Assembly (NCBI GenBank): GCA_028826165.1
Contig: JAPDFW010000069.1
Location: 248,001 to 312,000 of the forward strand
DNA: 64,000 nt
From: Anaeramoeba ignava BMAN
Lineage: Eukaryota; Protista; Anaeramoebae
Direction: 5' to 3'
Shown here: positions 1-64,000 of the stretch, piece by piece
Layout of the letters: each line of letters opens with the position of its first letter
Position numbering within the stretch: the stretch's first letter is position 1
Notes under the pieces: model-generated
Told to the model about the DNA's origin: nothing
Database searches by the model: none
What the model saw: only the letters and a program-made list of their open reading frames with translations
Translations under genes and position numbers: made by a program

Positions 1-3000
1 CTTTGCAAAAAATTTAAACGCATATTTTGGATCTTTTCGACAAATATTCACATTGATAACTTTCAATAAAGAAATTGAATATTTAGTTGTTGTTTTCTGA
101 TCCTTATCTGGAGTGAATTTTTGCAAGAGATGTTCCAAAACAAAATCTAGTATTTTTGCTTTTGAATTTGAAACAGTGTCACTATCTTTTGTAGAATTAT
201 GAGATGATTTTTTTCCAAATAAACTTTTCCATAAAGAAGATAAAGAGGGAATGAGATAATTATCATTAAAAAACTCATTGCTCAATTCAATCATTGAATC
301 AAGTATATTTTTTGCCGATTCAATTTCTTTTGAAACAAAATGAGGGAAATTTCTTGTGAAATATCGAAGAAGTTGAACAATTCTAAATCTTGTTTGTTGC
401 TGAAGAAATTTGACTTTCTTTGAAATTTCCATGATAATTTGAGATGAATATTGAGGGAATTTTGGAGCGATTGAATCAAAGTATTTTTTTGCAAGATTAA
501 AATAAACATGTTGATTTGGATGAGTGATTGATGCAAGAACATTGAGACCTTCTTTTCCTGGATGAATTGGATTGTTTTTCAATTTGGATAATCCAATTAC
601 AAGATCGTGAGCAAATGATCGGATATTATTTTCTTCAGAATTGATATGAATTAGAATCAAAGCAAGTATTTTATGAATAGGAATCCCAATTTTTTCATCC
701 GAAATCCATTTGTCGGGATTTTCTTTAATATTTTGAACCAAAGCTTGAAAAAAATGGGTTAATTTTAATCTGGATGTTTCTTTTTCATTCATTATCAAAT
801 CAAAGGATTGATCCAAATAAAAATTACAGTGTTGAATGTTATTTTTCAGAAAGGAAAATAAGAAATATTGAATTTGTTGATCATCCAAATTGAGTTCTGT
901 TGCCAAACCGATTGCTTTGTTTAGAATTTCAAGTCCAATTTTTAATTCTTGATTTTCATTTTTGTAAAGATTTAGAAGAATTGCCAAAGAATTGAAAGAA
1001 TTTTGCAAAATTTTCTTCTTTTCTTCTTTATTCTGTATTTTTTTCAAAATGGATTCATCAAATAATTGGATTAAGAACATGATTATTGAATAAATTTGAT
1101 TTTGATTTTGATTTTGATTTTCATTTTTTTGGATTTTATCAAAATAAACTGAAGTGATCGAGACAAATATATCAAGATTATTTTTATTAGAAATATCCAA
1201 TTTTTCAACACCATTTTGTGTCCATTTCGAAAAAACACTATCCATAATTTCATTAAGTTCTTTTGATTCATTAACAAAAGAAACAGGAACTTTTTTAATA
1301 AATTCCAAAATCATTGGTAATAATGAATCTTGAATAGACTTGAGAATTGATGAGAATTTCTGCTGATTTCCTGATTCAACAAGTTTTTTTTCATAATCAG
1401 AAATGACTGAGAGGAAGATGAGAAAAGAATTTGGTTGCATATCAATGATGTGATTAATTGCTTCATTTCTTATACTTTCTTTATCAGAAAGAAGAAATCT
1501 AAGCGCAATAACAAAAAAATTGGAAAGTAAATTCAAATTGATTTCAGAATCAAATGTTTGGAACTCGACAAATTCTTTATCAATTTCGAACTTTGTATTT
1601 CGTGTGATTTGTGGCGAGGTATTTAATTCTTCCTTTGGAATATTTGTTGATTCGTATTCTGAAGATTTGGATAAATTTCTCCCACTTTCAGAATCTGTTT
1701 TTGTTAAGAGCATCAAAGTGTCTCTGCGATTTGGTTTTATTTGATGTTTTTCTGTAATTTTTTCAAAAGGAAATACTTGAATCAATTTTTTGATACTGTG
1801 AGTTGAAACATCCACAATTGAGCACAAAAAATGGAATTGATTCCAAATCAATTTGGATAAACCTGATTGTAATGAATCAGGATATGAAAGGAAAGTGTGA
1901 GTGTTTATTGAGTTAATGAAGTATTGACACAAAGAATTCCAAGCGTAATTAAAAGAATATGAATATTCTGAATAATTTGAATGAATAAATTGAAAAAGTT
2001 GATTTTGCTCCAAATTTTCTATTGTATTGATACAAGCATCTGCAAGATACGGAATATCACCCAAAAAAGAGTTTTTTTCATATTCAGTTTCTGAGTATTC
2101 AGTATCTGTTACTTCTGGTTCTGAACTATCGAATATTTGGATCAATTGATTTTCGAAGTTTTGAAATTGTGAGTTGTGGAATGTGCTCATCAGTCTTGAA
2201 ATTTCCATCCCAATCCAAATCTCTGGACATGAAAGCCAAAGTAGACAACATGCCTCGAATTGTATTCGCAATGAGACCCATGTTTTCAGAGATATTGATG
2301 GATTGTGTGATTCTGATGTTTTCAGATTGGCTTGAAATGATGTGATAATGAAACTGAGTTGTTGAGAAAGTTTGAAAAAACTTGCGAAATTATCTTGGAT
2401 TTTGATGCTGACTTCAATAAAATGGCCAATATTTTCAAAAATTTTCAACATGAGTTTAAAAATGTAGTTGAACATTTTGCTACTTTGAGAAGGATCTTTG
2501 GAAATCATTTTCTGCAAACCAAGAAATGCGAAATTCGAAATTTCTCTGTTATCATGAAGAGTAAGTTCCACAAGATTTTGGATAATAATTGCGTTTTCTT
2601 CCTCTTTTTGTGAGCATATACATGGGAAAGTGCTGAGAGATGCAGCTACAAGCATTTCATTGAGTTGAATTTGTGGCAAAGGTATGTTTTTAGTTGAGAG
2701 TTGTTCATCATATGTATTGTTGATTAATTTTCGAGGTTCAAGTAAAATGCTGGAAATTAACGGGAATATTTCTTTGTTCTCACTTAAATATTTACTGTGT
2801 TTTTCAACTAATAATCCAAGTGATTTCACAATTGCAATTTTGTAATCAAATCTCAATTCAGGATTTTTCAAATGCTCAATAATGATTTCAAGTGTTGTAT
2901 CAATTTTCTTTTCTCCCATTGTTGATATTGTTGTTGAAATCAATTCAATTTCTTCATTGTTTATTTGTGTTGTTTTTTTAGTTATATTTGGGAGTAAAAA

Positions 3001-5531
3001 TAAGATGAATGATTTTGTCATATTTATGAAAGTTTTGCTGTCAGACTCAATAAATTCATTTGCTAAATTATGATAAAATTTATTTGCAAGTTGTAAATAT
3101 GTGATTCTTAAAGTTGGATTATTTTTAATTGAGTTTGAAATTGTTGATAAAAGATCTGATATTTTGCTGATATTTTTTTCATTTTCATTTTGATTTTTGA
3201 TTTTTGATTTTGATTTTGATTTTTCAATTTGAATTGTTGGAAATCAAGAAGATCAATTGCACAATGATAACAAAAAATCATGTGTTTAGTTTTTTTGCTC
3301 CATTTCAAAACAATATTATAGCATTTCTCAAGTGAATCCATAAAATTTTGATATAAATTAAGATATTCTTTTTGAAGATTTAAAATATTTTCTGTTTTTT
3401 GATTTTGAGTTTTTGAATCATCATTGATTTGAGGGAAAAAACGATGAGAAAATTCAGACAAAGTTTTGCAAGCTTCTTTTCGATGAACTCCTCTATCAAT
3501 TTTTCCTAGTATTGTAATATAGCTATCGAGGAATTTTAATGTTAAATTTGCTCTAACTGAATTTGCAATTTCAAATTTTAAGCATTTAATAGCTTTTTCA
3601 TAAGTGACAAGTGAACGTGCATTTTTTCTTGATGTTGGTTTTATTTGAGTTAAAAATAATGAGGAAAGCATTTGGAAATGATCATCATATTCTGTTAAAG
3701 AGCCTAAGCATTGACCTGCTATAAATCTTACAGCTATTATTTATATTTTATAAAGAGATTTTGAGTTTGTTTGTTTGTTTTTTAAATAAAATTAATTTCA
3801 AACCTTTAGAATATATTAATTCAAGATGAGAAGATATTGATTCAATGAGTTCTTGTGAAACTATTGAAAATTCATTTGATTTATTATTTTGGATCATTGT
3901 TTCGAAAGATAAGTAAAGAGTTTGTAAAATGAAATATTTTGAAGTATTTTCTCTATGATCCTAATATTTTTGATTTAAATATTTATTTTGAATTAAATAT
4001 TTATTTTGGATTAAATATTTATTTTGAATTAAATATTTATTTTGAATTAAATATTTATTTTGAATTAAATAAATTAAATATTTATTTTGAATTAAATATT
4101 TATTTTGAATTAAATATTTATTTTGAATTAAATATATATTTTAAATTAAATATATATTTTGAATTAAATATTTATTTTGAATTAAATATTTATTTTGAAT
4201 TAAATATTTATTTTGAATTAAATATATATTTTGAATTAAATATTTATTTTGAATTAAATATTAATTTTAAATTAAATATTTATTTTTGAATCAAATATTA
4301 TATATTTTGAATTAAATATTTATTTTGAATTAAAGTTTATTTTGAATTAAATATTTATTTTTTGGATTTTTAAAATATTTATTTTTGAATTAAATAAATT
4401 TTATTTTATATATTTTTGATTTAAATATTTATTTTGGATTTAAAAATATATATTTTTTGGATTAAATATTTATTTTGAATTAAATATTTATTTTGGATTT
4501 TAAATATTTTATTTTGATTTAAATATTTATTTTTGATTTTTTAAAAATATTTATATTTTGATTTAAATATTTATTTTGATTTAAATATTTATTTTGATTT
4601 AAATATTTATTTTGAATTAAATATTTATTTTGAATTAAATATATATTTTGAATTAAATATTTATTTTGGATTAAATATTTATTTTGGATTAAATATATAT
4701 TTTGAATTAAATATTTATTTTGAATTAAATATTTATTTTGGATTAAATATATATTTTGAATTAAATATTTATTTTGAATTAAATATTTATTTTGGATTTA
4801 ATATTTATTTTGAATTAAATATATATTTTGAATTAAATATTTATTTTGAATTAAATATATATTTTGAATTAAATATTTATTTTGAATTAAATATATATTT
4901 TGAATTAAATATTTATTTTGAATTAAATATTTATTTTGATTAAAATTTAATTAAATATTTATTTTGAATTAAATATTAATTTAAATTTTATTTGAATTAA
5001 ATATATATTTTGAATTAAATATTTATTTTGATTTTGATTTTGAATTTGATTTTAAATATTGATCGCTAAAATAACCTCAATTGTTTCATTCGCATCTTGT
5101 GTTGAAGGAAGAATAATTTTGGATTTTGATTTTGATTTTTTTAAATTATTAATTCTAAAAGGATCAAGATCAATTATTGGAGTAAATTCTGTAATAATTA
5201 ATTTAAAATAATTTATAGATGAATTAACAATCTTTTTTTGAAGAATTCCTAATGTTTTTTCAATTTCTATTTGAGAAAAATTTGTCTCAATCTTTTTTAT
5301 TTAAAATTTTAAAACTTTTAAATTTAAAAATTCGAAATTAAAATTTTTTAAAATTATTTTTACGTTTGAAACATTTGAAAAAGCTTTAGAAAAATTTTTT
5401 TGAGCAATTTCTTTTATTTTCTCTTTTATTGATTGATCATTTTCTTCAAATACTTTTACAAGTAAAAAAGAATGTGTTTGAATAATTAAATTTTCAACAA
5501 TTTTTAAAGATTCATTTTTAATAGAATTCAT
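1..5531 (-). CDS. Furry/TAO3/MOR2-PAG1-like HEAT/ARM scaffold, 3' partial (runs off the window start)
   Basis: ATG 5531; GT-AG introns at about 5294-5363, 3961-5075 and about 3733-3803. The same frame is used at 3180 and at 660-1; the interval between was not fully translated. Frameshift in an (aatcaa)n run at about 3195-3215. Segments IAGQCLGSLTE..SLVTYEKAIKCLKF..LKFLDSY..RKEACKTLSEF and IAPKFPQYSSQIIMEISKKV..RIVQLLRYFTRNF resemble the Furry layout. Confidence 0.6.
3961..5075. repeat. Intron filled with an 18-bp tandem repeat (ttaaatatttattttgaa)n
   Basis: Unit directly visible in dozens of copies between the GT and AG of the Furry-like intron; explains the spurious ELNIYF ORF. Confidence 0.9.
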
Positions 5532-5682
5532 AATTTATTTTTATTTTAATTTAATGAAAAAAAAATGAAAAAAAAATGAAAAAAAATACAAAATTATTTT
5601 TTTCATTTTTTTTTTATTAAATCTTTTTATTTTTATTATGGCTCATGATTTTAAACAATTTCTCAGTTTTAGAAAAAAAAAA

Positions 5683-8383
5683 ATGCAAAAAAATGCAAAT
5701 CCTTTAATTCTGTAATTTAAATTTAAAAATAAAATGAGAATTTTAATTAAATAAAATAAAATAAAATTAAACTTTTAAATTAATAAAAAAAAAAGTGCCA
5801 AAGATGATCAATTTCTTCAATCCAAAAAAGATAATACAAAATTACAAAACAATGACTTTTCAGAAAAAGACAAAAACAAAAACAAAAACAAAGACAAAAA
5901 CAAAAGCAAAGAAACAGAAGACATTTACAATCAAAAAAAATCAAGAACATTTTTTCATCCTTTTTCAAAATCAAAATCCAAATCAAAATCCAAATCAAAA
6001 TCAAATTTAAAACAAAATGAAGAAATTCAAAAAGATATTAATGAAGATTCACAATCAAAAAAAGAAAAAAAATCAACATTTGGATTTATGAAGAATTTTG
6101 TTAAAAAAATGAAAAAGAATGAAGAAAAAACAGAACAAAAAACAATTCAACCAAAAATAACGGAAAATAATCAATCAAATATTTTATTAAATGAACAAAC
6201 TTTTCCAAAAATTACTCAAAAAATCCCAATTTCAAAAACAGAAAAACAAGAAGAATCTGAACAACAAAATATTGAAGAAAATCCAGAATTTTTAAGAAAA
6301 CTTAGAAACGAAAGAAATCGAGAAAGAAATCGAGAACAAAATCGAAGTCTTGATTTATTTATGGAAGAAAAATTGAAAAAAATTCAGAAAGAGTATGGAA
6401 ATGAAAAATCAAAATTTCAATCAAATTTAAGATTTGAAAACAATTTACAAGAAAATGATTTAAAAGAGAATTTAAAAGAGAATTTAAAAGAGAATTTAAA
6501 AGAGAATTTAAAAGAGAATTTAAAAGAAAATTTAAAAGAGAATTTAAAAGAAAATTTAAAAGAAAATTTAAAAGGAAATGAATTTGAAGAAAATGAATTT
6601 GAAGATTTTATTATTCAATCACCAGAAAATGAAAATGAAAATCAAAATCAAAATGAAAATCAAAATGAAAATGAAAATCAAAATCAAAATCAAAATGAAA
6701 ATGAAAATCAAAATGAAAATGAAAATCAAAATGAAAATCAAAATGAAAATCAAAATGAAAATGAAAATCAAATTCAAAATCAAAATGAAAATGAAAATCA
6801 AATTCAAAATGAAAATGAAAATGAAAATGAAAATCAAAATGAAAATGAAAATGAAAATCAAATTCAAAATCAAAATAAAAATCAAAATGAAAATCAAATT
6901 CAAAATAAAATTCAAAATAAAATTCAAAATAAAATTCAAAATCATGGAAACAAACGTAGTAAATCTTCAAATTATTCTACAATTCAAATCCAAAAAAAAA
7001 ATCAAAATCAAAATCAAAATGAAAATCAAAATGAACTTAATAAATCTGAAAATTTTGATAAAATTCAAAAAGGAAAAACAATCAATGAAATTTTAACACT
7101 CAAATCTGAAAATTTAAACCAAATTCAAACAAAATCAACATTTATTGATGATAAATCAATTCAATCTGAAAATATTGAAGATAAATCAATCAAAAACCGA
7201 AATAAAAATAAATCAAAAAAAGAATTTGAACATGGAAAAAATGAAGAAAATTTTAAACAAGAATCTCAACCAAAATATTCATCAAAAAAAAGTAATTTCT
7301 TTGATGATGAAGATGAACAACTTTTTGGATTTAGTAGTCACATTTTAAGTGAAAAAAATAATTCCACTAGAATAAAAGAAACGAAAAATGAAGAAATATT
7401 AAATTCAGAGGAATTAAGATTATTAAATCAATTAGCAATTGAAAAAAAGAAGAAACCAAAGTTAGAAAAACAAAAAGATAATTGGAATAAATATTCACAG
7501 TAAAAAAAAATATTCAAAAAAAAAAATATTCAAAAAAACAAAATTTATAAATTTTCTTTTTAAATTAAAATCAAGTCTACATTTTGAACCAGAAAAACAA
7601 AATCCATGGATTGTTGAAAAAACACCAACAGAAAAGAAAATTGATTCAATTTCTGATTCTGTTATTGATAATGCATACTCAATTTCACAAATGCAAAAAT
7701 CAATGGGTAAATTTGCACAAGAATTAGAAGAAAAATGGACAAATTTCGAACAAAGATTGGAAAATCTTGAAGATAGATTTACAAAATTAGAAGATCATAT
7801 TATTTATTTTTCTCGTGAATTTGAATCTTCACAACAAAGTATTTCAAAAATTAATATTAATTTGGAAGCAAAAATGAGATCTTTTGAAAATGATTTGAAT
7901 CAAAAATCAACAACAAAGAAGTTTTTATCAGAAAAAAGTTGGTTATTTCTTGAACTTTTACTTTGGTTGTAAATTAAATTATTTTTTTTAAAGAAAAAAA
8001 AAAGTGGAACAAAATTTTAACAAATTATTTTTTTTATATTAAAAAGAGGAACATGGATTTTATGGATTTTTGTTTCCGTTTATTATTTAATCAAAAAATA
8101 TATATTTCGAGTTTCTGATACAAATCCAGTTTCACAAGTTAATTTGAAAAAAATTCTTAGTTTGAGAAAATCTAATTTAATTCATAAATTTTCTTCAAGT
8201 AATGAAGATGAAATTCCTTTAATTGAAGATGAAAAAAAAGGATCTAAATTAATTCAACAAGATTCTTTAGCAATTGAAAAAAATAATTCAAATGTTAATT
8301 TAAATCAAATTGATGGAATTGATAATTGGGATCAACATAAAACTTTTGAAACAATAAGAGATAAAATGTTTGAAAAAAAATAA
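5683..8383 (+). CDS. Low-complexity (NQ/NE, LKEN) protein with C-terminal coiled coil and transmembrane helix; function unknown
   Basis: ATG 5683 (MQKNANPLI); phase-consistent GT-AG introns 5712-5795, 7500-7575 and 7969-8046 join ORFs 6088, 7691 and 8144. The hydrophobic stretch WLFLELLLWLGTWILWIFVSVYYLI spans the last junction. Confidence 0.7.
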
Positions 8384-8628
8384 TTGAGAAAAAGAAATTT
8401 TATTTGACCATTTTTTTTAAGGAATGATTATTAAAAAAAAAAAATGTAAAAAAATATTGTCTGTTTGTTTGTTTGTTTTTTTTTTTGATCTGAATTCTAT
8501 TTGGAAAGAAGAAGAACAATTCAGAACAAAGAAAGAAAGAAAGTGAAAAAAAAAATTTGTATACAATCCATTCAATCCAAAAAGTTAAATTTTTGAATTT
8601 TTCTTTTTCTTTTTCTTCTTCTTTTTTT

Positions 8629-11513
8629 TTAATAATAATAATTTCTTTTTTTTTGTATTCCCACTAAAAAATTAAAAAATTAAAATTAAAATTAAAAAAT
8701 TAAAATTTAAATAATTAAAATTTAAATAATTAAATAATTAAATATTTACAATTAGGAGTTATTGAAATTTCAATTTGTTGAATTGCTCGTTTTCTTTGAA
8801 CATCAAAATTTTGACCATGTTGAAAATTTTTATGAGGAAGAAATTCTTGATTTCGAGAACGAACAACAATTTCTTGATTTTCGATTTTTCGAGCTTCAAA
8901 ACTTTTTCTTTGAGAATTATTAAAATTTTGTTTATATTGATTTTGATTTTGATTTTGATTTTGATTTTGATTTTGATTTTTAAATTGATTTTGATTTTTA
9001 TATTGATTTTGATTTTGTTTATATTGATTTTGATTTTGAAATTGAATTTGATTTTGAATTTGATTTTGATTTTGAATTTGGTTTTGATTTTGATTTTGAT
9101 TTTGAATTTGGTTTTGAATTTGATTTTGAATTTGATTTTGAATTTGATTTTGATTTTCATTTTGATTTTTGATTTGATTTTGTTGATTAATGTTTTTTTG
9201 TTCCAAATTTGATTTTGGTTGAATATCATTGAATTTATTTAGTCTTTTGAGTTTTCTTTCACGAGAATCAAATTCAGGAAGTGTTGAAATAATTTTACTT
9301 TTTGAAGGAGAATTAGAAACATTAGTTGGAGTATTTTCATTTTGATTTAAATTTTGATTTTGATTTTGATTTAAATTTTGATTTTGATTTTGATTTAAAA
9401 TTTGATTTTGATTTGGATTTGAATTTAAATTTAAATTTTGATTTTGATTTAAATTTTGATTTTGATTTTGATAATCTTCTTGAATATTTGATTTGGAATC
9501 ATGAAAATCAACATTTTTATCAATAAATGAAGTTTTGAAACTAGAATTATCATATATATTGTGATTTGGAGATGGACTAAGACTATAATTTCTAGTTTCT
9601 TTTTCTTGTAAAAAATTAGAATGTGAATCTCTTCTTTCAAAAGAATGATGTCTTGAATGTTCTTTTGAAGAATGTGTATTTGGAGATTTTTGATAAACTC
9701 TTGAGTAATCATTTTCTATGTAATCTGTGTGAGAATTATAATTTCTATTTTGATCTTTTTCATTTGAATAATAATATTTATCTTTTTCATTTTGTTTTTC
9801 TCTTTCAATTTGATATTGATATTTTTCTCTTTCTCTTTCTCTTTCTCTTTCTCTTAGTTCGTCTTCTCTTGAATAATAATCATGATACACACGAGGCTTA
9901 TATTGACGATTACGATATTCATCATGATATTTATGGTTATGGTATTTGTCATGATATTTATTATTATGATATTTGTCATAATATTTATCACTATAAATAT
10001 CATGATATTTTTCTTTTTTGATTTGTTCTTCTCTTCTTCTTCTTTCTATTTCTTCTTTTCTTATTCTTTCTTCTTCTTCTCTTCTTCTTCTTTCTATTTC
10101 TTCTTTCCTTATTCTTTCTTCTTCTTCTTTTCCTTATTCTTTCGATTTCTTCTTTTCTTATTCTTTCGATTTCTTCTTTTCTTATTCTTTCTTCTTCTTC
10201 TTTCCTTATTCTTTCTTCTTCTTCTTTTCTTATTCTTTCGATTTCTTCTTTTCTTATTCTTTCGATTTCTTCTTCTCTTCTTCTTCTTTCTCTTTCTCTT
10301 TCCTTTTCTTCTTTTCTTCTTCTTTCTCTTTCTCTTTCTTTTTCTTTTTCTTTTTCTTTTCTCTTCGACTCGAATTTTCAGGAGAATATCTTGATTCGTC
10401 ATATTTCTTTGGTTCAACATAATTTGGATCATCTTTTCTTTCACTATATTTATGATTAATCTCATAATGATCACCTCTTTCATGAAACTGAGGAATATAA
10501 ACATCTCTATTGTTTCTATTTCTTCTATAATGAGTATTTTCTCTTAAAGGATGAGCATTGTAATTTCTTTGCTCATTACGATGGTTATAACGGTTTGAAA
10601 ATCTATTATCATTTCGATGAGGATAATTATATTCATCACGAATATCATAAGTGTCTCCATATATTTGATGATTGCGCGGGTTTCCGCGTTCTTGATAACG
10701 ACGACGAGTATGATCATAGTTGTGAGTATGAGGATGAGTTTCCTTGTCTCTTACTTCTTCTCTCTCGAAGTGATGTCGATGATCATAGTCATCGTTGTTT
10801 GGGTAATGATCCATTTGTTGTGGATCATTTGGATCTTGAAGTTGTTGATCATCATAAACTTTGTTGTATATCTTTTCCTGATACTGTAAGTCATTAAATT
10901 CCGAATGAAATGGGTTGTAAGAATCAGTATATGCGTTATCTAAAGGTTGATATGTGTTTTGATTTTCGTATTGTTGATAATTGTATTGATTTTTTTCATA
11001 TTCAATTTCTGTTGGTGATATTGGTCTATATTCTTTATATTCTTTATATTCTTTATATTCTTTATATTCTTCATATTCTTCTGTTGGGTTTATTTCTGTG
11101 GTAATTAGTGCATTTTCGTAATTTCGATGTTCTTCTCCTTCATAAATTACTTCAATTACTTCTCCATTTATTTCTTTTTTGTTTAATGAATTAATTGCTA
11201 AATCGCATTGTTCTAAACTTTGGTATTCCTTTTAATTTTCAAAATTAATTTTTAAATGAATTTTAAAATGAATTTTTTAAATGAATTTTAATTTTAATTT
11301 TAATTTTAATTTTAATATAAATTTTTTAAATGAATTTTAATATAAATTTTTAAATAAATTTTAAATGAATTTTTTGGTGATTATTACAATGATTGTAAAT
11401 GGTCGACTTTCATTTTCAATAACAAGCCTAGTTATTGTTCCAAATTGTTCAAATAAATGAACAATTTCTGATTCAGAAAGATGTTTTAAATTGTAAGCAA
11501 TAATTTGTGGCAT
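8629..11513 (-). CDS. RRM-containing protein with R/E/H/Y-rich and NQ-rich low-complexity regions
   Basis: ATG 11513: MPQIIAYNLKHLSESEIVHLFEQFGTITRLVI..FTII|EYQSLEQCDLAINSLNKKEINGEVIEV fits an RRM. Introns 11229-11387 and 8664-8749. A 1-nt homopolymer frameshift at about 10340-10360 restores the EEIERIRKEE repeats. Confidence 0.7.
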
Positions 11514-11860
11514 TTAAAGAAAAAAAAAAAAGAATTTGAAATAAATTTTTTTTTTTTGAAATTAAATTAAAATTAAATTAAATTTAATAATAAAAATAAT
11601 CTGTTTTTGATTTTTTAAATTGTTTTCTTTTTATAATTAAAATAATTAGAAAAGAAAAAAAATGAAAAAAAAATAAAAAAAATAAAAAAAAAATGGAAAA
11701 AATAATTTTTTAAAATAATTAATAATTTATTTAATTAAATTAATAATTTTATTTTTTTTTTTATTTAAAAAATTTTTTTTTTCATTTTTTTTTCATTTTT
11801 TTCAATTCAAAAATTTAAAAAAAAAAAAAAAATATTAATAATAAAAATAATAAATTAATA

Positions 11861-13410
11861 ATGTCAATGCAACAACATCATGAAGGAGAAAGAAATTTAC
11901 TTAAGATAGACACACAAAAAGCAAGAGAATATGAAGAGAAAGAAAGTGAAGTATTTAAAGCAAGAGCTAAAATGTTTCGATTTGAAAAAACTGAGAATAA
12001 ATGGAAAGAAAGAGGAGTTGGAGATATTAGATTATTAAAACATGCAGATACAAAAATATCACGTGTTCTTATGAGAAGAGATAAAACTCTAAAAGTTTGT
12101 GCAAATCATTATCGTAAGTTTTAATAAAATTATTTCCGTTTTTTTTTTATAATTTTTTTTTCGCTTTTTTTTTTTAATTTTTTAATTTTTTATTAATTTT
12201 TTATTATTTTTTTATTATTTTTTTATTAGCAAGTGGTCATATGAAATTAGAAGCAAGTATGGGAGGTGAAAAAACTTGGGTTTATCAAGCAAAAGATTAT
12301 TCAGATGGTGTTTCAAAAGATGAAGTTCTTGCTATTCGATTTACAACTGCTGAAAGTTTGGAATTAAAAATTTAAAATTAAAATTGATTTATAGTTGAAA
12401 TTTGAATTAAAATTAAAATTAAAATTAAAATTAAAATTAAAATTAAAATTAAAATTAAAAATTAAAATTAAAATTAAAATTAAAATTAAAATTAAAATTA
12501 AAAATTAAAATTAAAATTAAAATTAAAAATTAAAATTAAAATTAAAATTAAAATTAATATTAAAATTAAAATTAAAATTAAAATTAAAATTATAATTAAA
12601 ATTAAAATTAAAATTAAAATTAATATTATAATTAAAATTAAAATTGAAATTAAAATTGAAATTGAAATTAAAATTGAAATTGAAATTAAAATTGAAATTA
12701 AAATTAAAATTAAAATTAAAATTAAAATTAAAATTCAAATTCAATTATAGTTTGAAATTTGAATTAAAATTAAAATTAAAATTGAAATTAAAATTAATAT
12801 TAATATTAAAATCAAAATTAAAAATCAAAATTAAAAATTAAAATTAAAATTAAAATTAAAATTAATTTATAAAATTAAAATTAAAATTAAAATTAAAATT
12901 AAAATTAAAATTAAAATTAAAATTAAAATTAAAATTAAAATTAAAATTAAAATTAAAATTAAAATTAAAATTAAAATTAAAATTAAAATTAAAATTAAAA
13001 TTAAAATTAAAATTAAAATTAAAATTGAAATTGAAATTAATATTATAATTAAAATTATTAAAATTAATATTAAAATTAAAATTGAAATTAAAATTAAAAT
13101 TAAAATTAAAATTAAAATTAAAATTAAAATTAAAATTAAATTTAAAATTAAAACTAAAATTGAAATTAAAATTAAAATTATAATTAAATTCGGATCTTTT
13201 TATTTTTGAATTTAAAAAGTTGCTCAAGATTTTAAAAAACAATTTGAAGTATGTGCAAAAGAAAATGAAGAAGAATGGTCAAAAATAAAGGAAGATGATA
13301 AAAAAGAAGAAAAGAAAGAAGATGATAAAAAAGAAGAAAAGAAAGAAGATGATAAAAAAGAAGAAAAGAAAGAAGATGATAAAAAAGAAGAAAAGAAAGA
13401 AGAAGATAAA

Positions 13411-13441
<31 letters not shown>

Positions 13442-13518
13442 AAGAAAAGAAAGAAGATGATAAAAAAGAAGAAGATAAAAAAGAAGAAGATAAAAAAGAA
13501 GAAAAGAAAGAAAATTAA
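11861..13518 (+). CDS. RANBP1: Ran-binding protein 1 (RanBD) with charged KKEE tail
   Basis: RAKMFRF..WKERGVGDIRLL..RVLMRRDKTLKVCANHY..TWVY..DYSDG..LAIRF..AQDFKKQFE. Exons 11861-12113, 12230-12355 and 13220-13518, all GT-AG. Confidence 0.93.
12356..13219. repeat. Intronic (aaaatt)n hexamer microsatellite
   Basis: Directly visible; the same hexamer fills Nup155 introns 2-3 and Arf6 intron 2 on the sense strand. Confidence 0.9.
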
Positions 13519-13941
13519 AAAAGATGATCATAAAAATGAAAATATCAAAAAAATTTCACATTAAATTCTTCATTTCATCAAATTATCTTCTTCTTCTCTT
13601 TTTTGGAAAATGCTTAACAGAACTAATAAAATTACATCTTCTAATCAATTTCTTTTAAATTTCATTTTTTTTCTTTTTCTTCTAAAATTTTCTTTTTAAT
13701 TTTTTTCTCTTTAATTTAGAAAAAAAAATAAAAATAAAAATAAAAAAAAACAATAATAAATTTTTTTAAATTTTTATTTGTAAATTTGTTTTGGTTTTTG
13801 TTTTTAATTTTGTAATTGAAATTTTTAATTAAAAATTCAGTTTCTTTTTTTTAAAAATAAACTGAAAAAAAATTTTGTTTTGTTTTTTGTTTCTTTTTCA
13901 TGTTTTAAAATTGTAATTAAAATTAAAATTTGTAATTAAAA

Positions 13942-14166
13942 TTAAAATCCAGGAAGAAAAGATGGACTTAAAGTTTTTGAAAGTGCTAAAAATTTAAATA
14001 AAAAATTTAAATAAAAAAATTTAAATTAAAAAATTTTAAATTATTAAAAAAATTTTATTTTACTTTTTGCTTTTTCTCTATCAGGTAATAATAATCCTGC
14101 AAATAAAAAGAATAATGCAATTAATAAGAAAAGTTTTCTTAATGTTTCAAATTTAAGTGAACCCAT
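13942..14166 (-). CDS. 48-aa single-pass membrane microprotein (two exons)
   Basis: ATG 14166, GT-AG intron 13986-14063, stop 13942: MGSLKFETLRKLFLLIALFFLFAGLLLPDREKAKTLSKTLSPSFLPGF. Minus-strand TTTCATTTT motifs at about 14187-14210; both exons are GC-richer than their flanks. Confidence 0.65.
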
Positions 14167-14333
14167 TTTAAAAAAAGAAATAAAAAAATGAAAAAAAAAA
14201 TGAAAAAAAATTTTTATTCATTTTTTTTCTTTTTTTCTTTTTAAAAAATTATAATAAAAAAAAAAGAAAAAAAAAATTTTTTTAAATAAAAATAGAATTT
14301 AAAAATAAAAATAATAAAAATTTATTATTTAAA

Positions 14334-17300
14334 ATGCAAACAAATCCTTTTAGAAATTTAAAAAAATTATCAATTTTTATTAACGGATTAACAGCTATTG
14401 ATACACAACATTTAATTGATGAACAAACGCCAACAATTGATGAACTTTTTAAAACAACAACAACATCTTCATTACATTATTTAAATCCAATTAATCCAAT
14501 TTTAGTTCAAGAACAATTTGCAAGAATTCCTGATGAATTCTTTATTACTCCAACTGGTAATTTATTATTTTAAAAAAATATATAAAATATATATATAAAA
14601 TATATAAATAAAATATAAATAAAATATATAAATAAAATATATATATAAAATATATAAAATATATATATAAAATATATATATAAAATATATAAATAAAATA
14701 TATAAATAAAATATATAAATAAAATATATAAATAAAATATAGATAATGATTCTTCAATTAAATGTGGTTTATTTACTGAAATTGGAAGAGCTTGGATAAC
14801 AAAAGATAATCAATTAATATTTTGGAATTATGAATCAGGGTAAAAATTAAAATTCATTTATAAAATTAAAATTCATTTATAAATTAAAATTAAAATTAAA
14901 ATTAAAATTAAAATTAAAATTAAAATTAAAATTAAAATTAAAATTAAAATTAAAATTAAAATTAAAATTAAAATTAAAATTAAAATTAAATTTAAAATTA
15001 AAATTAAAATTCATTTATAAAATTAAAATTAAAATTAAAATTTATTATTCTTTTTTTAAATTTAAAAAAATCAGATCACAAACTGAAAGATTTATAGAAT
15101 TTGATCAAACAATTGTTAATATTCAATTAGTTTATCCAAAACCAGATATTTTTATTGATGAAATTGAATACATTTTAGTAGTAGCAATACCATCAGAAAT
15201 ATATTTATTTGCAGTTCAAATACACGAACAACAGAATAAAATATCATTTTTACTTACCGAAAATAATTTAAAAATCAAAATTAAAATTTATTTAAAAATC
15301 AAAATTAAAATTCATTTATAAATTAAAATTAAAATGAAAATTCATTTAAAAATGAAAATTAAAATTCATTTATAAATTAAAATTAAAATTCATTTATAAA
15401 TTAAAATTCATTTATAAATGAAAATTAAAATTGAAATTAAAAAATTAAAATTAAAATTAAAATTAAATTAAAATTAAAATGAAAATTTTAAAATTAAAAT
15501 TAAAATTAAAATTAAATTTAAAATTAAAATCAAAATTCATTTTTATAAAATAAAAATTTAAAAATCAAAATTAAAATTAAAATTAAAAATGAAATTAAAA
15601 TTAAAATTAAAATTAAAATTAAAATTCATTTAAAATTGAAATTAAAATTCATTTATAATTAAAATTATAATTAAAATTATAATTAAAATTAAAATTAAAA
15701 TTTAAATTAAAATTAAAATTATAATTAAAATTCATTTAAAAATGAAAATTAAAATTAAAATTCATTTAAAAATGAAAATTAAAATTAAAATTCAAATTCA
15801 TTTAAAAATTAAAATTAAAATTAAAATTAAAATTTATATAAAAATTAAAATTTAAAATAGCAAACTTATCAATAAGCACAAACAATATCACAACAACATG
15901 CATAAAAGGAACACCAAACGGAAGAATATTTTTTGGAGGAAGTGATGGAAAACTATACGAAATTGATTACAAATCCAAAAAAGGAATATTCAGTCGAAAT
16001 TGCAAAAAAATCACACATTCAAAAAAAAAACTGAAAACAATACTTCCATCATTTTTAAATTTTACAAAAGATGATCCAATGGTTGAAATCAAGGTGGACG
16101 AATCACGGGGAATATTATATACATTATCAGAACAATCAGTGATAATTTGTTATGATCTTGGAATTGAATTCGATCAATGCAAACACGTTGCGACCCAGAG
16201 CAACATTGCAAAAAGCGCAACATCTGTAATACCCAGAGGAATTTCGGCCTTTGATTTGGATCCTCTGAAAATTGTCCATATAAGTCCTATATCAGATATT
16301 GAATCCAATGTCGTCAATTTGGTTGCAATAACAACAAAAGGCGTCCGTTTATATTTCACAACTTATCCATATTTTCGTCGATCAGATTCCTATCTTGAAA
16401 GACCCTCTATTCTTGACCTCATTCACGTACGATTTCTTCCGAATGATTATTTGGCAAAAATCGCAAGAGACTTGCAATTGAATTCTCCATTGAATCCGTT
16501 TGTTCAGCAAGCGCGAAGGAACCAATTCCAGGCGCATCTTAAGGCTTTTCAAGGACAAAATCCACAACAAGAACAGCATCAGCTGCAACAGAATAGAATG
16601 GCCATTCTCACGCAGCCACAATTCGAAAGTAGCATTGAAGTGGCTTATGCAGACAACGGAATTTTGTTGTGCTCAAATGAAATTGGAAATTTTCACACTT
16701 TGATCTGTGCAAATAGAAATGCTGTTTGGAATAACCAGCTGTCATCGCAACTACGGATTTCTTATGAGCAAATTTTAACGGAAGATCTAAGTAATGTCGA
16801 CATTACAAGCGAAATATATGTTATTGATGAAGTTCCAATAGAAAAACTGATTGAAAACCCTGTTCTTGTGGATCTTTTAATGGCTCAACAAGAAGAAGAG
16901 AAAACAAAAAGATTGGAAAACGATCAACAAACGGACATAGTGCAACCAATGGAGCTGAAAAATTATGGCGATATGATAAACACGCCTACACAATTTATGT
17001 CTGTTGTGAGAAACAGTGATTTGACAAAAATGTCACTTTCGGTTTTCATCCGAAATGAACTTGCTTCTCAACATCTTTTCTCACCAAGAAAGTTCGTATT
17101 GCTGACAAATTCGGGGCTGGTTACATACACCAAATTACGGCCTATCGATCATCTTTCGAATATAATCTCGCAAACAAACGGAAAAACAACAAATCAGTTG
17201 ATCAACTTCTTCAAAACATACGGAGTTGACGAGTCCTGCTCAATGTGCCTCGTGCTAGCAACCAGTTTCCCAATAAGCGACAGCGGACAGAATTATCTCA

Positions 17301-20119
17301 TACAAAAAACACCAACACGCCAGCCGCGCGCTGTCTATACAAACGAGGCTCCTCCGCTTTCTGCCACTTTCAGAAGGACTTTTTCGCAATTTCGTTCTCC
17401 AAAAAGAAATGCTTTAATATCCCCCAAAACTAAACATAATTTCTATTCCAGACTCTTGCCTAGTCGCAAGGTTGCTGAGCACGCAAAGGCGATTTTGTTC
17501 CGAATGAGCGAATTTTTTATGAACCAAAAAAAACAGCAAAATTTCAATCAAAATCAAAATCAAAATCAAAATCAAAATAAAAATTTCAATCAATTTGGAA
17601 ATCAAAATATAATTGAAGAAGAAGTTGAAGACGGAACACAAAAAGGGTTTGAGGAGAAAGAGTATGAAGGGATCCGAGGGAGACAAATGGGGGTAAACGA
17701 GGAGGAGTATTCACGGCAATACGGGATTTCTCGCGGAGAATTTTCGGGAAAAAGAAACGGAATTTTACTTCTTCTTTCGCGACTACTTTTTCCGATATGG
17801 AATTTCTCAATAGCAATTGAGATGAGTGTACTCCAAGTGGGGGAATCTGAGGAGGAAAAGGAGGAGCAGAAAGAACCGCAGGAAGACGCAATGGATATCA
17901 TACAGAAAACGGAGGAAAGCAATTACCAAAAGGCGATCCGGGTTCTTGATGGGATCCGAAAATACGCAATGGATTTAATACTTCCAAACCAAAAGGAATA
18001 CTACGAAACTCAGATATGGTGTCGGTTCACAAAGATCCAACTTGTGGAACTGCAAAAACCGCTTGTCAATCTTCAGCAATTCATTAAAAATTATTTATAC
18101 AGCGGAAAAGAGCCAGAAATTGCGATTGAATCCTCAACAAACAAACGGACAAGCCCCAGAAAAACGGAACAAAAACAACGCGCAGAACTCGAGATGCAAT
18201 CCGTTACGGATCTCTATTTCATCCTCAAAAGATCCGTTGATTGCCTGTCGTTGTTGGAAATTTTTGTGGAACATGGATTTGAATTTATCGCAATTTATCT
18301 TCCCAAACACATCCAGCAAATCCTGCTCAACATCACGTTCAAAGACTTCATCACAAGCGTTGAGGGTCTTGAGCTCGCAGAGCTTATGATCGAATCCCTG
18401 TTCAAACTATACGAGAACGAATCCAAGGCAATCGACCAAATAAGCTCACTTCTTGGCGAACGATGCGCAACTTTTTTCAGTCAATCTGACAACCTCAAAA
18501 TCAAGGCATTCAAATTATTATCACAAGCAAAGAAAACAAAGCTTAAAGGCGAGCGGAACGAGCTTATCCGCCAGTCCTTGAATATTTACAAATCAGTCGC
18601 AGATAAAATTGATGTCGAATCCATCTGCTGGCAATTTGCAGAGCTTTATCACTTTAACGACGCAATTGATATTGCGCTTTCTCGCGCGAAAATTATCGAT
18701 CCTGAGAATAAGAGCTCTTCTTTTTATGGAAAAAATACAAACGAGAATTCAAACGAAAATATAACGGAAAATTTCAATCAGAATTTAATCGATAACGACT
18801 TAGAAGAAATTTATTCGAAACGCATAGAATGCTATCAAGTCGTGATTGAAATTTTCCAGAACTTGATTTCTTTCCCAAATATCGCACTTGATCAAGAAGA
18901 AATAAACAACATGATCCCCCCAAATCAAACAACCCTCAAGCACCGCATTCTCCTCAACATCCCGCCTTCCAAAAAGGAGGTCTACCAAGAGGAGGCACTG
19001 CGCGCAATGATGAGATCGCAAGACGAGCTTTTCCACAACTATTTCTTCCAATTTCTGCTCCAAAATTCGCTGCCAAATATCCTTCTAAACTTGAAATCGC
19101 AGCATTTGGAGGGTTTTCTGAAGAGAAACTCCCGCGATCTTCTTTGGCAGTACTACATCCGAAACAACAAATTCTCAAACGCAGCAGATATTCTTATCGA
19201 ACTTGCAGAGGAATCAAGTGATTCTGAAGAAAATGATTTTGATTCAACCGAAAAACCGAAAAAGAAATTTTCTTTAGAACAAAGAATAGAATATTTATCA
19301 CTGGCGCTATCCAACATGAAAAACAAAGAGCAGAACTCAGGAGACCCCGAAAAGCTGCAAGAGCTGCAAGACAAACTGGATGTCGCACTGATTCAACAGG
19401 GCTTGATTGAGGAGGCCAAAAGCGTTCTTGAAGAGGAAGAGTTGATCCAAATTGTCCCGAATTTGGATTCCAGACTTTTTTCAATTTCGCAACTTTATAA
19501 CGACTTCGCTTTCCCTCTCTGTCTCTGGGACTCTTGCTTGGCCATCCTCCGCTGCTCGGAATACGAAGATCCGTCCGTTTACCAGATCATTTGGGAAAAA
19601 ATCATCCAGAAAATTTCCGAATCTTCGGATCAACTCCCCCAATCTCAACCCCAGCAAATAATCAACTTGGTTCATGACAAAGTTCTCAATCTCGGAAGGC
19701 AATTTTATCCCTCGAAATTCGCTTTTCCTGTCCCTTATATTTGCTTCTTGCTCGAAAGCTTGAATTTCGGTTTCCGTTTGAATTCTAATTTCGACAATTG
19801 GGTCGTCCGTTTAATGATCGAAATTGGTGTTCCTTATTCTATTCTTTTCAATTCTTATCTTCAGGAGCTTTATTCCAAAATTAACGACGACCGTTTCTTG
19901 ATTATTGTTTTCCAAAGCTTATTTTATATCGTTTATTCTTGGTTGGATTATATTCAAAGAAGTTTTAATATTGAAGAAAAAAATATTTTTGCAAATCAAA
20001 AAGTTTTGGATAAAGTTCAAGAATTTATTCAAAAATTACAAGAAATTTCAAAAAAACAAAAAGGAGAAGAAGTTCAAATTGCAAAATATTTAATTCAACA
20101 ATTTCAAAATTTAAAATAA
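14334..20119 (+). CDS. NUP155: Nucleoporin Nup155/Nup170
   Basis: GLFTEIGRAWIT..LIFWNY, GRIFFGGSDGKLYEIDY, NELASQH..PRKFVLLT, DELFH, DLLWQYY, LEQRIEYLSLA, ISQLYNDFAFP. Exons 14334-14556, 14743-14839, 15075 to about 15256, and 15861-20119. Confidence 0.93.
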
Positions 20120-20283
20120 AAATTTAAAATAAAAAATTTAAATTTAAATTATTTTTTTTTTTATTAAAAAGAAAAGAATAAATTCGATCAAAAAAAAAAG
20201 AAGAACATTTAAAAAGAAAAAGAAAATGAAAAAGAAAAATGAAAATGAAAAATTAAGAAGAAGAAAATCAAAATGAAAGAAAA

Positions 20284-21562
<1,279 letters not shown>

Positions 21563-22069
21563 TTAATAATAATAAAAATAATTTAAAAAATAAAAATAAT
21601 TTAATAAATGAAAAAATAATAAATGAAAAAATGAAATTTTTATTTTGATTTTTGTTTTTCTTTTATGCTTTTTTAATTAAAAAAAAATTTAATTAAAAAA
21701 AACACGTTTTTTCTTTTTCTCATAATTATGAGTTTTAATTAATTAATTATAAAAATTTTTTTTTTATTTTTTTCTTTAATAAATCAAGATCAATTTTAAA
21801 TTCTTTTTTTTACATTAATTCATTTATAATTTCTTTTTAAAATATTATTTTTAAAACTGATCACTTTTTTTTCTTTTTTTTTTCTTTTTTTGGATCTTTA
21901 AATTTTTTTTTGATCTTTTTTTTTAATCTCTTTTTTTAAAGAAAAGCAAAAAAAAAGAAAAATTAATTTTATTATAAATACAATTTAAAATTGTTTTAAA
22001 ATATTTCAAATAAAACTGATCATTTTTTTGGATTGATCATTTTTTTTAATTTAAAAAGCAAAAATTTAG

Positions 22070-23250
22070 AAAAAAGAATAAATATAATTTAATATTTAAA
22101 ATATAAATATAAAAAATGGGAATAGATTTGATTTAATATTTAATTTATAAATCAATTTAAAAATATAATTTAATATTTAATTTTATTATTAAAATAATAA
22201 TTTATTGTTTTATATTTAAATATTTTATTATTTAAATATTTAACATATAAATATAAAAAATAGAAATTGATTTAATTTAATATTTAATTTATAAATTAAT
22301 TTAAAAATATAATTTAATATTTAATTTTATTATTAAAATAATAATTTATTGTTTTAGATTTAAATATTTTATAATTTAAATATTTAACATATAAATATAA
22401 AAATGGGAATAGATTTGATTTAATATTTAATTAAGAAATTAATTTAAAAATATAATTTAATATTTAATTTTATTATTAAAATAATAATTTAATGTTTTAG
22501 ATTTAAATATTTTATTATTTAAAAATATTTAACAAATAAATATAAAAATGAGAATAAGTTTAATTTAATATTCAATTTATAATTTAATTTAAAAATATAA
22601 TTTAATATTTAATTTTATTATTAAAATAATAATTTATTGTTTTAGATTTAAATATTTTATTATTTAAATATTTAACATATAAATATAAAAATAAGAATAG
22701 ATTTAATTTAATATTTAGTTTATAAATTAATTTAAAAATATAATTTAATATTTAATTTTATTATTAAAATAATAATTTAATGTTTTTAGATTTAAATATT
22801 TTATTATTTAAATATTTAGCATATAAATATAAAAATAAGAATAGATTTAATTTAATATTTAATTTATAAATTAATTTAAAAAATATAATTTATTATTTAA
22901 TTTTATTATTAAAATAATAATTTAATATTTTAGATTTAAATATTTTATTATTTAAATATTTAACATATAAAAATATAAAAATAAGAATAGATTTAATTTA
23001 ATATTTAGTTTATAAATTAATTTAAAAATATAATTTAATATTTAATTTTATTATTAAAATAATAATTTAATGTTTTAAATTTAAACATTTTTCTTTATTA
23101 ATTATTTAACATATAAATATCAAAAATGGGAATAGATTTAATTTAATAATTAATTTATAAATTAATTTAAAAATATAATTTAATATTTAATTTTATGTTT
23201 AAAATAATAATTTATTGTTTTAGATTTAAATATTTTATTATTTAAAAATA
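22070..23250 (+). repeat. About 144-bp AT-rich tandem array (about 8 units), family A
   Basis: Anchor aatagattt(a/g)atttaatatt recurs at about 22121, 22264, 22408, 22552, 22696, 22841, 22986 and 23131. Confidence 0.9.
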
Positions 23251-23415
23251 TTTTGAAAATTGATTTTTTTGAAATTAAAATTTTATCTTTTTTTTGAATT
23301 AAATTGAATTAATATTAATTTGGAAATTTGTTTTAAAATTTAAATTTATTAATAATTTTTAAATTCCAAAAAAAAAATTAAATTAAAAATTAAATTAAAA
23401 TAATTTTCCTTTTTT
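23250..23415 (+). promoter_or_regulatory. Conserved non-tandem tail of the family-A module upstream of a BTB gene
   Basis: Near-identical reverse complement at about 42712-42870, upstream of the other BTB gene. The regulatory role is inferred. Confidence 0.55.
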
Positions 23416-23649
23416 TTTTAATAAAAAAATTAATAAAAATAATAATAATTTATTAATAAATTAATTTAAAATAATAAATTAAAAAGAAAATTAAATTAAT
23501 TATTAATTTAAATTTATTCTTATTTTTTATATTTTTATTTATTTTCAAAATCCACTTTTTTTTTTATTTTTTTTTTTCATTTTTTTTTTTCATTTTTTTC
23601 CTTTTTTTTTTAAAACAAAAAACAAAAAACAACAAAAACACAAAACAAA

Positions 23650-25323
23650 ATGGATAATAATAATAATAACCAAATTGAAATTGAAAATGCAAATCAAAAT
23701 GAAAATGAAAATGAAATGAAAAATTTAGAAAAAAAAGTAACAAAAAATTTAATTAAAAATTATTCAAACCTTTTAAATGGAAATTCCTTTAAAGATTTTT
23801 CAATTTTTGTTGAGAATAAATCAAATCCTTTTGAAATTAAAGTTCATAAATCAATTTTATCTTCAAGATCTCCTTTTTTTAATGAATCATTAAGGCAAGA
23901 ATCTCTTTTTATTTCTTTAAATCAATTTAATAAAAAAGAAATGGAATCAATTTTGAGTTATATTTATTATGGAAATATTTCTTTTGAGAATCAAGAAAAT
24001 CTTTTTCAATTATTGGAAATTTCAATTTATTTTAAATTAAATTTATTGAAAGAAATTATTCAAAAAAAAATTTCAAATTCAATTAATTATTCAAATTTTT
24101 TCCAATTTTTATTCCAAAATCGAAATTTAAATTTAAATGAAATTGAAATAAAATGTTTTGAATTAATAAATCAAAATTTTTCCCAAATTCAGAATAATGA
24201 GAATTTATTCAATTTAACTAAAGAAGAAATTATCAAATTTATTCAATTTAAACAAGAAAAAAAAGAAATTTTTCAATTTGATTTTTTTCAATTTTTAAAT
24301 AATTGGATTAAAAAAAGAAATGAAAGATTAAAAGGAAAGAAAGAAAAAGAAAAAGAAAAAGAAAAGGGAATTGAAAAGAAAAGATTATTTCATTCTTTTT
24401 TTTCATTATTTGATAAAGATTCAATTTCAAAACAAGATTTTGATAAATTAAAACAATTTGATTTTTTTCCCAAATCTTTTTTAGTTGATATTCAAACCAA
24501 AGTTATTCAAGACAATCAAAAGGAAATTGAAAACAAAGAGAAAGAAATTGAAGATAAAAACAAAGAAATTGAAAAGAATCAAAAAGAAAATCAACAAATG
24601 AAAATTGAAATTGAAGAGAAATGGAAGAAAGAGGTTGAAGATAAAAACAAAGAAATTGAAGAGAAATGGAAGAAAGAAGTTGAGAAAATGAAACCAACGT
24701 TTGATAAATATGGAGATCAATATCAAAAAGATTTGGAACTTGAGAAAAAATTAGAAGAAATCAAAAAGAATTTTCCTCAATTTTCTGGAATTGTGAAAGA
24801 TATTGAATATGTTAAGAAATTACAAGAATGGATAAATGATAATGATTTTTTTTCTAAAATGAAAAAAGGATTTTCAGCAAAAAAAGATGGATTTAATTCT
24901 CGAAATTGGCATAAAGCAGTTGATGGGAAAGGAAAAACATTAGTTATTATCAAAACAAAAGATAATTTTATTTTTGGAGGATTTACTCAAGTTGGATTTA
25001 AATATGTTCAATCAGGTGGAGAATGGATTAATGATTCAAATGCATTTATTTTTTCATTAAGAAATGATAAAGGGGATAGAATACCTGCAAAGTTTACACA
25101 TAAACAAAAGAATGCAATTCATTCTGGTTTAAGTTATGGTCCATTATTTGGTAATGGATGGGATTTCGGTTTTGAATCTAATTTACAAGCTGGTTATTCA
25201 AATTTTGGTTATAGTTATAATCTACCTAATGGAATTGAATATGAATCAGATGAAGCTAAAAGTTATTTAGCTGGTTCTTATAATAAATGGATTATTGATG
25301 AACTTGAATCTTATTTCATTTAA
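23650..25323 (+). CDS. BTB/POZ - coiled coil - TLDc domain protein
   Basis: BTB: DFSIFV..IKVHKSILSSRSPFF..ILSYIYYG. TLDc: FSAKKDGFNSRNWHKAVDGKGKTLVIIKT..FIFGGFT..DSNAFIFSL..YGPLFG..YLAGS..IDELESY. Confidence 0.9.
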   Translation: MDNNNNNQIEIENANQNENENEMKNLEKKVTKNLIKNYSNLLNGNSFKDFSIFVENKSNPFEIKVHKSILSSRSPFFNESLRQESLFISLNQFNKKEMESILSYIYYGNISFENQENLFQLLEISIYFKLNLLKEIIQKKISNSINYSNFFQFLFQNRNLNLNEIEIKCFELINQNFSQIQNNENLFNLTKEEIIKFIQFKQEKKEIFQFDFFQFLNNWIKKRNERLKGKKEKEKEKEKGIEKKRLFHSFFSLFDKDSISKQDFDKLKQFDFFPKSFLVDIQTKVIQDNQKEIENKEKEIEDKNKEIEKNQKENQQMKIEIEEKWKKEVEDKNKEIEEKWKKEVEKMKPTFDKYGDQYQKDLELEKKLEEIKKNFPQFSGIVKDIEYVKKLQEWINDNDFFSKMKKGFSAKKDGFNSRNWHKAVDGKGKTLVIIKTKDNFIFGGFTQVGFKYVQSGGEWINDSNAFIFSLRNDKGDRIPAKFTHKQKNAIHSGLSYGPLFGNGWDFGFESNLQAGYSNFGYSYNLPNGIEYESDEAKSYLAGSYNKWIIDELESYFI

Positions 25324-25534
25324 AACACTTTTTTTTCAAAATTTAATTCAATTTTAATTTACTTTTAATCAAATTAATTTCTTTAAATCAATAAATAAGA
25401 AACAAATAAAAATTAAAATTAAAATTAAAATTAAAATTAAAATAAAAATCAAAATTCAAATTAAAAAAGTGGAATTTTTGTTTTTTCTTTTTATTTTCTT
25501 TTTTCTTTTTGAATTTCAATTTGAAATGAATTAT

Positions 25535-28500
25535 TTAATTAATTTTGTTGTTTTTTCTTGGAATTAAAGGAATTTCTAATTGATTATCAAATATAATTTC
25601 TTCTTGTTGTTTTTCTTCTGAATTTGATTTCAATTTTTCTTCAATTAATTTTTCAACTTTTTCTTCTTTTTCTTTCTTTAATTCTTTTCTTCTTTTTTCA
25701 ATTTTAAGTGCTTTTTTTCTTAATTCTTTTAAATTTTTATTTGATGAAAGTGTAAGAAGAAATAAAAATATTTTTCTAATTTTTTCTTTTTGAATTGGTT
25801 CATGAGAAATTGGATGATATTCAATAAAAGTAAGTTGTGTTTTTTTTTCTTTGTTTAAAAGATCTTGATTAATTCCTTTTGGAAATATTTTTTGAAACAT
25901 AATTTTTTTCTGATTAACAAAATTAATTAAATAATTTGAAAAAATTCTTAGAATTGGATTATTTATTTCATGATCAATTAACATCATTGCTGAATAAGAT
26001 TCATCAAATGATTTTTTATCATCAAGTCTGAATATTGATAAAATTGATCCACCTCCCATTCCTAATAATTTTTTAATTGATGAAGTTGCTCCTGAAACTA
26101 TTGTCATAAAAAATTTAATAAAATCATAAATTGAAAATGCTGTTCGATTAGTTATTTTGTTTTTATAAGTGAAATATTTCCTCATAATTTTTTGAGCAAT
26201 AATTCCAAAAATAATTTGATAAACAATCACAATTATAATAAAAGATATCAAATATTTAAATACTCCATAAAGAAATTGTTTTGAAATGAACCAATAAATT
26301 GTTGGAATAATAAATAAAATGATGAAAACAAAAACCCAAACTAAAAAGAATGAAATTAATCCTAACCAAGCTTGTAAATTTGTATATGAAGTTACTTTAA
26401 CTGGATCTGCTGTTTCAAATTCTGGAAATGGTTTTTTACCTTGTCTTAAAAGCATTATTCTTTTCTTATATAATTTGAAAATTGATCTCCAAAGCAAAAG
26501 AAGAATAATAAATGCAATTAATCCTGAAATTCCTGAAGTAATTGATATTGCATTAAGAATTTGATTTACTTTTGTTCTTGAAAATGAATAAATAAATCTT
26601 GAAAATGAATTTGGAAATGGATTTGGATTACTTGAATAAGTTGAATCAATTTCTTGAATTAATTCAACTCCATAAATTGAAATTGTGTTTAAATAATCAT
26701 TCATATTTGGTTTATCTTCAAAACATTGATTTTGTTGAACATTTCCAATAACTTGTTGTCGATATAATTCAGTAATTAAACAAGAACTTCTTATTAATTT
26801 TGTTATAAGTAAAATCAATAAAATAACTAATACAATCCAAAGCCAAAATGAAGCAATCATTCTTTGTGGATAATAAAAATCAAAATAACTTTCATATTCT
26901 TGATGTGGATTTGTTTTATCTTCAAATTTTGATTTGATTTTTTTGATTAATTTTTTGAATAATCCAATAATCCAATTCCAAAAAATTGAACATTTATTTT
27001 TTGATTTGATTTGATTTTCTTTTTGTTTTTGTCGATCTTGTTTTTCAATTTCTTTTTTTACTTTTCTTTGAAATTGTAATGAGTTAATAATTTTCTTCTT
27101 TCTTAAATTTTGAGAATGTGATTTAACAAGGAATTGAATTTCTTTTTCTGTTAATTCTGAGATTTTCTTATTCTTGATATTTTCTTCTAATTTGTTATTT
27201 TGATTTTGATTTCGGTTTTGATTTTGATTTTGAATTTGAATTTCTTTTTGGGAATCAGATTCTAATTCAATTTCTCCATTTTCAATTTTTTTATTTTCAT
27301 TTTCATTTTCAATTTCAAAATCTTCATCAATAATTTCAAAATCACTTAATTCTGTTTCTGTTTCTGTTTCTGTTTCTGATTCTAAATGTTGTTCAATAAA
27401 TTTTTTTTCAATTTCTATAAATTTTAATGATTTGTTTGCACCTATTGGAAGTAATCTTTTGAAAAGAATAAAATAATTTGATATTCTTTCATGAATAAAA
27501 AATGTTTTTTCAATTAATTTTCTAAATTTTGGAATAAATTTTGATAAAATAATAATCAATAAAATCAAAAGAGAAAGACTAATAAGAATTGATTCAAAAA
27601 TTGATAATGCAACAAATTGTCCTGTTTCAATTTTATCTGTTTTAGGAATTAAATTTGAAATATAAACCATCAAAACAATAATTAATCCAATAACAATAAG
27701 AAATGTAATAATATTATGATTCTTTGTTGAATTAAGAACAAATGGGAAAATAAGACATAAACTAAAAACCCAAAAAAGAAAAGATTGTTTAAGTGAATCA
27801 ATGGCTTTTGTTACAACAATTTTATCAGGTGATGTAATTAAAATTGTTTGGAAATTTGATTGAATTCCTAAAACTGAAAATGCAATTTCTGCTTTTACTT
27901 TTCCTTCTTTATTCAAGCATTTTGAATCTCCTGAAACTGAATCAAATTTCAAATTGTTTAAAATCGTTTGATTATTTGGTTTTTTAACAATATTATCATT
28001 AGAAAAAGAAGCATCTGAACATTTTGTAATAATATTAATTGGAAAAGAAATATTTTCAAAATTTTCAAAATATTCAAAAAAAGTGATATTAATTGTTGCT
28101 GAAAATGTATTTCCAATTTCTAATTCATTTGGAAAATCTGAAGTTGGAATAAGATTTACTTTTTGAATTGGAATTTGAACATAAATTGGATCACTTGTAA
28201 TAGAAAAAGAATTTAAATAAGAAAATTCAATTTGATAATATCCAAAATTTCCTGATTCCATTCTTAAATTGAAAACTGCAATTCCATTTTCATCAGTTAT
28301 TTCAAGTGAAGTTGATGGATCTAATTTCCCATTTTCTGAATTTTGTGAAATTAATTTAGCAGTTATTGGTTTTCCAGAAATTGGAATTGAAAAAGAAAAA
28401 ATTTGAACAATAAATGAACCTAAATAATTCTTGTTATTAAATGTTATTGATTGATTAGGGAAAATAAATGGAATTCCAATTTGGGAATTAATTGAAGAAC

Positions 28501-31500
28501 TTAAAATTTGAATATGAGTTGGTTCATAAATAATTTTGATATTTTGTGAATAAGATTTATTATCACAAACAAATTGAATATTTATTTCCTCAATTTCTTC
28601 TTCTAAATCCAAAAATAAATTTGAAAATATTGCAATTCCATTTTCATTTGTAATTTCTGTTTTGATATCAATATATTGAGTATTATCAGAACTATTCTGC
28701 ATTTGTAAAATAATATATTTATTAGGGATAAGTTCATTTGTATTTTGATTTGAAACAAGAACTTTTGGAGAAATTGGGAAAGGTTGATTATAAAATATTT
28801 GAGAAGGAATATCAAAAAATTGCCAATCAAATTCTTCAATTGAAACATTTAAATCCTTTTCCTTTATTATTAAGGTTATAATAATCAAGAGTTGGATTTT
28901 CACAATCTGGAATCCAAAAATAAGAATTAATTGTTGTTGATTTCGAAATTTGAAGAAAAGAAATATTCCAAGTTACATATCCAGTTTCATTTGAAGGAGC
29001 TGTACTTAAAATATCTCCAGTTATTCCTGTATTAACATCTATTACTTCAACTTCACTTGGGATGAAAGGATCGAAAATTGAAAAATAAGCATAATATCCT
29101 TGAATTGGTTCTCCTGTTGAATTTGTAATTTGTAAAATTGGTTGAGAAGGAATTTTGTTATATCCTGATACAAATGGAATGGATGTATTCCAAGTTAAAT
29201 TGAAATTATAATCTTTATGAGGAAAACAAAGTTTAACAGGAACTTCTGAATTTGAAGGAACTCCATTTACAAAAATCATTAAATTGAAAGAATCATAAAT
29301 TGATTGTTGATTGATTATAAAATTATCCAAAATTAATTCTAATTCAAATAGAAAAATAAATATAAAAAATTAATTTGAATTTAAATTAAAAATAAAAATA
29401 AAAATAAAAACCTGTTCCATTTAATGTATAATTTGATTGGAATAAATTATTTGTTTCATTTTTTACTGTTTCGCTTGAATTTCTTCCAAAAAGTTTTCCA
29501 TAATAATTATTTGAATTTAAAGAAAGAATATTAACAGTTAAATTATTTTCTGAAATATTATTTCCAGTTATATTCAATTTGATTGATTCATTTCCAAAAG
29601 GTTGGCCAGGTATAAAATTTTGATTTGGATTTGGAAAATGAGAAATTTCAACTTTTTCAATATCATTTGATAAACTCATTCCAAAACATTCTTTCCAATC
29701 ATAATTTTCAAAATCAGGAATATAATCTTTTCCAATTACTAAACATAATTCAGTTCTCATTGAAATTCCATAAATTCTTGTTGAAAATATTCCTGTTCCA
29801 TTTATAATATTCCAATATCCTTCTTCAGGATAAATTAAATATCCCATTGGTAAATCTCCTGGATTAATAAATCCTGTTAAATTATAATTTTCATTAATAA
29901 CATCTCCTTTATAATTTTCAATAGAAATGTTCAAATTTATCAATTCTCCTGATTTTATATTTTCATTCCAATCTATTATTTCAATTTTGGAAATTGAAGT
30001 TAAATTAAGATTATTCCAATCATCTTTACTAATTCCAATCTCAATCTTAATCATTTCTGATTCAATTCCATCAACAATAACTGAACAATTTTGATAAGAA
30101 TAATAATAATAATCATTATTGTAATAATAATTAAAATCATTAGGAAGAATTAAAGCAAAATCTAAATATAAAGAAACAAGTCCATTTTGATTTGTGATAA
30201 ATTGATAAGGTTGAAATGTAAAATCTGAACAATTAAAAGAAATTAATTTATTTGGAATTCCTTTTCCAAATTCATTTTGAACTTGAATAACAGGCCAAGT
30301 ATCATTACTTATTATTTTAAAATCTTCTGTAATATTGATTGAATTCATTGTTTCAATCCAAATAATTTTATTAATTGAAGAATTAACTTGAATATTATCA
30401 GTTTCAATAAAAAATCCATCTGAAATAAATTTAATTTTAAATGAACAATTATTCTTTGTTAATCCTGAAATTGAAAATTTTAAATTTGAAAAAGTTGCTC
30501 TAAAAAATAATTCCAAAAAATAATTTGAATTAAAAATTTAATTTTGTTAATTTTGTGTTTTTAAATTTGTTTTACATTCCAAATTCATTTGTAAAAGAAA
30601 TAGGATTTAAAAGAACTTTTGAATTTTCAATAGGAGATTGATTTTCTGAAATTCCAAAATTACATTGTTTAGAAATTTTTGCAAAAACAGGTTTATTTTG
30701 AATTGTTTTATTTTCATTATATTTAACAATAATTTCCCAAGGTTTTGAAAATATTTCTCCTTCTTTCACAATAAAAGATCCATTTTCATTAATTTCAATT
30801 TTGGAAACTATTTTTTTAAATTAAAATTAAAAATAAAATTAAATTTAAATTTAAATTTAAAATTTAAAATTCAAACCATTTGTTTCAAAATTTAAAATAA
30901 AATAATTTTCAGTTAAATAAGAATTTTGTGAAGAATCATAAATTTTCATGTGATTTCCTTCATAAAAACTTGTTAAATTCATTTTTGTTGAAGTTGCTCC
31001 ACTTAATAAATTAAAAATTTTAATTGATGGAAATAAAACATTTGGTAAAAAAGAAGAAGAAGTTAAATTGACAAAAACTATTTAAAAATTAAAATTAAAA
31101 TTAGAATGATTTGATTTAATTTAATTTAATTTAATTTAATTTTTGTTTTTTTACAATAAGATTCATATTCAGGATAAATCCAAGTTCTATTTGCTGGAAT
31201 TGGAAATATTGAAATATTATTCAAATAAACTTGATTTTTTAAACTTGATTCACTTAAACTAAATCCAAAAATGAAAAGGATTTCTTTTCCAAAATTGAAT
31301 ATTTCACTATTAAAAGATCCATTTTTTGCAAAATAAAATTTATCAACTAAATCAAAGAAATAAAATAATATTTTTTAATAAATAAATAGAAATTGATTTG
31401 AATTAAATTAATTAATTACTTATGGGTTTCATTGAAAGTGGAAAAGAAATTTGAGATGTTGTTGAATTTGAATAAATTGATTTTAATGAAATATTTTGAG

Positions 31501-34500
31501 CTAAAATTAAATTAAAATTAAATTAAAATTAAATATTAATTGGATTTATTTTGGAAATAAATTTAAATAAATAATATTTACAAGGTCCATTCTTTTTAAA
31601 TTCATTTTCACTTTCAATTCCACATTCAGCAAAAAATGTTAAATTAATTGTTTGACTTATTCCTGAAATAATTGAAAGATTTGAAAATTTTACAAATCCA
31701 TCTTCATCAGAATATTGAATTGTATCTCCTGATATTGTAATTTGATTTTTCAAATATTCTTTCATTTCCATTAAACTTAAATCATTTCCTCCATAATTTT
31801 GACTTGAATCTAAAGAATATCCACTTGCAGTTACTTTACAATTTTTAATTCCATCACTTTTATATTTTTTGGAAACTCTTAACTAATAAGAAAATAAGAA
31901 AATAAAAGAATAAATTAAATTAAATTATTTATAAAAAAAAATAAAAGAAGAATTAAATAAATATCAATTAATTTACTTCAGTACTAAAAGTTTGGAAATA
32001 ATAAAGTTCAGTTTCATTTGGGAATTTAAAGAAATCCAAACTAAATTTTTTGTTTTTTAAATATTAAATAAATAAATAGTTAATAAATAAATAATTACTT
32101 TATCCCAATTTTATCTTCATTAATTTTTGTTGATTCAAGTAAATATCTAATTGCAACTCCAAATGTAAAAATGAAAAAAGTAGAAAGTAAAATAACTGTA
32201 AGAGATCTCCAAATAACATCATCTCCAACAAAATCAAGAAAATTTGGTTTTCCAATCCATTTCAAAATTGGTTTAAAGCAACTACAACATTTACTTGGTT
32301 TTTTGATTTTTTGATATTTTTTTGATTCTTTTCTTTCAATAATTTTCTTTTTCTTTTTCTTTTTCTTTTTAATTTTCAAAATTAAGTAAATCACAATTAA
32401 AGAAATTATTATCAAAATTGGAATAATTGTTGAAAGAATAATAATAATTGATTTGGATGATTTTTGATTTGAAGGATTTGAGATTGGAATTGGAGTTGGA
32501 GTTGGAAGAGAAAATTGATGAAATGAAATTTGTGGATTATCACTATCAGAATAAGCTGTTGAATAAAGATATCTTGTTGATGAATCAAATGTAAAAATAT
32601 TGAAAGAATAATTCCAATTTGTTTCTGTAAGAATTTGAAATGAATTTAAATCAATTTGAATTATTTTGGTTGAATATTGATCATCGTTAATAGGAACCAG
32701 GCACGCCACTATTAAGTGAGAGTTTGAAACAGGAATAACGTGGATAACAATATTTTCTTGATTTTGTTGTATTATTTGAACTTCTTTAAATAAGAAATAT
32801 CCATATCTGGATTTTGAATCAATAAATGAACTGAGGAAAGAAAGAGAAAAAAATTGATCTGATTCAATCTTAACATAATCATCTAAAACCCTCATTTCAG
32901 ATAATTCAATTCCACAAATTTGGATTCCATCATTTTCAGATTCCCAGAGAAAATAAATGTATTGATGAATTGAATTAAATAACATTGTTTGAATTGGATA
33001 ATAATTTGTTAAATCCAAATAAGATATTTGATTAAAAGAATCAAAGATCAATTTTAATTAAATCAAGCCAAAAACCTATTGGATTATTAATTTCCATAAA
33101 TGAATAAAGTGATTTTTTTGGAAGAATCAACAAATAAATTTTGGAATTGTTTAAAATCAGAAATTGGAAAATAATCAACAATTTCTAAATTTGGAGAATT
33201 TATTTTAAGAATTTTTCCATTTTCATCAGTTAAATTTGAAAATCCAACATAAAGGAAATGATTTTGGTTATCAAAACAAGTTGATTGAATTGATCCATTT
33301 GAATCAAGAATTTTCATTTCTGAAATTGAAAAATTGGATAATTCAACTTTCATAATTTTTGAAATTTTTGTTTGAGAACTTATAAAAAAATAAGCAAATC
33401 CATTTGAAGAATCAATTTCTCCAAAATTAATTTTATCAGAAGAATTATCATTTGTTATGTAATCTATTAATTGAAAAGAAGATAAATCAATTTTTGCAAC
33501 TAATACAAAAAGATAATCAAATCCAACATAAGCAATTTGATTTAATTCATCAATTAAAATGATGGATGGATCTTGAAAATTTCCCAATCCTGAATTCTTT
33601 TCTTGGAATTCTAATAAATCAAACTTGATAAATGATGAATTAGTGAATCCAATATAAGCATAAGTTGTTGATGAATCAAAAGATATTACAGGAAAAGCAT
33701 CTGAAAAGGAATATGATTGAATACTTTCAAAAGAAGTAAGATTAATTTTCTGAATACAGATAAATTGAGAGAAAAAAAAATCAAAAACACAACCAACCAC
33801 AAAATAACCTAAATGATTCACTGTATCAATTCCTACTGAAATAATATCATTATAATCTTTATCTTCCACAGTTATATTATCCATTTTTGTAAAATCAGTC
33901 AAATTTACTTTCACAATTATCAAAGATGGATAATAAGAAAAGCCAACATACATTAAATTTGTTGAATTATCAATAATTCCATTCATATTTGACCATTCAG
34001 AGAAAATCTCAATTAAAGTAAGTGTTCCAATTTCTGATAAATTTCCTAAATCAATTTTCTGTATTTGAGGATTTGAATTGGAATTATTTGTTGAGAAAAT
34101 ATAAAGATATTGATTGAAGAGATCAATTTGAGAACCATAAATAGAATCTACATCAATACTTGTATTCAATTCGATTGAAAAATTTGTTAAATCAATTTTG
34201 AAAATTTGATAATTGTCAGAAGAGCAATAATCATAACATTTCAAAATAAAATAAGCTTTGGAATTATTTAAATCAATGTGTGAAGAAATAAAACCCCAAT
34301 CCAAATAAGATTCAGGTAACTCAATAGAATCTATAATTGAAAAGCTTGATAAATTGAATTTAATTATTTTTGGATTTTCATTCCAACTATATTCGTATGG
34401 ATTTGTTGCCAAATATGCAATTTGATTTTTTGGATCAATTACTCCTGTTAAAATTTGTTGATCAAGATCACTTAAATAAGATGAATTAAACAAATGAAGG

Positions 34501-34986
34501 GAATTTAAATCAATTTGAAAAATTGAATTCTCAAGAAAACTTCCGAATGGAGAACAGTCAAAATTGAAATAGTAAAGAAATCCATTGCTTTCATCAATTA
34601 AAGATAAAGTTGGATTTAAAATGGATCTTGGAAAATGAAAAGAGTTTTCCAAAGTTTGATTTTGAACAATTAAAATGAAGAAAGAAAAACAAAATAAAAG
34701 AATAAAAAACTTGATTTTCCTAATTTTTCCCAAACAAAAACAAAAAACAAAAACAAAAACAAAAACAACAAATAAAATCAAAAACAAAAAAAATAAAATC
34801 AAAAAAAAAAAACAAAAACAACAAAAACAAAAACAAAAGCAAAAATAAAAAGCAAAAGCAAAAAATAAAATCAAAATCAAAATCAAAAATAAAGCAAAAA
34901 TAAAAATCAAAATCAAAAAATAAAAGAAAAAAGGAAAATAAGTTAATTGTTTTGTTTTGTGAAATTTGTTCAAAAATTATTTACAT
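25535..34986 (-). CDS. Giant multi-pass receptor: signal peptide, beta-propeller-like repeats, TM-loop-TM, Ig-like ectodomain, STRA6/RBP-receptor-like membrane domain
   Basis: Start codon split AT|G by intron 34720-34984, then 8 further phase-consistent GT-AG introns between 32098 and 29339. STRA6-like motifs FYYPQRM, KRIMLLRQGK, TNRTAFSIYDFIKFF, FRLD..DESYSAMMLIDHEINNPILRIF, LLTLSSNKNLKELRK. Needs three 1-nt homopolymer corrections (about 33115, 33045 and 28858). Confidence 0.6.
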
Positions 34987-35184
34987 TTAAAATTAAAAGA
35001 TCAAAAATCCAAAGAAAGTAAAATAATAATAAAAGGAAAACTGTAAAGGAAATAGTTTCTTTTTTAAATTAAAAAGAAAAAATGAAAACTGAATAAAACA
35101 AAATATTATTTTTTTTTCCTTTTTTTTTCTCCTTTTTTCTTTATTCCACTTTTTTTTTTCTTCTTTTTATCTCTTCATTTTTTA

Positions 35185-35580
35185 AACAGAATGGAAATAT
35201 ATTTGAATTTAATATTAATTTGAAATTAATTTATATTTTATATTTATAAATAAAATTAAAACAGAAAAATATATTTTTATTAATTAATTTTTTGATATTT
35301 AATTAATAAAATATTTTAATTAATTTTTTAAACAAAATGGGAATAGATTTAAATTAAATATTAATTTGAAATTAATTTTTATTTTATATTTATAAATAAA
35401 ATTAATTATTAGAAATATATTTTTATTAATTAATTTTTTGATATTTAATTAATAAAATATTTTAATTAATTTTTTAAATAGAATGGAAATAGATTTGAAT
35501 TTAATATTAATTTGAAATTAATTTTTATTTTATATTTATAAATAAAATTAATACTAAAAAATGGGATAAATAAATGGAAA
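35185..35580 (+). repeat. About 146-bp AT-rich tandem repeat (about 2.6 units), family B, related to family A
   Basis: aatgg(g/a)aatagattt-like anchor at about 35190, 35337 and 35482. Confidence 0.8.
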
Positions 35581-35759
35581 AAATTTAAATAAAAAAATAA
35601 AAAAGAAATTTTTTCGAATGAAAAAAAAATTTTAACAAAAAATTTAAATTAAAAAATAAAATAAAAATAAAAAGAAAAAATTTAATTAATTTTATTTTCA
35701 TTCTTTTTCTTTTTTAATAATTTTTTTAAATTTAAATTTTTTTAAAAACAAAAACAAAA

Positions 35760-36338
35760 ATGCAATCAATTAAATGTGTAGTTGTTGGAGATGGAGCAGT
35801 TGGTAAAACATGTTTATTAATATCATATACAACAAATGCATTTCCAGGAGAATATATACCAACAGTATTTGATAATTATTCAGCCAATGTAATGGTAGAT
35901 GGAAAACCAATCAATTTAGGATTATGGGATACAGCAGGACAAGAAGATTACGATAGATTAAGACCATTATCATATCCACAAACGGATGTATTTTTGATCT
36001 GCTTTTCATTGATTTCACCTTCTTCTTTTGAAAACGTTAGAGCTAAATGGGTTCCTGAAATTCATCATCATTGTTCTAATGTTCCTATGATTCTTGTTGG
36101 TACTAAGCTTGATTTGAGAGATGACCAAGATACTATCATGAAACTTGAAGAAAAAGGTTTATCTCCTATTAGTTATCAAGCTGGTATGGATATGGCTAAA
36201 GAAATTAAAGCGGTTAAATATTTGGAATGTTCTGCTTTGACTCAGAAAAATTTGAAAACTGTTTTTGATGAATCTATTCGTGCTGTTCTTTCTCCTGTTA
36301 AACCTGATAAACCAAAAAAGAAATGCTCTATTTTATAA
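35760..36338 (+). CDS. RAC1: Rac-family Rho GTPase (intronless)
   Basis: [65 protein letters not shown]; CaaX CSIL. Confidence 0.96.
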
Positions 36339-36429
36339 TTTTCTTTTTTTTTAAAAACAAAAAAAACAAAAATTTTAATAAAATATCTTGTTATTGAAAA
36401 ATCAAAACAACAATTTTTTCTTTTTTTAA

Positions 36430-37620
36430 AACATTAAATTATTATTTCAAACATAAAATTAAATATTATATTATATTTTTAAATTAATTTATAAATTAAA
36501 TATTAAATTAAATCTATTCTCATTTTTTATATTTATATGTTAAATATTTAAATAATAAAATATTTAAATCTAAAACATTAAATTATTATTTTAATAATAA
36601 AATTAAATATTAAATTATATTTTTAAATTGATTTATAAATTAAATATTAAATTAAATCTATTCTTATTTTTTATATTTATATGTTAAATATTTAAATAAT
36701 AAAATATTTAAAATCTAAAACATTAAATTAATATTTTTAATAATAAAATTAAATATTAAATTATATTTTTAAATTAATTTATAAATTAAATATTAAATTA
36801 AATCTATTCTTATTTTTTATATTTATATGTTAAATATTTAAATAATAAAATATTTAAATCTAAAACATTAAATTATTATTTTAATAATAAAATTAATTAT
36901 TAAATTATATTTTTAAATTAATTTCTAAATCAAATATTAAATTAAATCTATTCTTATTTTTATATTTATATGTTAAATATTTAAATAATAAAATATTTAA
37001 ATATAAAACATTAAATTATTATTTTAATAATAAAATTAAATATTAAATTATATTTTTAAATTAATTTATAAATTAAATATTAAATTAAACCTATTTCCAT
37101 TTTTATATTTATATGTTAAATATTTTAAATAATAAAATATTTAAATCTAAAACATTAAATTATTATTTTAATAAAATTAAATATTAAATTATATTTTTAA
37201 ATTAATTTATAAATTAAATATTAAATTAAATCTATTCTTATTTTTTATATTTATATGTTAAATATTTAAATAATAAAATATTTAAATCTAAAACAATAAA
37301 TTATTATTTTTAATAATAAAATTAAATATTAAATTATATTTTTGAATTAATTTCTAAATCAAATATTAAATTAAATCTATTCTTATTTTTATATTTATTT
37401 GTTAAATATTTAAATAATAAAATATTTAAATCTAAAACAATAAATTATTATTTTAATAATAAAATTAAATATTAAATTATATTTTTAAATTAATTTATAA
37501 ATTAAATATTAAATTAAATCTATTCTTATTTTTTATATTTATATGTTAAATATTTAAATAATAAAATATTTAAATCTAAAACATTAAATTACTATTTTAA
37601 ACATAAAATTAAATATTAAA
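36430..37620 (-). repeat. Family-A 144-bp tandem array, reverse orientation (about 8 units)
   Basis: aaattaaatctattcttatttt recurs about every 144 bp; reverse complement of the 22070-23250 unit. Confidence 0.9.
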
Positions 37621-37800
37621 TTGAAATTATTTTATTTTCATTTGAGATTTTATTTTATTAATTGGGAAAATATTTTTATTCTTATTTTCTAATTTAAAAC
37701 AAAATTAAAATCAAATTTAATTCAATTTTCTTTATTCATTCAATCCAAAAAAAAAGTGGAATAAAATGTTTTTGTTTTGAATTAAAACAGAATATTCAAA

Positions 37801-40800
37801 TTATTTCTTAAATTGAATCTTTTCTAATTTATAATTTAGTAAATTGTTATAGAAATTTGGAATTTCCAAGATCACTTTTGTTAAAAGAAAAAAAGATTCA
37901 TCAATATTAATATTTTGTTTTGCAGAAGTTTCAATAAATGGAATTCCAATTTTATCAGCAAATTTTTGAGCTTCTTCTTTTGAAACTTCTCTTTCTTTTT
38001 CCAAATCACATTTATTTCCAATTAATATTTTTGGAGCATTTGGAGAACCCCATCTATCAACATCACGAAGAAATGCAGGAATATTATCAAAAGAATATCT
38101 ATCAGTAATATCATAAACTATCATAAATCCCATTGCTCCCTTATAATAAGCTAATTTTTGAAATTTTTATTTTGGAATCAAATCAATTTTAATTTTGTTT
38201 AAATAAAAAGAAAAAAGAATGAATTTTTGGATTTTTTATGTTTTTAATTGTGAGATAATTAAGATTCCAAAAATTTGAAAAGAAATTTAAAATAAAAATT
38301 ACCTGTTGTGACTGTTCGGAAACGCTCTACAAAAATGAAAAAGAAAAAGAAAAGAAAAGGGAAATTACAAAATAAAAAAATAAAGAAATATTTTGATAAT
38401 TAATTTAAATTTTCTTTTTCCTTTTGATTTTGATTTTGATTTTGATTTTGATTTTGATTTTGATTTTGATTTAAAAAGAAATTATGAACAAACCTTGACC
38501 AGCTGTATCCCAAATTTGAAGTTTAATTATTTTTCCAATCAATTCCAAAAAATTTTTCTTGAAATCTATTCCGATTGTTGCGATTATTGAAAGAGGAAAA
38601 TTATTATCCACAAATCTCTTCAAAATAGAACTTTTTCCTGGTCCGCTTCCTCCAATAATCAGAAGTTTTAAAAGAATCTAAAGGATATTTTTCAAAATAA
38701 AAAACAATTTCCAATCAAAATAAAAGGAGAATGATTTAATTTATTATTTTGAAAAGAAAAAAGTAATAAAATAAAATTTGGATTTAAATAATAATTTCTC
38801 AATATTTTTCTATTTTGGAAATAATAAAAATAATTTAATTTCAAAAATTTACTTAAAAGAAATTCAAATAAAAATAATGAAATATTCATAATAAAATTAA
38901 TTCATTATTTTTTCCCTTTTTTTGTTTAATAATTAAATTTAATTCAATTCAATTTTAATTTTGGATATTTGTAAAAAAATTAATCCAATTTTCCATTTTT
39001 CTTTTTGATAAATTTAAAATTTGGAAATAGATTTATCTTTTCCAAAAAAAATAAATAAAAATTTGATGATTAAAAAATTTGGATTGTTAAAAAAAATTAA
39101 AAAAATTAAATTATTGATTTATGTTCTTTCCAAAAATAATAAATTGGATAAATTTGTTTTGTTTTTTTTTGAATAAATAATACATCATAATCAAAATCTT
39201 CAGGAAGCTATTTAAATTTTCCAATAAAAATAAAAGAAGAAAATCAAAAAAAATTTTTATGATTAGATTAGATTATATTATATTATTGGTTTTTTTTTCT
39301 TTTAAATAATTTTAACAAAAATAAATATAATTTACATCTTCAATTTTTCTAAAATCTTCAATTTTCAATACGATGAATGGATATTCTTCTATCAAAATTT
39401 CCAAAAGAAGAAAAAGAATGAAAATTGTTTTGGATTGTTTTGTTTTTTTGTGGAATTTAAATATCCAATTATTAATAATGATAAAAAAAATGGAATAAAA
39501 TATAAATGAAAAAATGAATGAATTTGTTTTGTTAAAAATTGTTAAAAGAAAGAAAAAAGGAAAATGTTTTGTTTTACTTTTCTTTGATTTGATTTGATTT
39601 TGAATTTCTAAATAAATAAATTTTGTTTTTGTTTTTTAGAAAAGAAGAATGAATTGAAAAATTAATTTATTTTTTTATAATTTTTACTTTTATTTTTCAA
39701 TCCTAAATTTGATAAAGCTTTAAATCCTTGTTTTTTTAAAATTTTATCATTTTCAAATTTAATTACTGATAAAATGATTATTTCAATTCCTAATAATTCT
39801 TGAATTTTGTTTCGATTTTCTATTTTAATTTTGATTTTGATTTTGATTTTAATTTTGATTTTGATTTTGATTTTGATTTTGATTTTGATTTTGATTTTGA
39901 TTTTGATTTTGATTTTGGTTTTGATTTTGATTTTAATTTTAATTAATAAATTGATTTACCTTTTTCTTTTCCAATACTAATAAAAATTGAAAAAGATTGA
40001 AATTGAATTTTTTGATTATTTGGGAAATTTATCATTGCTTTTAAAATGAAATAAATTCCATTTAAATTTTCAAATTGAATTGATTTTTCTGTTGATTTTG
40101 AATTTGATTTTGAATTAATATTTTCTTTTCTTTTTGTTTGGGAAATAAATTAATTTTTGGATTTTACTTTTGTTTAATTCAGTAAATTTTCTTAAAGCAA
40201 AACATGAATTTTCTTGAATAATTTCATTTGTTGGAAAATTATTCATAAATTCAAGAATAAAAAGAACATCAATTTCAATTAATTCTTTTGTTTTTGCTTT
40301 TTTTAAGAAATCAAATATTAATTAAATAAAATGATAAATTGATTAAAATTATTCACTTCAATTGAATTCCCATTTTTGATTTGTTTTTGTGTTTAATTTA
40401 CTTTTATCATGTTGTTGAATTTTATTTGAAAGTTCTTGTAAAAAATTTATTGTTTTTTCTGATGATTGAAGAATTTCTATTTTTAATTTTTCATTTTCAA
40501 TTTCATTTTGAATATTTTTCATTTTTTGATCAATTTTTAAATAAAATTCATTTTTTCTTTTTTCAATTTCATTATTAAATTCTTGAATTATTTTTTCAAT
40601 TTCATTTAAATTTTCATTTTTAATTTCAATTTCTTGAATTTTATTTTCAATTTTTTCTAAATATTCATTTTTTTTAGATTTAATTCTATTTTTTATTTCT
40701 TGAATTATTTCATCATTTTTTTCCAAATTTTGATTTTCATTTTCATTTTGATTTTGATTTTGAATTTGAATTTGATTTTCATTTTCATTTTGATTTTCAT

Positions 40801-42397
40801 TTTGATTTTGATTTTTGATTTGTTGAATAAATTGTTTAAATTCTTCAATTTCTTCTTTTCTTTTTTCAAATTCATTTTTAAATTGTTGAATTATTTCTTC
40901 AAATGATTTTAAATCTTCTTCTGTTTTTAATTTGGGAAAATTTATTAATTCTTGATTTTTTTTATCAATTTCTTCCAAATTTTTATTCTCCATTTTTTTG
41001 AATTTATTTTGAATTTTTTGAATTTTTTTTTGGAAATTTTCTAAATCTTGTTTTCTATTTTCTTCAAATAAATCTTTCAAATTAATAACTACTTTCTGAA
41101 ATGTTTGTAATTCTTCTTTTTTCTTTTTTTCATTATTTTGAATTATTTGTTGAAATTTTTCTTCAATTTCTTTTTCCCATTTTTCATATTCTTCTTGAAT
41201 TTCTTGAATTTGTTTTTTCATTTTTTTCAATTTTTCTAATTTTTCTTTTTGCTTATCAACATTTGATTTTTGAAGTTTTCTTGTTTTATCATAAAGTTGA
41301 TTAATTTTAAATTTTGTTATTTGATTTTCTTCTTCAATTTGTTCAATATTTGAATTTAATAAAATAATTTTATTTTGAAGTTGAGAAATTGATTTATTTT
41401 TGATTTTTTGAATTTGAAATTGATTAATTGATTTTGTTTGTGAAATTTGATTTAATAAAGTTGAAAAAGAATTTTCAATTTCAATTTTTTCATTTTCATT
41501 TTGATTTATTTCAAAATTAATAAATTTAATCAATTTTTTTTGATTATTTTGATTCAATTTTTGTTTAATTTGTTGAATAATTTGAAATTGATTTGAAATA
41601 TTTTGATTTAAAGAAATTAATCCAATAAAATTATAAATTTGATTTTGATTTTGATTTAAATATTTATCAAAATTTGGATTTGAAATAATAAATTGAATAT
41701 TTTGGAAAATAAATTTTTCACAATTTTGAGAAATATTTTTTGAATTAATTTTTTGAGATTTAAAATAAATTTCTAAAATATTTTCAATATTAAAAATTGA
41801 TTGAATTTCAAGTTCAATTTTGATTTGAATTTCTTTTAATTTAATTTCATTTGCAAATTTAAAATATTCATCAAATTTTTGTTTATCAAATTTAAATTTT
41901 CCATTATAAAAAAATTTAATAATTGGTTTAACAATTTCAGAACTAAAATTATTAAAATAAATTGAATTTAAATTATTTTCTCTTCTATTTATCATAAAAT
42001 ATTTTGAACGAGCTTCTAAAATTGATTTATGACAAGGAATTGAAATTTTATCTTTTCCACAATAAATTTGAAAATCTGAAGTTTCTTCATTTCCAAACAT
42101 TAAACCAATTTGTTTATTTGCTTGATTTATTAAGAATTTATTGAATTTTTTAATTTTGGATTGAATTTGTTGATTTTGAATTTGATTTTTATTTTGATTT
42201 TTTGGATGACTTTCTTTTTGGATTTTTGGATGCTTTTTTTGGATTTGAATTTGATTTTGATTTTGATTTTGAATTTGATTTTGATTTTTATTTATTGATT
42301 TTGATTTTGATTTTGATTTTGAATGATGTTTGGAATGATATTTGGAATAATTTTTTGAATCAATTTGTTTTGAATGATGTTTTGAAGAATCGCTCAT
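37801..42397 (-). CDS. BTB - coiled coil - armadillo-like repeats - Rab8/Rab1-like GTPase fusion (1018 aa, 9 exons)
   Basis: Exons 42397-40402, 40296-40168, 40124-39960, 39819-39688, 39388-39336, 39207-39184, 38677-38494, 38326-38303 and 38150-37801, all GT-AG and in phase. BTB: [30 protein letters not shown]. Rab: [51 protein letters not shown]. Confidence 0.6.
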
Positions 42398-42711
42398 TTT
42401 ACTTTTTGGAATTGTTTTTTGAAAAGAAAAAAAAAGGAAAATTAGTTTTTTATTTGAATAAATAAAATAAATATTTGTGAAATGATAATAAATCAATAAT
42501 AAAAAAAAAGGAGAAAATTGTAAATTATAATTTGTTTATTGATTAAATAATTTTATTTTAATTAATAATTTATAAATATTTTGATTATTGGAATGTTTTT
42601 AATAATATTTTTATGTTTAATTTGATATTTTTATATTTAATTTTTTTTAAAAAATATTTACTTAATTAAAATTGTTTTTTTATTTAAAAATTTTGAAAAG
42701 AAAAAAATGAA

Positions 42712-43140
42712 AAAAAAAGGGAAAATTATTTTAATTTAATTTTTAATTTAATTTTTGAATTTAAAAATTATTAATAAATTTAAATTTTAAAACAAATTTC
42801 CAAATTAATATTAATTCAATTTAATTCAAAAAGATAAAATTTTAATTTAAAAATCAATTTTCAAAATATTTTTAAATAATAAAATATTTAAATCTAAAAC
42901 ATTAAATTATTATTTTAATAATAAAATTGAATATTAAATTATATTTTTAAATTAATTTATAAATTAAATATTAAATTAAATCTATTCTTATTTTTTATAT
43001 TTATATGTTAAATATTTAAATATTAAATTATTTACATCTAAAACATTAAATTATTATTTTAATAATAAAATTAAATATTAAATTATATTTTTAAATTAAT
43101 TTATAAATTAAATATTAAATTAAATCTATTCTTATTTTTC
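42712..43140 (-). repeat. Family-A module (about 2 array units plus conserved tail), inverted copy of about 22975-23415
   Basis: Its reverse complement reads ttttgaaaattgattttt..attttatcttttt..gaattaaattgaattaatattaatttggaaatttgttttaaaattt, as at 23250-23345. Confidence 0.85.
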
Positions 43141-43206
43141 AATTTTCATTTTTCATTTTTCATTTTTTATTTTTCATTTTTCAACAAAAAATATAGAAGA
43201 TAAATA

Positions 43207-46200
43207 ATGTTAGTATCATTTATTGTGGATACTTCATATTCAATGCTCCAAACAACATCATATGGAGTTAGTTTATTAGATTGTGCAAAATCAGCAATTG
43301 AACATATAATTAAAACTCGGTCACTTGATCCAATATCGAAAGATGATAAATATTTTTTAGTTACACTTGAATCAAATGGAATTAAAGTTATTAATTCATT
43401 TCAAACTGATTTTAAAATATTAATTTAAATTCAAAATATAAATTTATTTCAAAATATAAATTTATTTCAAAATATTAATTTATTTCAAAATATTAATTTA
43501 TTTCAAAATATAAATTTATTTCAAAATATTAATTTATTCCAAAATATTAATTTATTTCAAAATATAAATTTATTTCAAAATATAAATTTATTTCAAAATA
43601 TAAATTTATTTCAAAATATTAATTTATTTCAAAATATTAATTTATTCCAAAATATTAATTTATTTCAAAATATAAATTTATTTCAAAATATTAATTTATT
43701 CCAAAATATAAATTTATTTCAAAATATTAATTTATTTCAAAATATTAATTTATTCCAAAATATAAATTTAAAGGTTGGTTGGCAAGATCCTCAAGTTGAA
43801 TTTTTAGAGAAATTAAAATATATTGAAGCAAAAGATTTAACTGATCTTGGAATTGGTTTAACTCATTCTTTTGAATTATTAAATAAATTTAGATTATTAA
43901 ATGGTGTAGAATGTTATGGTGAAGGAAGATGTTTATGGAGAATTCAACCTTCTTTAATTTTTATATTTACAGATGGTGATAATAATTCAACACTTTCAGG
44001 AGTTTCTGAAGTATTTATTAAAATTAAAATCAAAATTAAAATTCATTTTGAATTTAAAATCAAATTTAAAATTTAAAATTTAAAATTAAAATTAAAATTA
44101 AAATCAAAATTAAAATCAAAATTAAAATCAAAATTAAAATCGGATAAAAAATTCATTTTGAATTTAAAATTCATTTTAAATTTAAAATCAAAATCAAAAT
44201 CAAAATCAAAATCAAATTTAAAATTAAATTTAAAATTAAATTTAAAATTAAAATTAAAATTCATTTTAAATTTAAAATCAAAATCTAAATCAAAATCAAA
44301 ATCAAAATTAAAATTAAAATTATAATTAGAAATTAAAATTAAAATTATAATTAAAATTAAATTAAAATTAAAATTAAAATTAAAATTAAAATTCATTTTG
44401 AATTTAAAATTAAAATTAAAATTCATTTTGAATTTAAAATTAAAATCGGATAAAAAATTAAAATCGGATAAAAATTAAAATCGGATAAAAAATTCATTTT
44501 GAAAATTAGAATAGATTCTAATACACACAAGCACAGAATTCGGATCTAATTTCACATTAGAACCATTCCGTTGGGATCAAAGAGTATACTCAATTGTAAT
44601 GAAATTCCCAGCAATTGATTCAACAGAAACCAACTTGAATTTTTCATCGATCAACACGATAGAAAAAACCTTCACAATATCATCGGAAGAGCCGATTTCT
44701 TTGATGTGTGAAGTAACTGCAGGAAACTGTTTTGTTGTGCGGAACATGCGGCAACTGCTTTCATGTTCTGAGGAATTAGTGCGAAAAGTTTTTACTCGAT
44801 ACGCTTCAGTTTGTTTTGAAAGTTTTGGGTTGAATTCCGAACGGATCAAGCATCAAAACGCGCTGATAGCAGTCAATTCCATTTCGGGCAGTTGGCCTAT
44901 CCCTGAGAACTTCCTAATCACAAGATCGATGATGAAGCTCCCTTCAAGACATGCTCAGCCGCTGATAAAAGTTGATCTAAACGGGGTTGATTTGGGGATA
45001 CTTGAGAAATTTCCTGTTGATTGCTACGATATTGAGAAGTGCTTGCTTAGTGAAGAGCTGATAAAACTCAACCAGCCCAACTTGTGCTATCGAGTTTATG
45101 CGGAGGGAAGCATGCCTATTAATAACGGACTTGGGGGATCTTTTGGGTTTCTGAAACAGTCCTCGACAAACAGAAAAATCAAACTTTATGTTTTGCCTTA
45201 TAATTATGAACTACTTTTTTCGCTTTTGAACCGATTGATTTTGGTTCAATCCAAAAATCAGCAGTATTTCAATACGTTTAGAAAGGATTTCGAGATGTAT
45301 TTGCAGTCAATTCCGCGATATTATTTTCCATACTTGAAAAATGCACTTGTTTCTTTTGGATTTCCAAATATTATCAATGATCAAACTACTATTTTATCCG
45401 ATTTGGGTCTTTCCATTTATGTCACACAAAATTTGCAAGAACTTCATCACCAAGCAAAATTAGAGAATGAAAAAATGCAATCCATTTTACGAGAAAAGCT
45501 GCAAATGCGCCAGGAGAAAAACCAAGGAATGCATTTAGAAAATCAAAAAAACGTCAAAAAATCAAATGGATTCAATGGATTGGGGATGTTTGGGACAACA
45601 ACACAACCCAAACGAGGAGCGAACCAGCCAGCGCGGCTGAAAGAATCTGCTGTTGAACCGCTTGTTATTCGGCCTTTTGAGATTGCGCGGGATTCGCTAG
45701 CTGCCAAACTGGAGGAAATGAGGACAAAATGGTTCAATCTTGGAACACAACCGCCAATTGAACCCAAGTTTATGATTCCTGTTTCCGAAATGGGAAACTA
45801 CAAGCATGCTTTGTTGAGCCAGAAGTTCTTGAGATCCGTCGATGAAGACGAGGAAGAAAGGCGAAAGCGTATTAGAACGCCTTTCTTTGGGAATCCCTTT
45901 AAAAATCAATCAACTGGAAATCAAAATTTACATGTTGATGAAGCTGATGGAAATATTGATTTTGAAAGTCCTCAAAAAAGGAATTCTCCATCAAGAAAAA
46001 ATTCGCGACATTTTGGGAAAGGAAGAAAAATGAAAGAAATTGAAATTAAAAATCAAAATCAAAATCAAAATCAAAATTCAAATGAAATTAAAAATCAAGA
46101 TGAAATTAAAAATGAAATTAAAAATCAAGATGAAATTAAAAATAAAATTGAAATCAAAATTCAAAACCAAAATCAAAATATAAATCAAAATCAAAATCAA

Positions 46201-46551
46201 AATCAAATTCAAAATCAAAATCAAAATATAAATCAAAATCAAAATCAAATTCAAAATCAAAATCAAATTCAAAATAGTTCAAAAATTTTTTCCGATTTAG
46301 ATTCAAAAGATCCTTCAAAACATAATTCTCAAATTCTTATTTCTATTCTTGCTTTAATTCGTAAATCTAATTTTCCAAAAACAAATAAAATTGATTCTGT
46401 TTTTGAAAAAGTTAATATGTTAATTGGAAAAGATTATGAAAAAAAACCTTTTCTTATTCAAATTGCAAAAACAATTCAAAGATATAAAGAAATGATTTTA
46501 TTACAAAAATTTGAAGAAAAATTTGGGAATTTGATTCATGGTTTTTATTAA
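43207..46551 (+). CDS. INTS6: Integrator complex subunit 6 (VWA)
   Basis: FIVDTSYSM..LLDCAKSAIE..DKYFLVT, YGEGR, FTDG, GSNFTLEPFRWDQR, WPIPE..LPSRHAQP, FPVDCYDIE, FGFLK..LYVLPYNY, IPVSEMGNY, FGNPF. Introns 43387-43773 and 44011-44514. Confidence 0.92.
43430..43770. repeat. Intronic 18-bp tandem repeat ttcaaaatat(a/t)aatttat
   Basis: About 19 visible units in INTS6 intron 1. Confidence 0.88.
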
Positions 46552-46655
46552 AAAAAAAAAAAAGAAATAAAAAGGAAAAATTAGAAGAAAAAATCAAACA
46601 AAATTATTTTGATTTAATTTGATTTTTTTTTTTTGATTTGAATTTTGTTTTCCTT

Positions 46656-49600
46656 TTACATAAATCCTTGTTCTTTTAAAATATTTTCAAGAATAGTTGA
46701 TTGAACAGCATCCTAAATAAAATTAAATAAAAATTAAATTAAAATTTTAAATTGAATTTTTTAAATTGAATTAAAATTTTCTTTTACAAAAACAAATCTG
46801 ATTTCATTTGTGTTTGTTGCACAAGAATAATGAACAAAAATACTTCTTTTAGTATTTTTTCCTGCTTTAACAAATAAAGTTTTAATAAATTTGATAACTT
46901 CTTCATAATTATTTGAACCTTTAAAATCTTCAAAGCATTTATTAAAATTAACTTTTTGAATTTTATCTTTGAAAAGATCAGTTTTATTGAATAAAATGAC
47001 ACAATTTTTATTAGAGAGAAATTGGTTATTTGCTGTTGTTTCGAATAATTTAAGTGATTCATGTAATCTATTTGTTGTGTTATCTTCAAATAGTTTTTGG
47101 TCATATTCATTTACAGCAACAACATAAATTAATAAAGTTGTATCATCAAAATGATGAATCCATTTCTTTCTTTCTGAGCGTTGTCCTCCAACATCAACAA
47201 CTCTTTTAAATCAATTTTAAATCAAATTTATATTAATTTTAAATCAATTTTAAATCAATTTTAAATCAAATTTATATCAATTTTAAATCAAATTTAAATC
47301 AATTTTAAATCAATTTTAAATCAAATTTAAATCAAATTTATATCAATTTTAAATCAATTTTAAATCAAATTTAAATTAAATTTATATTAATTTTAAATCA
47401 ATTTTAAATCAAATTTAAATCAATTTTAAATCAATTTTAAATCAATTTTAAATCAATTTTAAATCAATTTTAAATCAATTTTAAATCAATTTTAAATCAA
47501 TTTTATATTAATTTTAAATCAATTTTATATCAATTTTAAATCAATTTTAAATCAATTTTATATCAATTTTAAATTAATTTTAAATTATTAATTTTATATC
47601 AATTTTATATTAATTTTATATTAATTTTATATTAATTAATTTTATATTAATTTTAAATCAATTTTAAATCAAATTTTAAATCAATTTTCAATTTTATTTC
47701 AATAAATCAATTTTATATTAATTTTAAATCAATTTTAAATTAATTTTATATTAATTTTAAATCAAAATCAATTTTATATTAAATTTTATATTAATTTTAA
47801 ATTAATTTTATATCAATTTTATATTAATTTTATATCAATTTTATATCAATTTTATATTAATTTTATATCAATTTTAAATCAATTTTATATCAATTTTAAA
47901 TTAATTTTATATTAATTTTTATATCAATTTATATCAATTTTATATCAATTTTAAATTAATTTTATATCAATTTTATATTAATTTTAAATCAAATTTATAT
48001 TAATTTTATATTAATTTTATATTAATTTTAAATTAATTTTAAAATTAATTTTATATCAATTTTATATCAATTTTATATCAATTTTTAAATTAATTTTATA
48101 TTAATTTTAAATTAATTTTATATCAATTTTATATCGAATTTTATATTAATTTTATATTAATTTTAAATCAATTTTAAATCAATTTTAAATCAAATTTATA
48201 TCAATTTTAAATCAATTTTTATATCAATTTTAAATCAATTTTTAAATTAATTTTATATCAATTTTAAATCAATTTTAAATCAAATTTAAATCAAATTTTA
48301 TATCAATTTTTAAATCAATTTTAAATTAATTTTATATCAATTTTATATCAATTTTAAATCAATTTTAAATCAATTTTAAATCAATTTTAAATCAATTTTA
48401 AATCAATTTTATATCAATTTTAAATCAATTTTATATCAATTTTATATTAATTTTAAATCAATTTTAAATCAATTTTATATCAATTTTAAATCAATTTTAA
48501 ATCAATTTTAAATCAATTTTTAAATCAATTTTATATCAATTTTTATATTAATTTTAAATTAATTTTAAAATCAATTTTAAATCAATTTTATATCAATTTT
48601 ATATTAATTTTAAATCAATTTTAAATCAAATTTAAAATCAATTTTATATCAATTTTATATTAATTTTATATCAATTTTAAATCAATTTTATATCAATTTT
48701 ATATCAATTTTTATATCAATTTTTATATCAATTTTAAATCAATTTTAAATCAATTTAAATTAATTTTATATCAATTTTATATTAATTTTATATCAATTTT
48801 ATATCAATTTTAAATTAATTTTAAATCAATTTTAAATCAATTTTAAATTAATTTTATATCAATTTTAAATCAATTTTATATCAATTTTAAATCAATTTTA
48901 AATCAATTTTAAATTAATTTTAAATCAATTTTATATCAATTTTAAATCAATTTTTAAATCAATTTTATATTAATTTTATATTAATTTTATATTAATTTTA
49001 TATTAATTTTAAATCAATTTTATATCAATTTTAAATCAATTTTAAATCAATTTTAAATCAAATTTATATCAATTTTAAATTAATTTTAAATCAATTTTAA
49101 ATCAAATTTAAATCAAATTTATATCAATTTTAAATCAAATTTATATTAATTTTATATCAATTTTAAATTAATTTTATATCAATTTTAAATCAATTTTATA
49201 TCAATTTTAAATTAATTTTAAATTAATTTTAAATCAATTTTAAATCAATTTTATATCAATTTTATATCAATTTTAAATCAATTTTATATTAATTTTAAAT
49301 CAATTTTAAATTAATTTTATATCAATTTTATATCAATTTTAAATTAAATTAAATTACTTCCAAGGTTGGTTGTTAACCAAAAATTCAACAACTTTAACAC
49401 CTGTTGTAGATATTCGACAGTTTAAAATATCTTGATCAGATGGTTTATAATTTTCTGAAGCAATTCTATCAATATTATCCAAAAAACTGTTTTTATTTTT
49501 GAATTTGATTTCATTTTAATTTTGATTTTGATTTTGATTTTGATTTTGATTTTGATTTTGATTTTGATTTTGATTTTAATTTTGTTTTTGATTTTTATTT

Positions 49601-51221
49601 TGAATTTTGATTTTGATTTTGATTTTAATTTTAATTTTGATTTTGATTTTGATTTTGATTTTGATTTTAATTTTGATTTTGATTTCAATTTTATTTTTAA
49701 TTGAATCTTGATTTTTAATTTGATTTTGATTTTAATTTTGATTTTGATTTTGATTTTGATTTTGATTTTGATTTTGAATTTTATTTTGAATTTGATTTTG
49801 AATTTGAAATTGTTTTTGATTTTGATTTTAATTTTGATTTCAATTTTGATTTCAATTTTATTTTTAATTTTATTTTTAATTTTATTTTTAATTTCATTTT
49901 TGATTTTGATTTTGATTTTAATTTTGATTTTGATTTTGATTTTGATTTTGATTTTGATTTTGATTTTGATTTTGATTTTGAATTTGAAATTGTTTTTGAT
50001 TTTTTATTTTGTTTTAGATTTCAATTTTATTTTTAATTGAATCTTGATTTTGATTTTGATTTTGATTTTGATTTTGATTTTAATTTGAATTTTGATTTTG
50101 ATTTTGATTTTGATTTTGATTTTGATTTTGATTTTGATTTTGATTTTAATTTTGATTTTGTTTTTGTTTTTGATTTTGATTTTGATTTTGATTTTGATTT
50201 TGATTTTGATTTTAATTTTGATTTTGATTTAAATTTTTATTTTTAATTTTATTTTTAATTTCATTTTTAATTTCATTTTTGATTTTGATTTTTTTTTTTA
50301 TTATTAATTTGATAAATTTTACTATCCAGCTGAGTCAGCTAATTGAAATTGAGCTCTTTTTTCAAATGACATTTTCATTGCTGGATCATTCCATAATTGT
50401 TTTGAAGCTAAAATAGAATTTGGAGTAAATGAATCAATTATATCTGGTAAATTAAGAAAATCTTCTGCAATTTTCTTTTGATTTTTTTTTTAAAAATTAA
50501 AAAAAAATTTTTCAATTAAATTCTTTTGTTGTTTTTTTTTTGTGGAATTTTTCTTTTAAAGTTAATTTAGAATCGATTGTTTTATTCAATTTATTATTTT
50601 TATATTATTTTTTATTTAATTTTTTAATTAAAATTGATCACTGATCACTTAATAATAAAAATTAAATAAAAATTAAATAAATTTATATTTTATAAAAAAA
50701 AAAAAGAGAAAGTGAGAAAATTAAACAAAAATTGATCAACAAAAAAAAAAAATTTATTCAAAAATTTACTTCATTTGATTTGTGGAGTTTTAAATCTAAC
50801 ATTTGAACACCTTTAAGAAGAATCTTAATGTAAGTAATAATATTAGTTCTAATGACATTTCGATATAATTGTTTATCTTCTTTTGAAAAACCATCTTTAT
50901 ATAAAATTTGCATTTGTTTCAATAAAGTTGATTTACCAGAATCTCCAGCTCCTAAAAATTAAATATATTATTAAATAAATTATTAAATAAATTATAAAAG
51001 AAAAAAAGAAAGAAAATTAAAATTTTTTAAACGTTTTTTTTTTGCTTTTTTTTTCCTTTTTTCTTTGTGTTTTTTTTTTGCTTTTTTTTTTTATAAAAAC
51101 CTAATATTAATAATTTCACTTGTTGTTTTTGAACTAAGTCTGATTTTTTTAATTCTTGTTCAACCAATTCATTTCTTGCAATTTCTTCTTTTCGTTTTTT
51201 TTTGAGATTTTTATTTCCCAT
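46656..51221 (-). CDS. Heterotrimeric G protein alpha subunit
   Basis: MG start; KLLILGAGDSGKST, DILNCRISTTG, DVGGQRSERKKWIH, NRLHESL, LFNKTD, HYSCATN; 5 GT-AG introns. Confidence 0.94.
47203..49357. repeat. 2.15-kb G-alpha intron made of an 11-bp repeat tttta(a/t)at(c/t)aa
   Basis: Unit directly visible along the whole intron. Confidence 0.92.
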
Positions 51222-51566
51222 TTTGTTTTTTTTAAAAGAAAATTGAAAAAAAAAATATAAAAAATGAAAAATGAAAAATGAAAAATGAAAATTTTTTTCA
51301 ATTTTTTCTTTTTAATAAAAAAAAAAAAGAATTTAATAAGAATTTTAAATAGAAATTAAATTAAAATTTTAAGAATAAATTAACTGTGAAAAAAATTTTG
51401 ATTATTTTTATTAATTACAAGATCTTTTTTTTTTTTAATTTAAATTTTTTTAATTTTTCTTCTTTTTTTTTTTTTTCTCCTTTTTAAATAAATTAAATTT
51501 ATTTTTTATTTTTCATTTTTTTCTTTTCCTTTTTGTTTCATTATAAAAATAAAAAATAATTATAAA

Positions 51567-53897
51567 ATGGATGATGAAAAATTTCATGGAATAATAAAAC
51601 CAATAGACACATTAGCAGGACATACATTTGCAGTAAATTCAATAATCAAGCATGGAAACCACGCATTCAGTTCATCAGACGATAGAACAATAAAAGAATG
51701 GGATCTTTTAACAGGAAACGAAATAAACACACTTACTGGACATGAAGGCAAAGTAATATCGTTGCGTGTGCACAACGGGGATCTTTATTCCACGAGCCAA
51801 GACCACACTGTGCGCTCTTGGAACCCCAAAACGGGAGAACAGAAACTTGTGTTTTCGGGACACGAAGGCCGGATAACATGTTTCGGGCTTGACGGCGAAA
51901 GATTGTTTTCCGGCTCCGCAGATAACACGATCCGTTTGTGGAACACGAAAACTGGCAATTGCGGGCACGTGTTTTCCGGCCATACCGACCAAATTTCTGG
52001 ACTTCATGTTTTGCAAAATACGCTGTATTCAGCAAGTGTAGATAAGACATTGCAGTCTTGGGATACAGAGACAGGTCAATGTACAAATGTTTTTGTTGGA
52101 CACCCGTCATGGGTGTTTTGTTTGGAATACAATAATGGCATTTTGTATTCCGGCTCAAAAGACGGATCGATTCGTGCTTGGGATCCGCAAACAGGAATGT
52201 GCACGCGCGTCTTTGAATTCCATCACTATCCTGTTATAAAGATTGAGGTCCACGATGGTGTCTTGTATTCCGGCTCTTGGGATGGCACTATTGGCTGTTT
52301 TAACATATCTTCCGGCCAACCGATTCGCATTTTTGAAGGACATTCCGGCAAAATCACAACGTTTAAAATTGAGGAAAATTTGCTTTTTTCTTGTTCAAGA
52401 GACAGAACAATGCGCGCTTGGAATTTGCGGAATGGAAGATGCGATTTCTTGTTCGAAGGATCCAAAAGTCCGATAAATTGCGTTCTTGTTGACGATGACT
52501 ATATCGCTACTGGCTGTCAAGACGCTAAGATAATCAAGTGGCCAAGTATAAAGGGCAAAAAGTCCAAAGGTGTGACAGTGACAAGCTCAAAAGGCTCAAA
52601 GAAAAAGGACAGGAAACTCTATATAAAAGGGGATCCTGACTTGGCGTTGATTAAAACAATGTACATTGATTACGACGAGAAAAAAGAGCATCTTGAATCC
52701 ATCTCAAACGCCTTTAAAGAGTACTCCACATTTGGCAACCAGGAAGTCAGTGACGGCAAGTTGTTTTCTGAAGAACTCTCGCGGTTTGGCAGTGATTTGA
52801 CAGCATGCGTCTCAAAAGGCGCCAACATTGACACCACCTATCAAAGTCCCAGCAAAACAACCAAACAGACACAGCCTACAGACTCGCAGAGCAACCCTAC
52901 GCAAGAGCAAACCCCGCAAATCTCTCTCGGGCCTCTCGGCGAGCTCGGCGTTCTCGAGTCAACAATAAACTATCTTGAACTTGTTTCCCATTTCGATGAA
53001 GTTGACGACGACATTGGCATCTTTCTCCGCGAATTTGCCGGACTTCAAAACAGACTCGAAAAAGAAAAAGAACGTCTTTATGTCTCTGTCAACAAGCAGT
53101 TTTATAAACCTCTTCGCAATTTTTCCCAACTTCTCAAAAGAGCAAAGCGTTCAATCCAAAATTGCGATACAGCAAGAAAAGAATATGTCAGTAAAAAGAA
53201 AAAACGGACTTCTCAAGCAAATCAATTTAATGTTTTGGAAACTCGATTTGAACTGGCAAAACTTGAAGCAAAAAATAAAATGGAAGAAATTGAAATGCAT
53301 CAGGACATCAACTTTCTCCGCAGCGTATGCACGCTTATGAAACTACAATTTGAATTCCATCGCAATGCTTATGATCTTCTCAACGAGATAGAACCATTGA
53401 TTGGGATCCTTCAGGGAAAAATTGCTCTCTTTGAGGCTAAAAGATCCGCTTATATGCTTCAGAATATTCAGTTGCCGGGAGAAAAACGCCGGAAAAAACC
53501 AGAACCTAAAAAATTTTTGACACTTCGTGCTTATGACGCTCAAAATGAAAATGAACTTAGTTTCGAACAGGATGTCATTGTCAATCTTGTTGAGAAAAAA
53601 AGGAAAATGAGTCTTGGTGAAATTGATGGCAAAACAGGGTTATTTCCAAATTCGCTTGTGATGCCTTTTTATGATGGCACTGAAACTGATACTGAAGAGG
53701 ATATTGTTGACACAGACAACTATGAATCAGAAAAGACTGAAACTGATGGCGAATCAAGAACAACTGACTTTGGCGATGAGCAGCATAGTCAACTTCATGT
53801 TCCCAGAGAAGATAGTCAACTTATTGAACAAGATTTTGGAGATGATGATAATGATGATAATGATGATGATAATGAAAATGATAATGAAAATAATTAA
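51567..53897 (+). CDS. WD40 repeats - BAR-like helical domain - SH3 - acidic tail protein
   Basis: About 8 GH...WD repeats; helical region with FYKPLRNF..CDTARKEY..LMKLQFEFHRNAYDLL; SH3 LRAYDAQNENELSF..GEIDGKTGLFPNSLV. Confidence 0.85.
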   Translation: MDDEKFHGIIKPIDTLAGHTFAVNSIIKHGNHAFSSSDDRTIKEWDLLTGNEINTLTGHEGKVISLRVHNGDLYSTSQDHTVRSWNPKTGEQKLVFSGHEGRITCFGLDGERLFSGSADNTIRLWNTKTGNCGHVFSGHTDQISGLHVLQNTLYSASVDKTLQSWDTETGQCTNVFVGHPSWVFCLEYNNGILYSGSKDGSIRAWDPQTGMCTRVFEFHHYPVIKIEVHDGVLYSGSWDGTIGCFNISSGQPIRIFEGHSGKITTFKIEENLLFSCSRDRTMRAWNLRNGRCDFLFEGSKSPINCVLVDDDYIATGCQDAKIIKWPSIKGKKSKGVTVTSSKGSKKKDRKLYIKGDPDLALIKTMYIDYDEKKEHLESISNAFKEYSTFGNQEVSDGKLFSEELSRFGSDLTACVSKGANIDTTYQSPSKTTKQTQPTDSQSNPTQEQTPQISLGPLGELGVLESTINYLELVSHFDEVDDDIGIFLREFAGLQNRLEKEKERLYVSVNKQFYKPLRNFSQLLKRAKRSIQNCDTARKEYVSKKKKRTSQANQFNVLETRFELAKLEAKNKMEEIEMHQDINFLRSVCTLMKLQFEFHRNAYDLLNEIEPLIGILQGKIALFEAKRSAYMLQNIQLPGEKRRKKPEPKKFLTLRAYDAQNENELSFEQDVIVNLVEKKRKMSLGEIDGKTGLFPNSLVMPFYDGTETDTEEDIVDTDNYESEKTETDGESRTTDFGDEQHSQLHVPREDSQLIEQDFGDDDNDDNDDDNENDNENN

Positions 53898-54069
53898 TGA
53901 AATAATTAATGAAACAATTAATGAAATAATTAATGAAATAATTAATAACTGATTTTTTTTCTTTCTTTCTTTCTTTCTTTCTTGGCATTTATTTTAAGTG
54001 TCAATTCCAAATGTTATTGCATTACTTTCTTTCATTTTTTTCACAGAAATAATAAAACGAATTTTTTAA

Positions 54070-54110
54070 TTTTTCATTTTTCATTTTTCATTTTTCATTT
54101 TTCATTTTTC
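54070..54110 (+). promoter_or_regulatory. Tandem (tttttca)n initiator-like core-promoter motif (representative copy)
   Basis: Five to six 7-bp copies just upstream of ATG 54125; the same motif precedes nearly all genes on their sense strand. Confidence 0.6.
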
Positions 54111-54124
54111 TCTTTTTTTTAAAA

Positions 54125-57061
54125 ATGTTAGTTATTCCTGAAATCGAATGGACAAAAATAGAACCAACAACACAAACTCCAACTCAAAGATGGGGACATA
54201 GACTAGTTTCTGAAGGAGAAACAGTATACGTTTACGGTGGATATTCACCACCAGACAACAGCTGGTCTAACGATGTGTGGAAATTTGATATGAGAAGCAA
54301 AAAATGGGAAAAATTATCAACAACTGGAACAAAACCTGATGGAATTTTTGGATCAGAAACAGTTTTTTATAATAACAACATTTACGTTTTTGGGGGATCA
54401 TCCGGATTCAGTTACACAAACTCAATAAGCAAACTAGATCTTAAGACAAATAGATGGGAACGGATCAAAGCAAAAGGAAAATTACCGCGTGCAAGATCAC
54501 ATTTGTGTTCGACAGTTTACGAAAACAAGATGATTATTTTTGGCGGTTGGGATAATTGGAATAATTTAAGATTTAACGAAGTTCATTCGTTTGATTTCAA
54601 GACATTGGAATGGGAAGTTTTAGAGCCGAAAGATAAATACAGTATCCCAGGATTAGCCGGACCAACAGCACATCTATTTGGGTCAAAATTGGTTGTATTT
54701 GGCGGCAATTATCTTGAAAAAAACACCCCCAAACGGACAAATGATGTTTTTCTTTTTGATCTTCGAAAGCAAGTGTGGGAAGGTCCTTTGAATGCGCAAG
54801 GAACAAAGCCAAAACCCCGCGCGTCGCATTCAAGTATTCTTTATAAAGACCGTTATCTTTTTATTTATGGCGGTTGGGACGGTAACGAAGCCTTTAAAGA
54901 TTACTGCTATTTTGACTTGATCACAAAGACTTGGTTTCCTATTCATTCTAAGGGGTCAGTCCCCCCTGGTCTTATTGGTCATGGTTCAACTTATCTTCCC
55001 GAGTCAAATAAAATGGTTCTTTTTGCTGGTGATGTTGGAAACAGAAATGCTATTAACGACATGTTCGTTCTTCAGTTTATGAGAATGCAACAAACTATTT
55101 TGGATAATTTTTTTAATACTCGTTTGTTTTGTGATGCGTCTGTTAAATGCGCAAATTTTGTTGAAGTTCCTTATCATCTTTGTATTCTTCAAGCTCGTTG
55201 TCCTAATGATCTTATTTTCCGTTCAGTTGCTCCTTCTTATAAATCTTCTGTTGTTCTTTCTGTTTTGAGATTCTTGTATACTGATATTATTCAGGTTGTT
55301 CCTGATGATATTGAAGCTGTTTTACAATGTGCTGAAAGGCTTGGTTTGTATTCTATGATTGAGAATATGAAAGAAAATCCGAATTTAGAGAATCGTAAGT
55401 TTTTTTTTAAAATGAATTTTTATCCGATTTTAATTTATAATTTTAATTTTAATTTTAAATATAATTTTATAAATGAATTTTATAAATGAATTTTAATTTT
55501 AATTTATAAATGAATTTTTATCCAATTTTAATTTATAAATGAATTTTAAATTATAAATGAATTTTAATTTTGATTTTAATTTATAAATTTAATTTTAATT
55601 TTAATTATAATTTTATAAATGAATTTTATAAATGGATTTTTAATTTTAATTTTAATTTATAAATGAATTTTTATCCGATTTTAATTTATAATTTTAATTT
55701 TAATTTTAAATATAATTTTATAAATTTAATTTTATAAATTTAATTTTATAAATGAATTTTAATTTTAATTTTCAAATGAATTTTTATCCGATTTTAATTT
55801 ATAATTTTAATTTTAATTTTATAAATGAATTTTTATCCGATTTTAATTTATAAATTTAATTTTAATTTTAAATATAATTTTATAAATGAATTTTAATTTT
55901 AATTTTATAAATTTAATTTTATAAATGAATTTTATAAATTTAATTTTATAAATGAATTTTATAAATTTAATTTTATAAATGAATTTTATAAATTTAATTT
56001 TATAAATGAATTTTAATTTTAAATATAATTTTATAAATGAATTTTAATTTTAAATATAATTTTATAAATGAATTTTAAATTATAAATGAATTTTAAATTA
56101 TAAATTTAATTTTAATTTTAATTATAATTTATAAATGAATTTTTATCCGATTTTAATTTATAATTTTAATTTTAATTTTAAATATAATTTTATAAATGAA
56201 TTTTAATTTTAATTTTAATTTATAAATGAATTTTTATCCGATTTTAATTTTTAATTTTAATTTTAAATTATAAATGAATTTTAAATTATAAATGAATTTT
56301 TATCCGATTTTAATTTATAAATTTAATTTTAATTTTAAATATAATTTTAAATTATAAATGAATTTTAAATTATAAATGAATTTTAAATTATAAATGAATT
56401 TTAATTTATAAATGAATTTTTATCCGATTTTAATTTATAAATGAATTTTAAATTATAAATGAATTTTAAATTATAAATGAATTTTAATTTTAATTTATAA
56501 ATGAATTTTTATCCTATTTTAATTTTAATTATAATTTTAATTTATAAATGAATTATTTTTATTTTTCTCATAAAAAAAATAGCAAATTTACTTGCACAAA
56601 AAAAAGGACAATTCAATAAAGTTGCAGAAGATCTAGCACAACTTTATTATGCAGAATCAGGAAAAGATTTCACAATCGAAATAGGATCAACATTATTACC
56701 AATTCATAAACCAATTCTTGCATTAAGATCTGGATTATTTCGAGATATGTTTCTAAGTGTTGTTGATACATCAAACAAAGCACCTGATCCAAGCGGAAGA
56801 AGTGAAGAAACATTAAAAGTTTTAATCAAATTCCTTTATTTTAATTCAATTGATCCAAATGTTCTTAATTTTGACTTGGCTTATGAATTACTTGATGCAG
56901 TTCATTATTATCAACTCCAAGATGATACTTTATTGCAAATTTGTGTCAATTATTTCAAACAAAATTTGAATGAGAAAAATTTTGAATTTGTTCTTGAAAA
57001 AGCTGATACTTTTGATATTGTTGAATTGATTCATTTTATTGAAGAAAATTTTTTAAAATAA
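54125..57061 (+). CDS. Kelch repeats plus two BTB domains (LZTR1-like architecture)
   Basis: Six Kelch repeats (GG..W); BTB1 [21 protein letters not shown]; intron 55395-56582; BTB2 [27 protein letters not shown]. Confidence 0.88.
55395..56582. repeat. Intron of mixed low-complexity repeats with recurring ttttatccgattttaatt
   Basis: About 8-9 copies of the atccgat motif among ataaatgaatttt and aatttt units. Confidence 0.85.
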
Positions 57062-57126
57062 AATCGGAAAAAATTTTAAAAAATAAAAAATTCATTTTTC
57101 TCATTTTTCATTTTAATTTTAAGAAA

Positions 57127-58709
57127 ATGCAAATTTTTGTTAAAACTTTAACAGGAAAAACAATTACTATTGAAATTGATCCAACAGATACAATAGAATT
57201 TTTAAAATACAAAATTTATGAAAGAGAAGAAATTCCAATTTGTGTTCAAAGATTAATTTTTGCAGGAAAACACTTAGAAAATGAAAAAACTTTAAAACAT
57301 TATAATATTCAAAAAGAATCAACAATTCAGCTTCTTATAGGATTAACAGAACTTCCAAATAGTTCAACAGGTATTAAAACATCTGATGGTCAATTTATTT
57401 CAATTGAAAATGCTTGTCCTCATTGTAAATCAGGTGGAACAATTAATAATTTAAAAGCAAAAATTGAAGAAAAATATTCAATTCCTTTTGAAAATCAAAA
57501 ATTATTTTATAATGGAAATCTTTTAGAAAATGATAAAAATACAGTGATTATGAAATGAGTTGTGCTGCTGAAGTATATTTAGATTATGATTTAAAAGATT
57601 TTTCATTTCCAATTTTTATTAAATCATCAAATAACAAAATTTTCAAAGTTTTCTTATTAAATTCTCAAAATCTTCCAAATATTCAATTTAATCATTTAAA
57701 ACAAAAAATTGAATCAATAACAAAAATTCCTAAAAATGAACAAAAACTATTTTACAAAGATGTTGAATTGAAAGATGATAAATCACTTTCAGATTATGAT
57801 ATTTCCAAAGATTCAATAATAGATTTGAAAAACAAATTCCGAAAACAGAAATTGGGTCTTAAAGTAGTGGCTTTAGATCAAACTATGCAAATAATTGAAT
57901 TTTCACCATTTTGTAAAATCAAAAAAATTCGAGAAGAATTAAAAGCTCAAAAATATCTATTTTGGAATAAATCTTTATTTTTTGGAAAATTTATTCTTGA
58001 AGATAAAAAAACAATTTTTGATTATGGAATTGAAAATGGTGATACAATTTATTTATTTATGAAGATTTTTATTGAAATATCTCCAAAAAAAAGAATTGAA
58101 ATTGAATTTGAATTTGAAACAAATTTAACAATTAAAAATATCAAAGAATTATTTCAACAAAAAATGAAAGAAGAATTAATAAATCAAGATTTCTTTATTA
58201 TTTTCAATAATCAAACACTTCAAGATAATCAGAAACTAAATGAATGTGGAATTAGAAATCAATCAATTCTTTCTTATTTAATCAAAATCAATATTCAAGC
58301 TTTAGATGGGAAAATAAATGAATTATTTATTTCACCTTATTTAACAATTAATGAATTTTTAAATGAATTATATTTAAAAGGAATTTCAGAAAAAAATATT
58401 CAATTCAATGATAAATTAATTACAAATTTCCAAAAAGAACAGAAAATAAATGAATGTGGAATTGAAAATCAATCAATTCTTTCCTATTTAATTACAATCA
58501 AAATATTCCAATTAATTGATAAAAGTTATTTTACTATTGATTGTTCTGATAATGAAACTATTCAAAATTTAGAACAAAAAATCAAAAAAGAAAAACAAAT
58601 TGAAAAAGAATTTAAACTAATATTCAATGGAAAAGAACTTGATAAAGAAAAGAAGATTAATGAATATCAAATCAAACATAATTCAATTTTAAGAATGATT
58701 TTCCTTTAA
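57127..58709 (+). CDS. Tandem ubiquitin-like domain protein, copy 1 (1-nt frameshift at about 57538)
   Basis: [35 protein letters not shown] followed by about 6 divergent UBLs. Compared with copy 2 (gataaaaaatac vs gataaaaatac) one A is missing. Confidence 0.8.
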
Positions 58710-58819
58710 TTTATTTTCCACTTTTTTTTTTTAATCTATCAAAAAAAAATTTCCAAAAAATTCATTTTTCATTTTTTTCATTTTTTTCATTTTTATTTTT
58801 AATTTTTTTAAAAAAGAAA

Positions 58820-60609
58820 ATGCAAATTTTTGTTAAAACTTTAACTGGAAGAACAATTACTATTGAAATTGAACCAACAGATACAATAGAACTTTTAAAA
58901 CAAATTATATTTGGAATTGAAAATTTACCAATTTGTGATCAATGGTTAAGATTTTCAGGAAAAGAATTAGAAAATGAAAAAACTTTAGAACAATATAATA
59001 TTCAAAAAGAATCAACAATCCATATTGTTATAAGATTAGATCCTCCAAATAGTTCAACATATATCACAACATCTGATGGTCAATTTATTTCAATTGAAAA
59101 TGCTTGTCCTCATTGTAAATCAGGTGGAACAATTAATAATTTAAAAGCAAAAATTGAAGAAAAATATTCAATTCCTTTTGAAAATCAAAAATTATTTTAT
59201 AATGGAAATCTTTTGGAAAATGATAAAAAATACATTGATTATGAAATGAGTTGTGCTGCTAAAGTATATTTAGATTATGATTTAAAAGATTTTTCATTTC
59301 CAATTTTTATTAAATCATCAAATAACAAAATTTTCAAAGTTTTCTTATTAAATTCTCAAAATCTTCCAAATATTCAATTTAATCATTTAAAACAAAAAAT
59401 TGAATCAATAACAAAAATTCCTAAAAATGAACAAAAACTATTTTACAAAGATGTTGAATTGAAAGATGATAAATCACTTTCAGATTATGGTATCTCTAAA
59501 GATTCAACAATAGATTTGAAAAACGAATGTAAAAAGAAAGAATGGAGTCTTCAAGTGTTTGGCTTAAATAATTCTTCTTCACTAATTCTTATTTCACCAT
59601 TTTGTAAAATCAAACAAATTCGAGAAAAATTAAAAGCTCAAAAATATCCATTTTGGAATAAACCTTTATTTTTTGGAAAATTTATTCTTGAAGATAAAAA
59701 AACAATTTTTGATTATGGGATTGAAAATGATGATAGAATTTATTCATTTATGAAGATTTTTATTGAAATATCTCCAGAAAAAAGAATTGAATTTGAATTT
59801 GAATTTGAAACAAATTTAACAATTAAAAATATCAAAGAATTATTTCAACAAAAAATGAAAGAAGAATTAATAAATCAAGATTTCTTTCTCATTTTCAATA
59901 ATCAAATACTTCAAGATAATCAAAAACTAAATGAATGTGGAATTTTAAATTATTCAGTTATTTCTTATTTAATCAAAATTAATATTCAAGCTTTAGATGG
60001 GAAAATAAATGAATTATTTATTTCACCTTATTTAACAATTAATGAATTTTTAAATGAATTATATTTAAATGGAATTTCAGAAAAAAATATTCAATTCAAT
60101 GATAAATTAATTACAAATTTTCAAAAAGAACAAAAATTAATTGAATTTGGAATTCAAAACGAATCAATTCTCTTTTATTCAATCAAAATCTATATTTTAA
60201 CTTTAAAAGAGAAGATTATTGAATTAATTGTTTCACCTTATTTAACAATTAATGAATTTTTAAATGAATTATATTTAAAAGGAATTTCAGAAAAAAATCT
60301 TCATTTTAATAATAAATTAATTACAAATTTCCAAAAAGAACAAAAATTAATTGAATGCGGAATTGGAAATCAATCAATTCTTTCTTATTTAATTACAATC
60401 AAAATATTCCAATTAATTGATAAAAGTTATTTTACTATTGATTATGTTGATAATGAAACTATTCAAAATTTAGAACAAAAAATCAAAAAAGAAAAACAAA
60501 TTGAAAAAGAATTTAAACTAATATTCAATGGGAAAAGAACTTGATAAACAAAAAGATTAATGAATATCAAATCAAACATAATTCAATTTTAAGAATGATT
60601 TTCCTCTAA
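58820..60609 (+). CDS. Tandem ubiquitin-like domain protein, copy 2 (extra internal UBL; 3' frameshift at about 60530)
   Basis: Close paralog of copy 1 with a duplicated [18 protein letters not shown]; the paralogous stop lies at 60607-60609. Confidence 0.8.
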
Positions 60610-60632
60610 TTTATTCTAATGTGTTTTTTTTT

Positions 60633-61340
60633 TTAAAAATCAGATTCTTCAGAAATTGAATCATGATTTTCATTTTCATTTTCATTTTTTTGATCCCAAT
60701 CTTTCATTTTAGCATCAAGTAAAAAATCATCTCTAAAAACTTCCCATTTTTGATTATTTTGAGGAGAATTTTCTTGAATATTTTTTTGATCTTGATTTTT
60801 TGAAACTTTAACATCTTGAGATTTCAACATTTCAAGAAATTTTCCTTTTGATAATTGTTTTGAATCTAAATCAGAATTTTCAGTTGGGATTGATTGTTGT
60901 TTTTGAATAGCATTGAATAATCTAACAACACCAATAGTTGCTATTCTATTAAGTTTTCTATCGTATTCATCATTTGTAGGAAGTTTATATTGTTTGTTTT
61001 TATTTTCTATTTGAGAAGCTTTAAAAAGTTTTTCTTCTCTTTTTTCTTTTTTTTGTTTTTCAATTTGATTTATTTTTTTTGAACTTGTTTTATTTTGTGA
61101 TAATATTGGTTGATCCACTTTTTTGATGTCCTCATTTAAAATCTGTAATATTTGCGTTTTGAATTGATTTGTTTTTTCTGTTGAATTTTGTTGTTTTTTT
61201 TTCTTGTTGAAATTTTTCTTTTTCTGTTTTTTTTTTCTTCTTTTTTGTTTTGCTTCTTTTATAATTTGTTTAATTTCATCAAATTCATTTTCTGTTTCAA
61301 TTTCTTTTTCTTCTTCAATTTCTTTATTTTTTTTATTCAT
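60633..61340 (-). CDS. RRP15: Ribosomal RNA processing protein 15-like
   Basis: EYDRKLNRIATIGVVRLFNAI, LSKGKFLEML, WEVFRDDF..KMKDWD. Confidence 0.88.
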   Translation of the reverse strand: MNKKNKEIEEEKEIETENEFDEIKQIIKEAKQKRRKKKQKKKNFNKKKKQQNSTEKTNQFKTQILQILNEDIKKVDQPILSQNKTSSKKINQIEKQKKEKREEKLFKASQIENKNKQYKLPTNDEYDRKLNRIATIGVVRLFNAIQKQQSIPTENSDLDSKQLSKGKFLEMLKSQDVKVSKNQDQKNIQENSPQNNQKWEVFRDDFLLDAKMKDWDQKNENENENHDSISEESDF

Positions 61341-61635
61341 AATTTAATTTTAAAAAAAAGAAAAAAATGAAAAAAATAATTTTAAAAAAAAATAAATTTT
61401 TCAAAAAGAAATTTTTAATTGAGAAATGTGTTTAAAAAAAAATTCTCAATCAAATCTCAGGTTTTTGAATTTTAAAATTATTATCTCTTGCATTTTCGAT
61501 CCAAGAAAGTAAAGAATTGTAATTAAATTAAATTTAATTTGGATTACTTTCTCTAAAATAAATGCAGAATAAAAATAAAAATTTAAATTATTTTTTTTTT
61601 TCATTTTTTTCTTTTCATTTTTTTTTTTTAAATAA

Positions 61636-63108
61636 ATGAGAACAAGACAAACAAGAAGAACAAGTAAATTAAATAGAAATTGTGAATATTTTATTGGATA
61701 TGTTGATGATAATGAATCACCAGAAGAAATTATGAGAAAATTTCAAATATTAGAAGAATTACAAAATCAAAATCAAATTCAAAATCAAAATGAAAATCAA
61801 AATCAAAATCAAAATCAAAATAAAAATCAAAATCAAAATCAAAATCAAAATAAAAATCAAAATCAAAATCAAAATCAAAATATAAATCAAAATAAAAATC
61901 AAAATCAAAATCAAAATCAAAATCAAAATCAAATTCAAAATCAAAATCAAATTCAAATTAAAAATCAAATTCAAAATCAAAATCAAAATCAAAATAAAAA
62001 TTTAACAGAAGAACAAATTCAAAAATTATTTACAAAAACAACTTCTTCTTCAATTAAAAATATTTTAAGTCAATATTATCAACCAAATTACGATTTTGAT
62101 TCAAATGATTTTGATTCTAATTTATCTGAAGATTTTATTGAAATTTCAGATGAAAAAATTGAAACCAAATTAAAAAAGAGAGAAAAGAAAAATAAGAAGA
62201 AAAACAAAAAGAAAAAAAGGAAAAAAAGACAAAATAAAATCAAAATAAAAGAAGAAAACAAAGAAATTCAAATGGAAATTGAAAATGAAAATGAAAATCA
62301 AAATCAAATTGAAAATGAAAATCAAATTGAAAAAAAATCAAAACAAAATTTTACAGGATATTTAAATCTTGAAAAATACTTTTCCATGAAAAAAAAGAAA
62401 AAAAACAAAGATGACTCAATATATGAAGTACCGAATAAAATACCACATGGATGGTTTGTAAGAGAGATATCAATTTATAATCCAGAAGAAGAAAAACCAA
62501 CAAAATTTTATTTTGAAGTTTCATCAATTTTGAAACATAAATTTGAAAGAAAAGAATATCAAGCAATTATGATGAATCCACCATGGAAAGAAGAAATTGA
62601 ATTAGAAAAAGAAATGAAGGATGAAAACACGATAGAAAAAGGAGTTAGTGTTTCTGATATATTTGGGATGGAAATAATTTCAAATTTTCAAGGATTTTTA
62701 TTTATTTGGATAACAAATAATAATATGAATGAAGTGCTCAAAAAAGGGATAGAAAATGGGTTTAGATGTGTAGAAACTGTAACATGGATCAAAATCAATT
62801 CTTCAAATGATTTTATGATTCATGAAGTTGGTTCATTTAAATCAGTTAAATCAACGATGTTAATTCTTGTTCATGATAAAGCAAATTTGAAAAATGTTTC
62901 TCATCAAAGAAATTGTGATGTTTTAATTGATATTGAAAGGCCTAAATTTCATAATATTTCCCCTAAACCTCAATATGCTAGAAATATTGTTGAAGATATG
63001 CTTAGTTATTATAAGATTATTGATAATCCTGTGTTTTTAGATTTATGGGTTTCTAGTCCAAATGAATCTAGAAAATTTTGGATTAGTTTTCATGAGAAAG
63101 ATTATTAA
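61636..63108 (+). CDS. MT-A70 family adenine methyltransferase-like protein, probably AMT6/7 (MTA9) clade
   Basis: YQAIMMNPPW, GFLFIWI, GFRCVETVTWIK, HQRNCDVLID, KPQYARNIVEDML, FLDLW; N-terminal YFIGYVDDNESPEEIMRKF. Confidence 0.8.
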   Translation: MRTRQTRRTSKLNRNCEYFIGYVDDNESPEEIMRKFQILEELQNQNQIQNQNENQNQNQNQNKNQNQNQNQNKNQNQNQNQNINQNKNQNQNQNQNQNQIQNQNQIQIKNQIQNQNQNQNKNLTEEQIQKLFTKTTSSSIKNILSQYYQPNYDFDSNDFDSNLSEDFIEISDEKIETKLKKREKKNKKKNKKKKRKKRQNKIKIKEENKEIQMEIENENENQNQIENENQIEKKSKQNFTGYLNLEKYFSMKKKKKNKDDSIYEVPNKIPHGWFVREISIYNPEEEKPTKFYFEVSSILKHKFERKEYQAIMMNPPWKEEIELEKEMKDENTIEKGVSVSDIFGMEIISNFQGFLFIWITNNNMNEVLKKGIENGFRCVETVTWIKINSSNDFMIHEVGSFKSVKSTMLILVHDKANLKNVSHQRNCDVLIDIERPKFHNISPKPQYARNIVEDMLSYYKIIDNPVFLDLWVSSPNESRKFWISFHEKDY

Positions 63109-63134
63109 TCAAACAATAAAACATAAATAAAGCA

Positions 63135-64000
63135 TAATTTAAAATTTAAATCAAAAATAATATTTTATTTAATTATTTATTAAACTTTAAACATAAATTC
63201 TTATTCTATTTAATTAGTTTAAATTAAATTATTTATAAATTATTTATTAATTATAATTTAAATTTTAAATATAAATTTAAATCAAAAATAAATATTATTT
63301 TATTTAATTATTTATTAATTATTTATTAAACTTTAAACATTAATTCTTATTCTATTTATTTATTTAAATTAAATTATTTATAAATTATTTATTAATTATT
63401 ATTTAAATTTTAAATATAAATTTAAATCAAAAATAAATATTATTTTATTTAATTATTTATTAATTATTTATTAAACTTTTAAACATAAAATTCTTTATTT
63501 ATTTATTTATTTAAATTAAATTATTTATAAATTATTTATTAATTATAATTTAAATTTTAAATTTAAATTTAAATCAAAAATAAATATTATTTTATTTAAT
63601 TATTTATTAATTATTTATTAAACTTTAAATATTAAATTCTTATTCTATTTATTTATTTAAATTAAATTATTTATAAATTATTTATTAATTATAATTTAAA
63701 TTTTAAATATAAATTTAAATCAAAAATAAATATTATTTTTATTTTATTATTTATTAATTATTTATTAAACTTTAAATATTAATTCTTATTTTATTTATTT
63801 ATTTAAATTAAATTATTTATAAATTATTTATTAATTATTATTTAAATTTTAAATATAAATTTAAATCAAAAATAAATATTATTTTATTTTTATTATTTAT
63901 TAATTATTTATTAAACTTTAAATATTAAATTCTTATTTTTATTTAATTGTTTAAATTAAATTATTTATAAATTATTTATTAATTATAATTTAAATTTTAA
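63135..64000. repeat. About 146-bp AT-rich tandem array, family C (runs off the window end)
   Basis: aaacttt anchor at about 63182, 63328, 63473, 63620, 63768 and 63914. Confidence 0.9.

Follow-up and report, generated by a model that had tools for sequence, protein, structure and literature searches.

Mirror-image A-rich and T-rich silent-site zones at exon edges in a 64-kb window of the Anaeramoeba ignava genome

Genes and exons of the window

The genome of Anaeramoeba ignava is among the most AT-rich eukaryotic genomes reported, with 80.65% AT overall and 91.86% AT in introns (PMC11550330). The window analysed here is a 64-kb stretch of this genome, and all counts given below refer to 43 exons defined in it by hand. 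Exon ends were placed by looking for GT-AG borders, with a possible error of a few bases; transcript support covers the Kelch intron, and reads were compared over positions 51400-55400. Codons within 90 bp of frameshifts were excluded, as were an open-ended HEAT-like exon (leaving 17 of 18 long exons in the all-exon permutation) and the repeat part of an RRM-like exon. Five small exons (ARF exon 2, Rab exon 2, G-alpha exon 5 and two exons of membrane genes) were left unscored. Domain names are taken from Pfam searches unless indicated otherwise. The exons that carry the polarity described below are as follows (A/T, counts of A and T; GC4, fourfold GC).

35760..36017, plus strand: Rac coding sequence (Pfam Ras), A-rich 5' zone; fourfold sites 30 A/4 T
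36018..36338, plus strand: Rac coding sequence, T-rich 3' zone; fourfold sites 1 A/39 T
54125..55394, plus strand: Kelch-BTB exon 1 (Pfam); A zone 27/13, core GC4 0.28, T zone 2/36 up to the splice donor
55395..56582, plus strand: Kelch intron, 94% AT, supported by a spliced contig; polarity resets across it
56583..57061, plus strand: Kelch-BTB exon 2; A/T 24/9, then 3/12
15861..20119, plus strand: last exon of Nup155 (Pfam); A zone 27/3 after the acceptor, unskewed core 129/119 with GC4 0.43, T zone 4/15
44515..46551, plus strand: last exon of INTS6 (Pfam); 23/11, core GC4 0.39, 8/14
51567..53897, plus strand: WD40 single-exon gene (Pfam), unnamed in the preliminary description; 21/8, core GC4 0.47, 7/14
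61636..63108, plus strand: MT-A70-like ORF, named from the preliminary description and an NPPW motif; 6/1, then 5/18
60633..61340, minus strand: RRP15 (Pfam), previously unnamed; 9/0, then 7/17 on the sense strand
8750..11228, minus strand: exon 2 of an RRM-like gene, previously unnamed; 18/1 after the acceptor, 5/12 before the donor

The MT-A70-like ORF has no Pfam match at the cut-off used for it (E 0.001). The RRM-like label comes from reading the sequence, and the part of exon 2 that was searched has no Pfam match.

Frame breaks are present near 3200, 10250, 28900, 33100, 57535 and 60540, mostly at homopolymers or microsatellites in host genes that are otherwise intact; they are probably assembly errors, some perhaps small introns. 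Exon 3 of Nup155 (window positions 15075-15865) has no GT donor near 15259, where frame and protein continuity suggest one; this gap is either a non-canonical intron (AT...AC, 15241 to 15865, which also keeps the frame) or an assembly error. In the Nup155 core at 17000-18100, a short QN microsatellite (17546-17584) separates pyrimidine-rich fourfold sites on its upstream side from purine-rich ones downstream (A/T/G/C 11/14/5/12 versus 14/7/12/2).

The preliminary description of this DNA placed a switch from A-ending to T-ending codons in Rac at position 36018, and a recount agrees: before this position proline is CCA (5/5) and threonine ACA (5/6), and after it the codons are CCT (6/7), TCT (8/8) and ACT (4/4). 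All TCN serines before the switch are TCA, as had been stated, with a count of 6/6 instead of the 5/5 given earlier. Divided at the gene midpoint, Rac has A/T counts of 30/9 and 1/34 (p=1.1e-11). The best change point lies at 36017-36020, and the switch is a step at 259 bp (AIC 37.0, versus 58.5 for two smooth overlapping zones). The rank statistic for Rac is 0.89 (p=1.4e-8); metagenomic Rac homologues average 0.49 (n=68), and a skew in the Rac direction is significant in 0/68 of them. This set comprises 68 of 80 loci, 12 having been dropped because they were split, short or had too few sites. An A. ignava record of 182 amino acids on another contig is identical to Rac over 92% of its length, with a different N-terminus, and is probably a recent duplicate.

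The two-exon Kelch model has the same length as the A. ignava protein record (582 amino acids), and a contig from run X3 connects 55394 to the start of exon 2. The return to A-ending codons that had been reported at this exon is clear, with A/T counts of 1/26 in the last 200 bp of exon 1 and 21/7 in the first 200 bp of exon 2 (p=3e-8). As a general rule, resetting after introns fares less well, being significant at three of the seven introns tested. Four runs agree with positions 51400-55400 apart from five sites, which indicates that there is no assembly artefact in this part. These five variant sites (four silent, one Arg/Lys) all lie at least 328 bp from the 5' edge and are too few for a spectrum.

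All six exons named in the preliminary description (Rac, Kelch exons 1 and 2, Nup155, INTS6 and MT-A70) are polarised in 300-bp edge zones, with p values from 1e-11 to 0.03. Three further exons (WD40 and, on the minus strand, RRP15 and RRM-like exon 2) are polarised as well, and the polarity is seen in both gene orientations.

Geometry and distribution of the edge zones

The mirror A/T pattern is real in this window. Its significance rests on a permutation across exons, in which sites of the 17 closed exons of at least 450 bp were shuffled within codon families in 300 runs; an early split of the genes into "core" and "other" is post hoc. Nine of the 17 exons are significantly A-first and T-last and 0/17 are reversed, whereas the permutations give a mean of 0.9 and a maximum of 5 significant exons. 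The pooled odds ratio is 4.5 (permutation maximum 2.2), and the 11 long exons unnamed in the preliminary description give 173/79 versus 100/104 (p=2e-5). The 25 short exons are without polarity (138/115 versus 137/133, p=0.43). The generality first claimed thus extends to nine long exons but to neither the other eight, which are flat, nor the short ones.

It is highly improbable that chance, amino-acid composition, an assembly artefact or a chimeric Rac accounts for the pattern. The first examples were hand-picked, eight of 17 long exons are flat, homopolymer frameshifts occur in the window and the protein-identical copy of Rac lies on another contig. However, the within-codon-family permutation is significant, as are the 11 unnamed exons; four runs match 51400-55400 except at the five sites; none of the 68 Rac homologues is alike; and RRP15 has the same step as Rac, at 260-314 bp from its ATG.

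The flip had been described as lying near the middle of exons, and this did not stand. Decay over a fixed distance from both edges (AIC 1072) fits far better than a step at the centre (1161) or a slope over relative position (1126). These fits, like the equilibrium fits below, use nine exons picked for their polarity (a post hoc set). The decay is Gaussian with a length of 298 bp; exponential decay (1087), decay from the ends of the coding sequence (1153) and a slope along the coding sequence (1167) are worse. The pattern consists of two edge zones of about 300 bp, one rich in A where the exon starts and one rich in T where it stops, which have almost no GC and enclose an unskewed, GC-richer core. 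An apparent central flip is confined to exons of 500-700 bp, in which the two zones abut. Within the first 90 bp fourfold GC is 0, and it then climbs to 0.43 over a fitted length of 277 bp. From exon to exon the zone end ranges between 113 and 564 bp.

The mirror symmetry that had been claimed holds, with zone effects of +1.52 and -1.68 logit after TpA avoidance and no significant context interaction. An apparent context rule, with A kept only before A and T only where a T precedes, comes down to additive avoidance of TpA of the ordinary kind, which flat genes have too. The polarity belongs to the exon and not to the mRNA (AIC 1072 versus 1153-1167 for mRNA models, a check run within the window). 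As the mRNA-position models are worse and Kelch resets, tRNA selection and ordinary transcription bias fail as explanations, in line with the earlier argument. The two kinds of 5' edge are alike (A/T 93/31 at ATG, 92/24 at acceptors), as are the two kinds of 3' edge (35/124 at stops, 7/48 at donors). Coding repeat arrays of at least 100 bp act as half-strength edges (1.11 versus 2.39, a gain of 7.3 log-likelihood units at the best of three length cut-offs); a plain count around internal repeat arrays falls short of significance (p=0.13).

Selection on DNA or pre-mRNA could place A near exon starts and T/U near exon ends, as signals for exon definition, starts or 3' ends or as a cue for a directional remodeler. 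The sharp Rac step would suit such signals, and T to the left and A to the right of a spacer gives the strongest yeast nucleosome-free regions (PMC4212969). This explanation is nevertheless fairly unlikely. The same bias occurs at four functionally different edges, and isolated sites, which cannot join an A run, are biased as strongly as others (98 A/23 T in 5' zones, 124/160 in cores, 10/73 in 3' zones; interaction p=0.10). RNA folding (global, long-range or local) shows no gain for Rac and Kelch exon 2 (z -0.74 and -0.84, 40 shuffles each). The partial reset at repeat arrays is not at splice sites, and short exons, which need exon definition most, have no polarity. Selection for remodeler-oriented poly(dA) tracts is likewise weakened by the isolated sites, although the T-left, A-right arrangement fits them.

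Strand-biased mutation or repair in the one or two nucleosomes that lie at either end of an exon, linked to transcription or to the nucleosomes themselves (through pausing, R-loops, antisense transcription or nucleosome positioning), is an unlikely explanation as well. The zones are about two nucleosomes long, and steps near 260-290 bp are seen in Rac, RRP15, Kelch exon 2 and RRM. The amino-to-keto direction is that of fungal genes, for whose 5' and 3' GC skews a cause of this kind has been proposed (PMC3315797), and the gene classes described below would be explained if flat genes were weakly expressed. Set against this, equal and opposite strand effects would need antisense transcription as strong as sense, and the fungal AT skew is reported to be flat along genes (PMC3315797).

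The eight flat long exons belong to the membrane protein, TLDc-BTB, BTB coiled-coil, two ubiquitin-like and QN-rich genes, and they have no GC core. The open-ended HEAT-like exon is flat at its 5' end. The main counter-examples are as follows.

23650..25323, plus strand: TLDc-BTB gene of a large family; A/T 11/10 versus 12/17, GC4 0.07
25535..34640, minus strand: membrane-protein gene or genes; three long exons with no polarity and no GC core, GC4 0.02-0.10
57128..60609, plus strand: two tandem ubiquitin-like genes (Pfam); no polarity

The membrane protein at 25535-29339 (minus strand) has a C-terminal domain similar to STRA6/RBP receptors (PF14752, E=2e-10). Fourfold GC is 39-47% in the conserved long-exon cores of Nup155, INTS6 and WD40 and 2-10% in the equally long membrane-protein exons, which makes two classes of gene. 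The TLDc-BTB gene is one of a family of which at least 119 copies are dispersed in A. ignava (43-98% identity), and all 119 named relatives among the matches listed for it are from A. ignava. Most of these copies are labelled "pep-cterm sorting domain-containing protein" at source. One polarised gene has no close paralogue among 1556 candidates, as opposed to this one flat gene in a large family, with a single example on each side; Rac, which is polarised, has a protein-identical copy on another contig of different length. The absence of polarity from a gene of a large young family and its presence in one without a close paralogue could also reflect weaker selection on the family gene.

The spacers do not share the skew of the exons. 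Their AT skew has the expected direction in only 19/47, with no continuation of the exon skew into them, and no T-to-A flip was found within them. Spacer length is not significantly correlated with polarity (rho 0.21 and -0.32), and the long spacers beside the TLDc-BTB and BTB genes have no zone. The proposal that skew radiates from every AT-rich block is therefore contradicted, both by the unskewed spacers and by the eight flat long exons, including TLDc-BTB beside a 2.1-kb spacer.

The same observations bear on replication origins in AT-rich spacers, of which the first few hundred bases copied would be error-prone and A-biased. Yeast leading strands are rich in A and C, which is the sign seen here (PMC3459929), and human origins show local error-prone synthesis and skews (PMC9645720). 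Even so, origins are quite unlikely to be the cause. The yeast skew is a 9% jump over about 20 kb (PMC3459929), compared with a near-complete one over 0.3 kb here. An origin would be required every 1-2 kb, there is no jump in spacers, and long spacers without a zone lie by the TLDc-BTB and BTB genes. From fork geometry, lesions on the lagging template would give the opposite sign. The dense replication initiation suggested earlier thus agrees with yeast in sign but differs in amplitude and decay.

Several other features of the non-coding DNA were recorded. Introns longer than 350 bp are full of short AT tandem repeats; their sense strand is A-rich in seven of nine, neutral in one and T-rich in Kelch. 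Many acceptors are preceded by runs of A and not by pyrimidine tracts. Several intergenic regions, those on either side of Rac among them, contain tandem copies of a dispersed AT-rich repeat of about 145 bp (22083-23246, 35200-35560, 36400-37600 and 42860-43130; all but the array at 22083 were judged by eye).

Strand-specific loss of C and G and its possible cause

C and G have different fates at the two edges. Twofold C stays at 29% from the 5' edge into the core (19/46, 22/54 and 23/56) and falls to 1/91 at the 3' edge. Twofold G nearly disappears next to the 5' edge (1/89) and persists next to the 3' edge (14/94) at a level below the core; G is partly kept in the 3' zone (13%, versus 26% in cores). 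The loss of C relative to T in the 5' zone is confined to sites at which C>A is silent (interaction 0.31, p=0.003); the mirror test in the 3' zone is null (0.87, p=0.74). An equilibrium model requires G>A and C>A on the sense strand in the 5' zone, mirrored in the 3' zone (AIC 6763-6780). This means that the strand with its 3' end toward the spacer gains T from C and G (that is, by C>T and G>T on the opposite strand in the 5' zone). Models with G>A (deamination) alone (AIC 6942-6943) or symmetric AT pressure (AIC 6974-6984) were rejected, as was T>A alone as an equilibrium fit. A reversible base-preference model, with a preference for A and a penalty on GC, fits as well as the mutation model (AIC 6758.7 versus 6755-6765). 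Composition therefore cannot prove mutation, and this equal fit also speaks for the selective explanation given above.

The explanation tentatively favoured here, at somewhat less than an even chance, is that the silent A/T zones come from one-sided DNA damage, in which the strand ending 3' at a spacer is repeatedly single-stranded and gains T from C and G. The geometry, the trough in GC that accompanies the zones and the difference between strands in the loss of C and G are observed directly. That mutation is the cause, that spacers break or stall forks, and that the changes come from deamination of C and insertion of A opposite damaged G are inferred parts. AT-rich repeats stall forks and break.

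The proposed model is as follows. Two events could repeatedly expose the strand that ends 3' at an AT-rich spacer, namely 5' resection starting at breaks within the spacer or the stalling of forks on arrival; from fork geometry, this strand would be the lagging template of a fork reaching the spacer. Recopying of the exposed strand would place T where C and G had been damaged. The pressure would weaken past about 300 bp, where fourfold GC would rise to about 0.43. The two zones would abut and mimic a central flip in exons of 500-700 bp; short exons would have overlapping zones that cancel each other. Genes with neither polarity nor a GC core would have to be young, mobile or exposed along their whole length.

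Evidence from other systems is mixed with respect to this model. At resected breaks the forward strand is exposed as single-stranded DNA to the left of the break (PMC7615360), which corresponds to the observed sign, and the mirror zones match this geometry of an exposed strand ending 3' at the site. In resected single-stranded DNA of yeast, spontaneous mutation is up to 100-fold higher, with G>T through insertion of A as its commonest class; T is hardly ever substituted, and under oxidative stress C>T predominates (PMC3799438). The half-strength edges at coding repeat arrays and the lack of a folding gain also favour the damage model. Human break-flank spectra are reported as C>N and A>N, not G>T, and count against the damage model (PMC7615360). 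The unskewed spacers, the eight flat exons among the 17 long ones, a Rac step that is too sharp and a polarity that is not tied to spacer length are further points against it, as are the variable zone ends, the null mirror test in the 3' zone and the plain count around internal arrays.

Silent GC is about 0 where exons begin and end and reaches 0.43 in their cores, and its loss is strand-specific; the edge-zone pattern may help to explain how the A. ignava genome became so AT-rich. A broader idea, possible but doubtful, is that mutagenesis starting from AT-rich spacers acts on one strand over about 300 bp, changes C and G there to T and wears silent GC at exon edges down to near zero, so that GC-rich sequence survives only in long-exon cores. 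On this view AT richness would propagate itself, and the codon usage of this anaerobic eukaryote would show, at base-pair resolution, where breaks or stalled forks chronically occur. Models of codon usage, dS and gene prediction for the Anaeramoeba lineage must allow for position within the exon.

Comparison with known mirror skews

A literature search, with subscription journals outside its reach, found no report of this pattern in Anaeramoeba, nor of an A/T version in any eukaryote. The main text of the A. ignava genome paper contains neither "skew" nor "codon" (PMC11550330), and 11 of its 15 supplementary files contain none of "skew", "codon usage" and "GC3".

The fungal gene-end skew is a related pattern: fungal genes start C-rich and end G-rich (McLean and Tirosh 2011, PMC3315797). 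As described there, it shares with the A. ignava zones mirror 5' and 3' ramps, a flat middle, an effect at fourfold sites and occurrence in many but not all genes, and in both cases C survives at 5' ends and G at 3' ends. In fungi, however, a flat, positive AT skew accompanies a GC skew that reaches into promoters and UTRs, whereas in A. ignava the AT skew is dominant and near fixation. The A. ignava zones also differ in that they reset at introns, coincide with a GC trough and are not seen in spacers. Fourfold C/G counts are 10/26 versus 10/9 (p=0.08), short of the fungal type of G/C skew, and the flank profiles and spacers (19/47) do not show an extension into UTRs or promoters. The A. ignava zones also bear on these fungal 5' and 3' skews, in a far stronger form.

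In the account of the subtelomeric purine skew on the gene-sized chromosomes of the ciliate Nyctotherus (PMC2633312), each strand is purine-rich at its 5' end beside a DNA end, whichever strand codes, which is similar to the arrangement here. That skew spans 70-130 nt at true chromosome ends, with its 3' part outside coding DNA; the A. ignava zones are about 300 bp long, internal and in codons. Poly-T/poly-A promoters (de Boer and Hughes 2014, PMC4212969; Dictyostelium, PMC3371697) likewise have T to the left and A to the right of an AT-rich gap. They consist of homopolymer tracts that lie in non-coding DNA within about 100 bp, unlike the isolated silent coding sites with unbiased flanks of A. 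ignava; the equal bias of these sites departs from the homopolymer tracts of a remodeler architecture.

The yeast origin skew (Marsolier-Kergoat 2012, PMC3459929) would have the same sign if spacers were origins. The decay of 298 bp and the lack of a jump in spacers differ from its slow decay over many kb, just as the near-complete amplitude differs from its 9%; on such grounds, replication was rejected for a 74%, 3-kb centromeric jump in that study (PMC3459929).

To our knowledge, there is no case in which mutation at breaks or in single-stranded DNA has fixed codon usage. Resected meiotic breaks (Hinch et al. 2023, PMC7615360) are similar in that the forward strand is exposed to the left of the break, and hypermutation of single-stranded DNA in yeast (Degtyareva et al. 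2013, PMC3799438) is similar in its G>T and C>T spectrum with T as the sink. The human breaks have tracts of 1-2 kb, a small excess in rate and the C>N and A>N spectrum (PMC7615360). Taken together, the A. ignava zones work like known end-anchored mirror skews, yet they depart from each of these in its defining features, being made of A/T and not G/C, near fixation, anchored to exons and accompanied by a GC trough.
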